From an uncultured Gemmatimonadales bacterium (GTDB taxonomy: Bacteria; Gemmatimonadota; Gemmatimonadetes; Gemmatimonadales; GWC2-71-9): a stretch of 64,000 bases of DNA. Shown piece after piece: positions 1-64,000 of this stretch; positions within the stretch are counted from its first letter, which is position 1; each line of letters starts with the position of its first letter. The DNA lies in NCBI GenBank assembly GCA_963748815.1, contig CAVVKJ010000010.1:96001-160000 (forward strand). Direction: 5' to 3'. The position numbers were made by a program, and so were the translations under genes. Under the pieces are notes generated by a model that worked only from the letters and a program-made list of their open reading frames with translations, made no database searches and was not told the origin of the DNA.

Positions 1-282
1 TCCGCGGAGGAGCGCGCGCAGGGCGTCGGGTTGAGCGCCGCCCTCCGCGCGGCGCACGAGGCCTGGCGGGGTGGCGAGACGGCGGGAGACCGGTTGACGG
101 CGGTGGCACGGGGAGTGCTTGAGGTGTATCCGGCCGTGCGCCCGGAGTATATTGCCGTCGTCGAACCCGAGGCGCTGGCCCCCGTCGAGGCGGTGGGGGC
201 GGGGTGCCTGATGCTGGTCGCCGCCCGGGTCGGATCGACGAGGCTGATCGACAACGTCATATTCGGGGAAGGGATCCCGTGA
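1..282 (+). CDS. panC: Pantoate-beta-alanine ligase, C-terminal part (5' truncated by window)
   Basis: C-terminal EYIAVV...[14 protein letters not shown] motif; stop overlaps the panD start. Confidence 0.92.
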
Positions 283-653
283 TGCAACGACATCTCATGA
301 AGTCCAAGATTCACCGCGCCACCATCACCTCGGCGGACCTCCACTACGAGGGGTCGCTGACGGTGGATGAGGACCTGCTCGACGCCGCCGACCTCCTCGA
401 GCACGAGGAGGTGCAGGTCGTCAACGTCAACAACGGCGCGCGCTTCAGCACCTACGTCATTCCGGGGCCGCGGGGCTCGGGCGTGATCCAGCTGAACGGC
501 GCCGCGGCGCGGCTGGGCATGGCGGGCGACCTCGTCATCGTCATCAGCTACGGCGTCTTCGAGGCCGCGGAGGCGGCGCGGCACACGCCGACCGTCGTCT
601 TCGTCGACGAGCGGAACCGCATCGTCCGCCCCACGCTCCGGGCCGAGGGATAG
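282..653 (+). CDS. panD: Aspartate 1-decarboxylase
   Basis: [15 protein letters not shown] self-cleavage site, [14 protein letters not shown]. Confidence 0.97.
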
Positions 654-658
654 GCTCG

Positions 659-1240
659 GTGACCGGCGGCTCCGCGTCGCGCGTCTCTCCCGCACTGCGG
701 CCGACGCTGCCGGGCTGGGCGGAGATCACGCCGGAGCGCATGGCGCACGTCGAGCGGGTGGCCACGCTGGTCTCGAACTGGGCGGAGCGGATGGGCGTCC
801 ACGACTCCGAGCGGAATCGCTGGCTCAAGGCGGTCTGGCTGCACGACGCCCTGCGGGACGCCAGCCGCGAGACGCTGGCGCAGTGGGCGGCGAGTTCCTC
901 CGGGCCGATCGAACTCTGGCACGGGCCGGCCGCCGCCGCGCGCGCCAAGGCGGAGGGGGAGACGGACCGCGGCGTGCTCGACGCGGTGCGGTACCACTCC
1001 CTCGGACTCGCGGAATGGGACATGGTCGGTCGGGTGCTCTACTGCGCCGACTACCTCGAGCCGGGGCGGAATTTCGACGAAGCGGCGCGCGCCGAACTCG
1101 CCGCCCTCTTTCCCCGTGACGTCGCCGGCGTGCTTCGCGCCGTGGCACGCGCGCGGCTCACTTACCTGGCGCGGTCCGGTTGGCCGCTGCCGGAGCCGAT
1201 GGTCCGGTTTTGGAACAGCCTGTCCGTCGTCTCGCCCTGA
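659..1240 (+). CDS. HD-domain hydrolase, YqeK-like (Ap4A hydrolase family)
   Basis: R.AH..RV, LHD, H..AAA, AVRYHS, LYCADYLEPGR motifs. Confidence 0.75.
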   Translation: MTGGSASRVSPALRPTLPGWAEITPERMAHVERVATLVSNWAERMGVHDSERNRWLKAVWLHDALRDASRETLAQWAASSSGPIELWHGPAAAARAKAEGETDRGVLDAVRYHSLGLAEWDMVGRVLYCADYLEPGRNFDEAARAELAALFPRDVAGVLRAVARARLTYLARSGWPLPEPMVRFWNSLSVVSP

Positions 1241-1632
1241 TCGGGGCGGGAGTCCTCCTCCTCGCCTTCCTCGTCATCACGTACCGCTCCTCGCCAACGG
1301 CGCTCCCCGATCACGCCTACCCCATCCCTGGCGACGCCGACCGTCACCTGGTCGAGGTGCTGAACGGGTCGGGACAGGCCGGACTGGCCCGGACGGCAAC
1401 GCGCACGCTGCGCCGCGGCGGTCTCGACGTCATCTTCTTCGGGAATGCCGAGGGGGAAAAGGCGGCGGTCACACAGCTGCTGGTGCGCCGGGGCGACAGC
1501 ACCGCGGCCCGGCGGGCGGCGCGGCTCCTCGGCGTGGGGACCATCGAGTGGAAGCCCGATTCGACCCGGCGCGTGGACGTGACGGTCATCCTCGGCGCCG
1601 ACTACGAGCCGCCCGTGGAAGTGCATCCGTGA
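1180..1632 (+). CDS. LytR C-terminal domain membrane protein (true start uncertain, possibly ~1213)
   Basis: TM helix followed by VEVLNGSGQAGLA...GNA...DVTVILGADY. Confidence 0.8.
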   Translation: MAAAGADGPVLEQPVRRLALIGAGVLLLAFLVITYRSSPTALPDHAYPIPGDADRHLVEVLNGSGQAGLARTATRTLRRGGLDVIFFGNAEGEKAAVTQLLVRRGDSTAARRAARLLGVGTIEWKPDSTRRVDVTVILGADYEPPVEVHP

Positions 1633-2555
1633 GGGTGGCCGCGCTCTGTGTGGGTGCCGCGCTGCTCGCCGCGGGCGAGGGAGCGGCGCAGCAGGTCGCC
1701 GATTCCGGTTTCGCGCCCGTCGTTCCGCGGCCGGCGTTCGCCGAGGGGGCTGGCCCGCTGGTGGCGGTGGACCAGGGTCACCACAATTTTCATACGGCCT
1801 CGGGCCGGTACTACGCCTTCGCGCAACTGCTCCGCCAGGACGGTTTCGTCGTGGACAGCCTCCCCGGTCCGTTCACGGCGGCGTCCCTCAAACCGGTCGA
1901 CGTGCTGGTCATCAGCAATGCCCTCAACGCCCGCAACCTCGGCAACTGGACCGTGCCGACCCCCTCGGCCCTCACCACCGAGGAAATCGCGAACGTGGTG
2001 GCGTGGGTCCGCGCAGGCGGCTCCCTCCTCCTCATCGCCGACCACATGCCGTTTGCTGGAGCAGCCGCCGACCTCGCGGCCGCGCTGGGGGTCCGGCTGA
2101 ACAACGGATTTGCGACCGATCCCGCCGCCGGCAACGGTCCCGACCTGTTCCGGCGATCCGACGGTACCCTCGGGGATCACCCCATCACCGCCGGCCGCGA
2201 CCGGTCCGAGCGAATCGACTCGGTGGCCACCTTCACCGGGTCCGCGCTGCGGGCGAGCGGTGAGTATGCGGTCCTCCTCCGTTTTCGTCCCGGCTTTGTG
2301 TCGCTGGAACCGGACACCGCATGGCAGTTCACACCGGCGACGTCGCGGGTCGAGATTGGCGGCTGGGCGCAGGGGGTGGCAGGGTCGTTCGGTCAGGGGC
2401 GGGTGGTGGTGTTCGGCGAGGCGGCGATGTTCAGCGCCCAGCTGGGGGGACCCGACCGGATCCCGACCGGCATGAACGCGCCCGCCTCGGCCCAGGACGC
2501 GCAGTTTCTGCTCAATACGCTTCACTGGCTGGCGGGGCTGCTTCCCGCCCGCTGA
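1629..2555 (+). CDS. Secreted DUF4350/GATase-like domain protein
   Basis: GTG overlapping the upstream stop; signal peptide; DQGHHNFHT, GGSLLLIADH.PF, GRVVVFGEAAMFSAQ. Confidence 0.65.
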   Translation: MRVAALCVGAALLAAGEGAAQQVADSGFAPVVPRPAFAEGAGPLVAVDQGHHNFHTASGRYYAFAQLLRQDGFVVDSLPGPFTAASLKPVDVLVISNALNARNLGNWTVPTPSALTTEEIANVVAWVRAGGSLLLIADHMPFAGAAADLAAALGVRLNNGFATDPAAGNGPDLFRRSDGTLGDHPITAGRDRSERIDSVATFTGSALRASGEYAVLLRFRPGFVSLEPDTAWQFTPATSRVEIGGWAQGVAGSFGQGRVVVFGEAAMFSAQLGGPDRIPTGMNAPASAQDAQFLLNTLHWLAGLLPAR

Positions 2556-3823
2556 CGCAGTCCGATCACCACGTCCATCACGTTTGTACCGGTGGGTCCC
2601 GTGCGCAGCAGCGCCTCGACGGCATCGAGCGCGTGATAGCTGTCGTGCGAGGCGAGGTCCCGTTCGGGGTCCCGGCCGCGCGCGGCGAGCTGGGCCCAGG
2701 TCGCGCCGTCGACCAGCGCGCCGGCGGCGTCGGTGGGCCCGTCGCGCCCATCTGTGCCTGCCGCCAGCAGCGCGACGCCGGGCACCTCATCCAGTTCGGC
2801 GGCGGCGGCCAGGGCGAGTTCCTGACAGCGCCCACCGAGGCCGGCCGGTTCCGCGCCGAGCGACACGGTCGTCTCCCCGCCCCAGACGAAACAGTTCGCT
2901 CCGCCGCCGCCGGCACGCAGGAACGCCCCGAGTCGGGTGCCGGTCTCCCGCGCCTCACCCGAGAGGTCGGACGCGCCTGCCAGGACGGCGAGGCCGAGTT
3001 CCCTGGCGCGGCGTTCCACCCCGCGGACGGCGAGGCGGTTGCTCGCGATGACGTGCGTGGTCACGTTTCTGAACGCGGCGTCGCCCGGCTTGAGCGTGTC
3101 GGGAAGGGCACCGGACGCCTGGAGCTCGAGGAGGCGTCGGACGGTGGGGGGGAGGTCGCGGGCGGGGGCGAACGCCTCGAGGAGCCCGAGCGTTTCCCGG
3201 GCCATCAGCGGGTCGGGAGCGCAGGGACCCGAACCGACGGTGCCGGGGTCGTCGCCGATGACGTCTGATATGCAGAGGACGGTCACCGGCCGCGGAGCCA
3301 GCGCGGCGGCGAGGCGTCCCGCACCCCAGCGGAGGCAGCGCTTGCGCACCGCGTTCACGACACGGATCTCCTGCCCGCTGCCGAGCAGGAAGTCCCAGAG
3401 GGCGTCGAGGTCGCCGGGGGCGACGCCCTCGACCGGCGCGGCGGTGAGGCTGGAGGCGCCACCGGAGAGCAGGACGAGCGCCTGATGGGTGGCGGGCACA
3501 GCCTGAACTGCCTCGGCGATGGCGATGGCGGCTCGGGCCGAGCCGGGTCCCGGCCGCGGGTGATCGCCGGCAAAGGTGGGCAGCGACACGCTTCCCGGGG
3601 TGCCTTCCGGCGCAATGACGACGCCGCCCGCAAGGGGGAGCCGGGCCGCGGCGAGGGCGGAGAGAGCGGCCCCCGCCATCCCTGGCGCCGCCTTGCCGAG
3701 CGCCAGGATGTGCACGGGGGCGCGGGAGGGGAGCGGTCGCACGGCGAGCTCGCCGAGGACGACGGTGCCCGGGTCCGCCGCGCGCAACGCCGCGCTGTAG
3801 AGATCGAGCAGGAGTTCGCGCAT
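2522..3823 (-). CDS. Glycerate 2-kinase (DUF4147/MOFRL family)
   Basis: LGKAA, GDHP, LLSGGASSL, SDVIGDD, GGETTV, GGRCQE, GTDGRDG, TGTNVMD. Confidence 0.92.
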   Translation of the reverse strand: MRELLLDLYSAALRAADPGTVVLGELAVRPLPSRAPVHILALGKAAPGMAGAALSALAAARLPLAGGVVIAPEGTPGSVSLPTFAGDHPRPGPGSARAAIAIAEAVQAVPATHQALVLLSGGASSLTAAPVEGVAPGDLDALWDFLLGSGQEIRVVNAVRKRCLRWGAGRLAAALAPRPVTVLCISDVIGDDPGTVGSGPCAPDPLMARETLGLLEAFAPARDLPPTVRRLLELQASGALPDTLKPGDAAFRNVTTHVIASNRLAVRGVERRARELGLAVLAGASDLSGEARETGTRLGAFLRAGGGGANCFVWGGETTVSLGAEPAGLGGRCQELALAAAAELDEVPGVALLAAGTDGRDGPTDAAGALVDGATWAQLAARGRDPERDLASHDSYHALDAVEALLRTGPTGTNVMDVVIGLRQRAGSSPASQ

Positions 3824-3867
3824 TCACAAACATGGGGCCGGGACTCCGATCGGCCAAGGAGCAGGCG

Positions 3868-4845
3868 ATGAAGCACTCAGGGCGTCCCGTCGTGACGGTC
3901 ACGCGCCGCCTCCCGGGAGTCGTGGAACGGGCGCTGGCGGAGCGCTTTGACGCACGGCTCAACATCGACGACGTGCCGCTCGACGCGGACGGTCTCCGGG
4001 AGGCGCTGCGCGTCTCGGATGCGGTGCTGTGCGCCGTGTCGGATCGCCTCGATGCCGGCGTGCTCGATGCGGAGCCACTCCGTGCCCAGCTTCTGGCAAA
4101 TTTTGGCGTCGGGTTCGAGCACATCGACCTGGCGGTAGCGCGGGCACGGGGGATCGCGGTCACCAACACCCCCGGCGTGCTGACAGACGACACGGCGGAC
4201 CTGGCAATTGCGCTCATGCTCATGGCGGTCCGCCGGCTCGGCGAGGGGGAGCGGCAGCTTCGCGCAGGCGCATGGGGGGGGTGGTATCCGACCCATCACC
4301 TCGGGCGACGGCTGTCGGGCAAGACGTTGGGCATCGTGGGCATGGGTCGGATCGGGCGGGCGGTGGCGCGGCGGGCGGTGCACGGCTTTGGGATGCGGCT
4401 CCTCTACGCGAGTCGTTCGGAACTCCCAGCCGGTGAGGCCGCGGCGCTCGATGCCGTCCATGTCGACCTCGACCGGGTCTTTGCCGAATCGGACGTCGTG
4501 TCCCTGCATGTGCCGTCGAACGAGTCGACACGGCAACTGGTCGATGCCCGGCGGCTGCAGTTGATGCCTCCGCATGGCATCCTCATCAACACGGCGCGGG
4601 GGGACGTGGTGGACGAGGCCGCCCTGGCCGCGGCGCTCGCCGGCGGGACCATCGCCGGGGCGGGGCTGGATGTCTACGCCGACGAGCCGACGGTGCACCC
4701 CGCGCTCGTGGCGCTCGAGAACGTCGTCCTGCTGCCGCATCTTGGCAGCGCCACCGTGGAGTCGCGCACCGCGATGGGGATGCGGGCGTACGAAAACCTC
4801 GTGGCGTGGAGCGAGGGCCGGGAGTTGCCGGACCGGGTGGTGTGA
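3868..4845 (+). CDS. D-2-hydroxyacid dehydrogenase (glyoxylate/hydroxypyruvate reductase type)
   Basis: NTPGVLTDDTAD, GIVGMGRIG, INTARG, GLDVY, LPHLGSAT; AAGGAG RBS. Confidence 0.92.
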   Translation: MKHSGRPVVTVTRRLPGVVERALAERFDARLNIDDVPLDADGLREALRVSDAVLCAVSDRLDAGVLDAEPLRAQLLANFGVGFEHIDLAVARARGIAVTNTPGVLTDDTADLAIALMLMAVRRLGEGERQLRAGAWGGWYPTHHLGRRLSGKTLGIVGMGRIGRAVARRAVHGFGMRLLYASRSELPAGEAAALDAVHVDLDRVFAESDVVSLHVPSNESTRQLVDARRLQLMPPHGILINTARGDVVDEAALAAALAGGTIAGAGLDVYADEPTVHPALVALENVVLLPHLGSATVESRTAMGMRAYENLVAWSEGRELPDRVV

Positions 4846-5016
4846 GGACACCTCCGCAGTCGCATCGCCGAGCGTGGTATTGACTTCCGGCGCCGCCAGC
4901 GAAGATTGGAGCTACGGGTTCCCCCACCCATCGACCTGCCTGCCGGCGCCTGCCGACGGACTGCCTGGTTCCCAACGATGTCAAACAAGCATGTGACTCT
5001 TCATCCCGGCGGGCAC

Positions 5017-6639
5017 ATGGGCCGAACAGTCGTGGTGCGTCTGGCCGTGGCGGCGATCCTTTGTGCCGCCCAACTTGGCTGCGGAGGTGGGGACGACGGC
5101 GGGGGTGGAGGCGATGGGGGCGGTGGCCCTTCGCCCTCGCCGGCCCCGGTGGCGACCGTCGCAGTCGCGCCGGGCGATACGGCAATCCTCATGGAGAACC
5201 TGGCGCCTCTGCGCGTCGTCCTGCGGGATTCCCTCGGGAATGTGCTGACCGGCCGCTCCGTCTCGTGGAGCTCCTCGGCGTCTGCCACGGTGGCCGTCTC
5301 AGCGGCCGGTGTCGCCACGGGCGCCACCCTCGGCGCGGCGACGATCACCGCGACCGCGGAAGGCCGTTCCGGATCAGCGGTCGTGCGCGTCATTCCCCGC
5401 ATCGTGGTTTCCCCTGGGCTTCCCAGCCTCTTTCCAGGTGACACCATCCTGCTCTCGGCCCAGCTGCAGACGGCGAGTGGGCTTCCGGCGGGGCCGGCGA
5501 CGATCACCTGGACGTCGACCAACCCCGGACTCGCCACCGTGGTCGGCGGCGGGGTGGCGACCGGCGTCGCTCCCGGGGTCGTCCAGGTGACGGCGTCGGC
5601 TGCCGGGGTCACGGCGGGGGTGGACCTGGCCGTGGTGCGTCGGCCGGGAACGGTGACGCGGAAGATCGCCTGGCGCTACCAGGACGGCACGCATCCGCTG
5701 AGCTGCGGGGAGTTTCCGGAGGTCTGGGTGGCCGACCAGGACGGCTCCAACGCCATCCGTGTCAGCGCCGCGGGTGACTACGTGATGGAATTCGCCTGGT
5801 CACCCGATGGTTCGCGACTCGCGGTGCAGTCAACGCTGTACATCTGCAACGGGGGCCCGGCCGTGAGCCGGAGCGCGTTGGTCACCGTCAACGTGGACGG
5901 CTCCGGCGAGGTGTACCTCGGCACGGGGGGTATCCGTCCTCGCTGGTCTCCCGATGGACAGCAGATCGCCTATCGGGACGGCTTTGGCGATCTCCGGGTC
6001 GTGAACAGCGACGGGACCAACCTGCGGAACCTCACACCCGGTGAGGCGGTGGACAATCTCGATCCCGAGTGGTCGCCGGATGGCCGGCTGCTGGTCTACA
6101 AGGTCCAGTCGACCTGGTGCAACGAGCTGTGGGTCATCCGGCCCGACGGGACTGGCCGGCGCCGGATCACGATCCCCACCGGTGTGTGTGACCCGCGGTT
6201 CTCCCCGGATGGCAAGTGGATTTCGTACGTGAGCGCGACCTTTCCGCCGACCGGCAACGGCGCCTGGCTGGTGTCGCCCTGGGGTGGGGCCGCCCTCCCG
6301 ATCTCTCCCAACTGTTCGCCGAACGGATCGTGCGGGGCGCCGGCGTATTATCCAGGCGACTGGCTCTCGGACGGGTATCGCGTCCTGGTTCGCAGCGCGG
6401 ATGTCGGCCCGATCAACGTCTATGACGTTCGGACCGGAGGCTCGACCCCCGTCACGCTGCCCGTGAATGACTCGCAGGTGTGCGGCTGGTCGCCCGACCA
6501 GAGCAAGATCCTCTACCAGTTTCTGGAAACCGACGGCCGGGTGCGGCTGGGGATCATGACGTCGGCAGGCACCAACCTCACCCCGGTCACCGCGTATGGA
6601 CGTGAGGCACATTGCGGGGCTTGGCAGCCGTCGCCCTAG
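5017..6639 (+). CDS. Lipoprotein with two Big_2 Ig domains and a TolB-like (PD40) beta-propeller
   Basis: LGC lipobox, Gly linker, WSSS/WTSTN Ig repeats, repeated WSPDG motifs. Confidence 0.8.
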   Translation: MGRTVVVRLAVAAILCAAQLGCGGGDDGGGGGDGGGGPSPSPAPVATVAVAPGDTAILMENLAPLRVVLRDSLGNVLTGRSVSWSSSASATVAVSAAGVATGATLGAATITATAEGRSGSAVVRVIPRIVVSPGLPSLFPGDTILLSAQLQTASGLPAGPATITWTSTNPGLATVVGGGVATGVAPGVVQVTASAAGVTAGVDLAVVRRPGTVTRKIAWRYQDGTHPLSCGEFPEVWVADQDGSNAIRVSAAGDYVMEFAWSPDGSRLAVQSTLYICNGGPAVSRSALVTVNVDGSGEVYLGTGGIRPRWSPDGQQIAYRDGFGDLRVVNSDGTNLRNLTPGEAVDNLDPEWSPDGRLLVYKVQSTWCNELWVIRPDGTGRRRITIPTGVCDPRFSPDGKWISYVSATFPPTGNGAWLVSPWGGAALPISPNCSPNGSCGAPAYYPGDWLSDGYRVLVRSADVGPINVYDVRTGGSTPVTLPVNDSQVCGWSPDQSKILYQFLETDGRVRLGIMTSAGTNLTPVTAYGREAHCGAWQPSP

Positions 6640-6748
6640 GAGGCGGGGGTCGACTTCCTCATTGCTCCGGATCAGGTCGGTCACCGAGTGATGCGCCGAT
6701 GAATGCGCCCCGGGCGAGCTCCCCCGGGGCGTCGTCTTCGGGGACCTC

Positions 6749-7273
6749 CTACTGGACCTTGACCTGGCCCTTGGGCATTGGCAGCAGCGGCAGGTCCGGG
6801 GCATCCTGGCAGGTGATCGTCCCGTCGGTGTAATACGATCCGGCGATCGCGTCCGGCGGGTCCTTCGCGGAGGTGCCGTTATCCTCCACCATGGTGAGGA
6901 TGAACGCTCCCATGTCTTCGGCGGTCCCGCCCGTCACGACCCCGCTCACCCAGGCCCGGTTGCCCACGACCTGCAGGCAGTCCACGGTGACATGGATGCT
7001 CCCACGCCCGTCCTTCCACTGATCCGTGAACTGTCCGCTGACGCTGCCGTCGGCGCGCTGCATCGCCACCATGGAGAAGTTCTTGTCGACCCCGGGGCCC
7101 AGGGCGTCCGGGCCGCCCACCGATACCCGGTGCAGGAATTGCGAGCCCTTGACGTTCAGCGACATCGGGGCGTTCGCGGCTGAACTGGCTGCCGGCACAG
7201 GGTCGGTGAGTTCCGCATTGCAGGCGGCCAGGCAGACGCTGACAGCGGCGAGTGCGAGGGTGTGGCGAAGCAT
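6749..7273 (-). CDS. Hypothetical lipoprotein
   Basis: GAGGAGG RBS; LAAC lipobox; beta-rich domain (VDCLQVVGNRAWVSG, VEDNG). Confidence 0.7.
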   Translation of the reverse strand: MLRHTLALAAVSVCLAACNAELTDPVPAASSAANAPMSLNVKGSQFLHRVSVGGPDALGPGVDKNFSMVAMQRADGSVSGQFTDQWKDGRGSIHVTVDCLQVVGNRAWVSGVVTGGTAEDMGAFILTMVEDNGTSAKDPPDAIAGSYYTDGTITCQDAPDLPLLPMPKGQVKVQ

Positions 7274-7353
7274 GGGTTTCCTCCTCAGGCTGTGTGATTG
7301 GTTGAATGGCGACACGACCTGTCGTGGCCGAGGGTTCAATCAGCGCGGGAGGG

Positions 7354-7370
7354 GTCAAGGGATCGTCAAG
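7354..7370 (-). promoter_or_regulatory. CTTGAC-N5-CTTGAC direct repeat (putative operator or -35 element)
   Basis: GTCAAG at 7354 and 7365 on the + strand, ~80 bp upstream of the lipoprotein start; same motif at 19241. Confidence 0.45.
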
Positions 7371-7401
7371 CGTGGCAGCATCGGGGTGGCCACCCGCTGC
7401 G

Positions 7402-7434
7402 AAACGAAGGAGCCCCGGGTTGCCCCGGGGCCCC
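7402..7434 (-). terminator. Rho-independent terminator after the haloperoxidase-like gene
   Basis: Minus strand GGGGCCCCGGG-GCAA-CCCGGGGCTCC followed by TTCGTTT. Confidence 0.75.
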
Positions 7435-7465
7435 TATTCGAGTTGAACAACGGGCGATGGTGCCG

Positions 7466-8687
7466 CTACGGCATCACGGCCACGTCGTCGAGATTGGTCC
7501 GCAGCGCCTTGCGCGCCACCTTGCGGCCCAGGGCGATCCCGGCGTCCATGTCGAAGCGATAGTGGATGCCACCGTACAGCCGCGACAGGCTCGCCTCCTG
7601 GGACATCGCATCCAGGTCGGACGCCTCACGCGGGAAGAACGCCATCAGGACGCCGCTCATCGATCCCGACACGCAGGAGTGCGCCGAGGGATAGGAAGGG
7701 TGCGGCGGGAGCCCGATCGGCAGGGTGATGCCGGCATCGGCCTGCGGCGGGCGGATGAACCAGTAGGCGTACTTCGCGTCGAAGCACCCCACCAGGGCGT
7801 CGAACATGGCGCTGTTCATCAGGAACATGATGCGGGCGGCTCCGGCGTCGCCGACGCGGTACTTGCGGATCAGTTCGACCGCCTTGTTGTTGAACGGGGC
7901 GTTGCGCCGGCCGGACTGCTGGAGGTTCCAGTACTGAGCGGTCGCGAGCTGCTCCGCGGTCCGGGTGTCGGAGATCTGGCGAACTTCCCCGAGGGCGCTC
8001 AGGTAGGTCGGGCGAGCCGAACATCGGCGCCGGCCGGACGGTACTGGCGTCGGACGACGCAGGTAGAAGGGGCGCGCGCGATAGTTCCCGCGCACGATCG
8101 GACCACCGCTCCACTTCCAGATACCCGTCACCGATCGGGGGCGTGCCCGGGTCGGCCAGGCCCACCCGGTCGCCGGCGGCCCAGGCCATCACCGCGGCGC
8201 CGACATCGGCGCCAAGGTCGGCGCCCTCGACGAAGTCGTCGTCGTGCCCCTTGCCGGGCACCGCGGCGGCCTGGGTGGCCAGGGCCGCCGCGATCTCCGC
8301 CGCATCGTTCGGGAAGAAGGCCGTCAGGACCGCGGCCGAGGCCCCACCGATGGCGGCCGAGATCGAAACGCGATCACGGTATCGACGGTGGAACCACCGG
8401 TGGTGGTGGTGCTCGCGACGGCTGTCCGCTGCCGCCTCCGCGGCACGGAACTGGGCGAGCGACAGATAGGCGTAGAGACGGCCCTGGTCGATCGCCGTCC
8501 GGTCCGCCAGCGAGGTCGCCAGTTCGTTCCAGCTGGTGGTGGCGCCGGCGTCGTCGTGGCGGCCTCCCGAGGCGGTGACATTCGGGGTCGCGACTCCCGA
8601 TTCCGTGGGGTCGGTGGCCGTCTCGCTGCAACCGACGGCGAAGACGGCGCCGGTCAGGATGGCCAAGGTGCGGAAATGGAGCTTCAC
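7466..8687 (-). CDS. Vanadium-dependent haloperoxidase / PAP2-family lipoprotein (apparent frameshifts ~8020-8135)
   Basis: AAGGAGG RBS + GTG, AVGC lipobox, WNELA; C-terminal KYAYWFIRP, HPSYPSAH, SRLYGGIHYRFD; split between ORFs 7626..8786 and 7466..8131. Confidence 0.8.
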
Positions 8688-8874
8688 GGCTTCCTCCTTG
8701 CACTGAGTTTCGACCACCCGAAACCGGGCGGTGTCCCCGCGGGCTGGCGGGCCTCTGGCGACGCCTCGAAGTCGGCGTACATTCACACAGGTACTCGTCC
8801 CGAATCACCCGCCCGTTACCAAGCCGTTATTCGAGTCCGATCACGTTGTCACCCGCTTCTCACAGGGCGGCTGA

Positions 8875-11808
8875 ATGATCGAATTGCGCACTCTTGGTGG
8901 CCTGGAGCTCCTCCAGCTTCGGGATGGCGTGGTCCGCGCCATCCCGTTGCAGACCAAGCGTTTGGCCCTCCTCGCCTATCTTTCCGCCCTGCCCCAGCGA
9001 GCGGGTTTTGTCGGCGCGATTCCCTGCTCGCCCTCTTCTGGCCCGAACTCGATCAGGATCACGCCCGGGGCGCGCTCCGGCAGGCCCTTCACTTTTTGCG
9101 AAAGACCGTCGGCGAGCGCGCGATCATCAATCGCGGGGAGGAGGAGGTCGGCCTTGATCGGAGTGCACTCGGCTCCGATGCCCGTGCGCTCGAGGCGGCG
9201 CTGGATGCGGGGGAGGCCGAGGCGGCCCTGGTGTGGTATCGAGGCGACTTCCTGAACGGCGTGTTCGTCGCCGATGCCTCCCCGGACCTCGAAGACTGGG
9301 TCGCCGGCGAGCGGGTCCGCCTGCGGCGCCTCGCAGCGAAGGCGGCCTGGATGGCGGCGGAGCGCCCGACGGGGCAGGGCCACACCGGGAGTCTGGTGCG
9401 CCGGGCCGTCCTGCTCAGCGGGGACGACGAGCGCGCGCTTCGCCGCGGTTTGGCGATGCTCGACCGGATGGGCGACCACGCCGGGGCCACGGCCCTCTAC
9501 GAGGACTTTGCCGGTCGGGTCGCGCGTGAGTCTGGAGGTCGGGCTCTCTTCGGAAACCCAGGCCGTGATCGAGCGGGTCCGCGCGCGTCGGGCTACCCCC
9601 GCTCCGCCCGGGGCCGAACGCGCCATCACGCCCGGGGCTGCCGCACCGGAGCCGGTCAGCCCCTCCACCGCGGCGCTCCCCCAGGCTCCCCCGCCGCCGA
9701 TCCGCCGGCACGGGAGGCGGTTGCTGCTTGCGGGCGCGGCAGGCGCCCTCCTCACGTTCGCGTTCGCCGCGTATCTCGGGACGGGGCGTGCGGCGGTGCC
9801 GTCTCCGTCGGTCGAACTGATTGCGGTCATGCCTTTCCGGGTGGCCGAGGCGGATTCGTCGCTCGCCTGGCTCCACGAGGGCATCGTGGAGTTGCTCACC
9901 ATTCGGCTGGCCGGCGACGGGGGGCCACCGCTCGCGGATCCGTCTCGCGTGCTGGCGGAATGGAATCGTCAGGGGATGGCGGGGCGGCTCGATGCGCCGG
10001 AGGAGGCGGTCAAAGCCGTTGCCGACCGCGTGGGTGCCGGGCGCATTGTCCGGGGGAGCGTCACCGGCACGTCTCGACGCATTACGCTCACGGGCCGGCT
10101 CTCGACCGAGATGGACGGCGAGTCCGCGTCACACGCCTCAGTCGAAGGGAATCCGGACAGCCTGCCCCAGCTGATCGACCAGCTCGCGGCGCAACTCCTC
10201 GGCCTGAGCGCCGGCCTGGAACACGCCCAGCTGGCGTCGCTCACCAGCGAATCACTGCCGGCGATTCGGGCCTACCTCAAGGGACAATCCGCCTTCCGGT
10301 CCGGGAGGATGGATCTGGCGGTGCAGTGGTTCCGCGAAGCGACGATGCTGGATTCGACCTTCGCCCTCGCAGGACTGCAACTTGCAAGAGCTTCCATATG
10401 GACCAGCACGGGCGGCGATGCGGAGCGCGGGTTTCGCATCGCGACGGCAGGCCGGGACAGGCTGAGCCACACGGATCAGGTCCTGCTCGACGTCAGCACA
10501 GCACCCGACATCGGGTCGTCGAAATTGTTCGCTGATTGGAACGCCGCGGTCACGGCGCTCCCCAACCGACCCGAGGTGTGGTACACGCTGGGTGATACCC
10601 ACTACCACTGGGGACGGCTTGCGGGAGAGGAGGACGCTTTCGAGCGTGCAGCTGTGGCGTTCCGGCGGGGGTGGATGCTCGATTCCGTTGCGGGTACCGC
10701 TGCCGCTGGCGGGCCGCCAATCGCGGAGCCGACCGAGCACATCGTCGCGCTGGCCCATCTGGCCCACGACACGGCCGAGGTGATCCGCCTCGCGACGGCC
10801 GTGATCCGGGTCGATTCCACGGGGATTCCTGCACGCACGCTCATGTGGCACCGGGCTTCGGTGACGAACGACTCGGCGCGGCGGGCCTACTGGGCTGGAA
10901 TCGCCGCAGTGGAAGATGATGTCTTGAAGAACATCGTCCTGTTCATTGTCTGGAGCGGAGTGGGAACCGAGGACCTGGCCCCGGCGACGGCGGAGGACCA
11001 GCGGCGCCTCCGAGCCCACGACCCCGGATGGGCGACGTTCGCCCTCACGGCCTACGCCCTCAACGGCGGGCGGCCGGGGGACGTGCCGCCGGTAGGGCCG
11101 GCGCCCGGGCTTGCCGGGCATCGGGAGCTTCGCGGCCGCATTCGCCGGGCTCTCTCGTGGGACGGGGACACCGCCGAAGCGATCGCCGCTGCACGCATGC
11201 TGCGGCCTCTTGCGGAGGCCGCTCCCGCCACCGGTGACAGCGCGCTGCCGCAGGTCTACGACATGTGCACGCTCGGGGAGTGGCGCGCCGCACGGGGCGA
11301 CTTCCAGTATGCCGCAGCGGCAAGTCGCAGGCTCCGCGGCGCGCGGCCCGCCGGGCTAAGTCCCGAGGAGGCCGCCGCCCTTGCCAGGTACAGCAGTCTC
11401 TGCGCTGCGCTGCTCGACGCCATGTATGCCTCCGGGCAGCGCCAGCCCGGCGCGCGGGAGAAAGTGGCGGCGGCAGACTCGGTTGCGCGGGAATTCATCT
11501 TCGAGGTGTGCTGTGGCGAATCGGTGACCGACGTGAATGTGCAACTGGCCAGGCTCTGGGAGCGGGAGGGCGACATTCCAAGGGCGTTGGCGGCCGCGCG
11601 ACGGCGCACCGGTGGCTTCGGGATCGCGCCGTATTACATGTCGACCTACCTCAGGGAAGAAGGGCGGCTTGCGCTGGCACTGGGAGACACCACGGGTGCC
11701 GTGACGGCGTACCGCCACTACCTCGCGCTGCGGCCGAACCCCGAGCCGGCACTCAAGCCCGGCGTGGAGCTCATCCGACGAGCGCTCGCCGACCTCGAAT
11801 CGCGCTAG
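8875..11808 (+). CDS. SARP/BTAD-type DNA-binding regulator with TM helix and periplasmic TolB_N/TPR region (frameshifts ~9000 and ~9528)
   Basis: MIELRTLGGLEL, RRDSLLALFWPE, LRQALHFLRK, YRGDFL, IAVMPFRV, SLPAIRAYLKG, DSTFALA across three frames. Confidence 0.8.
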
Positions 11809-11823
11809 TACGGCGAGCGAACG

Positions 11824-13104
11824 CTACGGCGCCCGGTAACTCGGCGGCAGCGTGAGATAGCGCCGGGTGAGCATGTCCTGCCGCGAGGGCGCCGTGTGTT
11901 CGACACCCCGCACGTAGACATGCTCGGCCCGGGTGGCGAACTCGAACGGATCGCCGCTCCACACCACCACATTCCCCTCCAGGCCCGGCTGCAACGCGCC
12001 GACCTTGTCGGACACCCCGAAGGCTACCGCCGGCTTCAGGGTGATAGCAGCCAGCGCATCGTCCCAGGTCATGCCGTACCCCACGGCGTTCCCGGCTTCA
12101 AAACGAATATTGCGGACGTTGAAGCCCTCCTCCCCGCCACCGGCATTCCCGATGAGGATCACGTCGACCCCGGCCCTGTTCAGGATCGCCGCGTTGTCCT
12201 GCCGACTGCCGAGTTGGGTGAAGCTGCGCGGGACGTTGTCCATGGCGCCTGTCATGACCGGCACGCCGGCGGCGGCGATCTTCCCCGCCACCATCCACGC
12301 CTCGTCCGCGCCGTAGAGGACCAGCTGGAGGTGGTAGAGGCGTGCGAGGTCGAGCGCCGCCTCGATGCTGGCGGCCTGATTCACGGCCAGGACCAGCGGC
12401 AGCTGTCCGGTGACGACCGGAATCATCGCCTCCATGTCGACCCGCCGGAAGGCGAACGGCCGCATCTTCGCCGCGTCGTAGGCCTTCTTGTTCGCCATGT
12501 AGGCTTTCGTGTCGTCCAGCAGTTCCACCAGCTTGCCGATGAGCTCACCCCGGGCACCGACGCCGGCGCTCCGGTTCCCCTCCAGCTGGCCGAACATGCC
12601 GATCGGCCCCCGCACCAGCACATCCGCCAGCGATCCCGCCCCGAGATCGATGGCCGCGCCCTGTCCCGCGATCAGGTTGCCATTGGGCCAGACGACCACG
12701 GATGTGACGCCGTGCTCGCGGTTGTCAGGGATGAGCACGCTCTGCGGGTTGTAGGCCAGCCAGGGCTGGAACGAGGCGGAGACTTCATCGAACCCGTCCG
12801 CGCTCGTCTCGTTGGCGTTGGCGCCGCTGCCCACCTCCGTGAGGCCGAGCTCCGAACTCGCGTTCACCAGGCCCGGCGTCACCCACTTGCCGGTGGCATC
12901 GATGACCGTGGCCCCGGCAGGCACGGCGACGGACGCGCCGACTGCGGTGATGGTGCCGTTCACGATCACCACCGTGCCGCCGGGAATCCTGGGGCCGCTC
13001 ACGGGGTAGACCGTGCCGCCGGTGATGGCGATGGTCTGCGCCTCGGCGATGGGGGCGGACAGGCCAAGTGCCAGGGCGATGATCCCGAGTCGAGTGACGC
13101 GCAT
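11824..13104 (-). CDS. Secreted amidohydrolase-family protein with degenerate metal site
   Basis: IDATGKWVTPGLVNASSELG, ALAAIT.KPA, VGALQPG, VVVWSGDPF. Confidence 0.85.
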   Translation of the reverse strand: MRVTRLGIIALALGLSAPIAEAQTIAITGGTVYPVSGPRIPGGTVVIVNGTITAVGASVAVPAGATVIDATGKWVTPGLVNASSELGLTEVGSGANANETSADGFDEVSASFQPWLAYNPQSVLIPDNREHGVTSVVVWPNGNLIAGQGAAIDLGAGSLADVLVRGPIGMFGQLEGNRSAGVGARGELIGKLVELLDDTKAYMANKKAYDAAKMRPFAFRRVDMEAMIPVVTGQLPLVLAVNQAASIEAALDLARLYHLQLVLYGADEAWMVAGKIAAAGVPVMTGAMDNVPRSFTQLGSRQDNAAILNRAGVDVILIGNAGGGEEGFNVRNIRFEAGNAVGYGMTWDDALAAITLKPAVAFGVSDKVGALQPGLEGNVVVWSGDPFEFATRAEHVYVRGVEHTAPSRQDMLTRRYLTLPPSYRAP

Positions 13105-14536
13105 CAGTTGGTCCCTCCCGTCGACGTCACGTAGCCGAGCTCGAAATCGGTCCGCCACCGCGCGCCCGGGTCGGTGCGATCGTAGAGCATCGCCCCATCG
13201 ACCCAGACCTTGTCGGCGTGGGTGTAGATGCTGAAGGGGTTGCCCGACCAGAGCACCACGTCGGCGTTCTTGCCGACCTCGATCGACCCGATCCGATCCT
13301 CGAGGCCCAGCGCCCAGGCGGATTGATGGTCATCCACTCCACCGCGTGGTCCTCGGAGATGTCGAGGCCGGCGGCCCGCCCTGCGGCGAGCGCCTTGGCC
13401 GTCTCCTGGTTGAGCCGCTGCGCGAAGGACTCGTCGTCGGAGTGGGTGATGGCCCGCGCGCCGGCGTGGTCCACCAGGGCGATGTTGGCCGGGATCCCGT
13501 CGAGGGCCTCCATCTTGAATCCGCCCCAGTCGGCCCAGAGCGACCCGGCGATGCCTTCCGCGGCGAGCACGTCGGCGATCTTGTACGCCTCGACGCCGTG
13601 GTGGAAGGAGCGAATCGAATAGCCGAATTCCTTCGCGATGTCGATCATCTGCATCATCTCGTCGGCGCGGTAGCAGTGGTTCTGCACCAGGATGTTGCCG
13701 CGCAGCACCTCGGCGAGCGTCTCGAGGGCAAGGTCCCGCTTGGGCGGAGAATTGGTCTTGGGGGCCGCCCAGTACTCATCCCACGAGCGCCGGTAGGCCT
13801 CGGCGTCAATCCATGCCTGCCGATACCCGGCGACGTTGCCCATCCGCGTCTGCGGGCCGCCCTTGTCGCCATAGACCCGCTTCGGGTTCTCACCACAGGC
13901 CATCTTCAGCCCGTACTTGGCGCCGGGGAACTTCATCCCCTGCACGCTGCGCGATGGCACCACCTTGAGCGTGACCCCTCGACCGCCGAAGAGGTTGGCC
14001 GAGCCGGGGAGCACCTGGAGGGTGGTGACGCCACCGGCCAGCACGCGAGGGAACTGCGGGTCCTGGGGCCAGACCGAGTGCTCCGCCCAGACGTACGCGG
14101 TGTTCGGCTTGACCGCCTCGTTGCCGTCGCTGTGGGACTCCACGCCCGGGGCGGAATAGACGCCGAGGTGGGAGTGAGTGTCGATGATGCCGGGGGTGAC
14201 GAACTTGCCGGTGCCGTCGACGACCACGGCATCCGCGGGCACCGCCACCTGGGTGCCCACCGCGGCGATCTTTCCGTCCTTGAGCAGCACCGATCCGCCG
14301 ACGATCCGCGGGCCGGCGGCCGTAAGGATCGTGACGTTGGTGATCAGCGTCGGTCGGGAGGGAAACGGCCGGTAGGTGCTCGGAAAGGGATCGGCGTTCG
14401 GGAGTGCCACGCCGCCTTGACCCGGGGGGCTCTTCGGCATGCTGTCGCGCCGAGCGGAGTCGGGCTTGGCACGCTGGGCAGAGAGAGGACCCGCGAAGGC
14501 AATGCCGAGGGCGACAATGAGGGCTAGACGACGCAT
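13104..14536 (-). CDS. Secreted amidohydrolase (frameshift ~13320)
   Basis: TPGIIDTHSHLG, KMACGENPKR, HCYRADE, HSDD; C-terminal GSIEVGKNADVVLWSGNPFS in a second frame. Confidence 0.88.
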
Positions 14537-14570
14537 GGTGTGGTCGACCTCTGGCCTGGTGAAGACAAGC

Positions 14571-14597
14571 GGGGGAGCGCCCACAGGACGCCCCCCC
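14571..14597 (-). terminator. GC hairpin after the cytochrome c gene, possible terminator
   Basis: Minus strand GGGGGGCGTCC-TGT-GGGCGCTCCCCC followed by GCTTGTCTT. Confidence 0.5.
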
Positions 14598-14632
14598 AAC
14601 CTATGCCGGCCAAGCCGAATCGGCCACCAGTC

Positions 14633-15130
14633 CTATTTCAGCTTGGCGGCCTGCAGTTCGGCCCAGGTCCAGGGGGCGGTGCGGCCCGCGGTGGCCGATC
14701 GGACCGCCGCCACCTCGGCGGCAGTCACCGCGGAGGCTGCGTTGCCCCACGAGGCCCGAACGTACGTGAGCGTTGCGGCGATGTCGTCGTCACTGAACTG
14801 ACCCCAGGCCGCCATCACCCCGTTGTAGGTGGCCCCGTGCACGGTCAGCGGACCCTGCAGCCCGTGCAGGACGATGGCAATCGGCACCTCCGCCGGGCCG
14901 GTGGCGATCTCCGAACCGGCCAGCGGCGGGAAGGCATTGGGCACGCCCTGGCCTTCCGCCTGATGGCAGGTCTGACAGACGGCGTACTGCCCCTGCGGCA
15001 TGGCCGCGGGAGTGGCGGGGGCGGCGGAGGCCGCCTCGGCCGGGGGGGCTGCTTCCTGCTTCTCGCCGCCGCAGGCCGCGAGGACGAGGGCGAGCGCGCC
15101 CAAAGTGGTGGTCCTGCCCAGGGAGGTCAT
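14633..15130 (-). CDS. Monoheme cytochrome c lipoprotein
   Basis: LAAC lipobox, CQTCH, GQGVPNAFPPLAGS, YNGVM, YVRASWGN. Confidence 0.9.
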   Translation of the reverse strand: MTSLGRTTTLGALALVLAACGGEKQEAAPPAEAASAAPATPAAMPQGQYAVCQTCHQAEGQGVPNAFPPLAGSEIATGPAEVPIAIVLHGLQGPLTVHGATYNGVMAAWGQFSDDDIAATLTYVRASWGNAASAVTAAEVAAVRSATAGRTAPWTWAELQAAKLK

Positions 15131-15171
15131 CGTGGCTGTTCCTTTGCGCTGATTGGGGGTCGAGAGACTCA

Positions 15172-16330
15172 TCAGGGGTTGGCCGGCGAGCCCTTCGGCC
15201 AGGGGTTGGAGAACGCCGGGTTGGTGATGAATGTAGAGTCGGTGAGGCTCCGGAGGAATGCCAGCACATCCGCCCGCTCAGACGGACTCAGGTCAAACCC
15301 GACGAGGAAGCCGCTCTTGTACGGGTTGGCGCTGCCGACACCGGCGTGCGGGCCGCTGGCAATGGTCCGCCCACCCGCCATGTAATGGTCCAGGACCTCA
15401 TCAAGCGTCGCGATGCTGCCGTCGTGCATGTACGGGGCGGTCAATGCGATGTTCCGGAGTGACGGCGCCTTGAACCGACCCATGTCCTGCGGAAGCCCGG
15501 TGAACTCAATCAGTCCGACGTTGGGCGCCGGGTATCCGCCGAGCCCGTCGATGTTGTACAGGGCGTTGTTGTGGAACTCCTTCTCCGCGAAGCCTTTCCC
15601 CTCGTAATCCGTCGAGCCGGTGAAGTTGAACCCGCCATGGCAATGGAAGCACTCCAGCCGTTCGCTGAAGAACAGCTCGCTCCCGCGCTTCGAGGCGGCC
15701 GAGATGGCGAGCGGTTTCCCCTGGCGCGCGAACCGGTCGTATGGGCGAATCCCCCGAGATGAGGGTGCGCTGGAAGGCGCCCAGCGCGCGCGTGATGGTG
15801 GCGACCGAAATGGACGCCGTGTCGCCGAAGGCGGCGGGGAAGAGGCGCTGGTAGAGCGTGTCGGCCCCGAGCCGGTTGAAGAGCGCCGTTTCCTGGCCGG
15901 AGAGGCCGAGCTCGATGGGCGACTCGCCGAACATCGGCGTGAGGGCCTGGTGCTCCAGCGCCGTTTCGTTCGGATTCGCCCAGGTCAGGACCGAGGCGTA
16001 CCCGGCGTTGGTCAGCCCCATGCTATTGCGGGGGTGGACCATCCCCGTGGCCCCGATCCCGGTGAGATTGGAGTCCGCGAACGCCCGCCGCTGCTCGTGG
16101 CAGGACGCGCACGAGAAGGTGCCGGTGACGGACATCCGGGCGTCGTAGAACAGCCTCCGGCCAAGCTCCACCTTCTCCACCGACATCGGGTTGTCCGCCG
16201 GGACCCTCGGCTGCGGGAACCCCGCGGGGAGGTTCCACTGGAACCCCGTCACGCCCGGCGCCGTGGGACCGTCCTCCGCGCAGGCGAGGAGGACGGCCGC
16301 GGCGGCCAGGAGGAGCAGCCGCTTGGTCAC
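15172..16330 (-). CDS. mbnH: MbnH-type di-heme enzyme (bCcP/MauG superfamily), frameshift ~15745
   Basis: [54 protein letters not shown]; directly follows mbnP. Confidence 0.85.
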
Positions 16331-17187
16331 GGGGCGCTGCTGCGGAAGAGGGCCTGCGTCGCCAACGGCGAGCCGTCGACAGTGGAGACGCCGAGCGCCG
16401 GCAGGATGGCGCCGCACTCCGGATCGGTCGTGCCTGACATGCAGCCCGGCGCGGCAGTGTTCACGTCCACGTTCGAGGAGGCGTACAACTCGCCGACGTC
16501 CGCGATGACGACGTCATTGGCGACGTCGAACACCGGCAGGGAGATCTCGGCCATGTTCAGGTTGGTGCAGGCGGTCGGCGGGTCGGTCGGCGAGGCGCCG
16601 TTGCAACCGGTGCTTCCGAGGTGGACATACCAGCCGGTGGGCTGGCCGGTCGTGCCGACATCCAGCCGGAGGAACTTGTAGCCGCCGTTCCAGCTCCAGA
16701 ACATCTCGGTCAGGTCCAGCGGCGAGGCTGCGGTGGTCGGGTCGGAGTGGTTGAGCGCGAAGGGAACGCCGAGCGTGAACTTCAGGCCGGTGTAGCTCCC
16801 CTTCGCGACCTTGCCGGTGACGACGGTCCGCGTGGCCGCGGTCCCGTTGGCGCATCCCGGAGGACCGTCCTCGAAGTCCACCAGCGCGACGCCCTTCGAC
16901 TGCCACGGCGCCACGCTGTCGAGGGTCACGGCGACTTCATCGCCGTTGGCCTGCACGAGGCGGACGTTCGTCACGTACATGCGGAAATCGGTCGGCGAGA
17001 TGGTCGAGCCGGTCGTGCCGATGTTGGCGTACGACTGGCCGCAGGCGAAGGCGACGCCGTTCACCTCGGCGGCGAACTCGACCGAGACGGCGTCAGTCTG
17101 GTTCGGGTCGGTGGCGTCGTCACTGCAGGCGCCGAGCAGCAGGGCACCGGCGCAGGTGAAGACGGCGGTGCGAATGAGATGCGACAT
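16327..17187 (-). CDS. mbnP: MbnP-family copper-binding lipoprotein (four-Cys 'metallo-mystery pair')
   Basis: FACG, DFRMYV, WQ...ALVDFEDG..C, FTLGVPF.LNH, MFWSWNGGYKF (WxW), HLGSTGC, GCMS....PEC. Confidence 0.88.
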   Translation of the reverse strand: MSHLIRTAVFTCAGALLLGACSDDATDPNQTDAVSVEFAAEVNGVAFACGQSYANIGTTGSTISPTDFRMYVTNVRLVQANGDEVAVTLDSVAPWQSKGVALVDFEDGPPGCANGTAATRTVVTGKVAKGSYTGLKFTLGVPFALNHSDPTTAASPLDLTEMFWSWNGGYKFLRLDVGTTGQPTGWYVHLGSTGCNGASPTDPPTACTNLNMAEISLPVFDVANDVVIADVGELYASSNVDVNTAAPGCMSGTTDPECGAILPALGVSTVDGSPLATQALFRSSAP

Positions 17188-17314
17188 TGGCGTAGCTCCG
17201 GGCAAGGCATGGGACATCGGCCGACCGGGGCGCGCACGCCGGTCAGGCGAGGCGTCCGGTCACGGGGACCGACGACGAATTGTCAGCGGGAGAGTCCGGT
17301 CGGGTGACCGGTGC

Positions 17315-17695
17315 TCAGGCCTGAGCGGGGGGAGGCTGTGCCAGGTGAAGGGAGAAGTCCGGACGGAGGTAGGGACGAACCTCGACTTCGGGAAGGCTGG
17401 TGACGCCCAGCGCCACCACCACGGGGACCACCTGCACGGTGGTGGTGGGGAGACTTGGGGCCGCGGCCGAACAGGACATGCCCACACACTGGCAGTCGCC
17501 GGGGCCTGGTGCCGGGACTGGTTCGTCCGCCGGGGCGTGCGAATGGTGGCTCGCCATTGCTGCCATCGGTGGCGCGCCCTGCGTCGTGTCCATTCCGCAG
17601 CCGTGGAAACGCCCGGGCGCAGCCGAGCCCGCCGTGAAGGTCACGGCGAGGAGGAGGCTGAGCATCCATTTGGACGGGCGAGGGCGCAAGGGCAC
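17315..17695 (-). CDS. DUF2946/CruR-like small Cys/His/Met-rich leader protein
   Basis: Hydrophobic N-terminus, HGC, M/H-rich linker, DCQCVGMSC, C-terminal AQPPP; sits upstream of mbnP. Confidence 0.6.
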   Translation of the reverse strand: MPLRPRPSKWMLSLLLAVTFTAGSAAPGRFHGCGMDTTQGAPPMAAMASHHSHAPADEPVPAPGPGDCQCVGMSCSAAAPSLPTTTVQVVPVVVALGVTSLPEVEVRPYLRPDFSLHLAQPPPAQA

Positions 17696-17757
17696 TCCGA
17701 AGCAGGTTGAGGCCTATCCCCCGAAATATTGTGAGGATCGACCTGCATGGCAACCTG

Positions 17758-18519
17758 TCACGGCGCGCGTCCGATCTCCTTCAGCCTCGCGCGCGCTTCA
17801 TCATTGGCGGGATCGAGCGCGATCGCCTGTCGATAGGCGGCGGCCGCCGCCGTCGTGTCGCCGCGCATCACCTGCACATTCCCCCGGAAGACATACATCC
17901 CCGACGAGCGGGGGTACATCTGCTCGTTCAGGTCGAGGAGCGCGAGGGCAGCGCTGTACTGCGTTTCCCGCGCGACCCGAAACGCGGCAATGTTGAGGCT
18001 TCGCTCTCCGAAATCGTAGGCGTCCGCCCCGTAGTACTCATCCCGCAGGCGGGTGTACACCCGGGTCCCGGAGTCGGCCCCGCCGGCCAGGGTGGCGTCG
18101 ATGATGATTGTGCTGAGAGGAATCGGCTTTTCCACCCCACGGTGACAGGTGCGACAGGTCACCTCCACGTGAGGCGCATCGTGCCCCCGTGCGTGGTCGT
18201 GCGGGAGGGTGTCGAGCCGGCGGTTGACCTCCTCCACCATCAGCATCATCTGGCGCGCAGTGCGCTTGGTCGGCTTCTCGTCGCTCGCGAAATCGAAGGT
18301 GGAGAGCGGCTGGCCTTCCTGCCCGACATGGCAGAACGGGCACCGGACGCCGAGCGCGAACGTGATGTTGCGCATCTGCCCGACGACCTGCATGACCGGC
18401 GTGTTCCTGGGGATGACCGTGGTATTGACGAGGGAGTCGGGGGGCCAGTGGCCGGTGGCCTGGGCGGCGAGCAGGGAGGGGCAGGCGATCAGCAGGGCAA
18501 GCGCGGCGGCGCGTGGCAT
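17758..18519 (-). CDS. Di-heme c-type cytochrome (reaction-centre cytochrome-like fragment) fused to TPR repeats
   Basis: M..ITFALGVRCPFCH, FASDEKPTK.TAR.M, VTCRTCHRG; C-terminal TPR (YRQAIALDP). Confidence 0.8.
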   Translation of the reverse strand: MPRAAALALLIACPSLLAAQATGHWPPDSLVNTTVIPRNTPVMQVVGQMRNITFALGVRCPFCHVGQEGQPLSTFDFASDEKPTKRTARQMMLMVEEVNRRLDTLPHDHARGHDAPHVEVTCRTCHRGVEKPIPLSTIIIDATLAGGADSGTRVYTRLRDEYYGADAYDFGERSLNIAAFRVARETQYSAALALLDLNEQMYPRSSGMYVFRGNVQVMRGDTTAAAAAYRQAIALDPANDEARARLKEIGRAP

Positions 18520-18570
18520 GGGGTCCTCAAGGTGGTTGGGGGAACACCTTGGTCCCGTACGGGCGGGGTT

Positions 18571-18608
18571 GCGCCGGGTTTCGCCGACCAAAGCGGGGAA
18601 CCCGGCGC
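18571..18608 (-). terminator. Hairpin immediately after the OMP stop codon
   Basis: GCGCCGGGTTTCGCCG ... CGGGGAACCCGGCGC inverted repeat; no clear U tract. Confidence 0.4.
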
Positions 18609-18615
18609 GTCTCGC

Positions 18616-19176
18616 TCAGAACCAGGTGAAGCCAAGGCCGAACTGGAAGAGGTGGACGTTGGCGTCTACGCCGAGATCCATCCCGGCGTAGGAATAGGAG
18701 CCGCCGAACTGGTTCAAGTAGTTGATGTATGGAGTCAGGGCGAAGTTCCGTGCCAGCCGGAAATCGTATCCCGCGCCGATCGAGCCGGCAAACCCGCCGG
18801 TGGAGAGGTCGGAGTCGACCGAAGCGTAGGAGTATCCGAGACCGCCCTTGAGATACAGCCCGTTCTCAACCATGGGGTACCACTGTACGACCCCCATGAT
18901 GGCGCCGAGGGATGGCGCGTTGTAATAGTCGGAGTTGCTGCCGACCCAGCCATTGCTCTCCGCCGCCAGGAAGACCGACGGGTTGAGGTAGCCGCCCAGC
19001 CTCAGGTAGCCGGAGAGTTCGGTGCTGGCCAGCTCGTCGCAGTCATTGCAGAAGCCGGCGCTCCCGGCGCCGAGGCCGAGGCTGATCCCGAACCCCTCCC
19101 TGGTCTGGGGGTGCTGGGCAACGGCGAGGGCGGGCGTGAGGAGGGTGAGGCAGAGGATGCAGAGCATGCGGTTCAT
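18616..19176 (-). CDS. Small outer-membrane beta-barrel protein
   Basis: Signal peptide, amphipathic strands (GAGYDFR), terminal FTWF; one CxxC. Confidence 0.8.
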   Translation of the reverse strand: MNRMLCILCLTLLTPALAVAQHPQTREGFGISLGLGAGSAGFCNDCDELASTELSGYLRLGGYLNPSVFLAAESNGWVGSNSDYYNAPSLGAIMGVVQWYPMVENGLYLKGGLGYSYASVDSDLSTGGFAGSIGAGYDFRLARNFALTPYINYLNQFGGSYSYAGMDLGVDANVHLFQFGLGFTWF

Positions 19177-19240
19177 GGGGCGCCTCCGGGGAGTGGTGGA
19201 GACGGCGGGTTGCCGTCTTGAGCAACACTCCCCAGGGCCA

Positions 19241-19260
19241 GTCAAGCGCGCGTCAAGCGC
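19241..19260 (-). promoter_or_regulatory. GCGCTTGAC direct repeat with 11-bp period
   Basis: GTCAAGCGC at 19241 and 19252 (+ strand), ~65 bp upstream of the OMP start. Confidence 0.45.
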
Positions 19261-21561
19261 CTAGAACTCCACGTTCACCCCGATCGTGGGGAGCACCCCC
19301 AGCGCCTCGTTGAATTCCTCCTGCTGGGTGCGCTCGTTCCAGTAGGTCCCGGTGACGTTGGCCCGGCCGAGGAGGTTCTGGATGTCCAGGTAGATATCGA
19401 GCTGCACCGACTGGAACGACCAGCGTCGGTCGATTCGGATGTCGACGGCCGAAAAGGTCGGCAGCCGCTCCTGGTTGTAGTAGGTGAAATCCCGTTCCCC
19501 CTCCAGCGCCCCGCTCGTCGCGAAGGGTGTATACGGGAGCCCGGAGGAAATGCGGTACTTGCCGCTGACTTCCCACCTGGGATTGAACCGCCATCCCGCC
19601 AGGAAATTGCCGATGAAGCGGGTCTCGAACCCGCCGGTGTAGTAGACGCTGTCCACCCCGGCGAACTCCGAGCGGTTGGCCGTCAGCGACACCAGCCCGT
19701 AGAGCGGGACCGTGCTGAACTTCTTCTGCAGCTGGACCTCCACGCCGTAGCTCCGCCCGGTACCGATGCTGCTCAGCGGCTCAAGCCCGGAGGGAATGTC
19801 CGATGTCACGTCGTCGAAACCGGCCGGCTGCAACACCGCCTCCGGCCGATAGAGCCGCGCCGCGTAGTCGGCGTACCGCTTGTAGTAGACCTCCACCTGG
19901 CCCTTGAGGTCCGGCCGGAAGAGCCGCTCGTAGCCCAGGATGGCCGTGCTGGCGCGGATGGGGTCCAGCCGGTCCACGTTCCCCGGGTCGCCGACCAGCC
20001 AGATGAACTGCGGGGCCTGGTAGTACTGGCCCAGGCTCAGGTTCAGGGAGCCGGAGGCGCCGAGGGGGATATTGGCGCCGATCCGCGGTGCCACGCGGAA
20101 TGCGTCGAGGAACTCATACCAGTCGCCGCGGAGCCCGGCCGTCAGCCGGACGTTGCCGACGAAGAGCGAGGCCTGCGCGTACGTCGCATTCCTGAGCGCT
20201 GAAAAGGTGGTGTCGACGGCCAGCGGCCTTGGCTGGTTGAGGCTGTCGGTCCGGTACTCACCGGCGAGGAGCACGTCGTAATCCAGTTGATCCGCGACGC
20301 GCAGTGTGTTGCCGAAGGTGACCTGCAGGCGGGGCGTGAACTGCCAGGCCAGCTCGGTCTTGAGGCTGTTGTCGCCCTCTTCCGACCGATTGAGGTAGAC
20401 CGGCGCCAGGAGGGTGTCGTACTGGCTGGTGGAGAACCGGGTCCAGGTGCGCCCCAGCGTGGCCGTGAGGAGCCCCTTCGGCAGGGAGTAGTTCCAGGTC
20501 AGGCCGGTGAAGTAGCTCTTCTGGTCGGGGGCGGCGATTCGGCTGTTGTCCAGGCGGTCGTCGGCGGTGGCGTCGTCGAGGATGATGTTGTCGAGCGCGC
20601 CCACCGCGATCAGCGAGAGCGAGCTCCGGGTGCCGAGGCGCTGGGTCAGCTTGACCTGCGCATCCCAGTATTCCGGGATGAACGCAAAGTCCGCCGCGCG
20701 GAACACCAGGTCCAGGTAGCTCCGCCGCACGCTGGCCAGGAAGGTGCCGTTCTTCCCCATCGGCCCCTCGGCGATGACGCCGAAACCCGTCGCGGAGAGA
20801 TTGACCTCCCCGGCGAGGCGTTCGCTGTTGCCTTCGCGCAGCGAGAAGCTGGCGAGCGACGCCGTGCGGTCGCCGTACTGGACGCCGAAGCCCCCCGCGG
20901 AGAAGCTCGCCTCCCGGATGAAGTCGATGTTGAGAATGGTGAGCGGCCCGCCCGTGGAACCCTGGTTCCCGAAGTGATTGATGTTGGGGACCTCGAGCCC
21001 GTCCACGAGGAAGAGGTTTTCGTACGGGGCTCCTCCCCGCACGGCCAGGTCGTTGCGTCCACCGGTGGTCACCGCCACGCCGGGGAAGAGCGCCACCGCC
21101 CGCACCACATCCTCCTGGACGCCCGGTGCCCGGCGCACATCTTCGGCGCTCAGGTTCCCGCTGCTGGTGGCCGATTCGATTTCGGGCTGAAATTCCGGGG
21201 CGTCCACCACAATCTCGGCAATCTCGACAATCCGTGGCGTGAGACGAAGCTCCAGTTCCAGCGGCTTGCCGCTGCCCACGAGGATGTCCGTCAGGACGAC
21301 CGGCTCGAACCCGATCGCGGTGGCCCGCACCCGCCAGGCCCCGACAGGGACGCTGTCGAGGAGGTACCGCCCGAGGGCCCCGGAGCTGGCCGTCCGGCCG
21401 GTGCCCAGCACTTCCACGCGGACGCCCTCGACCCCGGCCCCGTTTTCGGTGCTGACGACCCGCCCGACGATCGAGCCGGTCGGCGGCCGGGGGGATTGCT
21501 GAGCCGCAAGCGGGCCTCCCCCCATGGCACCGACCAGGAGGGCGAGGAAGACTCGTGTCAT
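19261..21561 (-). CDS. TonB-dependent receptor with N-terminal carboxypeptidase-regulatory-like domain
   Basis: GSIVGRV, plug VRGG.P.EN...DG..PNINHF, GGFGVQYG, DIQNL, terminal VEF. Confidence 0.9.
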   Translation of the reverse strand: MTRVFLALLVGAMGGGPLAAQQSPRPPTGSIVGRVVSTENGAGVEGVRVEVLGTGRTASSGALGRYLLDSVPVGAWRVRATAIGFEPVVLTDILVGSGKPLELELRLTPRIVEIAEIVVDAPEFQPEIESATSSGNLSAEDVRRAPGVQEDVVRAVALFPGVAVTTGGRNDLAVRGGAPYENLFLVDGLEVPNINHFGNQGSTGGPLTILNIDFIREASFSAGGFGVQYGDRTASLASFSLREGNSERLAGEVNLSATGFGVIAEGPMGKNGTFLASVRRSYLDLVFRAADFAFIPEYWDAQVKLTQRLGTRSSLSLIAVGALDNIILDDATADDRLDNSRIAAPDQKSYFTGLTWNYSLPKGLLTATLGRTWTRFSTSQYDTLLAPVYLNRSEEGDNSLKTELAWQFTPRLQVTFGNTLRVADQLDYDVLLAGEYRTDSLNQPRPLAVDTTFSALRNATYAQASLFVGNVRLTAGLRGDWYEFLDAFRVAPRIGANIPLGASGSLNLSLGQYYQAPQFIWLVGDPGNVDRLDPIRASTAILGYERLFRPDLKGQVEVYYKRYADYAARLYRPEAVLQPAGFDDVTSDIPSGLEPLSSIGTGRSYGVEVQLQKKFSTVPLYGLVSLTANRSEFAGVDSVYYTGGFETRFIGNFLAGWRFNPRWEVSGKYRISSGLPYTPFATSGALEGERDFTYYNQERLPTFSAVDIRIDRRWSFQSVQLDIYLDIQNLLGRANVTGTYWNERTQQEEFNEALGVLPTIGVNVEF

Positions 21562-21613
21562 GCGTGGGGTACCCCGGCCTGGCCGCCCCGCATTCCCGGC
21601 GGGTTGGCGCCGG

Positions 21614-23188
21614 CTACCGCTCACGGAGCAGGTCCGCGCGATGCTTGGCCGCCGCCAGGCCCGACAGCAGCAGCGTCGCCACCAGGTAGCCGAGCCGCGT
21701 CGAGCCGGTGGCCACGCCGTTCCAGCCCGCGAAGTCGAGTCCCGGTGTCTGCGCGCCGTTGAGCACCAGGTAGAGGAAGAGGAGAAACACCCCCATGAAC
21801 GCCTTCGGCGTGCGGGAGAGGAACCCGAGGGCGGTGGCGAGGGCGGCCATGAACCCGGCCGCAATGAGCAGTGAAAGGGCGGCGCCCGGGGCGCTGAATA
21901 CGATCCGGAGCGCCGGCGGGACGCAGAAGAGCAGCGCCAGCAGCGTGGCCGCCCCCAGCTTGATCCAGGCGTAGGCCGGCTGCACCCTCGGCATGCTGAA
22001 GAGCATCCCGAGCGTACCCGCCGCGCGGTCGCGCGTCGCGAGATCCGCGAGCGCAACGGCAAGAATGACGGCGACCACCAGGGGGAGCGTGTGGTGCACC
22101 GTGGCGTCGGTGCCGACGATGGTCGTCGCGACGACGCCGAGCCAGGCCAGCACCACCAGCGGCGACTGGCAGAGTGACATCACCGCTTCGGAGAGCACCG
22201 GCCGGAACGCGGCCGGGGCGGCGGGCACCAGTGTGGCTCCCGCCGACGAGATGGGGCGCGTCAGCGGCTTCGAGTGACTGCGAGATACGAGGAATCCAGC
22301 GACCGCCCGAGCCCTGGTCGCGACCCCGGACCTTGGCCGGGTCAAACCGGTGGAAGGAGAGACCGGGCCACCAGCAGTACAGGGATGGCGAGCAACGCCG
22401 TCACCAGTCGCGGGATCAGCAATCCTGGCGAGAGCGAGAGGGGCGGAAGCAGCCAGGGGGCCACACCCGGATCGAACGGGGTCATGCCGATGGAGAGGTT
22501 CTGGGCGCCGGTGGCCTCCGTGACTTGCCGCAGCACGAAGCCGATCCCCAGGATGTCGAGGAACTGGCCGCTGCCGACCTGCGTGCCCATCGCGCCGAGG
22601 GCCAGCAGGACGGTCCAGAGGAAGAAATACCCTACGTCACCGAGACGGCCCGCGAGCAGCGGCACGCATTCGAAGCAGAGCGCCAGTGCCGCGACGACGA
22701 GCACCGCCGGGCCGAGGATGAGGAGGTAGGTGAGGACGTAGGTGAACGGCTCCAGCGCCCCCTCGCCGCGGAGCAGGTGCATCGCCATCACGTTCAGCAG
22801 GTAGAAGAGTCCCACCATGCCGAGGTAGGCGGCGCCCCCGAGCCACTTGCCGATCGAGGAAGCTGCCGGAGCCGACGGGGGTCGCCGCGATGATCCCGCC
22901 GGTCCGCGCCAGGAGGTCGCGCCGAAGGGCGTTGCTGGTCAGGTAGAAGCCCACGAACGTCAGCAGGAAGCCGGCGAGCGCCGCGGTCGTGGTCGCGATG
23001 ACCTGCGAGGTGTAGAGGGCGCGCGCGCCGTCGACGACCATCAGCGCCCGGCCGGTCGCGGGGTCCGGGATCAGCATGTACGCCATCCCGGAGAGCGCGA
23101 CCACCAGCCACAGCGTCGCCGGACGGCGGAGCCGAAGCTTCAGGTCGGTGAGGACGATCGAGCCGATCTGGCTCTGTGCCGACGGCAC
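21614..23188 (-). CDS. ABC-2-type permease-like multi-pass membrane protein (frameshifts ~22850, ~22345)
   Basis: Hydrophobic segments in three consecutive frames; RD...IAATP and RDRAAG motifs; follows an ABC ATPase. Confidence 0.65.
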
Positions 23189-23192
23189 GCCC

Positions 23193-24050
23193 CTACGCCC
23201 CCGCCTGCATCAGGTGGACGAAGGCGTCCTCGAGGTCCGGCTCCACGACCGCGGCGGTCGCGAAGGGCTGCGCGGAGGCCACCACCCTCACGTGCACGCC
23301 GTCGACTTGCCGGACGGCGCGGGTCACCTTGAGCCGCCCCTTGGCCTGTTCGTACTCGGCAGGCGGGACGACCGCCTCCCAGACGCGCCCGCGCGCCGAT
23401 TGCAGCAGCGCCTCGGGCGCGGCGCACGTCACCAGGCGGCCCTCCCGCATGACCGCAATGGTGTCGGCCAGCGACTCGACGTCGGAGACGATGTGCGTGG
23501 AGAGGAGGACGAGCTTGCCCTGGCCCAGGTCGGTGAGCAGGTGGCGGAACCGCACCCGTTCCTCGGGGTCGAGGCCGGCGGTCGGTTCGTCCACGATCAG
23601 GAGGGCGGGGTCGTTGAGCAGCGCCTGGGCGATGCCGAGCCGCTGCCGCATGCCGCCGGAAAAGGTGGCGGCGGGGCGCTGGGCCACCGTGTGCAGGTTG
23701 ACCGTTTCCAGCAACTCGTCGATGCGGCTCCGGGATGTCACCCCCTTGAGTCCGGCGAAATAGCTCAGGAACTCGAAGGCGGTGAGGTTGTCGTAGACGC
23801 CGAAGTCCTGCGGCAGGTAGCCGAGCTGGCGGCGGAGCGCTTCCGGGTCCCTGCGGACGTCCACTCCCTGGAACGTGATCTGCCCCTCGGTCGGCCGGGT
23901 GATGGTGGCGACCATCTGCATCAGGGTTGTCTTGCCGGCGCCGTTCGGGCCCAGCAGGCCGACCACGCCGGCCTTGAGCTCGAGGGAGACGTCGTTGACG
24001 GCGGTGACGCCGCCGGGGAAGCGCTTGGTGACGTGGGTGAGGGTGAGCAT
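23193..24050 (-). CDS. ABC transporter ATP-binding protein
   Basis: GPNGAGKTT, YLPQ, FSGGMRQR, IVDEPTAGLD, STH. Confidence 0.95.
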   Translation of the reverse strand: MLTLTHVTKRFPGGVTAVNDVSLELKAGVVGLLGPNGAGKTTLMQMVATITRPTEGQITFQGVDVRRDPEALRRQLGYLPQDFGVYDNLTAFEFLSYFAGLKGVTSRSRIDELLETVNLHTVAQRPAATFSGGMRQRLGIAQALLNDPALLIVDEPTAGLDPEERVRFRHLLTDLGQGKLVLLSTHIVSDVESLADTIAVMREGRLVTCAAPEALLQSARGRVWEAVVPPAEYEQAKGRLKVTRAVRQVDGVHVRVVASAQPFATAAVVEPDLEDAFVHLMQAGA

Positions 24051-24210
24051 GACGGCAAAGTTAACGAGAGCCGGCGCCGTCGGCGCCCCCGATTGCTGAA
24101 GCCTCCCGCCTGTCGTAGGTTACGATTGATCCCTCACGCGTCCTGCCGCCATCCAGCCCAGGGGAGCCCATGACCACGTCGTGTTGCCCCTCGAGAGCGG
24201 GGTAGGGACG

Positions 24211-24987
24211 ATGTCCGGTTCCATCAAGCCATCCTACCGCGAAGTTGTCCGCTCGGACGATCCGGTCATTCGCCGCGTTCACCAATTGATACGGCAGACC
24301 TTTCCGGCGGACGAGTTGGTGGAGGCCAACGAGTGGCGGGACTCGCTCCATGAGCGGGAGGCCGGACTCTGGTCGGACAGCCGTTGGCACCTGGTCGTCG
24401 CGGAGCACAAGGGCGAGGTCATCGGCGTGGCGAGCGGGACCTACCTCGGGAACCTCAACGTCGGGGTGGTCGGCTACCTGGCGGTGTCGCCCAAGGCGCG
24501 CGGCTTTGGCGTCGGCCCGAAGCTCCGGGCCCGGCTCCGCACCCTGTTCCGGAAGGACGCCCGCGCCATCCGGGGCGAGATCCTCGAGGCCGTCGTGGGG
24601 GAGGTCCGCCGGGACAATCCGTGGCTGCGCGCGCTGATCCGGAGCGAGCGGGTCCTCGCACTCGACTTCACGTACTTCCAGCCCCGGCTCCGGCCCGGCG
24701 ACCGACCGGTCCCGCTGGTGCTGTATTACGAAGGGGTCGGCGCGCCGCGGCAGCGGCTGCCGGCCTCGCCCATCCGCACGATTCTCTACAGCGTCTGGCG
24801 GCGCATCTACCGGGTCCGGCGCCCGCTCTTCCACGCCGCCTTCCGCCGGATGCTCCGCGACCTGGAAGGCCGCACGTCCGTCGGCGAGGTCAAGCTCCGC
24901 GACCTCCCGCCACCCAGTCGAAGACACCGCGAACCAGGGACGCCCGAAGTCGGCCACCTGCTGCCCGTCGGAGGCATTCATGCGTGA
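24211..24987 (+). CDS. GNAT-family acetyltransferase (start uncertain)
   Basis: YLAVSPKARGFGVG acetyl-CoA motif; YFQP. Confidence 0.7.
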   Translation: MSGSIKPSYREVVRSDDPVIRRVHQLIRQTFPADELVEANEWRDSLHEREAGLWSDSRWHLVVAEHKGEVIGVASGTYLGNLNVGVVGYLAVSPKARGFGVGPKLRARLRTLFRKDARAIRGEILEAVVGEVRRDNPWLRALIRSERVLALDFTYFQPRLRPGDRPVPLVLYYEGVGAPRQRLPASPIRTILYSVWRRIYRVRRPLFHAAFRRMLRDLEGRTSVGEVKLRDLPPPSRRHREPGTPEVGHLLPVGGIHA

Positions 24988-25651
24988 CCAGATTCGGCCT
25001 GATTCTCGATTCGCTCCAGAACTCCTGGTACCAGGTGGCGGCGTTCACGCCTCGGCTGGTCGTGGCGCTGCTGCTGCTGAGCGTCGGGTGGCTCCTGGCG
25101 CGAGGCATCGAGTGGTTCGCGGTGCGGGTGCTCCGTCTGATCCGCGTCGAGGAGGCGGCGGAGCACGCCGGGCTCGACGACTTCCTGCTCCGGGGCGGCG
25201 TCCGGTTCACGCTGGTGACGCTGGTGGGCCGCACGCTCTACTGGGGCGTCCTGCTGATGTTTGCGCTCGCGATGTTCAACGTCCTCGGCCTGACGATGGG
25301 GGCGGACCTGATGGCGGAGGTGGTGGACTACGTGCCCAACGTGGTGGCCGGCCTCATCGTCCTGGCCTTCGGCTCGCTCGGCGCGAAGTTCGTGCGGGGC
25401 ATCGTCGAGGCGTACCTGAACAACATCGGCGTGAAGGAGGCCTCGAACCTCGGCCTCCTGGTGCACGGCGCGCTGCTGGCGTTCGTCGCGATCCTGGCGC
25501 TGGAACAGCTGCAGATCGATGCGGCGATCCTGCCGCGTCGGCGTTCCTGCTCGCCTTCGGCGGCCTCTGCCTCGGGCTGGCGCTCGCCTTCGGGCTCGGC
25601 GGACGCGCCTGGGCCGAGTCCATCCTCGACCGGAGCCGGAACAAGCGATGA
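24980..25651 (+). CDS. TM-helix-repeat (CmpX/MscS N-terminal-like) membrane protein, frameshifted
   Basis: F.PRLV.A..LL.VGW.LA and Y.PNVV..LI.L..G repeats; ALAFGLGGR C-terminus in another frame. Confidence 0.75.
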   Translation: MRDQIRPDSRFAPELLVPGGGVHASAGRGAAAAERRVAPGARHRVVRGAGAPSDPRRGGGGARRARRLPAPGRRPVHAGDAGGPHALLGRPADVCARDVQRPRPDDGGGPDGGGGGLRAQRGGRPHRPGLRLARREVRAGHRRGVPEQHRREGGLEPRPPGARRAAGVRRDPGAGTAADRCGDPAASAFLLAFGGLCLGLALAFGLGGRAWAESILDRSRNKR

Positions 25652-26487
25652 TCATCGATTGCCACGTCCACCTCAACAACTATTACGAAGAACAGCGTCG
25701 AGACCCTTCCGGCCTGCCTGGAGAAGCTCGAGCTGGAGATGCGCCGGAACCGGATCGACCAGGCGCTGGTCCTGACCTCGTACACGGTGACGCCGGGGCG
25801 CCCCTCGACGCGGACGCGTGGTCGAGGCGGTGCGCGACAAGCCGTACCTCACGGTCATCGCCGGACTCGACTACACGAAGTTCCAGCCGGACGAACTGGC
25901 GCGAGATCGCCGAGATTCGTCGCAGGCCGGCAAGGTGCGGGGCCTGAAGCTCTATCCGGGCTACCAGCCGTTTTATCCACTCGACCCGAAGTGGACGCCG
26001 GCCTACGAGTTCGCCGCCCTCCACAAGATCCCGGTCATGATCCACACCGGCGACACCTACTCGCCGAAGGGGAAGCTCAAGTACTCGCACCCGCTGCAAC
26101 GTGGACGAGGTGGCGGTGGAGTTCCCCGACGTCAATTTCCTGATTTGCCACCTCGGCAATCCCTGGATCCGGGACTGCATGGAGGTGGTGTACAAGAACG
26201 CCAACGTATACACCGACATGTCAGGGCTGACGCTGGGGGAGTTCGAGGACCGGTTCGAAGTGTTCCTGCGGAAGCAGGTCTCCGAGATGCTCAGCTACGG
26301 CGTGGAGCCGGATGCGTTGCTCTATGGCACAGACTGGCCGATCTCCTCGATGGCTTCATACCTGGACTTCATGAAGGAGCTGGCCATTCCGCAGAAGGAG
26401 CGGAGCCTCGTCATGGCGCAGAACGCGATTGAGCTCTACGGGCTGGATCCAGCGAACAGCCTGTTGAAGATGGGCGGGCGGCGGTAG
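25648..26487 (+). CDS. Amidohydrolase_2 family metallohydrolase, several frameshifts
   Basis: MIIDCHVH, GLKLYPGYQ, VMIHTG, CHLGNPW, NVYTDMSG, LYGTDWP. Confidence 0.85.
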
Positions 26488-26578
26488 CAGTGGCGTGACG
26501 GGCCGGGAAGGGGGCAGGTGGCGTCATTCGATGGATGCTGTGTGGAGCTACGCCACATCCACTCACCCCGAGAGCTGG

Positions 26579-27928
26579 CTATTTCACGGCCCGCCGCAGC
26601 CCCAGCTCGAGGATCTGCTGTTCCAGGCCGCTGATGTCGCGGTAGAGTGTATCGGGCGCGGCGCCTCCTGGCACCCTGAGGATCACGTACCCCTGCCGGT
26701 TGGTGCGCGCGAGCATCAGCGTGAATCCATCGTGCGGATAGCGGTGAGGGGGGCCTCCGGCGAGGACGATCAGCTCCGTGGCCGTCGCGATCACCGCATC
26801 CTGGACGCCCTTCCCGGCTGGCGCGAAGATGTACAGCGCGGTGTCTCGCTCCGTCAGGGCGCCGAGCGCGCGGGCCGAGTCAAGAATCGCGGGAGGAATG
26901 GCTGGCGCGCTCGCATCCAGCCCGGGGGGATCACCGGTTCGGAATCCCATCCAGACCTGGAATGCCAGGTACCCGAAGAGGATCATGCCCAACACCAATC
27001 CCCCAACCACCATGGCCGTCCTCCCGAACCACCGCCGGCGGGTCCGACGCCGCACCAGCTTCGGCGACAGCAGCTTGTCCGCCGCGCTCGCCGCCCGAAG
27101 CGCCTCCGCCATCTCCTTCGCCGATGTCCAGCGGTCATCCGGGTCCTTTTCCAGTGCCCGGGTGATGATTGCGGCGAGCGCCTTCGGGAGCTCGGGGGCC
27201 ACCGCAGCGAGGGGCTCCGGCGCCTGGCTGACCTGGTTGGCCATCACGTTGACAGCCGAGTGGCCGGTGATCGGCCTCCGCCCCGTCGCCGCCTCGTACA
27301 ACACCACCCCCAGCGCATAGACGTCCGCCCGGCCGTCGAGGCGGTCTCCCGCTACCTGCTCCGGGCTCATGTAGTGCGGGGTGCCGCTGCTGGTACCGTC
27401 CGGGGCAGTCTCGGTGGCCGCCACCACGCGGGAAATGCCGAAATCGGCCACGAACGCGTGACCGTCCCCATCCAGCAGCAGGTTGTCCGGCTTGATATCG
27501 AGGTGGAGGACGCCGCGCGTGTGTGCCGCCGAAAGCGCATCGGCCACCTCCACGCCCAGCCGGGCGACGCCGGCCGGCGTCAGCGGCCCCTCCGAGCTCA
27601 GCCGAGCCCCCAGGGTGCCGTCCGGGAAGTACCGCATGACGAGGTACACCACCCCGTCGCGCTGGCCGGCTTCGTACAGGGGGACAATGTGGGGATGTTC
27701 CGCCGTTGCGACGAGTCGGGCTTCATCGAGGAGGCGATCCGCGGCGGAATCGTCGAGGACCAGCGTGGGATCCAGCGCCTTGATCGCCACATCACGATGG
27801 AGGAGGGGATCCCGCGCCCGGAAGACGGCCGCGAAGCCGCCTACCCCCAGGAGCGAACCGACCTCCAGACGATTGCCCAGCGCACCCTGCAGCCGAGTGG
27901 CGACAGCTCCGGCATCTGCGAACTGCAT
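26579..27928 (-). CDS. Membrane Ser/Thr protein kinase
   Basis: LGVGGFAAV, VAIK, HLDIKPDN, DFG, GTPHYMSPEQ, DVYALG; TM helix and short extracytoplasmic domain. Confidence 0.92.
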   Translation of the reverse strand: MQFADAGAVATRLQGALGNRLEVGSLLGVGGFAAVFRARDPLLHRDVAIKALDPTLVLDDSAADRLLDEARLVATAEHPHIVPLYEAGQRDGVVYLVMRYFPDGTLGARLSSEGPLTPAGVARLGVEVADALSAAHTRGVLHLDIKPDNLLLDGDGHAFVADFGISRVVAATETAPDGTSSGTPHYMSPEQVAGDRLDGRADVYALGVVLYEAATGRRPITGHSAVNVMANQVSQAPEPLAAVAPELPKALAAIITRALEKDPDDRWTSAKEMAEALRAASAADKLLSPKLVRRRTRRRWFGRTAMVVGGLVLGMILFGYLAFQVWMGFRTGDPPGLDASAPAIPPAILDSARALGALTERDTALYIFAPAGKGVQDAVIATATELIVLAGGPPHRYPHDGFTLMLARTNRQGYVILRVPGGAAPDTLYRDISGLEQQILELGLRRAVK

Positions 27929-28406
27929 GAAGTCTCCTCCACGTCCGGCGATGTTGTCCCGGAACATACAATTCCTTCCCATCCAGGGCGACGATCGCCG
28001 GGGGAGGCTGTCGCTTGCCCTCGACCGGATCCTCTGGCAGCCACGCGCATCTTCACGATGGGAGACACGCAACTCGAGTGTTTCTGGGGCTCCTCCGGAG
28101 CCGTTCAGCCGGCACGGGGCGCACAGTGCGACGGGCCAAGGGGCCGTCCCGGCCAGGTCGAACCCGTTCGGCAGCAGCGACTTAGGGCCTGCGTGCGAGA
28201 GCCAGCCGAAACCACCGTCGGTGCCGCAGGGTGCAAGTATTCCGGCCTCGGTCGTCCCCCTGCGTGATCTCGCCAGCCGGGCTCCGGGCTCGGCGCCGAA
28301 GCACGCAGTCCCACTTGCGACCGCGGGCGCATCCTCCATATTCTTCCTCGTTGCTGTCAGAGAGCTTTCCGATCACCGTCTTCACTCAACCCCCGAGGAC
28401 CTCCCG

Positions 28407-28983
28407 ATGATCAAGATCCGACTCGTTGCCGCCAGTCTCGCCCTCGTGCTCGGGGCGATGATTGTTGGCGCCAATGACGCGGCCGCCCAGAAGGTCGCCA
28501 CGAATTACGACACGAAGGTCGACTTCACGCAGTACAAGACCTACAAGTGGGTCACCATCCAGGGTGCCACCTATCCGAACCAGCTGCAGGACATGCAGAT
28601 CAAGCAGGCGGTCGACTCGGTGCTCAAGGGCTTCGGGATGGTCATGAAGGACAGCGGCGACGTGAACGCGTACGTCGCATACCAGATCAGCGTCGACTCA
28701 GTCCACCCAGTACAACACCTTCGGCACCGGCGGCGTGGGCATGGGTGGTGGTTGGGGTTGGGGCGGGATGGGCGGCGGCATGTCTACGACGACTCCCCAG
28801 ACCATCAACACCGGCACCCTCGTGGTCGACATTTACGATCCGGCCATGAAGCAGCTGGTGTGGCAGAGCACCGCCACCAAGCAGATGAACCCGAGCTCGG
28901 ACGCCGCCAAGAACCAGGCGAACCTGCAGAAGGCTGTCAACAAGATGTTCAAGGATTACCCGCCGGGCGCCGCGAAGAAGTAG
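28407..28983 (+). CDS. DUF4136 family secreted protein (frameshift ~28705)
   Basis: DF.QYKTY.W, Gly-rich GWGWGG, GTLVVDIYD....LVW, AVNKMF.DYPP. Confidence 0.8.
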
Positions 28984-29013
28984 TCGCTGGCGGTCTGAAT
29001 TCGGCAGTGTGTT

Positions 29014-29055
29014 TGAAGACGGGATCGGGCTGGTGCCCGGTCCCGTCTTCACTTT
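29014..29055 (+). terminator. Rho-independent terminator
   Basis: 17-bp stem TGAAGACGGGATCGGGC-TGGT-GCCCGGTCCCGTCTTCA followed by CTTT. Confidence 0.7.
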
Positions 29056-29069
29056 GATGAGGAGGCCCG

Positions 29070-30614
29070 ATGCCGTTCCGATTCCGTCCCGTCCCGATCG
29101 CCGCCCTGCTCCTCCTGACAGCAGGGTTCTCCGCCGGCCAGGAGCCGGTCGACCCGGTGATGATCGCCAAGATCCGGGTCGAGGGGCTCCAGCATTCCCA
29201 GGTCATGAACTACGAGAGCTACATGACCGATGTGCTCGGCGCCCGGTTGACCCTCTCCCGCGACATGCAACGGGCCCAGCAGTGGGCCCTCGAGACGATG
29301 CGAAGCCTCGGGCTCGCCAACGTGGCGCCCGAGCCGTTCATGGACTTCGGCGTGACCTGGGACAACGAGTTCGTGTCGCTCCACATGCTCGCGCCCGACT
29401 ACCAGCCGATGGTCGGCTATCCCCTGGCGCACACCCGGGGCACCGACGGACCCCAGGTGGCGAACGCGGTCATCGTCGAGCTGCAACTCCGGAGCGACCT
29501 GGCGGCGTACCGCGGCAGGCTGGCAGGGAAGGCGGTCCTGGTGACGCCGCCGCCGCCGATCGACCTGGCCCCGCTCACCAATGGCGTGCCGCGCCGGAGC
29601 CAGGCGAACCTGGACTCCCTCCAGCGCACCGTCATCGCGCCGACCCGCCCGGCGCCGAACCGGCCTCCTCCCAATCCCGAGCTCCTCAGCGCCGACGAGA
29701 AGATGGCGTTCTTCGCCTCGGAGGGGGTGACCGCGGTCCTGCAATCCGAGAGCGGGTGGCTGGGCGCGGTGCGTGGCTTCTCGCGCCCGGGGGCGCGGAA
29801 CGACCGCTGGTCCCGGGCCGGGATGCTCGCGGGGCCGGTCATCGTGGCGATCACCCCGGAGCACTACAACCGGATGTACCGCATCCTCCAGCGGGGAATG
29901 GCCGTCACCGTCCAGGTCGACGTCCGCAACCGGATCGGCGAGGTGGTCGAACAGGCGGTCAACATTACCGGCGAGATCCCGGGCACCGACCTGAAGGACG
30001 AGATCGTGATGATCGGGGCGCACTTCGACACCTGGCATGCCAGCCCGAACGCGAGCGACAACACCTCCGGGTCGGCGGTGGTGCTCGAGGCGGCGCGCAT
30101 CCTCAAGGCAGTGGGCGCCCGGCCGCGGCGCACCATCCGGTTTGCGCTCTGGAGCGGGGAGGAACAGGGGCTCTGGGGCTCGCGCGCCTACGTGCGTGAG
30201 CATTTCGGAGATCCGCGGGACTCGACCTCGAGCATCAAGCCGGCGTACGAGAAGCTGTCGGTGTATTTCAACCAGGACTACGGGGCGGGGCAGTACCTCG
30301 GCATCTACCTGCAGGGCAACGAAGCGGCGCGCGCGATGCTCACTGCCTGGATGGAGCCGTTCCGGGACTTCGGCATGGTGGTCGTGTCGAACCAGAGCGT
30401 GGGGAGCACCGACCATGTGTCGTTCGACGAGGTGGGGCTCCCGGGGTTCCAGTTCCTGCAGGACAACATCCCGGGGACGGGCGGTCACACCAACCTGGAC
30501 TTCTACGACACCATCCAGGCCCAGGACCTGATGAAGAACGCGGTGGTCATGGCGGCCTACGCCTACAACGCCGCGATGGCGCCGACCAGGGTGCCGAGGA
30601 AGGCGGTCAGGTAG
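29070..30614 (+). CDS. Secreted M28 family metallopeptidase
   Basis: IGAHFDTW, ASDNTSG, RTIRFALWSGEEQGL, TDH..F, HTNLD. Confidence 0.9.
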   Translation: MPFRFRPVPIAALLLLTAGFSAGQEPVDPVMIAKIRVEGLQHSQVMNYESYMTDVLGARLTLSRDMQRAQQWALETMRSLGLANVAPEPFMDFGVTWDNEFVSLHMLAPDYQPMVGYPLAHTRGTDGPQVANAVIVELQLRSDLAAYRGRLAGKAVLVTPPPPIDLAPLTNGVPRRSQANLDSLQRTVIAPTRPAPNRPPPNPELLSADEKMAFFASEGVTAVLQSESGWLGAVRGFSRPGARNDRWSRAGMLAGPVIVAITPEHYNRMYRILQRGMAVTVQVDVRNRIGEVVEQAVNITGEIPGTDLKDEIVMIGAHFDTWHASPNASDNTSGSAVVLEAARILKAVGARPRRTIRFALWSGEEQGLWGSRAYVREHFGDPRDSTSSIKPAYEKLSVYFNQDYGAGQYLGIYLQGNEAARAMLTAWMEPFRDFGMVVVSNQSVGSTDHVSFDEVGLPGFQFLQDNIPGTGGHTNLDFYDTIQAQDLMKNAVVMAAYAYNAAMAPTRVPRKAVR

Positions 30615-30618
30615 GGCG

Positions 30619-30975
30619 CTACTCCCCTGTCGGGCTGGAATCGTAGGTCATGATCGACGCGATCAGGAAGATGAACGGCACCGCGGCGAGGACCAGGGGG
30701 AGCGCCTGCGAGGTCTGCGACTCGGTGGAGTCGACGGCGCTCAATGGCAACGCGACTCGACAGGTGTCGCAGTTTGCGGTGGCGGAGGCGGGAATGCCGC
30801 TGAGGCTGTCGGTAGTGACTTGCACGGCGCGCCACCGCACCGACCGGGTGCCGGACCAGACCCGGATGACCCGGTTGGCGGGGACCGGCGTGGGGGCGGC
30901 GATCGTGGTGGGTTCCCAGGAGACGCACCCCGACATTAGCATCGCGGACACCGCGACGCGCACCGATCGATTCAC
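30619..30975 (-). CDS. Hypothetical small lipoprotein/membrane protein
   Basis: MSGC lipobox-like motif, CDTC, C-terminal TM helix. Confidence 0.55.
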   Translation of the reverse strand: MNRSVRVAVSAMLMSGCVSWEPTTIAAPTPVPANRVIRVWSGTRSVRWRAVQVTTDSLSGIPASATANCDTCRVALPLSAVDSTESQTSQALPLVLAAVPFIFLIASIMTYDSSPTGE

Positions 30976-31054
30976 GATGACTCCAGGAGCGGGGGGGACC
31001 GCGCGGCCGGTTCGGTCCGATGGACTGCTGGGAGGGGAGACGACAGGTGGGACC

Positions 31055-31083
31055 CGCGCTGCACACTCGAGCGGTGCAGCGCG
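31055..31083 (-). terminator. Hairpin at the end of the OFOR-Rnf operon
   Basis: CGCGCTGCAC ... GTGCAGCGCG perfect 10-bp inverted repeat ~30 bp after the last gene; no U tract. Confidence 0.4.
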
Positions 31084-31115
31084 CCTAGTTGTGGTGCGGC
31101 GTGCCTCTCAATGCG

Positions 31116-31469
31116 TCACGTCGGCTCGAGGTGGTCGACCACCCAGCGGCCGTCGGCGCCGCACGCCGAACACCCCGCCTTGCCGTCGCCATAGAGGATC
31201 ATCTCCGTCTGGCCGAAGCAGAAGGGGCAATCGGCCCGGACGGTCTGGAGCGAATCGAGCGGGATGCCGTTGCGGACGATCCGCCGCACCATCGCGCCCG
31301 GCTCGGCGGCCCCCAAGGGACAGAGGTGTCCGGTGCACTGGGCGCCGATTTCAAGACAAATCAGCTCGGCGTCGCTCACCTGCGCCTGGCCCTCGTTGGA
31401 GGGCTCCTCGGTAATCAGCACCCGGACCGGCCGGTCGCACGCGCTGCAGAACAGTTTCTGGCTTTGCAT
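31116..31469 (-). CDS. Cys-rich hypothetical protein (Zn ribbon or Fe-S)
   Basis: GGAGGAGA RBS; CSAC, C..C..C, CPFC, CSAC (9 Cys). Confidence 0.7.
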   Translation of the reverse strand: MQSQKLFCSACDRPVRVLITEEPSNEGQAQVSDAELICLEIGAQCTGHLCPLGAAEPGAMVRRIVRNGIPLDSLQTVRADCPFCFGQTEMILYGDGKAGCSACGADGRWVVDHLEPT

Positions 31470-31486
31470 CTCTCCTCCAGCGTGAT

Positions 31487-32479
31487 CTAGGTAAGCGGCG
31501 TGACCTCGGCGTCGGCGAGAACCCGGCGCGCCACGCGGAGCGCCGTCTCCCCGGACATCCCGAACACCGCGGTCCCCGCCGCATCGGCATGCATCGCGTT
31601 GTCACCCTGCACGGTGACGCTATGGATCGCGGAGCGCCGTGGCGCCGCCGTGCGGGGGTCGATCAGGTGGTGGTACCGTACGCCGTGCCACGTGAAGTAC
31701 CGCTCGTAGTCTCCGGACGTGGTCACCGCCCGGTCGGCCACGGCCAGCCGACCGGCCAACCGATCGAGCTGGTGCGGGTCGCGGATGCCCACTTCCCAGG
31801 GAGCGCCGTCGGGCCCGTGGCCCAGGGCGTAGAGGTCGCCGCCGACGGTCACGATGGCGCTCGACACGCCGCGCGCGCGCAAAGCCGCCACCGACCGGTC
31901 GATGCCATATCCCTTCGCGATTCCCCCCAGGTCCAGCTGGACGTCGGGGTCGTTGAATCGCACCTGGTGCGACGCACCTACGCGCGAGAGATCCACCTTC
32001 CGCCACAGACCCCGCGACGCCAGTCGAGCCACCGAGGTGCCCGCGGGTGGCTGCTTGCGGTTCAGCACATCCCAGAGCACGGAGGCAGAGCCGAGCGCCG
32101 GGTCGAAGGCGCCGTCGCTCACAGACGACCAGGTCAGCGCCGACTGGATGACGAACGCGGTTTCTGCGGACACCGCGACCCCGTCACTCCCGGCGCCAAG
32201 GTTCACCCGTCCGATGTCGGAGTCGGACCGGAACCGCGTCATCAGCTGTTCCACCCGCCGCAGCTCCGCGATGGCGGCGTCGATGCTCGCTTCGGCCAGG
32301 CGGGGGTCCGAATGCGCCACCTGCACCTCCGCGATGGTGCCCATGACCGGGAACGAGCGTCGGACCAGCTGCAGCCGCTGTCGAAGGGCCAGGGGGATCG
32401 AGAGGGCGACGAACACGCCGCTGCCGATGGCGAGGAATTCGCGCCGGGTGGGGCGCCGCCGGAACAGGTCATCGGACAT
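31487..32479 (-). CDS. apbE: FAD:protein FMN transferase (Tat-exported)
   Basis: RREFL Tat motif, VMGT, GAFDP, DLGGIAKGY, GGD, TTSGDYE, HHLIDP. Confidence 0.93.
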   Translation of the reverse strand: MSDDLFRRRPTRREFLAIGSGVFVALSIPLALRQRLQLVRRSFPVMGTIAEVQVAHSDPRLAEASIDAAIAELRRVEQLMTRFRSDSDIGRVNLGAGSDGVAVSAETAFVIQSALTWSSVSDGAFDPALGSASVLWDVLNRKQPPAGTSVARLASRGLWRKVDLSRVGASHQVRFNDPDVQLDLGGIAKGYGIDRSVAALRARGVSSAIVTVGGDLYALGHGPDGAPWEVGIRDPHQLDRLAGRLAVADRAVTTSGDYERYFTWHGVRYHHLIDPRTAAPRRSAIHSVTVQGDNAMHADAAGTAVFGMSGETALRVARRVLADAEVTPLT

Positions 32480-32618
32480 CGGTGTCTCCTTCGTGGTCGT
32501 ACCGCTCGCAGGAGCGGCCGCATCCGCTGCAGTGTCCGTTGCAGTCGCGGTGGGGCAGCAGGCCGAAGAGGACGAACATGCCGGCGCAGAGCGCCACGGC
32601 GATGATGGTGGTGGTCAT
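32469..32618 (-). CDS. 49-aa single-TM protein with CxxxCxxCxxxC (NqrM / FeoB-associated Cys-rich-like)
   Basis: MTTTIIAVALCAGMFVLFGLLPHRDCNGHCSGCGRSCERY...; ATGA coupling to rnfA, overlaps the apbE start. Confidence 0.7.
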   Translation of the reverse strand: MTTTIIAVALCAGMFVLFGLLPHRDCNGHCSGCGRSCERYDHEGDTDVR

Positions 32619-33193
32619 GGCGCGCTCCCCATCCCGGCAAATCCCATGAACGCCATCGAGAGGACCGAGGCGACCACCAGGACCAGCCCCATCCCCCGCG
32701 CCACCACCGGCACGTCGGCCACGTCCATGCGCTCGCGGATCGAGGCCATCAGCGACAGCGCGAGTGTCAGCCCCAAGCCGCCGCCGAGCGCAAACACGAT
32801 GGACTCCGGAAGGGTGTACTGGCGCGCGGTCTGGAAGAGCGCCAGGCCGAGAATGGCGCAATTGGTGGTGATCAGCGGGAGGAAGATGCCCAGCTGCCGG
32901 AACAGCACCGGGGAGAACTTCTTGATCGCCATTTCCACGATCTGTACGCCGGAGGCGATCACCACGATGAACGCGATGGTGCGGAGGAAGGGCACCTGGG
33001 TGAGCACATAGGTGTTGAGGGTCCAGGCGCCCAGGGCGGTCAGCAGCATCACGAAGGTGTTGGCGACGCCCAGCCGCCAGGCGGTGCCGATCTTCGAGGT
33101 GACCCCGAAGAAGGGGCAGAGCCCGAGGAACATCGCCAGCGTGAAGTTGCTGACCAGCAGGGTCGAGACGAAGATCCAGGCGAGGTTGCTCAT
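32615..33193 (-). CDS. rnfA: Rnf complex subunit A
   Basis: NF.L.MFLGLCPFFG, LGIFLPLITTNCAILG, SMAFMGF. Confidence 0.93.
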   Translation of the reverse strand: MSNLAWIFVSTLLVSNFTLAMFLGLCPFFGVTSKIGTAWRLGVANTFVMLLTALGAWTLNTYVLTQVPFLRTIAFIVVIASGVQIVEMAIKKFSPVLFRQLGIFLPLITTNCAILGLALFQTARQYTLPESIVFALGGGLGLTLALSLMASIRERMDVADVPVVARGMGLVLVVASVLSMAFMGFAGMGSAP

Positions 33194-33861
33194 GCCACCG
33201 CCCGGGCGCGCCGCCGGCGCGCTTCCGCGACCCAGGCGAGGCAGAGCATCAGGAGGCCAAGGGTCAGGAAGCCGCCGGGGGGCATCACCATGAACACCCA
33301 GGGCTCGAAGTTCGGCCCGAAGACGTTGTAGTTCAGGAGCGAGCCGCGGCCGAGCAGCTCGCGAATGCTGCTGATGAGGACGAGGGCCAGCGTGAAGCCC
33401 AGCCCCATGCCGATCCCGTCTGCCAGGGCGCGCACCGGCCGGACCTTGGCGGCGAACGCTTCGGCACGCCCGAGCACGATGCAGTTGACGACGATCAGCG
33501 GCATGAACGGGCCCAGCGCCTTGCTGATGTCGGGAAAGGTCGCGGCCAGCAGCAGGTCCACGACGGTCACGAAGGTGGCGATGATGAGGACATACGAGGT
33601 GATCCGAACCTCGCCGGGGATCACCTTCCGGAACAGCGACACGAACACCTCGGACCCGACCAGGACCAGGAGGGTCGCCGCGCCCATCGCCAGGCCGTTG
33701 GCCAGCGTGTTGGTGACGGCCATCGACGGGCAGAGCCCGAGCATCTGGATCAGCACGGGATTCTCCCGACTGATGCCGCGCCAGATATCGGCGCCGAACG
33801 CCGCCGGCGGCGGCGCACCGGGAACGAAATCCGGTTGACTGGCGGATGTGCCGGCGGTCAC
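33190..33861 (-). CDS. rnfE: Rnf complex subunit E
   Basis: ENP...MLGLCP.MAVT, PLIVVNC..LGRAE, IRELLG.G, PPGGFL. Confidence 0.93.
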   Translation of the reverse strand: MTAGTSASQPDFVPGAPPPAAFGADIWRGISRENPVLIQMLGLCPSMAVTNTLANGLAMGAATLLVLVGSEVFVSLFRKVIPGEVRITSYVLIIATFVTVVDLLLAATFPDISKALGPFMPLIVVNCIVLGRAEAFAAKVRPVRALADGIGMGLGFTLALVLISSIRELLGRGSLLNYNVFGPNFEPWVFMVMPPGGFLTLGLLMLCLAWVAEARRRRARAVA

Positions 33862-34529
33862 GGGGCACCCCCCTGGTGCCAGGCGGCGAGGAGCGGGCTC
33901 CACCTGGCGACGGCGTTGTTGATGATTCGCACCACTGCGCGCGACGAAATGGTGGCCCCGGTGATGGTCTGGACTTCGTCACGCCCGCCGCCGGTTGCGC
34001 CCTTCACGCCCCGGAGGGGCGGGAGGCGGCCGGCAAACTGGCTGGTGAACGCGGTGTCCATCTCGATCTTGTCGCCCAGCCCCGGAGTCTCCTTCTGCTC
34101 CAGGACCCGGAAGCCGATCAGCTCGCCGGTCGCAGGTCTGAACCCGATCATGATGGTCACGTTGTCCTGGAAGCCCGGCTCGGTGCCGGTGATGGCGACC
34201 CCCAGTTCGTTCCCGTCCGCATCGAAGCCGACAAAGGCCCGCGGCGCGCGCTTGAGTCCCTTGGTGGCTGGGGCGGTCCGGGTCAGCGCGTCATCGACCA
34301 GGTACAGGGTGTCCCAGCGCGTCGGCGCGCCGAGCACTTCGTAGACAGCCGCCTTTTCCCGCTCGGCGGCATGCTGTTCGATGGCCGGCAGGGTCCACTG
34401 ATACACCGACGAAATCAGCCAGCCGGAGACGGCCCCGGCGATGGCGAGGGTCGCCACCAGGCGCCACGCAGGCGTACTGGCCCGCGGAGTCGCGGCGGGA
34501 GGGGCGCCGTGTGAATGGGGCGCGGTCAT
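33858..34529 (-). CDS. rnfG: Rnf complex subunit G (FMN-binding)
   Basis: N-terminal TM, ETPGLG, TITGATISSRAV flavinylation motif. Confidence 0.92.
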   Translation of the reverse strand: MTAPHSHGAPPAATPRASTPAWRLVATLAIAGAVSGWLISSVYQWTLPAIEQHAAEREKAAVYEVLGAPTRWDTLYLVDDALTRTAPATKGLKRAPRAFVGFDADGNELGVAITGTEPGFQDNVTIMIGFRPATGELIGFRVLEQKETPGLGDKIEMDTAFTSQFAGRLPPLRGVKGATGGGRDEVQTITGATISSRAVVRIINNAVARWSPLLAAWHQGGAP

Positions 34530-35530
34530 GCCGCCCCCTTCCGCACGGCACCGAAGACGCGGGGCTGCGTGGCGCGGTTGATGAACGGCACCAGCGCGTT
34601 CATGAACAGAATCGCGTACATCACCCCTTCCGGGAGGCCGCCCCAGAGGCGAATCACCACCACCAGCACACCGACCCCGGCCCCGAACACCCAGCGGCCG
34701 CGGTTGGTCACGGGCGACGTCACCATGTCGGTGGCCATGTACACCGCGCCGAGCATCAGGCCGCCGGAGAAGAGCATGAACAGCGCGTCGGGACGCGCGG
34801 CGTCCACGAGGTGCATGACGGTGCTGAGCGCCGCGACCGTCAGGAAGATGCTGGCCGGGATCCGCCAGTTGAGATAGCCGCGGAACGCGAGGTACGCGCC
34901 GCAGGCCAGGATCACGATCGCCGCCGTCTCGCCGAGCGAGCCGCCGGTGTTGCCCATCACGAGATGCAGAAGGTCGGTGCCCTTGCCCTCGAACTTGAGG
35001 AGTCCGAGCGGGGTAGCCGAGGTGATGGCGTCAGTGACGGGATGCATGAACGGCAGGGCGAAGAGATCGCCGCGGAGGGTCCAGAACGACCCGCCGCCTT
35101 CAGGCCAGGTGGTGATGGCCACGGGAAAGGCGGCCTGCAGGAAGGCGCGGCCCACGAGGGCGGGGTTGAACACGTTCTGGCCGAGGCCCCCCCAGACGAT
35201 CTTCCCGAATCCGATACCGAAGGCGCCGCCGAGGGCGGCCATCCAGAGCGGCATGCCGGCCGGCAGGGTGAGGCCGAGCAGGAGGCCGGTGATGACGGCC
35301 GACCCGTCGGCGAGTGAGCCTCCGCGGCCGAACGCCCGCTCCGTGGCCAGCGCGCCCAGCGCCGCGGCACTGATGACCAGCAGGGCGCTGATCCCGAAGA
35401 ACCAGGCCGCCGCCGCGATGACCGGCACCAGCGTTCCGACGACGTTCCACATGATGACCGGCGTGGAGTCCTGCGACCGCACGTGCGGTGACGCCGTGAT
35501 GACGAGGCCCGGCTGGCGGGGCGCGCTCAT
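34526..35530 (-). CDS. rnfD: Rnf complex subunit D
   Basis: SPH, DGSAVITG, GGLGQNVFNPALVGR, ITSATPL, GSLGET, MATD..TSP, PEGV.YAIL.MN. Confidence 0.93.
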   Translation of the reverse strand: MSAPRQPGLVITASPHVRSQDSTPVIMWNVVGTLVPVIAAAAWFFGISALLVISAAALGALATERAFGRGGSLADGSAVITGLLLGLTLPAGMPLWMAALGGAFGIGFGKIVWGGLGQNVFNPALVGRAFLQAAFPVAITTWPEGGGSFWTLRGDLFALPFMHPVTDAITSATPLGLLKFEGKGTDLLHLVMGNTGGSLGETAAIVILACGAYLAFRGYLNWRIPASIFLTVAALSTVMHLVDAARPDALFMLFSGGLMLGAVYMATDMVTSPVTNRGRWVFGAGVGVLVVVIRLWGGLPEGVMYAILFMNALVPFINRATQPRVFGAVRKGAA

Positions 35531-36853
35531 GCCGCCCCCGCCGCGGCGCGGCGCAGCGCCACCTTGCTGGCCTGGAAGAGCTGGGAGAGCGGGATGTTCG
35601 ACGGGCAGACATAGGAGCACGAGCCGCAGAGCATGCAGTCCGAGAGGTGGGCGTCCGCCATGTCGTCGAACCGGTTGACCCGGGCCAGGTCGCCGAGCAG
35701 CGATGGATTGAGGAAGACCGGGCAGGCGTCGAGGCAGCGGCCGCAGTGGATGCAGGGATACACCTTCTCGAGCCGCGTCTCGTGCCGCTGCAGGACCACC
35801 ACGCCGGTCGTCCCCTTCAGGACCGGGGCGTCGAGATTGGCCTGCGCCTGTCCCATCATCGGCCCGCCGATGATCACCTCGGCGGCATCGGGCGCCAGCC
35901 CGCCGCAGTAGTCCAGCAGGTCCCGCAACTTGGTGCCGACCGGCACGATGAGGTTGGCCGGCTTCACCAGGCCATGCCCCGAAACGGTCACGATCCGCTC
36001 GATCAATGGCAGTCCCGTTTCGAACACCTCCGCGATGGCGGCGACCGACCCGACGTTCTGCACCACCACCCCGACCGTGACCGGCAACTTGCCGGAAGGG
36101 ACCTCGACCCCCGTGACCGCCTGGATGAGCATCTTCTCGGCGCCCTGCGGGTACTTGACGGTCAGCGGAAGAATCGTGATGTCGAGGTCGGCGGGGAGCG
36201 CGCCGCGCAGCGCCTCGATCGCGTCCGGCTTGTTCCGCTCCACACCGACCACGCACTTCGTCACCTTCATGGCGTGCATCATGACCCGGATGCCGAACAT
36301 GCACCCGGGCGGGATACTCCGCCATGGTGCGGTGGTCGGAGGTCAGGTACGGCTCGCACTCGGCGCCGTTGATGATGAGGGTATGGACCGGGAAGTCGGC
36401 GGGCGGGGCCAGCTTGACGTGGGTGGGGAAGGCGGCCCCGCCGAGGCCGACGACCCCGGCCTCCTGTACGGCGCGGACCACGTCGTCGGTGGAGAGCCCT
36501 TCCCAGTGCGGCACCATCCGGGGCCGCGGGACCTGCGCGGCGTAGCGGTCCACCGCGATGCGCACCGCGGTGGACATGGTGCCGTCGGGGTGGGGCCACA
36601 TCCCGATATCGGTCACCCGGCCGGCCGCGGAGGAGTGGATGGGGACCGACACCAAGCCATCGGCCAGCCCGACCGGGTCGCCCCGCTCGACGTGGTCGCC
36701 CACCTGCACGCAGACCGTGGCCGGCTTCCCGGCGTGCTGGCGCAGCGGAAGCACGATCTCGTCGGGGAAGGGCATCCGACGGATCGGGAGCTGATGGGTC
36801 AGCTCCTTCGCCTCGGGCGGGTGGACGCCGTGCCGGAATCCGGGAGAGCGCAT
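35527..36853 (-). CDS. rnfC: Rnf complex subunit C (frameshift ~36302)
   Basis: GVHP, QHAG.P, GLGGAAFPTHVK, NGAECEPY, YPQGAE, GGPMMG, CIHCGRC..ACP, CMLCGSC..VCP. Confidence 0.93.
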
Positions 36854-36863
36854 CAGCCGGCGC

Positions 36864-39800
36864 TCAGTTGAACTTCGCCGCGCGCGCGATCCACTTGTCC
36901 AGGTCCTTCTCCTTCGGGTTGAGCGGCGTGCCCGGGTGGATGATGGACACCGGGCAGCGTTCCGCAGCGGTCACCAGCTGCTTGAAGGTCCCGGCCGACG
37001 CGTCCTTGACGTAGGCCTGCTTGTCCGCGTTGTAGGCGAACAGCTTCTTGTTGATGTTGGTGCACTCGTCGCAGGTGGTGCACCGATCGGAGTCGATGTA
37101 CGCCTCGAGCGCCATCCCTTCATCCTCATCCACCCCGGCCGGCGGCGTCGGTGCCGGCGCGACCGCAGCCGCGGCCGCGACGGGCGCCACGGCGGCGGGG
37201 GTGGCCGCGTTCGCCGCTGCCGGCGGAGCGGCCGGGGCGGTCGTGACCGCAGTACCGTTCGGCGGCAGCGTCGCGGCGGGGAGCTCCGCGAGGAACTCCG
37301 CAACCGCCGCCGAGCCCCCTGCTTTCGACAGCAACGCCGTGGCGAGCTGGCGGGCCATCTGCGCCGGGTAGCTGGCGCGGAGGTCGGTCAGTTTCTGCTC
37401 GTACTCGGCGCGCAGTGCGGCGCTCCGCGACACGAACTCCTCCTCCAGGGAGGCGGCCACCAGGTCGCGCACGGCAGGCGCCACCTCGAGCCCGGCGAGT
37501 TGCCGGAGCTGCGACCAGAACATCTGCCGCTCTTCCGCCAGCTGCACGATTTCTCGCGACACCCGCAACCGCCGGAGCGTGCGGTCCTTCGTCAGGGCAA
37601 GGATGTACGGGGTCAGGCCGTCTCGTTCCTCGGGGGAGAGGGCGAAATACTCGTGGAACGGCTTCATCTCCTCGTTCCACTCGCCGGCCGGCACCTCCTT
37701 GAAGTGCTGCTTGAAGCGCGCTTCGGTCGCGGCCCAGTCGGCGATCGTCACCGGCAGTTCCAGCGCCTCCTCCGACCCGGACTCGTCGAGGAACCGCAAG
37801 GTGTACGTCGGCCAGAGGTCGTCGACCGAGGGATTGCCCTCGAGGGAGAGCTGGTCGGCGTAGGTCGGGCCGGCGTCGGGGTCGAAGGTGAGGAAGGGGA
37901 ACGCCCGGCTCTCGAGCGCCAGCCGCGCCGCGTGTTGCGACCAGTCGTCCGCCAGGCCGTGCTCGACGGGGCAGGGGGTGTACACGTTGATCAGGACCGG
38001 CCGCCGCTTGTGCAGTCCGCGCAGGACGCCGCCGATCAGGTGCGAGGCGGCGGCCTGCGAGGTCTGGTGCACGTACACGCCGCGGTGGGCGATGGCGAGC
38101 AGCGCGAGCTCCTTCCGGACCTCCGTCTTGCCGTGCTGCGCCTTGCCGAAGCCGGACATGTCGGCCACCTGGCCGGTGAAGCCCGAGGTGCAGGCCTGGC
38201 CGCCGGTGTTCGAGTACACCTGCGTGTCGAGCACCACGACCCGGATCGGCTTGCCGGAGGCCAGCAGGCGCGAGAGGTTCTGGAACCCGATGTCGAGCAT
38301 GGCGCCGTCGCCGCCCATCGCGATGATCGGCGGGCAGAGCGCGAACTCGTCGTCGTCGAATTGGGCCCAGGTGAGGGACGACAGCTCCTCATCGTGCGTG
38401 GCCGGGTCGTAGGAGCCGTCGCGGAGCAGCTCCGCGCGCCGGACCAGCGCCGACGTTGTCGGCCATCTTTCGCATCTGTGCCTCGAAGAGGCCGATCGCG
38501 ATCGACGGCGCGTCCTGGAAGAGGTGGTTCACCCAGGGGAACGGGTAGGGGTTGTAGGGATAGGTGCTGCCCCAGACCGAGGAGCAGCCGGTGCTGTTCG
38601 ACATGCCCAGCGGCGCGCGGCCAGCCCCGCTCGGGCCTGCCTGGTAGCGCCACTTGAGGTCGCGCAGCTCGGCAATGGTCTCGGTCAGGCGGGCGAGCCG
38701 CTCCCGCTTGGCCGCATCCACCGGTACGGCGGCGCTTCCAGTCCCCTTGGCCGCGGCGTCGAGGTCCGCCCCGGAGGCCAGCAGTTCACGGGCGGAGCCA
38801 TCCAGTGCCGTGATCAGCTCCTCGAGGTGGGCGATGTGCTCCTTCACCCGGGGCTGCATCGAGGCGAATATCGCGGAGACGATCAGGTGGACCGCCGTCT
38901 TCTCGCCGCATCCCATGCAGGCGCCGTCGCCGCCGACCATGGAGCGATAGGTGGCCTTCTTGAGGAGGAGCGAGGAGAGCACGCCGATCCCCTCGTCGAC
39001 GTCGGATACGTTGACGAACCGGTCATCGGTGTCCGGCAGCTCCTGCCACACCTCCCAGTTGCGGCGCAGCAGCGCCAGTGAATCGTCGTCCTGCCGGACG
39101 GTGATGAGGGCGCCGTCGGGACAGACGTCCACGCAGAGGTTGCACCCCTTGCATGCCTCCGGATTGACCGTCACCGACAGCAGCCCACCGGTTCCCTTCG
39201 CCTTCCCCTCCACCGCGTCAAAGAAGGGCCGGGTGCGCGCCAGCGGGAACTCCGCCACCCGCTGCTGGACCTGCCCTGCCTCGGCGTCGGTGGCTGCCCG
39301 CCGATCCGCGTCCCACCCCATCTTGTCTGCCACGGACGCGTAGCCCTTCGCGAAGGCGGCTGAGACCGCCAGCTCCGGTTCCTTGGCGAGGAGCCGCTGG
39401 ACCTCGCGGGCCCACGGCTTGACGATCGGGCGCATCCGTTCCAGGCGGTTGCCGTTGGCGGCCGCGGCGACCACCGCGTTCAGGACATCCTCAGGACCGT
39501 TGACCAACCCCGGAATGGCGGCGTCGGGACACTGGGTCCAGCACTGGGCGCAGCCGGTGCAGTTCTCGGCGATGAAGGCGGGAATTTCCATCCGGACGCC
39601 GCTCATGTCGCGCACCGCGCCGGTGGCGGCTGGAATCGCGCTGATGGCGGCGAAGGGATCGGCAATGCCGTCCTGCCCGGTCGTGCAACTGGAGCAGACC
39701 TGCTCCCAGAAGCGGCCGGGGTTGCCGATGCCCGGCTGCGCATCGGCCACATCGAGCATTCGTGGGATGTGTGGCACGGCGCCGGGCGCGTCAGGCGTGA

Positions 39801-41925
39801 TGCTCGCGATTGCCTCGACTGGGTGCACCTCGTCGAAGCCTCGGCGGATGACGCGGACATTGTCCTCCACCACCGCGGTCCCGCGGTGGCCGAACTTCTT
39901 CTTCAGCTGCTCCTTGATCCCCTCGAAGAGCCGCGCCTCGCTCACTTCTTCCTTCTGGAGCATCGGGGAGGCCCGGAAGAAGGCACCGAGAAAGGCGGCG
40001 CCCTGCATCCGGTACCGAAGCTCGACGTCACTCGCCTCTTCCCTGGCGATGGCGAAGGCATCGAGCACAAACACCTTGATCTTCCGATCCCGGATGGTGT
40101 TGCGCGCCTGCGCCGGGAGGGTCAGCCAGAACGCTGTCGGGCGACAGGTCGGTCTGGATGACGAAGATGCCACCGGCCGCCAGCCCCGCGAGCGGGTCGC
40201 TGTGCCGGAAGACATTCGGGTCGGGGAGAGCACCACGTCCACGTGCTTCAGTTCGCAGTTCAGGCGGACCGGGTCGTGGGCGAGCACCGCGTAGAACGTG
40301 GTCGGCTGCCCCTTCTTCTCGGAGCCGTACTTCGGGTTCGCCTTGATCTGCATGCCAAAGAGCTCGAACGCCGTCATCGCGAGGTTCTTGCCCATCGTGA
40401 TGGCGCCCCAGCCGCCCACCGAGTGGATGCGGACCGCGGTGGAACTCTCGGGGAGGAGGTTGATGTCCCCCGCGGACGGCAACGACAGCGCGCCGACATC
40501 GGGATAGCTGTCCAGCATCCGCTCCTGCCAGATCTGCAGCTTCGGCAGGCGGGTGTCCGGCCGAATGAAGTCGATCCCGAGGTAGAACTGACGCTTCCGC
40601 GCACCCCCCGGGAGCATGTTGTCGACCGCCGCGACGATGTCGCCGGGCTGGAGGTCACGGCTGCCGAGCCCGAAGCAGCCGGAGAAGAAGTCGGGGATCT
40701 GAGTGGCCTTGAGGGCGGCTACGCCGGGGTAGGGGAGGTCACCGCCGGCCGCGCGACCATTCTCCTGCGCCTGCGACATGGCGCTGCGGAGTTCGCGGAG
40801 TATCGGCGGATCGACGGCGAGCGGCTGGTCGGTCCGCTCCAGCACCACGACCCCCTTCTTGCCGGCCAGCGCGTGGCTCAGCAGGTCGGCCGGGAAGGGG
40901 CGGAACATCGTCAGGTTGAGCACCCCGACCTTCAGCCCCCGCTTGTCGCGCAGGTAGTCGGCGACGGCCTCGGCGTTGGACACGACCGATCCCTGGCCGA
41001 GGATCACGTACTCGGCGTCCTCGAGCCGGTACCGGCCGATGCGGGCGTACCGCCGGCCGGTGAGGGCGGCATACTCCTCGAACGCCTGATCGGACAGGCC
41101 AAGGATGTGGTCGAAGTAGAAGGGCCGCTGGGCGGCGACGCCTTGCGCGTAGCTCTCCTGGTTCTGGACCACGCCGAGCATCGCCGGGTAGTCGAGGTCG
41201 AACATCTCCGGTATCCGGCGCCGGGTCTCGCCGAACACCATCTGCTGGGCCGGGGTCGGCGACGGGATGCGGTCGGCGGGGTCACCGAGGTAGGTCTTGA
41301 TGAGCTCGCGCTCCGGGAGGCGCAGCGATTCAATGACGTGCGAGGTGAGGAAGCCGTCCTGGGCGCAGATGCCGGGATTCAGCGAGAGCTCGGCGATGCG
41401 GTGCGCGATCAGGTTGAGGTCGGCGACTTCCTGGACGTCCTTGGCGAAGAGCTGGAAGAATCCGGTGTCGTCCACCGCGTGGTAGTCGTCGTGGCCGGCG
41501 TGCACGTTCAGGGCGTGCTTGGTGATGGCGCGGGCCGCCACGTTGAGCACGTAGGTGAGGCGCTTGCCGACGGCGGCATAGAGCGACTCGTGCATGTAGG
41601 CGATGCCCTGGCCGCTCGAGAAGTTCGTGGCGCGGAGGCCCGCCATCGACATGCCGGCGGTCACCGCGGCGGCGGCATGCTCCCCCTCGGGCTCGAAGAA
41701 GAGGAGGCGCCGGCCGTTCACGTTGCGGCTGCCATCGGCCACGGCGGCGGCCCACCCTTCGCCCATCTGGGTCGAGGGCGTGATCGGATAGGCACCGGCC
41801 GCCTCGCCGGCGGCGGTCTCCATGGCCACGACGGCATAGCTGCCGTCAAGCGCCTCGAGGGTTCCCGGGAAGGGAGGAGGCGCCGGCGCCTTCGCGTCGC
41901 GCTTGGGCCGAAAGATCGAGGTCAT
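36864..41925 (-). CDS. Large single-chain pyruvate:ferredoxin oxidoreductase-type enzyme with an extra C-terminal ferredoxin (frameshifts ~38450 and ~40140-40230)
   Basis: YPITPS, EGEHAAA, GGWGAIT.GK, YGSEKKG, CTGCAQC..CP, CKGCNLC..CP, ACMGCGE, TGCSSVWG, GGDGAM.DIG, DTQVYSNTGGQ, CTTCDEC...CP. Confidence 0.88.
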
Positions 41926-42761
41926 GCTGCCGCACTCCTGGACAGGGAAGGCTCCGGGACGAACTGGATCCCGTGGAGCCAGACAATCGCGCCGGTCGGG
42001 CACCTGGCAATGGCGTCCTGATCGGCCTGCGCATCAAGGTCGTAGTTCACCACTGCGACGCCGCTGGCGACGCTGATCAACCCATCGGCGGCGTCCTGCA
42101 CGCACTTGCCGCACGCGGTGCACGCCACCGTGCACTGCTCCAGCACCGCGTCGCCGTTGAGGAGATTCTTGCACTGCACCAGCAGGTGGGTGTCCGCCGG
42201 GAGCATGGTGAACAGCCCCTTGGGGCATGCCTCCACGCAATCGCCGCAGGCGGTGCACCTGGCCGGGTCCACGGCAGGGAGCCCCGTGGCGGTCATGGTG
42301 ATCGCGCCGAAGTCGCATACCCGCTCGCAGTCGGCGAGCCCCAGGCATCCCCAGGCGCACCCCTTGCCGCCCCCCGCCACGGCGGTGGCCGCCGCACAGG
42401 TCTGGAGCCCGCGATACTCCGCCAGCGAGCCCGCCACGTCGTGCCCGCCGGCGCATTGCAGCCGGGCCACCCGCCGTACCGCCGTGCCCGCCTCGACGCC
42501 GAGGAACCCGGCGATGGCCTTGTGCGAGTCGTCGGTGCCCACCGTGCACTGACTCGGCTGCACCAGCCCCTCGACCGCCTGTTCCGCAAAGGCGCGGCAC
42601 CCCGGCAGCCCGCACGCGCCGCAGTTGGCGTTGGGCAGCAGGGACGCCACGACGTCGATCCGCGGGTCTTCCCACACCCAGAGCCGACGGTTGGCCAGCG
42701 CGATCAACACCGCGAAGACCAGCGCCACGCCGCTGAGGATCAGGACCGCGAGCATCGTCAT
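41922..42761 (-). CDS. rnfB: Rnf complex subunit B
   Basis: TM, DPRI...LP.ANCGACG.PGC, CAWGCLGLADC..VC, CTACGDC..ACP, CTACGKC. Confidence 0.9.
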   Translation of the reverse strand: MTMLAVLILSGVALVFAVLIALANRRLWVWEDPRIDVVASLLPNANCGACGLPGCRAFAEQAVEGLVQPSQCTVGTDDSHKAIAGFLGVEAGTAVRRVARLQCAGGHDVAGSLAEYRGLQTCAAATAVAGGGKGCAWGCLGLADCERVCDFGAITMTATGLPAVDPARCTACGDCVEACPKGLFTMLPADTHLLVQCKNLLNGDAVLEQCTVACTACGKCVQDAADGLISVASGVAVVNYDLDAQADQDAIARCPTGAIVWLHGIQFVPEPSLSRSAAA

Positions 42762-42765
42762 CGGG

Positions 42766-43768
42766 TCAGCTCCCGGGGAGCCCGGACTGGCCGAGCAGCC
42801 AGCTGGCAATCCGGTCGACCGCATCCTCCGCGCCCACCGCCGGCTTGGCGGATCCGCCGTTCACCGGAATGCTGAACGGCGTGCGGCCGAGATCGGCAAG
42901 GAGCGTCCGCTCCTCGGCCATTTGCCAGGCACTGGTCCCGCCCAACGCCTTTCGGGGGTCCTCCCCGAGGGTCCGGACGGTCAGGCGCTGCCACGGTTCG
43001 CGTCCGGCCGTCGGGTCGTGCAGGAAGGCCGCGGCGCCCTCGGGCATCACGGCCGCCACCGCCGGCCCGTCGAAGGCGGCGACCCGATCGAGTCCGGTGC
43101 CGTCGATGGTCTGGAGGACCAGGGTGCCGGGGGTGATGCAGCGCGCGAGGGGGGCCGGGGCGGCGGCACCGCGCACCACCAGCACGATCTTTTCGCGGCC
43201 GTCGGCGAAGTCACTGAGTGCCCCGACGTGCAGGTCGGCGCCGTCGAGGAGGACGATCAACGGCGGGGCGATACCGCCGCGCCGCCTTGCTCCAGGCCCG
43301 GAACTCCACGGGATCGAGGAGCGCGTCGTGTTCCTCGGCCCGGTACCGGCCGCCGCGCACCACCTCCGACAGGATGACGGCGCCGAAGGCACGGCCGATC
43401 TCCGCCAGCGCATCGCCCACCGCCACGCCGAGCCGGCCGCCCTTCTTCAGGTCGACCAGAAAGGCCTGGTCGCCCTGGTCGCGGAGTCCCTGAAGCGTCG
43501 CGATGGCCCGGTGCAGCGCGGCAAGCGCCGCCGGTTCGACCGGGCTGACGGTGGGAAAGAGCTCCGCAAAGCGGGCGGCGTTGACACGCCCGGCGGCAAA
43601 GCCGCCGAGCTCCATGCCGGCGCGCCGGGCGCGCTGGCCGGCGTCGGCCGCCTGTTCGACGAGAAACGCCTCGGCCTGGGCGAGCGCTCCCTCGATCAGG
43701 GAGCGGAATTCGGCGATCGGCTGGGCCATCGCCGCCACCGCGTCGGAAAATCGGGTGTCAGACGGCAT
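42766..43768 (-). CDS. Hypothetical protein within the OFOR-Rnf operon (frameshift ~43275)
   Basis: ORFs 43211..43768 and 42766..43413 join; overlaps the OFOR beta stop and ends 4 bp before rnfB. Confidence 0.65.
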
Positions 43769-44714
43769 AGCGATCGAGCTCCGCGTCGATCAGGGTGACC
43801 CGCTCTTCCGGCGTGCGGGGCGGGACTCGGCGAATCTCCTCGTACCGCGGCCGGGAGGGATCGCGGAAGAGGACGCCGAGATGGATGTGGTCGGTGGCGC
43901 TGGCGATGCGACGCGCGGCGTCGAGATCGTGCGGGTCGTGCCGCACCTGCGAGCGGTAGAGCTTCTCGAGTTCGGGGACCACGACGCCGTCGTCGTGGAT
44001 CAGCATCGCGATCTTGGCGGGGTCCTGCACCGCCGCCTGGTACACGGCCGGCGGAATAGATCGGGCAGCGCTGCAGGATCCGCACGAAACTCAGGCCCCG
44101 GTGGTGGTACGCGGCGCGCAGCGTGGCGTAGAGATGGGCCGGGACCCATTCGGCGGTCTGGGCCACGAACGAGGCGTTGGTCACGCCGAGGGAGACCGAC
44201 AGGGGATTCAGCGAGGGCAGCACGCCGCCCTGCGGCTCGTGTTGCTGGCGAATCCCTGCGGCGTGGTGGGCGAGGTCTGGTTCTTGGTCAGCGCGTAGAT
44301 GCCGTTGTCGAGCAGCAGCACGGTCAGGTTCACGTTGTAGCGAAGCGCGTGCACCCAGTGCGCGGCGCCGATCGAGGTGCAGTCGCCGTCGCCCATGACC
44401 ACGAACACCTGGAGGTCGGGGCGGGTGAGCTTGATGCCCGTCGCGACCGGCAGCGCCCGGCCGTGGATGCCGTGAAAGCCGTACGTCTTCAGGTAGTGCG
44501 GGAACCGGCTGGAACAGCCGATGCCGGAGACGAACACGGTCTGTTCGGGTGTCAGCTGCTCGGCGGTGAGCAGCTTCTGGACCGAGGCGAGGATGGAGTG
44601 GTCGCCGCAGCCGGGGCACCAGCGTGCGCGGGCGCCTTCGTAGTCATTGAGCTCGTAATGGGACTCGTGCTCGCCGGGCTGGAGCACCGGCAGGAGTCCG
44701 CAGGAGATCGTCAT
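43758..44714 (-). CDS. 2-oxoacid:ferredoxin oxidoreductase beta subunit (frameshifts ~44225, ~44050)
   Basis: WCPGCGD, SGIGCSSR, IHGR, GDGD, DNGIYALTKNQTSPT, LQRCP. Confidence 0.88.
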
Positions 44715-46607
44715 GCTGCACCTCCCACCGCGGTGCGCTCGCGGATGGCGTCCAGGATGGAACCGGGCCGGAGCGGCTCGCCCGGCACGCGGGTCCAGCA
44801 GTCGATGTCCACCAGGGTCGTGGCCCGGAGCACCCAGGCCAGCTGACCACGGCGGCGGTTCTCGTCCGTGATATACGGGTCGCCGGGGTCGTCGCTGTAG
44901 TTGATCTCGACGGTGCACACCTTGGCAAAGCGCGCAGAAGATGTCCTTGAGCCCCGGCTCGAGTGGCGAGAGGAAGCGGAGATGGACGGCGGAGACGCGG
45001 ATGCCCTCGCGCGCGCGCGCGGTCCACCGCCTCCTCGATGGCGCCCCTGGTGCTGCCCCATCCGACCAGGAGGAGGTCGCCCTCTGGTTCACCGTAGATG
45101 GGAGGAGGGCCGAGCAGCGATCTGCAGCACGGCGAGCTTGCGGCTCCGCATGGCGGATGCGCGCTGGTGAACGCCGGAGCTGTAGGCCACCTTGCTGCCC
45201 TCGTCGTGCGAGAGGCCGGTGACGGTGTAGGCGCCCCCCGGCTGGCCGGGGACGATCCGCTGGGAGAGGCCGGTTTCCGGATCCCACTGATAGGCCTTTC
45301 GGCCGTCCGCGACCGGCGCGAGGTCGATCGGTGCCGCCTGCCAGCTCGTGTCGGCTTTCGGGCGCGGGAAGGGGGTCACGCCGGTGGCAAGGTTGGCGTC
45401 CGAGAGCACCATGACCACGGTGCGGAACGCCTCGGCGATCCGCCGCGCGGTGACCATGATGTGGAAACATTCCTCGATGGTGGCCGGCGCCATCACGACA
45501 TGCGGGGCGTCGCCGGGGCTCGCGAAGAGTGCGGCGAGCAGATCGGACTGCTCCACCTTGGTCGGCAGGCCGGTGCTCGGTCCGCCGCGCTGCACGTCGA
45601 CCACCACCAGCGGAATCTCCGTCATCACGGCCAGCCCCAGGAACTCGGTCTTCAGGGCGAGGCCGGGGCCGGAGGTGACCGTGAGGGCCACCTTGCCGGC
45701 ATAGGACGCCCCGATGGCCACACCCACGGCGGCAATCTCGTCCTCGGCCTGATGGACGACGCCGCCAAACCGCTCGAACACCTCGCTCAGGTAGTGGGAG
45801 ACGGAGGTGGCCGGAGTGATGGGGTACATGGAGCAGAGTTCCATCCCCGCGGCGATCGCGCCCAGCCCGCAGCGCCTCGTTGCCGTTCATCACCACCAGC
45901 GCCTCGGTGATCGGCGGCGGCGTGACCTCGATCCGGAAGTCGATGTTGACCTCGGCCCAGCGGTAGCCGAGCTCGAGCAACGCGACGTTTTGCTCGTACA
46001 CCGCCTCGCTCTTCTTCCGGAAGGCGTGGGCGATCTGCTCCTTGATCCGCTCCATGTCCCGCCCGTAGATGCAGGCCAGCATCCCGAGGGCGAACATGTT
46101 CTTCCCCTTGCGGGGGTTGTCGACCAGCGTCAGGCACTCGACTTCCATCGGGACGGGAATGATCCGGTACTGCCGATGGGAGAGCTCCTCCATCGCGGCG
46201 TTCCAGGCGGCGCGAATGTCGGCGTCGTCGTGCGTGGCCCACTTGTCCTCGACCAGGAGCACGGCGTCGGGAGCCAGCGCATCGAGCCGGTGCCGCGCGA
46301 CGAGCACCTGTTCGTTGAAGGCCAGGACCAGGTTGGTGGCGTCGCCCCAGTTGGTGACGGGGCCGGCGCCGACGCGGATCCGGTACCCGCTGGCGCCCTC
46401 GGGCACGCGGGGCGGGGGCTGGATCTCGGCCGGGATGATCTCGACGGTCCAGACGCCGTTGCCCATCTTCGCGGAGACGGCGCCGAAGATCTGGCCGCAC
46501 TTCTGCGCCCCTTCACCGGAGTCGGAGACGATCTCGATGGTATGCTCGGCGAGGCGCGTGGCGGTCGGCGCGGAGGGCACGATGGTCGAAGAAGCGGTGG
46601 CGGTCAC
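44711..46607 (-). CDS. 2-oxoacid:ferredoxin oxidoreductase alpha subunit (gamma-alpha fusion, KorA-like), several frameshifts
   Basis: SGEGAQ, PAEI, KNMFALG, GNEA, YPITPAT, QAEDE, TSGPG, QRGGPSTGLPTK.EQSD, VEIN. Confidence 0.9.
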
Positions 46608-46620
46608 GGGTCGGTCTTCC

Positions 46621-46920
46621 TCAGGTGAGGGTGCCGAAGCGGCGTCGCTCGGCCAGCGGGTCGGGGGCGGCAGACGCTGGCGGCGAGGCCGGATGCCTGT
46701 CACGGCCCCGATTTTCCCGCAGCAGCGCCAGTTCGCCCAGCAGGTCCTCGTACACCTCGACGTCCAGCAGCACGCCGGCGGAGCGACCGTGCTGTGTCAG
46801 GATCACGGCGCGCTTGGTGTCGCGGATTTGCTGGAGGAACGCGGAGGCGTGCGCCCGGAATTCGGTGACCGGACGTACGTCTTGGGAGGGGCAGAGGCGG
46901 GCCAGTTTGCGGTTCGTCAT
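46621..46920 (-). CDS. Phd/YefM-family antitoxin-like DNA-binding protein, no adjacent toxin
   Basis: DVRPVTEFR..AS.FL.QI......VILTQHGRSAGVLL..E.YE. Confidence 0.85.
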   Translation of the reverse strand: MTNRKLARLCPSQDVRPVTEFRAHASAFLQQIRDTKRAVILTQHGRSAGVLLDVEVYEDLLGELALLRENRGRDRHPASPPASAAPDPLAERRRFGTLT

Positions 46921-46945
46921 AGCGTACGCTCACATGTACATGTGA
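46921..46945. promoter_or_regulatory. Tandem palindromic operator (Phd/YefM type)
   Basis: Perfect palindromes AGCGTACGCT (46921-30) and TCACATGTACATGTGA (46930-45, TGTACA core), centres 12 bp apart, abutting the ATG. Confidence 0.75.
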
Positions 46946-47041
46946 ACAGGCTGTGACGGAGTTTGTGAGGGAGGGGGTGAAGGATGTATGAAGGCCCGAT
47001 GAGCCAATCCAGAAAGTCGAATCCGGGGCCGGCGGGTCAGG

Positions 47042-47527
47042 TCATGTCAGCGGCTTGCTCATCAGGACGAGGTGGATCGGCTGCTTGAGCTTGCCGGGGG
47101 CGGGGAAGGGTGCGGTGCCGGTCGGCGCAAAGCCGAATTTGGAATAGAACGGGGGCAGCTCGGTCCGGAGGTTCACCACGTCGATGTCGAGGGCCCGGCA
47201 CCCCGCCGCGCGGCAGTGCGCTTCGGCTGCCTCGACGAGCACCCGCCCCATGCCGGTCCCCTGGGCATCGGGGTCGACCGACAGCAGGCCGAAGTACCCG
47301 CGATCGCCGCGCAACTCGACATAGACCGCGCCGATCAGCTGTCCGCCCACGGTCGACTCGATGATCAGGAAGCTGGACGAGTGAGCCTCGATCCTGGCGA
47401 GGACCTCAGCCTCGGTGATCCGGTCGCCGATGATGAAGAACGCCTCGACACGGTAGGCGGCGTTGATCAGCCGGGCGAGCGCCGCGGCGTCCGCGGGTGT
47501 GGCCAGACGGGTCGGGGGAGGTCTCAC
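47042..47527 (-). CDS. GNAT-family acetyltransferase
   Basis: LINAAY, FGLLSVDP..QG.GMG, FY.KFGF. Confidence 0.88.
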   Translation of the reverse strand: MRPPPTRLATPADAAALARLINAAYRVEAFFIIGDRITEAEVLARIEAHSSSFLIIESTVGGQLIGAVYVELRGDRGYFGLLSVDPDAQGTGMGRVLVEAAEAHCRAAGCRALDIDVVNLRTELPPFYSKFGFAPTGTAPFPAPGKLKQPIHLVLMSKPLT

Positions 47528-48234
47528 GTACCGGATCCCGGTCGGCTCGAGGTCGACGTTTCGCCGGAATCGATCATCAGCGTGAGTCGTGCCGCCACCC
47601 CCTCCATCTGGCGGGCGCGGTTCTGGGCCCAGCGGGGGATCCGCAGGGCGCCGAGCCCGAACAGCGTCGCCCCGATGAGGGCGTACGGCGCAAAGACGGA
47701 GAGGGCGTTGGCCACGCTGGTGCTATAGGCCGCGACGATCAGCGGGCCAAGCGCGATGCCCGCCACCGCCAACCCGGAGAACATCAGGTTCCGGGCGTTT
47801 CCGTTGAGGGTGCGGAGGCGGAGCCGATGCCCGGTTGCGGTGGGCTCAAGCAGCGCCTGGAGATTGCCGTTGGTCCACTGGCGGAGCGTGCCGTCGATCC
47901 GGACGGTTCCGCGGGCGTCGAACGTCTCGCGCAGATCGACCACCAGCTGGTCCCATTCCGCGTCGGTGAGCCGCCGAGAGAGCTCCACGGTTCTGCCGAC
48001 GCCGACGGGCAGGGCGAGGAACCGCTGGCCGGCCGGCGACCCGGCGCGGTCCAGCCCTCGCGCTGCCTGTGCCACCAGCTCCGGCGGGATCCCGACCTCT
48101 CGACCGATGCCCTCGAGGTCGGCCAGGGTCATCCCCTCACCCGACGGCAGCTGTCGCCGAGCGCCCTGCTGCGACTCGGCGGCTCGCTTGAAGATCTCGG
48201 CGACTTCGTCCTCGGAATAGCGTCTCTCGGTCAT
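47524..48234 (-). CDS. Hypothetical membrane protein
   Basis: RRYSEDEV..IF.RA, GMTLADL..IGREVGI N-terminus; two C-terminal TM helices. Confidence 0.75.
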   Translation of the reverse strand: MTERRYSEDEVAEIFKRAAESQQGARRQLPSGEGMTLADLEGIGREVGIPPELVAQAARGLDRAGSPAGQRFLALPVGVGRTVELSRRLTDAEWDQLVVDLRETFDARGTVRIDGTLRQWTNGNLQALLEPTATGHRLRLRTLNGNARNLMFSGLAVAGIALGPLIVAAYSTSVANALSVFAPYALIGATLFGLGALRIPRWAQNRARQMEGVAARLTLMIDSGETSTSSRPGSGT

Positions 48235-48330
48235 GCGGTGTAAGATGCCTCGCCCGGATGTGCCGTGCAAACGAAGCCATCGGGACAAGTGGTGGGGGGG
48301 TGCGACACGGTCTCAGGCCAGGAGGGTACC

Positions 48331-48597
48331 ATGCGGGGCAGCGACCACGAGGATGAGGAAGGCGAGGAGGGGTCGGCGTGGGGTCCGGGAGGGCTCGCGG
48401 AACATCTCGACACAGAGTCGGAGACCGAAGTCGAATGCCCCTACTGTGGTGAGGTGGTCGAGATCGTCATTGACAAGTCGGGTGGCGCCACCCAGGACTA
48501 TGTCGAGGACTGCGAGGTGTGCTGCCGGCCGTGGAAGGTGCACGTCAGCCTGGATGTTGGTGGAGCGATCGAGGTGCGGGTGGAGCAGTCGGGCTGA
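48331..48597 (+). CDS. CPXCG-motif cysteine-rich small protein
   Basis: AGGAGG RBS; CPYCGE, YVEDCEVCCRP. Confidence 0.88.
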   Translation: MRGSDHEDEEGEEGSAWGPGGLAEHLDTESETEVECPYCGEVVEIVIDKSGGATQDYVEDCEVCCRPWKVHVSLDVGGAIEVRVEQSG

Positions 48598-48601
48598 ACC
48601 C

Positions 48602-48814
48602 CTAGCCGAGCAGCTCCCGCGCCCGCTCCACCTCGGGGCTCGGCACCGACAGCTGGACGCCCCGCGGCATCGCGCCCTGGAACGCCACGCCAAACACCCC
48701 CGCCTGATCGTTCTGCCTGAGCACCGGGATGCCGGCGCTCTCCAGCTGCGCCTGTACGATGTCGGCCTCGAGGCCGGTACTGAACGAGCCGATCTGAACC
48801 CACCTGGCTGCCAC
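48602..48814 (-). CDS. DUF2007 (PII-like) small protein
   Basis: EADIV...LESAGIP ... V.L.V....ERARELL. Confidence 0.75.
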   Translation of the reverse strand: MAARWVQIGSFSTGLEADIVQAQLESAGIPVLRQNDQAGVFGVAFQGAMPRGVQLSVPSPEVERARELLG

Positions 48815-49065
48815 TTCGATTCCCCCGGCAGATGTACGCCTTCCCCTCGAAGACTAACCGCCTGTTCGCCCTTTCGACCCCCCGCAGCGCCTCGGCTGTT
48901 CCCCTTCCGAATCCCGTCTTGAAGCCTTCCCGTGTGTCACCAGCACTAACCGCATATCGACCCACTGCCGCATAACGCCATATCTCGATCCTTCGTGTCA
49001 GGCAATTTGCTGCATTCAGGAAACATAACTCGTTGTAAATACACGATATAGATGACTGCACTTTG

Positions 49066-49081
49066 TGGTACGAGGGGTGCT
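49066..49081 (+). promoter_or_regulatory. Putative sigma54 (-24/-12) promoter of the DUF11 operon
   Basis: TGGTACGAGGGGTGCT = GG-N10-GC; AT-rich IHF-like tract at 49026-49038; ~100 bp before the first ATG. Confidence 0.6.
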
Positions 49082-49182
49082 CTCCATTGGGGAGATTCTT
49101 GTGTCAAAATTGTGGTCAGTTTCCCACGAGGCCAGAACGGGCCCCAAGCTGGCCGAAAACCGCTCCACCGAGGAGACGCCTC

Positions 49183-49707
49183 ATGAACCGCCGATTTGGC
49201 TGGACTCACCTGTTCGCGATGGTGGCCGTGCTGGCCCTGCCTGGTCTTGCGCATGCCCAGGCCGCGACCGCACCCCAACCGCTCGTGATGACCGCCACGA
49301 ACCTGATGGCCGGGGACCAGCGCCACAAGGATGCCGGCGTCACCGACGCCCTCCTGCCCGGGGACGTGGTGCGTTACGGCCTGGTCTTCACCAACCTGAA
49401 CGCCGATTCCCTCCGCAACGTCCAGTTCACCAACCCCCTCCCCGGCGGCCTGCGGTACATGGCCGGCTCCGCCACGGCGGACCGGGGGGACGTGACGATC
49501 GACTTCTCGATCGACGGCGGCAAGAGCTGGTCGGTCCAGCCGATGATCGAGGTCGTCGTGGAGGGCAAGACGGTGCGGAAGCCCGCGCCGGTGTCGCAGT
49601 ACACCACCATCCGCTGGACGGTCAGCGGCTGGGTGCAGTCGAAGTCGAAGGTGACCGCCGAGTACAAGGCTGAACTGCCGGCGCCCTCGGGCGCCCCGGC
49701 TGAGTGA
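49183..49707 (+). CDS. Secreted stand-alone truncated DUF11-like protein (gene A; putative chaperone or cap)
   Basis: GAGGAG RBS, signal peptide AHA|Q; LPGDVVRY.L.FTN, TNPLP..LRY..GS, FSIDGG, IRW. Confidence 0.75.
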   Translation: MNRRFGWTHLFAMVAVLALPGLAHAQAATAPQPLVMTATNLMAGDQRHKDAGVTDALLPGDVVRYGLVFTNLNADSLRNVQFTNPLPGGLRYMAGSATADRGDVTIDFSIDGGKSWSVQPMIEVVVEGKTVRKPAPVSQYTTIRWTVSGWVQSKSKVTAEYKAELPAPSGAPAE

Positions 49708-49770
49708 TAGATGCACGCCCAGGGAACGTTTTCGATGTCACACCATACCACCCACAAGGAGTTGAACACC

Positions 49771-51012
49771 ATGCGCCGCACACCCTTCATCCAGAGGACC
49801 CTGTCGGTCCTCACCGGCCTGCTGTTGGCCGTCGCGGTTTCCGGGCTGTACGCCCAGAGCCCGACGCCCGAGGGCACGGTCATCACCAACACCTCGACGG
49901 TGACCTACACCGACGCCAACGGCAATACGTACACGCCGGTGACTGCGTCGGTCTCGGTGACCGTCGGCTTCGTCGCCGGGGTTGACCTGACCGGTGCCGT
50001 CTCGGTGAGCCCTGCCACGCCGAGCACGGGGAACGTCCTCTCGTTCACCTACCAGAACATCGGCAACGGTACGGACAGCATCTCCGTGTCCGATGTGAAC
50101 AGCCTGCCCGCCACGATGGTCATCACCGGCTACCAGATCAACGGCACGGGCACGATCTACACCAGCGTGGCGCTGCTCAACGCCGCGCTCGCCGCGATCC
50201 CCGTGGCGCAGAACGGCACGCTGGTCGTCAACGTGATCTACGACGTGCCGTCCGGCCGCGGTGGCCTGCCGTCCACGTACACCCTGACCGCCACCTCGCG
50301 GCGGGACCCGCTCGTGAACGACTCGGCGGCCACCATCGTCGCCCCGGCCCTCTCAGCCGCGGTCGCCGTCACGCCTGACGGCGGGCAGAACCTGCAGCAC
50401 CTGCCCAGCAACGGCACGAACTACTCCTTCACCTTCACCGTCCAGAACAACGGCAACGGCCCGGACGCCTTCAACCTCGTCGCGTCGAACACGGGCTCGT
50501 CGATCACCATCGTGTCGGTGAACGGCACCGCCGGTACCAGCGCGGCGCTCGGCAGCATCGCCCCAGGCGGCTCGGCGCCGGTCATCGTGGTCTACACGGT
50601 GCTCAACGTCGCGGCCGGCAGCACCGACGACGTGGTGCTCACCGCCACCTCGGTAGGCGCTCCCGGCGTATCCGATGCCGGCTTCGCCGACATCACCGTT
50701 ATCCGGCCCAGCCTGACGATGCTGAAGGAGGCCTTCCGCAGCGACCAGCTGACTCCCATCGGCGTGTCGGATGTCGTGCTGCCGGGTGAGTCGATTCAGT
50801 ACCGGATCACCGTGACCAATACGGGCACTGCCCCGTCCTCGGCGGTCCAGATCACCGACCCCCTGCCGGCGCAGCTCACCTATCAGAACGCCACCGGCGA
50901 CGTCGCCGGCTGGACCTTCGGGTTCGCGGGCAATACCGTGACCGCCGACCTGGCGGGCACGCTCGCGGTTGGTGCGAGCAGGTTCATCTGGGTGCAAGCC
51001 CAGGTGAATTGA
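49771..51012 (+). CDS. Secreted DUF11/Ig-repeat protein (gene B; putative major fibre subunit)
   Basis: AAGGAG RBS, signal LYA|Q; N-terminal GTVITNTSTVTY; two N.GNG.D Ig domains; C-terminal truncated DUF11. Confidence 0.8.
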   Translation: MRRTPFIQRTLSVLTGLLLAVAVSGLYAQSPTPEGTVITNTSTVTYTDANGNTYTPVTASVSVTVGFVAGVDLTGAVSVSPATPSTGNVLSFTYQNIGNGTDSISVSDVNSLPATMVITGYQINGTGTIYTSVALLNAALAAIPVAQNGTLVVNVIYDVPSGRGGLPSTYTLTATSRRDPLVNDSAATIVAPALSAAVAVTPDGGQNLQHLPSNGTNYSFTFTVQNNGNGPDAFNLVASNTGSSITIVSVNGTAGTSAALGSIAPGGSAPVIVVYTVLNVAAGSTDDVVLTATSVGAPGVSDAGFADITVIRPSLTMLKEAFRSDQLTPIGVSDVVLPGESIQYRITVTNTGTAPSSAVQITDPLPAQLTYQNATGDVAGWTFGFAGNTVTADLAGTLAVGASRFIWVQAQVN

Positions 51013-51030
51013 GCGGACTGATCCGCTCGA

Positions 51031-54000
51031 ATGAAGTTCTTTAGCGCGGCGCATACGGCGACAGGCCGTTCGAGGCTCCATCCTGCCCATTGGGCAGGGT
51101 GGGGTCTTGGCGTGCTTGCCCTGTTCGTGTCCGTCGCGAACCTGCGCGCCCAGGCCCTGCCGGCTGGGACCCAGATCTCGAACGTCGCGCAGGTGTCCTG
51201 GCAGGACGAAAACGGGCTGGCCTTTTCGACCGGCTCGAACACGGTGGTGCTGACCGTTGGCCAGGTCGCGGGCGTCGATGTCGAACCGCCCCGTTCCTCG
51301 GTCAGCGACCCCGGCACGACCGTGTGGTTTGCGCATACCCTGCAGAACATCGGCAACGGGACGGACAGCTTCACCGTTGCCGCGCGCTCCAGCGCCGGCT
51401 GGCCGGTCCGCGTCTACCAGGACGCCAACGGCAATGGAGCGCTCGATCCAGGAGAACAGCTCGTCGCGGGACCGATCCCGCTGGTGGCGGGCGCCACCGC
51501 CAACCTGCTGCTGGCCGTCGATGTCCCCGGCGTGGCCACGGTCCGCGGCGTCATCGACACCCTGTCGCTGACTGGCACCTCCGAATTCGATCCGGCCGTG
51601 AGTGACAGCGTCGCCGACCAGCTCCAGATCCGGGATGTCGGCATCGCGGTGACCCTGGCCAAGACGGTCGACCGGCCCACGGCGTCCCCGGGTGACATTC
51701 TCTCCTATACTATTGGGTATCAGGCGACCGGCCCCGATTCGGCCGCCAACTTCCGGATTGCCGACCCGATCCCGGTCGGCGCGGTCTACCTCCCCGGCAG
51801 CATCCGGCTCAACGGCGCGCCGCTCACCGACGCCGCCGGCGACGACGCCGGCACCTTCGATGCGCTCAACAATCAGGTCGTCCTTGTCCTTGGAAGCGTT
51901 GCCGGGGGATCCGCCGGCACCGTCGGCTTCCAGGTCCGTGTCGGTGCGCTGCAGACGATCACCAACGTCGCGGGCGCCACCTACCAGACCGTGGCTGGCA
52001 CCGACTCCGTGGCCTCCAATCCCGTGCAGACCGGAGTGGTCGCGCCGGAGGCCACGCTCCTCAAGACCCTGATCAGCCCGCCGACGGCCCGGGTGGGTGA
52101 GAGCGTCCAGTACCAGGTCGCGTGGGGGAATCCCTCGCCGTCGGCCGTCGTGCTGGGCGCCGTCGTGACCGACACGATCCCGGCCGGCCTTGACTACGCC
52201 TCGTCGCTGCCGGCGGCGGTGGTGGCGGGGCGGGTGTTGCAGTGGTCGCTCGGCGACCTGGCGGCCGGAAGCACCGGCCAGATTCAGTTGACCCTGACGG
52301 TGGCCGCGAGCGTCACCGACACACAGCGCGTCGTCAATACCGCCACGCTCACCTCGCTCAACGCGCCGGAGCAGCGCTCCACCGCGTCGGAACTCCTGCT
52401 GATCGGGCCTCCGTCGCAGCAGCTCTCCCTGACGAAGACCGCCGACGTCATCGAGGTGAGCCTCGGCGAGACGGCCCCCTTCACCCTGGTGGTCGGCAAC
52501 CAGGGGACGGTGGACCTCACCGACATCCAGATTCACGATCAGCTTCCCGAGGGCACCCGGTATGCGCGGGGCACCGCGACCGGCGTGGACTCGGTCCGGG
52601 CGAACGGCCGGGACCTGACCTTCTTCATTGCCGGTCCGCTGGCGCCCGGCGCCGACCACACGGTGCACTACGTGATTGCGGTCGTCTCGGCCTCGTCCAC
52701 CACGCTGCAGAACACCGCCCTGGCCGTGGCGGGCGGCGTGGTCCGCTCCGCCGAGGCCACGGCCTCGCTCCGCGTGAGCAGCGCGTGGGCCATGCAGGAC
52801 CGGGCCGTCATCGGCAAGGTCTGGGTCGACGTCAACAACAACGGCATCCAGGAATTCGGCGAGGGCGGGATGCCGGGCGTCGACATCTGGACCGAAGACG
52901 GCGACATCGCGACCACCGATGCTGACGGCCGCTTCTCCTTCCGGAACATGCAGCCCGGCACCCAGCACGCCTTCCGGCCTGACTTCGGCACCATTCCGGC
53001 CGGGTACCAGATCGCCGACAAGGGCGTGGAGCGCCTGCTGGTGACCCGCGACGCCACCGGCTGGACCACACCCCGCGTGGATTTCCGCCTGGTGCCGAAC
53101 GCGGCGCGCATGTCGGGGGTGCGCCTTCCCCTCGGATGGAGCCTTGCCGCCCGGACCATCGGAGTCCCGACCGATACGGCGACGGCCACGACGCGACTGC
53201 AGCAGCGCGACTCCGTCGCCAGGAACGGCTACCTCGACATTCCGCCGCTCGAGATCCGGAACATCACCTTCGCCTCCAACAAGTACGCCCTCTCCCGGAC
53301 GGCGACCGGCATGCTGGACAGCCTGGCGCCCTGGTTCAACGCCCATCCCGACCTGTCCGTGATCATCCGCGGGCACACCGACGCGGTCGGCTCCGTGGAT
53401 CACAACCGGATGTTGTCGGAGGAGCGCGCCAAGGCGGTCATCCGGCAGTTGGCGGCGGCTGGCGTCGACTCGACCCGGCTCATCCCGATCGCGTTCGGCT
53501 CGACCAGCCCGGTCGCCGGCAACCAGACCGCCGAGGGGCGGGCCCTGAATCGCCGGGTCGAGCTGCGGATCGTGTACGCGACCCAGATTCGCGCTGTGAG
53601 CGATCAGATCGAGTCGCTCAGCGTCGCGCCTCCGGTGGAACAGCGGGAGATCGAGGTGGGGATTCAGAACAGCTACGGAATCCCGCTTTCCGACCTCACC
53701 GTCGCCTTCCCGGTCGCGCTCGACTCCGTCGAGCTGCTGATCAACGACTCCGTGGTGGGCCGGGCTGCCGGGACGATCGTGGCGCTGCCGATCATTCCCG
53801 CGCACGCCAGGTTCCTCCTGCGCGGCTGGACCGCGCGCGCGGATGCCTCGGCGTCGGCGGAACTGTCGCTGGCAGGCACGCCGCTGAGCCGCCTGAACGT
53901 TTCGCTCGCCGACTCGACCGCGCGCGTGGCGGCGGTGACGGCACCGGTCATTGCGGCCGACAGCCTCCCGGACATGGCGGCCCTCCCGGCCGGCGGCGAG

Positions 54001-57000
54001 GTGGCGATCACGCTCTCCGCTCCCCAGGCGGGTTGGCAGAAGCAGGCCACCTTCGCCCTGCCGACGGGGTGGCGGACGGAGGCGGACAGCACCGCCGCCC
54101 CGGCCACCGTGCAGAATGGCAACGGTGGCGAGGCCCTCACCTGGAACTTCTCCGAGGCACCGACCGGCCCGATCGAACTGCGGATGGTCCCGGCTGGTGC
54201 CGTGGCGCCGAGTGCGCCGGCCCGGATCGAGCCGCTCCGCCCCTCCGCGGCGAGGCTCGCCGAGCAGCAGAATGCGTTCCTGGCCGGGCCCGGCGTCGAG
54301 ATCGTCAGCCCGACCGACGGGACGATCCTGCGGAGCGACCGTGTGTACATCGGTGTGCGCGGTGAACCGGGCGCGCCGGTGACGCTGTTCGACGGCGACT
54401 CCGTGCTGGCGCAGGCCCAGCTCCGCCCGGACGGCGTCCAGGACTTCATTGCGGTGGCGCTCGCCGTCGGGCCGCATCGGCTCCGGGTGCGCATGAAGAA
54501 CTCCTGGTCGAAGGAGCGCTGGGACAGCGTGTCGGTGCATGTCACGGGCGCGCCGGCGTCGTTCGCGGCGGACCAGCGGCGCGTCGCGCTGGTGGCCGAC
54601 GGCCAGACGATCGCCACGGCGCGGGTCCGGGTGCTGGACGCCTGGGGCGTGCCGGTGGTCAACCGGCCGCAGGTCACCGCCGTTGCGGACGGCGCCGAGG
54701 TGGTGAACACCGATGCGGATCGCTCGTCGGTCGGGGTGCAGGTGACGGTCGACGAGGGAGGCTGGCTGACCATCCTCCTGCGCCCCGGACATTCGGTCGG
54801 GGAGGGAAGCCTCCGCCTTTCGTACGCGGCGCTCCACGGCGAATTGCCCCTCGACATTCTCCCCGCCGTCCAGCCGCTGCTGCTGACGGGTTCGGGCCTC
54901 GTCGGGATCGGCGCCAGCTACTCCGCCTACGGCGCGGTGACGGCGCGCGGCCATCTCGACGATCGCACCTCGTTCCTGGTGAGCTACGACTCCCGGCGGC
55001 TCGACGCCGGCACCGATGCCTTCGCGCGCAGCGCGGACCCGCTGGCCGAGGCGCAGTACCCGATCCTGGGCGACGCGAGCCTCTACCGGACGATGAGCGC
55101 CTCGACCTACCAGCTCTCGGCGCGCGTCGAGCGCGGCTACGACTGGCTCGCCTTCGGCGACATCGGGATCAACGGGGGCCTCGGTTCGGAACTGGGGCTC
55201 AGCACCTACCGGCGGGCGTTGCCGGGCCTCGCCGCCCGCTATACGACCGGGCCGGTGGTGTGGCAGGGCTTCGGCGCGGTGACCACCCAGTTGCTGCAGC
55301 AGACGCAGATTCGCGGGTCCGGCATTTCCGGGCCCTACCAGTTCGGCAGCACCATTCGCTTCGGCACCGAGCAGGTGACGGTGGAGACCCGGGAGCGGAA
55401 CAACGCGGAGCATATCCTCAGCCGCGAGGTGCTCACCCGGTTCGTGGATTACGAAATCGACTACGAAACCGGCTCGCTGCTCCTGAAGCGGCCGGTGCCC
55501 GCGGCCGACGCCTCCGGCAATCCCGTCTACCTCGTGGTGCTCTACGAGGCGGAAAGCGGCGGCTCGAGCAGTGAAGTCTGGGGTCTGCGCGCCACCGTGG
55601 ATGGCACCCAGTGGATCCGAAGCACCCTGTTCGACTCTGCACGCGTCGGCGCCACCTTCGTGCACGAGAGTCCGGATGCCGGCGGCCACCAGCTCCTCGG
55701 CGCCGACCTGCGCCTGGTCGAGCAGCACGGGCTGGCGCTGGGCGGCGAGGTGTCGTTCTCCGAGGGCCCTGACTCCAGCGGCACGGCCACGGCGCTGGCG
55801 GGTTCCTATGGGTTCCTCGGCGGGTCAGGGCTGCTCTTCGCCAAGTGGCTGGGCGTGAGTCGCGAGTTCGGGAATCCGGCGAACCCGGCGCTGCAGGGCG
55901 GCACCAGCGCCATCGACCTCGGCGCACAGTACAAGCGGGATGGGCGCGAGTTCCAGCTCGGGTACAACTGGCAGCGATTCGACATACAGGACCAGGAGCG
56001 GCAGGAGGCGCGGGCCAGCGTCCTTCAGCCGATCGGTGCCGAGGTGCAGGTGCTCGGCGCGCTGACGAGCCACCGCTTCCAGGGGCCCGACCTGGACGAC
56101 GAGCTCTGGGGCGCCGAGGCGAAGCTCAGCTGGAAGCCGGAAGGACGACTCGGAATGTGGACCGAGGGCCGGGTCGACCTGGGAGGCGACGGCGCGTCGC
56201 AGAGCCCCAGTTTCGTTGGCGTCGGCGCGTCGTTCGCCGTCACGAGCGCAGTGTCGCTCGAGGCGCGGCACCGGCGCGCCTTCCTCCCCGGCGACTCGGG
56301 GAGCTACAGCGTCACCGACATCGGAATCAAGACTCGGATCGGCGCCGGGACCGAGGCCTACGGCTCGTACCAGCTGGCCGGCGTTTCCGGGGCCGACAAC
56401 GCCGCCCTCGTCGGCCTGCGGAACCGACTCCAGGTCGGGTCGAGCTGGACGCTCAACACGCTGTTCGAGCGCCGGGTCGGGCTCAACGCAGCGGGCACCC
56501 TCGATCCGGTGCGGGCGGCTCCGTTCCTCCAGCAGGAAGAGGACTACTGGTCGGCCGGCCTCGGGGCGGAGTACCTTCCGCTGCTGGCGCCCTACCGGCT
56601 GAGCATGCGCGCCGAATTCAAGGACGGAGAAATCAACAGCAACCGGCTGCTGGCCCTCGCGGGCGACATCTCGCTGAACTCCGGGCTTGCCCTGCTGACC
56701 CGGCAGAATCTGCTCAAGACCGAGCAGACCAACGCGGACACCGCGGTTGTCGGGCATGCCTACGGGTCGTTGTGGGGCCTCGCGTTCCGGCCGACCCGCA
56801 GCAACAAGTTCAACATCCTGGCCAAGTATCAGTGGATCAACGTGCTGAATCCCAACCGGGGCAGCGTGCTGGGAGGCTCAGGCGAGGAGGGCCGGAACAT
56901 CCTGGCGCTCGAGGCCATCTACCAGCCGTCGGCCGCGAGTGAGATCACCGCCCGGATCGCCAGCCGCCGGAGCACCTCCAGCATCGTGGCCTCGGACGGC

Positions 57001-57328
57001 ACCAGCGTGGCGCTCAAGTCGCTGGCCGACTTCGTGGGATTGCGGGGGAGCCTGGTCTTGCGGCCGCAGCTGGAGGCCCGGCTCGACGGGCGGCTGCTGC
57101 TGGAGCGGACCAGCGGGGAGTCGCGCTATCAGATCTCGCCACAGCTCGCCTTCCTGCCGCAGCAGACGCTCGAAGTCGTCGACCGGGTACCGGTTCGGCG
57201 ACTTGCAGGACCCCGACTTTGCCTCCGATGGCGGCGACGGGTGGTTCGTGACCTTCAGCGCCCGGGTAAGCGAGCAGACCATCGCGTCGGCCGCCGACTT
57301 CTGGCGCCAGCGCTTCGGTGGAAAGTAG
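51031..57328 (+). CDS. Giant (~2,100 aa) DUF11x3 + SdrD_B-like + OmpA_C + Ig + C-terminal beta-barrel outer-membrane protein (gene C; frameshift ~57180)
   Basis: Three K..D..N DUF11 repeats, GKVWVD.NNNG.Q..GE.G, GHTD..GS..N..LS..RA / NRRVE; long amphipathic-strand C-terminus ending GYRF...WFVTFSAR in a second frame. Confidence 0.8.
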
Positions 57329-60300
57329 ATGCCCATGCCACGCTTCCAGCACCCGATCCGGCACCGGCGATCCCCCACCAGGGGCGGCTCGATCGTGCGC
57401 GCCATCGTGCTGGCCGTGTCGCTGGCGTGTGCCTGGCCGGCCATCGCGCAGGCGCAGCTCCAGATGTACGGCACCAACGCGAACGGCATCTACCGGATCA
57501 ACAGCGCGACGGGTGCGGGGGTCCAGCTCTACACCGGCACACCGTTCACCGGGGGATACGCCGCGGGCGCCGCCCAGCGGCCCAGTGACGGCATGCTCTT
57601 CTTCGTGGTCGGCAGCGGAGGCAACGACGCCCTCTATCGCTGGGACCCCGCCACACCCGCCACGGCGCCGGTCTTCGTGGGCAACACCGGTGTGCCGTAC
57701 ATGCCCCGGTTGGGATTCAGCACGTCAGGCGTCCTGTACGGCGTGGACATGGGGACCGACAACATCTACCTGCTGAACCAGACGACCGGCGCCGGCACGG
57801 CCACGGGCGCGGCGCTCAGCGGCGGGCCGGCGGGAAATACCGGCGGTGACCTCGCCTTCCACCCTGCCGACGGGTACATCTACATCCCCACCGGTACCGG
57901 CAACCCCTACACGCTCTACCGTGTGCCCGTGACGGGTGGCGCATTGACGAGCGTGTCCACCTTCTCCGGCATGCCGTGCGATCCGTCGGGTGCGGCCTTC
58001 GACGCCGCGGGCACGCTGTTCATCCAGTGTTCCACCTCGAACAACATCTACACCATTCCGCTGACCGGCGGCGCGGCCACGCTGGTGGGCGTCGGTCCGC
58101 GCGGGGTTGCAGGACCTGGCCTCCGTCCCGGTGCCGCCCCCTACCGTCACGATGGGGTTCGCGCCCGGCACCGTGGGAGCGCCCGGCGCGACGTCGGTCC
58201 TGACCATCACGCTCACCAACTCCGCCGCCGTGCAGCAGCGCGGGGCCGGCTTCACCCTCGGCTATCCGGCCAACCTGGTGAACGCCCCGACGCCCGCCGT
58301 GGCCACGACCTGCGGCGGCCCCGCCACCGCCGCCGCCGGCGGCGGAAGCGTGGCGCTTGCCGGCGGGACGATCCCCGCCGGCGGGAGCTGCACCATCTCG
58401 GTGACCGTGACGGCCACCTCGACCGGCACCTACGTCGTCACCCTGCCGGCGGGAGGCCTGCTGACGGTGATCGGCGCCAATGTTTCCCCAGCCTCCGCGA
58501 CCCTCACGGTCGGCGCGGGGTTTTCCGGGACGGTGTTCGAGGACGCGAATTATGGAGGCGGCGCCGGGAGGAGCCTCGCGGCGTCGGGCGGGGTGGGCGT
58601 GGCGGGGGCGCGAGTGGAGCTCTACAACGGGGCAGGGGCCTACGTCGGCTTCACGACCACCAACGCCACCGGCGCCTACAACTGGCCGAACCTCGCCGCC
58701 GGCAACTACACGGTCCGGGTGGTCAACCTCACGGTCCCGTCGGCGCGCGCCGGGTATGTCGCCGCTCTGATTCCGGTTCAGACGTTCCGGGTCAACGCCA
58801 CCAGCGGCTCGGCGGTGGCGGTGACCGATCGCGTCGGCGGCCAGGACCCGAACGTGGCCGACGCCGCCAACGGCGGGTCCGGGACCACGATGAACACCGC
58901 CACCGGCCTCTTTACCGCCGGCGTCACCGGGCAGGCCCAGTCCATCGCCACGGTCACCATCAGCGGAGCGGGCAATGTCACCGATGTGGACTTCGGGTTC
59001 AGCTTTGACGTCATGGTCAACCGGAACACCACGGGGCAGGGAAGCCTCCGGCAGGTGATGACCAATGCCAACGCCCTTTCGAACGCCGGGCTGGCGCAGG
59101 CAGGGCGGACGGCCGGTACCGAGAACGTGGTCTTCATGCTCGCGAATGGCACCGCCTTCCCGGGCACCAATGCCGGGTACCCGAACCAGTTCTCCGGCGG
59201 CGTGGCCACCATCAACCTGACCAGCGTCCTCCCGACCATCACCTCCGCGCTGGTGCTCGACGCGCAGACCCAGCCGGGGTGGTCAGGCGTGCCGATCGTC
59301 GAGCTCAATGGCAGCGGCGCGGGCGCGGGCGGCGACGGGTTCACCATCAGCTCCGCCAACAACGTGGTGAGCGGGTTCGTGATCAACCGCTTCGGCGACC
59401 AGGGTGTGATCCTCACCGGCGCGGGAGCCACCGGCAACCTGGTGGCCGGCAACTACATCGGCGTGAACGCCTCGGGCACCGCCGCCTCCGCCAATGGCAG
59501 CTATGGCATCCAGATTCTCGGCGGCGCCAGCAACAACACGATCGGCGGCACCACCGCCGCCGTGCGGAACGTCATTGCCGGCAACGCCTCCGCCGGCATC
59601 CGGATCCGCGATGCCGCCAGCACCGGCAACGTGATCCTCGGCAACTACATCGGACTGAATGCCGCCGGCACCGGGGCGCTGGGCAACGCGGCCGAGGGCG
59701 TGCTGATCAACAACAGTGCCGGCGACAATACGATCGGCGGGACCGGGGCGGGAGCCGGGAACCGGATTTGGTACAACGCGGGAGACGGTGTCGTCGTGAC
59801 GTCGAATGCCGCGGACGGCAACGCCATCCTCGGCAATTCCATCGCGTCGAACACGGGGCTGGGCATTGACCTGGGGAACAACGGCGTCACCGTCAACAAT
59901 GGGTCGAAGTCCAACAATCAGCCCAACGACGGCATGGATTACCCTGTCTTCACGTCGGCCTCGGTGAACGGCGCCCTCCTGACCGTGGCGGGCTACGTCG
60001 GAAGCGCGGCCGGTCAGTCCACATTCGGTGGGGCCCGGGTCGAGATCTTCCGGTCGGACAACGACCCCACCGGGTATGGCGAGGGGCCGGTCTATCTCGG
60101 CTTCCTCACCGCCGCGGCGAACGGCAACTTCAGCGGCTCCGTGTCGCTGGGCGGAGTGGTCGGGGGAGACCGGATCACCGGCACCGCCACCGACGCCGCC
60201 GGCAACACCTCGGAATTCGGGCTCAACCTCGTGGTGGCTGCCCCGCCGCCGGTGCTGGCGCTCACCAACATGGTGAGCCCGGGCGGCGCCCAGATGCCGG

Positions 60301-60629
60301 GCACCGACCTCACCTATACCATCATGTTCGTCAACAACGGGGGCACGGCAGCCACGGGCGTGGTCCTGGTGGATTCGCTGACGACGAGGGTGGACTTCAA
60401 GATCGGCTCGGTGACCTCGAATCTCGGCACCACCGGCCTCACGGTGGCGGTGTCCTATTCGAACAACAACGGCACGAGCTATGTGTATGTGCCGGTGAGC
60501 GGTGGTGGCGGGGCGCCCGCAGGGTACGACCGCAACGTGACCAACGTCCGGTGGGCCTTCACCGGGAGCCTGAGCGCCACCGCGCCGAACAACGCCGGGA
60601 GCGTCGGCGTCATTGGGCGAATACGCTAG
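57329..60629 (+). CDS. Large secreted adhesin-like protein: beta-propeller + Ig + SdrD_B-like + beta-helix + terminal truncated DUF11 (gene D; frameshift ~58100)
   Basis: Signal AQA|Q; GDLAF/LYR propeller blades; GSLRQ..TNAN, GN.IG.NA.GT.A..N beta-helix repeats, GNTSEF; PGTDLTYTI. Confidence 0.8.
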
Positions 60630-60642
60630 CGACCCTTCCTGG

Positions 60643-61617
60643 CTACAGCTCGAACACCATCCCCTCCCGCGCGATCCCGAACCCCCGCCGCGCGATTTCG
60701 AGCTGCTGCGGCCCGCCGTCATCCAGTGCCGGGTTGGAATTGTTCAGGTGGGTCAGCACGATTCGTGTGTCCCCCTGATCGGCGACCCCCTGAAGCGCAT
60801 CCATCGTCTGCGTCATCAGCGGGTGCGGGACCTCCTCCACCGACCGTCCCGGCAGCTCATCCATCGACCAGAACGAGCCGTCCAGCAGCGCGATGTCGAC
60901 GCCGCGGACCGCCGTGGCCACGTCCCGCTCCCACCTTGACCAGGAGTTGATGTCCGGGAGAAACAAGATCGACGCGTCGGGACCGCGAAAGACGAATCCC
61001 ACCGTGTCCGCCTGCTCGTCCCGGTGCGGCACCTTCCAGAGCTGCACCTCGAGCAGCGGGTCGATCCGGTGCCATCGATCGAGCGCGAGCGGCTTCAGGT
61101 CGATGCGCCCCTGCTCGACCAGGAACCGCCAGGGGTAGTTGGCGGCGAGGAAGTCGGCCATCGCCTGAGTGCAGAAGACCGGCGTCTTCCGCATCCCCAT
61201 CCCCTCGTTGCCCAGCACGGCGAGCCCGGCGTAGTGGCCGATGTGGGCGTGGGTGAGGAAGATCCCGTCGAACGGCCTCCGTTCGGCGGCGCGGCCTCGG
61301 AACGAGGGCTCCGTGATCAGGTCGAGCTGCCGCGTGATGTCGGGGGTGGCGTCCACCAGATAGAACCGCTCGGCCCCGGGCTCCACCAGCGCGAGCGACG
61401 AGACGAAGCGCCCGCGGCCGCTCGCATGCAGTGCGCGTCCGTCGTTGCAGCGGGCGGTGTAGCAACCCACCTGGGGGAAGCCGGCGTCCTGCACGGACCC
61501 GAGGACGAGCGCGTAGAGCTCGCCGGCGGTTCGGGAGGCACGCCAGGGGAACCCCTGCAGGGAACGCGGGAGAAGTCCTGCCGCCACGAACGCGGAAACA
61601 AACTGCCGACGCTGCAT
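60643..61617 (-). CDS. PqqB-like metallo-beta-lactamase-fold hydrolase with Tat signal
   Basis: RRQFV; LGSVQDAGFPQVGC....C, DATPD, LTHAHIGHY, VPHRDE, LDG.F, PHP, THLNNSNP. Confidence 0.85.
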   Translation of the reverse strand: MQRRQFVSAFVAAGLLPRSLQGFPWRASRTAGELYALVLGSVQDAGFPQVGCYTARCNDGRALHASGRGRFVSSLALVEPGAERFYLVDATPDITRQLDLITEPSFRGRAAERRPFDGIFLTHAHIGHYAGLAVLGNEGMGMRKTPVFCTQAMADFLAANYPWRFLVEQGRIDLKPLALDRWHRIDPLLEVQLWKVPHRDEQADTVGFVFRGPDASILFLPDINSWSRWERDVATAVRGVDIALLDGSFWSMDELPGRSVEEVPHPLMTQTMDALQGVADQGDTRIVLTHLNNSNPALDDGGPQQLEIARRGFGIAREGMVFEL

Positions 61618-61737
61618 CAGCCAGCCTCATTGCCAAGTGGTAAAAATCACCTTAAGATGATAAATCCAACGCCCGAGGGTCGTCCCCTATGCGCGCTGTC
61701 ACCAGCGCAGTTCACCGTCCATCTGCACTCTGGCGCA

Positions 61738-61947
61738 ATGTCGATCCTCGCCCTCGTGCCAACGCGCCGGTTCCTCCTCAACCAACAGGGAGCGTCCCTC
61801 TCGGCGACCGTCGCGCTGGTGGCCCTGCTGTCGCTTGGCAGCGGATTCATCTTCTCCCGCCGGGCGGGATTCTGCAACTCCCTCTGCCCCGACTGCACCG
61901 CCTGCGCGGTCCGCGGGGGCGTGGAGCTCACGTGGGGTGGGACCTGA
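61738..61947 (+). pseudogene. Probable remnant of a membrane 4Fe-4S-binding (CxxxCP) protein
   Basis: LVP.R.FL.N..G + TM + AGFCNSLCP, then CTAC and an early stop; no intact gene around it. Confidence 0.4.
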
Positions 61948-62045
61948 CATTAGAATGCATATGGACAGGCATCGGCCAGAACCGCGTCGGGTGGTGATGA
62001 CGCGGCATGGGGCTGCCTGCCAAACATGAGGTGAGGTTCGAAACC

Positions 62046-63461
62046 ATGGCTGCCAGTACTTCGATTCCCCAGATCATCCAGGGCGGGATGGGCGTCGGCA
62101 TCTCCGACTGGCGCCTGGCGCGCGCGGTCTCAGCCTGCGGGCAGCTGGGCGTCGTCTCGGGCACCGCCATCGATACGGTCCTGGTGCGCCGGCTCCAGGA
62201 CGGAGATCCCGATGGGCACATGCGTCGTGCCATGGCCGCGTTCCCGATTCCGGGCGTCGCGGCGGACATGGAACGCCTCTACTTCCTTCCCGAAGGTCGC
62301 GCACCCGGGACCCCCTACAAGCTGCTCCCGATGGATCGGCAGGCACCCAGCACTGCCCGTCAGCTGGTCATCGTCATGGCGGCATTCGTGGAGGTGTACC
62401 TGGCCAAGGAGGGCCACGACGGGATGGTGGGGATGAATCTCCTGACCAAGATTCAGAGTCCCACGCTCGCCGCGCTCTACGGCGCGATGCTGGCCGGCGT
62501 CGATGTCATCCTGATGGGTGCCGGCATTCCCCGGGAAATCCCCGCCGCACTGGACCGGCTGTCCGAGCACCAGGTGGCGAAACTGCGGTTCGAGGTGGAG
62601 GGCCTTGCCTCCGGTCGGGAGGAGTACCTCACGCTCGATCCCGCCTCCTTCTGGCCCGCACTGCCGCCGGCGCTGCGGCGCCCCGAGTTCCTGGCCATCA
62701 TTGCCAGCAACTCGCTGGCGACGGTGCTGGCCCGAAAGGCGAGCGGGAAGGTGAACGGCTTCGTCATCGAGGGGCCGACCGCCGGCGGCCACAATGCCCC
62801 GCCGCGCGGCGCGCCGACCTTCAACGAGCGGGGCGAACCGCTGTACGGCGAGCGGGACGAGGTGGATCTCGCCAAGGTGGCGGAACTCGGACTCCCCTTC
62901 TGGCTGGCAGGGGGTACCGGCCGCCGGGGGAGCCTCGCGGATTCGCTGGAGGCCGGTGCGAACGGCATCCAGGTCGGGACGCTCTTCGCGTACTGCAATG
63001 AGTCGGGACTGGCGGACGAACTGAAGTACGGTGTACTCGAGCACGTGGGGCCGGGCGAGGTGACGGTCCGGACGGATCCCCGGGCGTCGCCCACGGGGTT
63101 TCCCTTCAAGGTGGTGACGTGGCCTGACGCACCGGGGAGCGGGGTCGAGCGGGAGCGGAAGTGCGATCTCGGCGTGCTCCGGGTGCCCTACCAGACCCCG
63201 GAAGGGAAGATTGGCTACCGATGTGCCGCCGAGCCGGTCGAGGCGTATGTGAAGAAGGGTGGGAAGGCGGAGGACGCGGAGGGGCGCCGGTGCCTCTGCA
63301 ATGGGCTGATGGCGGATATCGGCCTTGGCCAGGTTCGCGCCAACGACACGGTCGAGCCGCCGCTCGTCACCAGTGGAGACGACCTCGTCGCCCTCGGTGA
63401 TTTCCTCGGAGAGCGGACCAGATATTCCGCCGAAGCGGTGCTCGAGTTCCTCCTGGCGTAG
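62046..63461 (+). CDS. Nitronate monooxygenase / 2-nitropropane dioxygenase-like flavoprotein
   Basis: IIQGGMG, MGAGIP, EGPTAGGH, LAGG, GIQVGT.FA..ESG, SPTGFPFK, C-terminal Cys cluster. Confidence 0.88.
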   Translation: MAASTSIPQIIQGGMGVGISDWRLARAVSACGQLGVVSGTAIDTVLVRRLQDGDPDGHMRRAMAAFPIPGVAADMERLYFLPEGRAPGTPYKLLPMDRQAPSTARQLVIVMAAFVEVYLAKEGHDGMVGMNLLTKIQSPTLAALYGAMLAGVDVILMGAGIPREIPAALDRLSEHQVAKLRFEVEGLASGREEYLTLDPASFWPALPPALRRPEFLAIIASNSLATVLARKASGKVNGFVIEGPTAGGHNAPPRGAPTFNERGEPLYGERDEVDLAKVAELGLPFWLAGGTGRRGSLADSLEAGANGIQVGTLFAYCNESGLADELKYGVLEHVGPGEVTVRTDPRASPTGFPFKVVTWPDAPGSGVERERKCDLGVLRVPYQTPEGKIGYRCAAEPVEAYVKKGGKAEDAEGRRCLCNGLMADIGLGQVRANDTVEPPLVTSGDDLVALGDFLGERTRYSAEAVLEFLLA

Positions 63462-63511
63462 GCCGCCGCTCGACCCAGGGGGCGATCGGAGGCGGCCAGC
63501 GACGCTGTGCC

Positions 63512-63847
63512 CTACACCGGTCGGGAGGAGCGAGGGTCGAGCGACAACAGCGCGGCCAGGACCAGGGCGCCAACGAGGCCCCATTCCAGTCCCTCGGGGT
63601 GTGCGCCGACCAACCAGCACATCACGAGCATCGCCACGTTCGCCGCGATCGCGGCGATCCACAGCCCGCGCGCCTTCATCCCATACCAATAGTTGAGAAG
63701 GTTGATCGTCCCGAGGTAGACGAAGACCATCCCGACGATGACGCCGATCTCGTCCATCCAGGGGGTGACTTCGATGAAGGTGTTGGCGATGAAATAGGCG
63801 CCCGCCAGCGCAATGGCGCCGCCGGCAATCAGGTAGAGGTAGCGCAT
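63512..63847 (-). CDS. Small four-TM membrane protein
   Basis: GGAGG RBS; four hydrophobic segments. Confidence 0.65.
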   Translation of the reverse strand: MRYLYLIAGGAIALAGAYFIANTFIEVTPWMDEIGVIVGMVFVYLGTINLLNYWYGMKARGLWIAAIAANVAMLVMCWLVGAHPEGLEWGLVGALVLAALLSLDPRSSRPV

Positions 63848-64000
63848 CAGACCTCCGAAACGAGACCAGCCGTGAAGGGGGAGAGCATTTCTCCCCCGCA
63901 ATCCGGGGGCCGCGCCCTCGCCTTTCACGTTGTCCCGTGATGGAACCACGCCACACCCGAATCCAAGTCTCGTCCATCACTGGGGTTGCGCCCACCGTGT

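Follow-up and report, generated by a model that had tools for sequence, protein, structure and literature searches.

CLIPPER (DUF11, PF01345) domains belong to tandem-repeat fibrillar adhesins and are represented by a crystal structure, 9IFR, with the domain and its bond contained within one chain (PMC12617251). In chaperone-usher pili such as type 1 and P pili, the tip adhesin consists of a head and a C-terminal acceptor-only domain, the shaft subunit carries an N-terminal donor as well as an acceptor, and the last subunit stops growth (PMC9715654, PMC11821415). BsaA of Clostridium perfringens, a member of the TasA family, undergoes donor-strand exchange and then forms an intermolecular isopeptide bond (PMC11580942). 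Strand complementation, intersubunit isopeptide bonds and a neighboring gene for a cap-like subunit are described for the Saci_0406 threads of Sulfolobus acidocaldarius, in which the bond links the N-terminal amine of one subunit with an Asn of the subunit two positions along (PMC9715654). The Pam pili of Candidate Phyla Radiation bacteria have a tip that is acceptor only and a terminator, tethered to the membrane, whose N terminus is inserted (PMC13278184). SpyTag/SpyCatcher is an engineered split isopeptide domain, derived from a CnaB-type domain, in which one strand, carrying a single residue of the triad, has been detached and reacts spontaneously with the remainder of the domain.

We analyzed a 64,000-nucleotide stretch of DNA (the window) from a soil-type bacterium of the phylum Gemmatimonadota, in which four adjoining genes on the + strand, A, B, C and D, form an operon encoding secreted proteins. 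All support presented here is computational. On balance, protein sequences and structural models favor a modular surface fiber in which donor hairpins complement a split DUF11/CLIPPER domain, with the A to D proteins probably plugging end to end into a fiber held by a giant outer membrane barrel. The operon shares with CLIPPER domains the HMM family and a triad in the same order, Lys in the first strand, Asp, and Asn in a late strand (PMC12617251); in contrast to the single CLIPPER chain, however, its last two strands, together with the Asn, belong either to a different polypeptide or to the opposite end of the same chain. The terms "split," "truncated" and "strand complementation" do not occur in that report (PMC12617251). 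Polarity and division of labor resemble those described for chaperone-usher pili, but neither a PapD-like chaperone nor an usher was found in the genome, the donor is a two-strand hairpin, the joint allows for a covalent lock, and the base protein itself forms a giant barrel and includes an OmpA-like domain. The likeness to BsaA would lie in an N-terminal Asn donor, an acceptor with Lys and an acidic residue, a head-to-tail polymer and a self-made lock, whereas BsaA is described as having another fold, a single donor strand, a Gram-positive cell and a SipW peptidase, with neither an outer membrane anchor nor separate tip and base proteins (PMC11580942). Of the remaining systems, the Saci_0406 threads are archaeal, unrelated in fold and made by cells with no outer membrane (PMC9715654); Pam pili differ in their chaperone-like proteins, unrelated pilins and lack of an outer membrane, and their description, in which the term isopeptide occurs 0 times, reports no such bond (PMC13278184). 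SpyTag/SpyCatcher is man-made, whereas the split in the operon is natural, conserved and used in series. According to an earlier note on this DNA, no characterized bacterial system is known to have this layout. The layout is indeed undescribed in the literature that we found, which held no account of a pilus of this kind, but the combination of strand donation with an isopeptide lock is already present in BsaA (PMC11580942).

The same note envisaged a system with no usher, sortase or type IV machinery in the locus, and our searches for usher and sortase agree. The organism's own genome, which is 86% complete, contained no match to the outer membrane usher (PF00577; positive control in Escherichia coli; also none in the operon), to the PapD-like periplasmic chaperone (PF00345, PapD_N) or to sortase (PF04203). 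No LPXTG-like motif occurs in A to D, and Pfam and NCBIfam scans of the four proteins returned just DUF11-type and related Ig-like families, with no TasA-family match.

Gene A (49183..49707) encodes 174 amino acids comprising a signal peptide, one truncated DUF11 domain with no Lys, and a short tail. It is followed by B (49771..51012), the proposed shaft subunit, with a precursor of 413 amino acids and a mature form of 384; by C (51031..57328; ~2098 amino acids), the proposed anchor; and by D (57329..60629; ~1099 amino acids), the proposed tip. The lengths of C and D discount single extra bases near 57180 and 58099, respectively, which account for the frameshifts in these two genes. Neither base appears in any public contig covering the place (X1, X3 and X4 for the former; X1, X2 and X4 for the latter), and both genes are open in the closest relative, L001. 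In the corrected models C ends at 57328, and the D start at 57329 replaces one at 58107. A tentative sigma-54-type promoter-like site lies ~100 nt upstream of A (49066..49081, + strand); its pattern, composed post hoc from the site itself, has 2 matches in the window against 0.03 expected. Looser matches precede A in 6 of 73 loci and D-like genes in 8 of 38 loci, and an NtrC-type regulator is encoded upstream in 36 related loci.

The last DUF11/CLIPPER domain of A, B and D breaks off at profile position 82 to 85 of 114, and the missing two-strand hairpin forms the start of B and C, directly after the signal peptide. With Pfam DUF11 (PF01345; cut-off, 24.6 bits), the last domain of B covers profile positions 13 to 84 of 114, ending one residue before the stop codon, while a complete repeat of C covers positions 3 to 109 (scores of 48.0 bits for B and 113.8 bits for C). 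The scores of A (20.3; positions 14 to 82 of 114) and D (19.8) are under this cut-off; both proteins pass the TIGR01451 cut-off of 24 bits with the front part only (36.5 and 29.9, respectively). The final domain of A, B and D holds no complete Lys-Asp-Asn triad of its own, the Asn being placed in the N-terminal hairpin, and complete internal repeats of C contain all three residues (Lys211, Asp245 and Asn312 in the domain at 51643..52065, + strand). In B, the donor hairpin (49858..49965, + strand; mature residues 1 to 36) carries Asn40 of the precursor at 49888-49890, and the truncated C-terminal acceptor domain (50713..51009, + strand) carries Lys319 at 50725-50727 and Asp363 at 50857-50859. 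The donor hairpin of C (51154..51264, + strand), with Asn51, shows the same motif as the start of B. A single-strand donor was rejected, since the AF2 model of mature B has two strands, residues 8 to 15 and 28 to 35, that form a hairpin. The short hairpins alone matched no Pfam family, and a search of solved structures by sequence returned no match. The resulting assignment, with C as donor only, B as donor and acceptor, and A and D as acceptors only, is that of the earlier note; the protein ends it quoted for A, B and D and the starts of B and C after the signal peptide are all present in the translations, and the split copies it described can be measured by Pfam coordinates.

The same boundary recurs as a natural break in C. 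Among 51 classifiable loci (21 further loci were left out as ambiguous), C is encoded as two genes in 10, and the cut falls exactly between acceptor and hairpin of one DUF11 domain, after residue 305 (nt 51945) in the numbering of C. The second half has acquired its own new signal peptide, followed by the hairpin start, and the first half in one such locus, L007, covers DUF11 profile positions 3 to 85, compared with 3 to 109 in the complete domain here. On a quick tree, the split/fused label requires 4 changes, at least 3 of which are forced by well-supported branches. Fission at this point indicates that the domain can be rebuilt from two chains, which backs the proposal of complementation between chains made in the earlier note. 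The whole length of B aligns to the N-terminal part of C, and the donor Asn is present in 28 of 56 recognized C-type relatives, with 7 more showing no motif.

D comprises, in order, a signal peptide, DUF6923, DUF7933, SdrD_B, repeats and the truncated DUF11 domain. This conserved C-terminal acceptor domain (60219..60626, + strand) retains the Asp but has Asn in place of Lys in this organism; judged by its sequence, the tip joint of this D therefore cannot be Lys-Asn locked. In 52 aligned relatives, the acceptor has the Asp in 50, the Lys in 31 and a common end position in all, while D-like heads are variable (Laminin_G_3, PATR, Beta_helix, fn3 or DUF11 repeats) and the truncated tail is conserved. 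In A, the column equivalent to Lys, matched by hand, is Ala in at least 90% of 74 aligned relatives, and the chaperone role that the earlier note gave to A is, at most, a tentative reading of this missing Lys. For the isopeptide lock put forward in that note, the split Asn/Lys/Asp triad is intact in 77 of 82 B relatives, but the lock is not general, given the counts for D Lys and C-type Asn.

Homologues of these genes are co-located, as the note had proposed: the order A-B-C is found in nearly all of 80 related loci, A immediately precedes B in almost every one, and 58 loci have a D-like gene, mostly ~440 nt upstream of A. The operon is patchy in the phylum, with B in 23 of 301 sampled genomes, and A, B and the D tail each occur once in the organism's own genome. 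An Acinetobacter plasmid carries a homologous cluster comprising an A-like protein that is truncated, a giant protein whose start is the hairpin motif, and a final protein whose terminal domain is truncated.

More than 1110 relatives of B have 405 to 415 amino acids. Across 29 aligned relatives, the mature N terminus is the most conserved stretch, Asn40 (29 of 29) and Lys319 are invariant, Asp363 is present in at least 90%, and all share the same final residue; the 82 relatives with the triad count given above are more diverse. Together with the shared end of the D-like proteins, this conservation marks the split as no accident of one sequence. Two-copy modeling supports the head-to-tail B:B contact of the earlier note. 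The pair scored 0.73, against 0.00 for the best of 3 controls, with a one-way contact in which copy 2 inserts its hairpin into the final domain of copy 1 (copy 1 residues 283 to 340, 368 to 369 and 383 to 384; copy 2 residues 2 to 39), so that both ends are left free for further copies. N11, K290 and D334 of mature B all fall within these residue ranges, at least 98% of contacts agree between runs, and partner pLDDT is at least 94. Among proteins solved as one-chain pairs, 20 of 30 reach the mark for such scores, compared with 1 of 23 among those solved as single chains, but the score may mirror a resemblance to intact tandem DUF11 domains in solved structures rather than true binding. It is possible, though in our judgment unlikely, that the same hairpin insertion links a single D, B and C into one long stalk mounted on the barrel and no B-B polymer forms, the operon then being a fibrillar adhesin cut into exchangeable modules and not a pilus. 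Fission and fusion of C, which make joints and peptide bonds interchangeable, the free swapping of D-like heads and the single genomic copies would all suit such a stalk, yet the B hairpin is modeled into a B-type acceptor with a high score and free ends, and conservation is far higher in B than elsewhere in the operon, as might be expected of a major shaft subunit.

We consider it improbable that B instead closes on itself, its hairpin completing its own last domain as a circular permutation to give a ring-like monomer, with inter-chain joints limited to hetero-joints (C to A or D). In 3 of 3 runs, the two-copy model docks the hairpin into the partner chain, and donor-only C and acceptor-only A and D require partners regardless; furthermore, the hairpin of tandem DUF11 arrays points away from the preceding domain, such that closure would presumably demand sharp bends. 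Nevertheless, the AF2 single-chain model (mean pLDDT, 97.6) gives the hairpin a pLDDT of 95, the first 20 residues a pLDDT of 95 to 96 and the multi-domain chain a pTM of 0.84, which would fit a docked-back hairpin, and self-complemented monomers are reported for FimA (PMC6615685). A self-closed monomer is therefore a possible resting state of B.

C comprises a signal peptide, the donor hairpin, a DUF11/SdrD_B stalk, an OmpA-like peptidoglycan-binding domain (53266..53553, + strand; Pfam OmpA, 64.4 bits, residues 746 to 841), an Ig-like region and a giant C-terminal beta-barrel (55114..57325, + strand, start approximate). In the AF2 model of the L001 orthologue, the C-terminal ~720 residues form ~37 to 41 long antiparallel strands, for a barrel of roughly 36 to 40 strands, and its best fold matches are large outer membrane barrels: SlpA, LptD, SprA and TonB-dependent receptors. 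A classical autotransporter (type Va, 12-strand barrel) was rejected, as the model has ~3 times as many strands and a Pfam scan of C matched no autotransporter family. Since the OmpA-like domain sits between stalk and barrel, a stalk at the surface would require the chain to get past the barrel, which may itself serve as the outer membrane exit route. The position of the OmpA-like domain and a locus with no separate secretion system would also fit a periplasmic chain tying peptidoglycan (through OmpA) and outer membrane (through the barrel) to something else, but we regard this as improbable, as D-like heads bear modules characteristic of surface adhesins (lectin-like, PATR and beta-helix), an accessory surface trait would account for the patchy distribution better than a tether of the envelope would, and a barrel this large could presumably pass a chain or folded domains.

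In the modular surface fiber that we favor, the acceptor, formed by the last domain of A, B or D, would be an Ig-like sandwich without its last two strands, and the donor, the first ~35 residues of mature B and C, would supply exactly the missing hairpin. With the hairpin inserted, the joint would resemble one extra domain of an ordinary tandem-repeat adhesin. Donor/acceptor polarity fixes the order in the chain as D, B, C: a distal D with a variable, adhesin-like head would be followed by one or many copies of B and by C closing the chain. By analogy with the polarity of chaperone-usher pili, C would be both terminator and anchor, in place of the nucleating role given to it in the earlier note; its OmpA-like domain and barrel would tether the fiber to the envelope and leave it exposed at the surface. 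The split anatomy, its conservation, natural fission and fusion and the modeled head-to-tail contact are what the analysis shows, and from these the length of the polymer, its covalent bond, exposure at the surface, assembly order and the role of A are inferred. Where an acceptor with Lys and Asp meets a hairpin with Asn (B to B and C to B here), a self-made covalent Lys-Asn isopeptide lock would be possible, whereas joints to A and to this organism's D, which have no Lys, would be non-covalent, and A may for this reason be a reversible cap or a holder for free hairpins. We raise more tentatively the idea that the operon represents an undescribed pilus class of two-membrane bacteria in several phyla, assembled by self-welding hairpin insertion, with the base as terminator and translocon and A as a hairpin-holding chaperone. 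Such a pilus would polymerize without chaperone, usher, sortase or ATPase, A holding hairpins, not grooves; its joints would weld by an autocatalytic Lys-Asn bond as a natural SpyTag/SpyCatcher chain, and the fiber would exit through the barrel of the base subunit, fixed to peptidoglycan by the subunit's own OmpA-like domain.

If the proposed fiber is real, it would be a widespread route of pilus or adhesin assembly in Gram-negative-type cells without dedicated assembly enzymes, and long repeat adhesins would be divisible into modules that are exported separately and can be exchanged, with joints at which fission and fusion occur naturally. Protein engineers would gain a family of natural, orthogonal self-ligating tag/catcher pairs. 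The question of how Ig-like subunits, once folded, traverse the outer membrane with no usher is made testable, the candidate conduit being a very large barrel encoded in the same gene as the anchor. Gemmatimonadota are an abundant yet little-studied soil phylum, for which this fiber would be a first candidate adhesion structure.

Four co-oriented genes with Sec-type signal peptides, A to D, lie on the forward strand of this high-GC window, which the names of its nearest relatives assign to the Gemmatimonadota, within 49183-60629, flanked by unrelated genes and present in a single copy in the genome. A (49183-49707) encodes 174 residues and B (49771-51012) a 413-residue precursor, counted from the start common to its relatives, with a mature form of 384 residues; C (51031-57328) and D (57329-60629) are each broken in the window by one frameshift, in both cases a single extra base. 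Every public contig covering the site has one letter fewer at 57180/57181 in C (runs X1, X3, and X4) and at 58099/58100 in D (runs X1, X2, and X4), both genes are open in the closest related locus, L001, and similar breaks occur in other genes of the window, two large upstream oxidoreductase-like genes (38389-42003 and 44208-46703) among them. We therefore read the two frameshifts as assembly errors rather than decay, and the contigs and the other broken genes led us to reject a decaying operon; with the extra bases omitted, C and D become single open frames of 2098 and 1099 residues. Indel errors seem to affect this assembly, and a gene that reads as broken in this genome therefore needs checking before it is called a pseudogene.

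The earlier note had claimed that A, B, and D end in a DUF11 domain lacking its last part (acceptors), while B and C begin with the missing part (donors), and all the strings it quoted were found in the A-to-D translations. A complete repeat in C covers Pfam DUF11 positions 3-109 of 114, and the last domain of B covers positions 13-84 of 114, the match ending one residue before the stop; in A and D only the domain front is matched, under the Pfam cutoff and over that of TIGR01451. AF2 models the N-terminal piece of mature B as two strands, residues 8-15 and 28-35 (mean pLDDT 97.6 and pTM 0.84 for the whole model), so the missing part of the domain is a hairpin and not a single strand. The proposed division into donors and acceptors thus stood, with a donated pair of strands in place of the single strand first envisaged. 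The isolated hairpins (46 residues of B and of C) returned no Pfam family at E values up to 10, being too short to score; a sequence search of one C domain and a B profile against solved structures gave no match, and Foldseek with the B model returned only generic tandem Ig-like matches (TM 0.2 to 0.4). DUF11 was recently renamed CLIPPER, a domain with its Lys early and its Asn late, and crystal structure 9IFR contains a Lys-Asp-Asn intramolecular isopeptide bond (PMC12617251); that paper treats intramolecular bonds only. B carries Lys319 and Asp363 in its truncated last domain and Asn40 in its N-terminal hairpin.

The strongest evidence that an acceptor/hairpin pair can work between chains in nature is the fission of C. 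Among 51 classifiable related loci, C is fused in 41 and forms two genes in 10 (L004, L007, L010, L015, L032, L043, L047, L060, L064, and L073); 21 further loci were unclear, and five split loci were inspected in full. The first gene encodes ~310 residues with a signal peptide and donor hairpin and ends directly after the strand where B, A, and D also end (DUF11 profile positions 3-85 of 114 in L007), while the second has its own new signal peptide, and its mature product starts with the hairpin that directly follows residue 305 in the fused C of the window. The domain affected contains Lys211, Asp245, and Asn312 in the window's C. One DUF11 domain is thus made either within a single chain or from two that are exported separately, and its acceptor/hairpin pair is of the kind found at the termini of A, B, C, and D. 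In a quick tree built from the C-terminal part of C (46 rows), the split/fused label requires four changes, of which well-supported branches force at least three. In split loci the second C gene begins, in a different frame, before the first has ended, and part of the new signal peptide is encoded in this shared stretch, a neat case in which gene fission has produced an export signal.

Across 29 aligned relatives of B, the mature N terminus is the best-conserved stretch, Asn40 and Lys319 are invariant, Asp363 occurs in at least 90%, and the C-terminal residue occupies an identical position in all; the complete Asn/Lys/Asp triad is found in 77 of 82 more diverse relatives. B relatives of 405 to 415 residues number more than 1110, and an exhaustive search returned 2621 proteins at E values up to 0.001, including longer ones of 605 to 1192 residues whose B-like half stops exactly at the C terminus. 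In nearly all of the 80 related loci fetched, A lies immediately 5′ and C immediately 3′ of B. A D-like gene is present in 58, mostly ~440 nt 5′ of A and in the same orientation, and lies 3′ of C only in the window and L001. Its last ~135 residues are conserved with an always identical end position, and the remainder ranges from ~200 to >2000 residues and carries Laminin_G_3 with DUF2341, PATR repeats, Beta_helix, fn3, or DUF11 repeats, the pattern of a putative exchangeable head on a fixed docking domain. The distribution of B is patchy (in the phylum, 23 of 301 sampled genomes; in the window's own family, 21 of 125, both of these numbers leaving out the window's genome; and in its genus, 1 of 5 other genomes), and its scarcity in the phylum and genus samples led us to reject a core envelope protein.

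Regulation of the operon by sigma-54 is possible. At 49066-49081 on the forward strand, ~100 nt 5′ of A, there is a sigma-54-type -24/-12 site, and an NtrC-type response regulator (REC, sigma-54 AAA+, and HTH_8) is encoded upstream of the cluster in 36 related loci. Looser -24/-12 matches, expected at ~0.011 per 300 nt, precede A in 6 of 73 loci and lie close to the start of the D-like gene in 8 of 38. The ~900 nt between the operon and the divergent upstream gene (48289-49182) contain no convincing gene; Rfam gave no match in the 1.1 kb upstream of A, and a scan for sigma-70 promoters and terminators found nothing above chance.

A multimer model of two copies of mature B, suggested as a check in the earlier note and built with an alignment of 82 rows, came out head-to-tail, with a score of 0.73 versus 0.00 for the best of three controls; the mark for this score is reached by 20 of 30 proteins with a solved same-chain pair and by 1 of 23 whose solved structure is a single chain. 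Contacts agree between runs at ≥98%, with partner pLDDT ≥94. The interface is one-way, joining residues 2-39 of copy 2 to residues 283-340, 368-369, and 383-384 of copy 1, and also 182-187 and 250, and it contains the acceptor's Lys-bearing and Asp-bearing segments and the donor's Asn-bearing strand. The hairpin of copy 1 and the acceptor of copy 2 are both free, as a growing chain requires. This two-copy result supports binding of B to B without demonstrating it, and the score may have passed because these chains resemble intact tandem domains of solved structures. A stalk with D, B, and C in one-to-one proportion and no polymerization is likewise consistent with all the genomic data. It is also possible that B is a self-closed monomer, at least as a resting form, since pLDDT at the hairpin is 95 in the AF2 monomer.

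At least three DUF11 repeats and an SdrD_B domain are present in C, together with an OmpA-like domain (residues 746-841). A model of the last 958 residues of the L001 orthologue, from 46 aligned relatives (pLDDT 78.4, pTM 0.68), shows Ig-like sandwiches and then ~37 to 41 long antiparallel strands; the folds it matches best are those of large outer-membrane barrels (Deinococcus SlpA, LptD, the type 9 translocon SprA, and TonB-dependent receptors), at low TM-scores of ~0.2. We read the C-terminal part of C as a probable very large outer-membrane barrel. In the ESM Atlas it falls in unnamed clusters, one with Porin_4 in 33% of members, which is a lead only. The window's genome, which is 86% complete, yielded no usher, PapD-like chaperone, or sortase. 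The structure may be periplasmic rather than a surface fiber: the OmpA-like domain sits between the stalk of C and the barrel, so surface exposure would need the chain to pass through the barrel.

Searched by tblastn, the first part of the barrel region matched 13 plasmid records, from Pseudomonadota and a cyanobacterium. On one of these, the mobilizable Acinetobacter haemolyticus plasmid p4 (L087), a related cluster at 1681-15188 comprises a truncated A-like protein, several short B-like pieces that look like the remains of one gene, a giant protein of 2008 residues with the hairpin motif at its start, an OmpA protein in a separate gene, and a last protein of 978 residues whose final domain is truncated; a transposase follows this last protein. 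The Eleftheria terrae plasmid (L088, 1-11283) encodes a 1405-residue OmpA-family protein resembling the start of the barrel region, and no hairpin motif was seen at its N terminus. The gene lies downstream of one for a very large protein with an SdrD_B domain and is adjacent to type II secretion/pseudopilin genes.

We consider it very probable that these proteins are joined by hairpin complementation between chains, and a B polymer, a covalent lock, and surface display each somewhat probable; all support for the fiber is computational. By polarity, the acceptor-only D would be the distal end of the chain and B would come next, in one or many copies. The donor-only C would close the chain and tie it to the outer membrane and peptidoglycan, and would thus terminate growth, where the earlier note had it as nucleator; the order D-B-C would match the division of labor in chaperone-usher pili. 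Joints with Lys, Asp, and Asn could self-lock, which in the window organism would apply to B to B and C to B. Lys is present in 31 of 52 D-like acceptors and replaced by Asn in the window organism's D, 28 of 56 C-type donors have the Asn, and the Lys-equivalent column of A, aligned by hand, is Ala in ≥90% of 74 relatives; part of the D-like acceptors, the C-type donors, and A thus lack Lys or Asn, and not every joint is predicted to be lockable. Given this Ala, A would bind the hairpin reversibly and may act as a cap or hold donors that are not yet assembled.

Strand donation combined with an intersubunit isopeptide lock is already published as a principle in two systems: Clostridium perfringens BsaA has a TasA fold (PMC11580942), and archaeal threads form a different bond (PMC9715654). 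Pili that assemble by strand donation but do not belong to the chaperone-usher family continue to be described, among them haloarchaeal tafi (PMC11821415) and, in CPR bacteria, the Pam pili (PMC13278184). None of these four systems has the CLIPPER fold, a two-strand donor, or a barrel-anchored base. A full-text search of the literature open without subscription found no published description of the A-to-D layout. The finding is real and conserved and, as far as that search reached, undescribed: the operon probably encodes a new form of donor-strand-complemented pili, and its assembly route is possibly new as well.

Follow-up and report, generated by a model that had tools for sequence, protein, structure and literature searches.

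The window, i.e., the whole stretch of 64,000 nt analysed here, comes from a member of the phylum Gemmatimonadota and contains four neighbouring genes, A to D, of which B is the focus of this analysis. Gene B encodes a Sec-type product of 413 amino acids with a signal peptide, a donor hairpin, two Ig-like domains and a truncated CLIPPER acceptor. CLIPPER (DUF11) domains form an autocatalytic intramolecular bond from a Lys-Asp-Asn triad, which is K715, D748 and N806 in PDB 9IFR (extracts of PMC12617251). Residues of B are numbered from the ATG at 49771; counting from the start of the open reading frame at 49711 adds 20. The features are as follows.

49183..49707, + strand: gene A, encoding a small secreted protein made of a signal peptide and a single CLIPPER-like domain without the last hairpin (open reading frame, start at MNRRF)
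49771..51012, + strand: gene B (open reading frame, Pfam, homologue alignment, AlphaFold2 model)
49771..49857, + strand: signal peptide of B, residues 1-29 (sequence reading)
49858..49968, + strand: donor beta-hairpin of B, residues 30-66, which holds Asn40 (model strands, profile alignment, predicted interface)
49969..50355, + strand: first Ig-like domain of B, about residues 67-195, with QNIGNGTD (secondary structure of the model)
50356..50700, + strand: second Ig-like domain of B, about residues 196-310, with QNNGNGPD (model, alignment)
50701..51009, + strand: acceptor of B, residues 311-413, with Lys319 and Asp363 (Pfam DUF11, hhalign, homologues)
51031..57325, + strand: gene C, a donor-only protein and putative base subunit (open reading frame, Pfam, model of the homologue L019)
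51157-51261, + strand: donor hairpin of C, with Asn51 at 51181-51183 (gene C parts)
51637-52776, + strand: three complete CLIPPER domains of C (gene C parts)
about 53266-53553, + strand: OmpA-like domain of C (gene C parts)
57329..60629, + strand: gene D (X in the other loci), whose secreted, adhesin-like product has a truncated CLIPPER acceptor at its C-terminus (Pfam, hhalign)

An earlier note on this DNA had proposed that B carries an isopeptide triad split across its two ends, and all three codons are indeed in frame: AAC at 49888-49890 encodes Asn40 within GTVITNTST, AAG at 50725-50727 encodes Lys319 within LTMLKEA, and GAC at 50857-50859 encodes Asp363 within ITDPLP. The two Ig-like domains that the note placed between donor and acceptor were likewise recovered, since the N.GNG.D motifs by which they had been recognised, QNIGNGTD (N96-D102) and QNNGNGPD (N226-D232), fall in two all-beta domains of the AlphaFold2 model; N96, G98, N99, G100 and D102 show no variation across 68 sequences. 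The donor segment had been taken to start at 49855, which is the codon of Gln29 and the putative end of the signal peptide. This peptide runs MRR...LLLAVAVSGLYAQ, with a likely cleavage site after YAQ that was assigned by eye from the sequence, and it appears in the model as a helix of low pLDDT at residues 6-27; A28 and Q29 are at least 90% conserved. The strands of the donor hairpin cover residues 37-44 and 57-64 of the model, whose pLDDT falls to 66-72 at residues 201-220, within or beside the linker between the Ig-like domains. The C-terminus of B, ...FIWVQAQVN, is without an LPXTG-type sorting signal, and the TasA-like (peptidase M73) family is absent from the Pfam scan of B. A PDB sequence search with B gave a phage tail protein as its sole match (E 0.18, not meaningful), and a Foldseek search with the whole model found only generic multi-Ig proteins (integrins and adhesins, TM 0.2-0.4), which are uninformative on the position of the hairpin.

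The C-terminal domain of B matches Pfam DUF11 (PF01345) at residues 336-412 with 48.0 bits, well above the gathering cut-off of 24.6 bits, but only over profile positions 13-84 of 114; with TIGR01451 the score is 45.8 bits (cut-off 24). The missing part can be located with a CLIPPER profile of 124 columns, which we built from 143 complete domains taken from gene C and from homologues of it. On this profile the C-terminal domain of B occupies columns 1-87 of 124 (hhalign E 2.9e-15), with Lys aligned on Lys, and the protein stops there. The N-terminal segment covers columns 88-119 (hhalign E 1.2e-3) and places Asn40 on the conserved Asn, while the first Ig domain of B, used as a control, reaches an hhalign E of 0.1 against the same profile. 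By hmmsearch the donor scores 8.5 bits over HMM positions 94-119, and 8 of 1000 shuffled donors score as high. A complete, contiguous CLIPPER domain of 7-9 strands including the Asn strand is not found in B; Lys on the first strand, Asp and Asn do stand at the CLIPPER triad positions, with the Asn supplied by the N-terminal hairpin. Any N, K and D alone would mean nothing, and the triad in B is above chance because its residues occupy these positions. Judged from its sequence, the acceptor of B is a CLIPPER domain that ends just before the last beta-hairpin, and the mature N-terminus of B is that hairpin.

Conservation of the triad in homologues, named in the earlier note as a check, proved to be strong. 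All sequences are from metagenome-assembled genomes. In the close homologues of B the Asn and the Lys are each present in 120/120 and the Asp in 116/120; all 120 end at the same column, and none reaches past the end of B. Representatives of clusters at 50% give a similar picture (N 68/73, K 71/73, D 72/73), and when counted by genomic locus the Asn is found in 67 and the full N-K-D triad in 65 of 69. The three residues are far better conserved in B than in the partner proteins, where they vary freely. The joint invariance of Asn and Lys is, by itself, equally compatible with a bond within one molecule and with a bond between molecules.

Each neighbour of B has either a donor or an open acceptor. 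Gene A has a weak Pfam DUF11 match (19.5 bits), a TIGR01451 match of 35.9 bits, and an alignment to the CLIPPER template over columns 12-92 of 124 (hhalign). Its copy in the window has Ala at the Lys position and Asn at the Asp position; across 75 sequences (74 homologues plus the window's own), 68 have Ala at the Lys position and 45 have D at the Asp position. Gene D, which contains DUF6923, DUF7933 and SdrD_B domains, has Asn at the Lys position in the window and keeps the Asp, and the Lys is missing from the D/X acceptor in 23 of 53 sequences. Both A and D/X end in the truncated CLIPPER domain and have no hairpin, i.e., they are acceptor-only. Gene C has no open acceptor. Its parts are, in order, a signal peptide, the donor hairpin, an Ig-like domain, the three complete CLIPPER domains, SdrD_B, the OmpA-like domain and a long all-beta C-terminal region, and the donor is without its Asn in 21 of 54 sequences.

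The C-terminus of C is predicted to form a large outer-membrane barrel, on the basis of an AlphaFold2 model of the intact homologue L019 and of Foldseek matches to large outer-membrane barrels. No specific barrel family can be named because Foldseek matched many unrelated large barrels at TM 0.15-0.28; FimD is one weak match among these many (TM 0.23-0.25). A PDB sequence search with the C-terminal 1148 aa returned nothing meaningful (E 0.19), and a protein Atlas search pointed to clusters of outer-membrane proteins, which serve as leads only. In the window, gene C has a one-base frameshift near 57175-57180 and gene D a frameshift near 58100, where the L019 homologue is one open reading frame across the junction. 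Either the locus is decaying here, or these are indel errors of the assembly.

Structure prediction brings the two ends of B together. When the acceptor (residues 308-413) and the hairpin (residues 29-70) were folded together, the median ipSAE was 0.87, compared with 0.00 for the best of 3 controls. Solved complexes attained that mark in 116 of 157 cases and mismatched pairs in 2 of 215; because the two pieces are halves of one domain, the pass may also reflect likeness to intact Ig or CLIPPER folds. The runs agreed in at least 98% of contacts, with a partner pLDDT of at least 85. The predicted interface consists of residues 312-321, 354-366, 38-49 and 57-68 and puts Asn40, Lys319 and Asp363 in one region: Asn40 and Lys319 have their contacts with Tyr344 and residue 61 in common, and a direct Lys319-Asn40 contact is absent from the best pairs listed for the predicted complex.

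Loci where gene boundaries have moved bear on which hairpin belongs to which acceptor. Of 78 related loci, 10 have gene C divided into two genes, with the cut exactly between acceptor and donor, and each product has a signal peptide. Specifically, C1 ends in ...FQVRVG while C2 begins with its own signal peptide followed by the Asn hairpin, at a point where the domain is contiguous in the window's C. Across the split, Lys and Asp are present in C1 in 10/10 cases each, and Asn in C2 in 8/10. A quick tree of B implies at least 3 changes of the split state. The layout of C1, from donor to acceptor, is like that of B but with a single Ig domain between. B and C1 are also fused in two natural cases (P0122 and an open reading frame of locus L033), where the C hairpin lies directly behind the B acceptor and the junction contains no signal peptide. 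In each of these B-C1 fusions the Lys of the junction domain is replaced by A or Q and its Asn by T or S, while the N-terminal Asn of B itself is kept. These fusions support a pairing in which the C donor would enter the B acceptor. A further candidate, P0271 (864 aa), was rejected as a third B-C fusion: it retains the C signal peptide between its parts, which indicates read-through or a gene-call artefact.

The CLIPPER domain of B belongs to the same family as the complete ones and has the same Lys and Asp positions, with the Asn on the strand before the last. The Asn hairpin is, however, missing from the end of the domain in B, A, D and C1, and is found at the N-terminus of B, C or C2. With the hairpin at the other terminus, the bond would join two polypeptides, or two ends of one, rather than staple a contiguous domain. 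We lean, at somewhat better than even confidence, towards the former, i.e., B as a Sec-exported fibre subunit joined by strand complementation between molecules and locked by an isopeptide bond. The acceptor of B, a CnaA-like domain of the CLIPPER (DUF11) family that lacks the last two strands, would provide the reactive Lys319 and the catalytic Asp363; the hairpin of one polypeptide would enter the open domain of another, complete the fold and bring the Asn beside the Lys and the Asp. A spontaneous reaction, like that of intact CLIPPER domains, would then release ammonia and leave a Lys-Asn amide. The acceptor-only A and D would be tips or cargo, B with its donor and acceptor would join itself in one or more copies, the N-terminal hairpin of C would fill the last B acceptor, and the OmpA-like domain and large C-terminal beta-barrel of C would anchor the whole in the cell envelope. 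The data themselves give a domain divided into two pieces that tile one profile, a conserved triad, fission and fusion of genes exactly where donor and acceptor meet, and a predicted interface of hairpin and acceptor. We infer the covalent bond, a B-to-B joint, the sequence of assembly steps, the position at the cell surface and an export through the C barrel.

An incomplete Ig-like fold together with a terminal extension that completes it, the arrangement of donor-strand complementation, is present at this locus, and would by extension apply to B with B itself. The earlier note had pictured the Lys-Asn bond as forming between molecules of an extended rod to give a cross-linked chain. The use of the hairpin between molecules gains from the C1/C2 fission (10/78), the two B-C1 fusions, the donor-only and acceptor-only neighbours and the fold controls; a chain made purely of B is less likely than a hetero-assembly. 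The chain is probably composed of a tip (A or D), one or more B and the base C. That B bonds to B is nevertheless probable on the pattern of residues, because B retains its Lys in every one of the 20 loci that have a C donor without the Asn. In four of the loci (L025, L054, L055 and L068) the C donor is without Asn and the D/X acceptor without Lys, yet B keeps the full triad. C-to-D/X was also considered as a dedicated covalent pair and dropped, since presence of the Asn in the C donor does not go together with presence of the Lys in the D/X acceptor (counts 9, 12, 12 and 5, Fisher p = 0.11, with the trend in the opposite direction). Since Asn or Lys is often missing in the C donor, in D/X and in A, many links of the assembly could, going by these residues, not be covalent.

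How many copies of B an assembly holds is where the main alternative departs. B might be a single-copy adaptor that forms no polymer, with a tip (A or D), one B and the base C, and with one dedicated acceptor for each hairpin. The evidence from gene boundaries covers only the links of the B acceptor to the C donor and of the C1 acceptor to the C2 donor, and 21 of 301 searched genomes match B at E <= 1e-30, each with one match. The search for longer relatives retrieved 3 proteins, among which there is no B-B tandem and no A-B fusion, which is weak evidence. We nevertheless consider the adaptor unlikely. The Lys and Asn of B are invariant also where the C donor has no Asn and D/X no Lys, and they are hence unusable by either, and the frequent Ala at the Lys position of A (68/75) argues in the same direction. 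Furthermore, the B and C donors are alike (P-x-G-T-x-I-x-N-x-A), so that the B acceptor should take the B donor too.

It seems slightly less probable again that B closes on itself, i.e., that the hairpin folds back into the C-terminal domain of the same molecule, with the Ig domains side by side as a U, to give a monomer stapled by Lys and Asn; such a B would be akin to the nested domains of Gram-positive tip pilins. The hairpin is ordered in the AlphaFold2 monomer (pLDDT 82-93), compatible with docking into its own acceptor, and the dip in confidence at residues 201-220, near the inter-Ig boundary at about residue 195, would be the site of the U-turn; the two Ig domains between would let the ends of B meet. 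That Asn and Lys are invariant together is just as compatible with a bond in cis, and the CnaA-like GBS104-like_Ig isopeptide domain (PDB 3TXA) is made of two distant segments of one chain (extracts of PMC12617251). Self-closure would, however, give no partner to the C hairpin, nor to the acceptors left open in A and D, and it gives no account of the B-C1 fusions, where the C hairpin follows the B acceptor and just that domain has lost its Lys and Asn. C1 also has the donor-to-acceptor layout with a single Ig domain, and the fusions show both ends used in trans. Strand complementation without any covalent bond, with Asn, Lys and Asp kept for packing or hydrogen bonding only, would suit the several donor/acceptor pairs that lack Asn or Lys and presumably still assemble, but is the most improbable reading of all, because N, K and D fall where the 9IFR structure has its bond and change far less in B than in its partners, where they vary freely, and because in the fused domain, where the backbone already joins the pieces, Lys and Asn are lost together.

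A fibre of locked subunits has relatives among both engineered and natural systems. SpyTag/SpyCatcher, SnoopTag/SnoopCatcher and isopeptag are engineered splits of Gram-positive isopeptide domains, of CnaB type and with a single strand split off; the short piece holds one reactive residue, the larger piece the other and the catalytic acid, and the two bond spontaneously, with SnoopTag also using Lys-Asn. Here, the split is natural, the domain is CnaA-like, the donor is a two-strand hairpin, and the pieces are wired head to tail in secreted subunits.

Chaperone-usher pili divide their subunits into tip, shaft and terminator and have a barrel in the outer membrane. Each incomplete Ig fold there receives the N-terminal extension of the neighbouring subunit on the basal side, which completes it (extracts of PMC9715654). 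The present system differs in that a hairpin serves as donor and takes the place of the last two strands in a C-terminal domain, the lock is probably covalent, and the predicted barrel lies within the base subunit. Neither a PapD-like chaperone nor an usher (PF00577), nor any of the sortase families, was found in Pfam scans of A, B, C, the two frames of D and seven neighbouring open reading frames. Sortase pili have Ig-like pilin domains with isopeptide triads, and sortase links the pilins at an LPXTG motif. The covalent links between pilin subunits in these Gram-positive pili are likewise isopeptide bonds (extracts of PMC12617251 and PMC9715654), and B, from a Gemmatimonadota host, does not fit a sortase-dependent pilus.

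A close parallel is BsaA of C. perfringens, a TasA-like matrix fibre in which the N-terminal segment enters the next subunit by donor-strand exchange, followed by "exchange and lock" through a spontaneous Asn-Lys bond with an acidic catalyst, as supported by mutants of N35, K74 and E56 (extracts of 10.1101/2024.11.04.621531). B shares the N-terminal donor and would share the Asn-Lys lock, but BsaA has a TasA-like fold, a Gram-positive host and a catalytic Glu, and in the extracts it is accompanied by neither an outer-membrane base subunit nor acceptor-only tips such as those proposed for the gene B locus. B is not of this type, its acid being Asp instead of the Glu of an N-E-K triad and its fold CLIPPER. 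The archaeal thread protein Saci_0406 also assembles head to tail by donor-strand complementation with a proposed isopeptide link, from the N-terminal amine of Asp24 to Asn57 of subunit n+2, and its gene adjoins a putative cap gene (extracts of PMC9715654); as described there it has no Lys-Asp-Asn triad and no CLIPPER domain, and it is archaeal. The haloarchaeal tafi paper mentions neither 'isopeptide' nor 'covalent'. The survey in PMC12617251 deals, in its extracts, with intramolecular bonds and treats intermolecular ones as background only. A split CLIPPER/DUF11 fibre, or an operon with genes A-D, was not found described in the literature searched, with subscription journals largely outside the search.

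Taken to its full extent, the locked fibre of B and its neighbours could be a natural tag-and-catcher fibre of Gemmatimonadota, a picture that we put forward tentatively and with some reserve. Such a fibre would need no chaperone, sortase or ATP, would be locked by spontaneous Lys-Asn bonds, and would be extruded through and anchored by the C barrel acting as its own usher. It would take interchangeable adhesin tips (up to about 2100 aa) through their C-terminal acceptors, and the gene boundaries would have moved repeatedly (C1|C2 fission, B-C1 fusion) with the assembled structure unchanged.

The widely used protein "superglues" are hand-made splits of Gram-positive isopeptide domains, and B and the products of its neighbour genes probably lock covalently into a surface fibre that is their natural counterpart. 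Few natural fibres are joined by spontaneous isopeptide bonds between subunits, and our literature search gave archaeal threads and BsaA; here the split of an isopeptide domain was apparently made by evolution, in a diderm phylum and in the most widespread isopeptide domain family. The locus and its relatives offer several natural hairpin/acceptor pairs (B, C and C1/C2), with and without the reactive residues, and the fused and split forms of the same domain are natural controls. These pairs provide test material for specificity and bond formation, and possibly mutually orthogonal ligation pairs. If the assembly proposed here is true, it would be a way to build fibres in Gram-negative-type cells without chaperone-usher or sortase, and an operon conserved in soil Gemmatimonadota would for the first time have a function assigned to it.

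Gene B encodes a secreted protein whose two ends look like the halves of one domain: an Asn-bearing beta-hairpin (the donor) at the N-terminus and a CLIPPER domain (DUF11, PF01345) without its last hairpin (the acceptor) at the C-terminus. The genes concerned are:

49183..49707, + strand: gene A, a small secreted protein with a single CLIPPER-like domain and no hairpin
49711-51012, + strand: open reading frame of gene B; the likely start, ATG 49771, gives 413 aa
51031..57325, + strand: gene C, a signal peptide followed by a B-like hairpin, LPAGTQISNVAQVSW...
same gene, after the hairpin: an Ig domain, three complete CLIPPER domains, an SdrD_B domain, an OmpA-like domain and ~1200 more residues
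57329..60629, + strand: gene D, whose counterparts in other loci are called X

The first residues of B form a typical signal peptide (MRR...LLLAVAVSGLYAQ), whose final codon is the start coordinate given in the earlier note. That note had split an isopeptide triad across the two ends of B, with two Ig-like domains in between, and both points hold: Asn40 (AAC 49888), Lys319 (AAG 50725) and Asp363 (GAC 50857) are all in frame, and the AlphaFold2 model (68-row alignment, mean pLDDT 89, pTM 0.62) places two all-beta domains, each with the N.GNG.D motif, between an N-terminal beta-hairpin (strands 37-44 and 57-64) and an all-beta last domain of seven strands (residues 315-412).

Pfam assigns this last domain to DUF11 with 48 bits (cut-off 24.6), in a match that spans only profile positions 13-84 of 114. 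DUF11 was renamed "CLIPPER" in a 2025 survey, which describes a solved member, 9IFR, with an autocatalytic intramolecular Lys715-Asn806 bond and Asp748 as the catalyst (PMC12617251). A 124-column profile was built from gene C and its homologues, with 143 complete CLIPPER domains in all. The acceptor of B matches its columns 1-87 (hhalign E = 2.9e-15) with the two Lys aligned, and the protein terminates there. Columns 88-119 are covered by the donor hairpin (E = 1.2e-3), whose Asn40 falls on the Asn that the family conserves; the first Ig domain of B served as a control and reached E = 0.1. By itself the hairpin match is weak, with just 8.5 bits in hmmsearch (HMM positions 94-119; 8 of 1000 shuffles score as high), and owes its weight to beginning exactly where the acceptor ends. 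By this alignment, the Asn, Lys and Asp of B are positionally homologous to the known CLIPPER isopeptide triad.

The triad is also conserved. Of 1110 homologues found at E ≤ 0.001, the 120 best share at least 56% identity with B. Asn and Lys are present in all of them (120/120 each) and Asp in 116/120, the remaining four carrying Asn at the position of Asp363; none of these 120 extends past B's last residue. The best 150 representatives of clusters at 50% identity were reduced to the 73 with a length of 370-500 aa, as the other 77 are fragments or giant repeat proteins; Asn is found in 68 of the 73, Lys in 71 and Asp in 72. Of the 69 B genes taken from genomic loci, 65 carry all three residues. 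The hairpin, TPEGTVITNTATVSFTDANGNTY, ranks among the best-conserved parts of B.

The window comes from a Gemmatimonadales metagenome-assembled genome (MAG), a placement based on the names of its nearest database hits and on the related loci. These loci number 78, all in Gemmatimonadota, with B part of a conserved block A-B-C; the A, B, C and X classes occur together in 38 of them, and contig ends cut most others. Each of the three complete CLIPPER domains in C has its own Lys, Asp and Asn; with a hairpin and only complete CLIPPER domains, C has one surplus hairpin and no open acceptor. The CLIPPER-like domain of A ends at the same template column as that of B (columns 12-92 aligned), and 68/75 A sequences carry Ala where the Lys would be; the same strand carries a near-invariant Asn two residues on (70/75, motif VTAEN, window ~49270). 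Gene D lies downstream in the window, and its X counterparts are usually upstream of A. These adhesin-like D/X proteins are 214-2101 aa long, and 51 ORFs all end at the same residue in a truncated CLIPPER domain (...F.ARIR/K; template columns 3-86), with Lys in 30/53 acceptors. Their N-terminal parts (ORFs in L004-L081) are very different despite the common C-terminal acceptor. Nine further ORFs, 108-1385 aa long and in several cases truncated by contig ends or frameshifts, form a second set; their C-terminal module is of the B type, Ig2 plus acceptor, and carries Lys and Asp (...FWIRVRVK).

Genes of this system have been both split and joined at the boundary between acceptor and donor. Across the first CLIPPER domain of C, the 78 loci have a contiguous gene in 50 cases and two genes, C1 and C2, in 10; 17 loci gave no clear reading. 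C1 (~305 aa) has a signal peptide, a hairpin, an Ig domain and a CLIPPER domain ending ...FQVRVG and a stop, i.e., the donor...acceptor layout of B but with a single Ig domain between, and C2 has its own signal peptide and the Asn hairpin as its mature N-terminus (e.g., ...LQAQ followed by QTLINTAGATYE). The additional signal peptide of C2 rules out a sequencing frameshift as the cause of the split. In the window the equivalent pieces lie in one gene, with four residues joining them (...FQVRVGALQTITNVAG...). The split loci have Lys in 10/10 C1, Asp in 10/10 C1 and Asn in 8/10 C2, and well-supported branches of a quick maximum-likelihood tree of B force at least three changes of the split state. 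Natural B-C1 fusions were found twice, in the database protein P0122 (672 aa) and in an ORF of locus L033 (L033:1208-3271, 687 aa). In both, the C hairpin stands immediately behind B's last strand without an intervening signal peptide, and the contiguous domain has Ala or Gln in place of Lys and Thr or Ser in place of Asn, with Asp retained. B's own N-terminal Asn is retained in both, and it is as if the bond at the fused domain became dispensable once the backbone joined the pieces. A further candidate, P0271 (864 aa), still has C's signal peptide in the middle; rather than a functional fusion, it is most likely the result of a missing stop codon or of faulty gene calling. The fission and fusion events indicate that hairpins of this system complete domains of other polypeptides, in the order C (or C1) donor into B acceptor and C2 donor into C1 acceptor, with both ends of C1 used in trans.

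The Asn position of the C donor hairpin (window 51181-51183, Asn in the window) is variable among 54 sequences (N 33, S 10, A 5, D 2, and T, L, Q and G 1 each), whereas the hairpin Asn of B is almost invariant, so the link at the base is probably covalent in some lineages only. B has its Lys in 20/20 loci where the C donor lacks Asn. Specifically, in loci L025, L054, L055 and L068 the B triad is full though the C donor lacks Asn and the D/X acceptor lacks Lys; in a fifth, L020, Asp stands at the Asn position. Judged from these comparisons, the sole constant partner for B's Lys is B's own Asn. Of the open acceptors in the window, B's alone bears Lys, and the Asn-bearing hairpins are those of B and C. 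Since hairpins act in trans elsewhere in the system and B's acceptor takes a B-like hairpin, that of C, the simplest reading is a head-to-tail chain of B, in which we infer the B-to-B step.

Fold prediction with B acceptor 308-413 and B hairpin 29-70 as separate chains gave a median ipSAE of 0.87 (best of three controls 0.00), for a mark reached by 116/157 solved complexes and 2/215 mismatched pairs; at least 98% of contacts agree between runs, and the partner pLDDT is at least 85. The predicted interface joins strand 312-321 (Lys319) and residues 354-366 (Asp363) of the acceptor to hairpin residues 38-49 (Asn40) and 57-68. Asn40 and Lys319 each contact Tyr344 or residue 61, and residue 43 is a contact of Asp363; no direct Lys-Asn contact is among the listed pairs. 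Because the chains are halves of one domain, the high score may partly stem from their resemblance to intact folds. An assembly with a single B, whose acceptor would then hold the C hairpin, is unlikely given the four loci in which B keeps its full triad. The prediction is equally compatible with cis and trans pairing, and bonding of B in cis, within one molecule, is a little less probable still, given the use of hairpins in trans elsewhere. The head-to-tail chain remains our preferred reading.

SpyTag and SnoopTag are engineered pairs, obtained by cutting CnaB-type domains in two. For Clostridium perfringens BsaA, which has a TasA-like fold and an N-E-K triad, subunits are described as exchanging donor strands and then locking through a spontaneous isopeptide bond (bioRxiv 10.1101/2024.11.04.621531), and the same principle is proposed for an archaeal thread that links the N-terminal amine to Asn from subunit n to n+2 (PMC9715654). 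The proposed B fibre would share this principle. The available part of the CLIPPER survey describes these domains with intramolecular bonds only (PMC12617251), and full-text literature searches, which reach few subscription journals, gave no description of a split CLIPPER/DUF11 domain or of such a fibre in Gemmatimonadota.

All evidence is computational and comes from MAGs. B itself is intact and full-length relative to its homologues. In gene C the frame shifts by one base near 57175-57180 (window 57160-57200): frame 0 reads ...QQTLEVVDRVPV and then Arg-rich nonsense to 57588, and frame +1 reads ...TGYRFGDLQDPDF...FGGK to a stop at 57325; the homologue in L019, the closest relative, is unbroken over this point (...LEVVTGYRFGDL...). 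Gene D has an apparent frameshift near 58100 (window ~58085-58140), with the DUF6923 part in the frame of 57329 and the DUF7933/SdrD_B/acceptor part in that of 58107, and a single L019 ORF matches both parts through the junction. These frameshifts may be assembly errors or real decay. An 831-aa ORF at 44208-46703 (- strand) is plausible protein at both ends, which may resemble a 2-oxoacid:ferredoxin oxidoreductase, with a middle rich in Arg, Gly and Pro that appears to be out of frame; this may reflect further assembly indel errors.

At E ≤ 1e-30, B is found in 21/301 sampled Gemmatimonadota genomes, with one match in each; these 21 include 19 of the 125 sampled from the window's own family (window's genome excluded), and it looks like a patchy accessory locus. 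Because C is frameshifted in the window, we modelled the intact C-terminal 860 aa of the L019 homologue (48-row alignment, pLDDT 77, pTM 0.67), which are all-beta with ~40 long consecutive strands. Foldseek matched this model only to large outer-membrane barrels (LptD, Deinococcus SlpA, MtrB, TonB-dependent receptors, SprA, FimD), with low TM-scores of 0.15-0.28 that support the class of large outer-membrane barrel and no specific family. With this predicted barrel and an OmpA-like peptidoglycan-binding domain, C looks like an envelope-anchored base. The D/X and Ig2-plus-acceptor ORFs look like interchangeable cargo for one docking module, and the adhesin-like character of D/X suggests that the fibre may stand on the cell surface, with the barrel of C as its possible exit pore.
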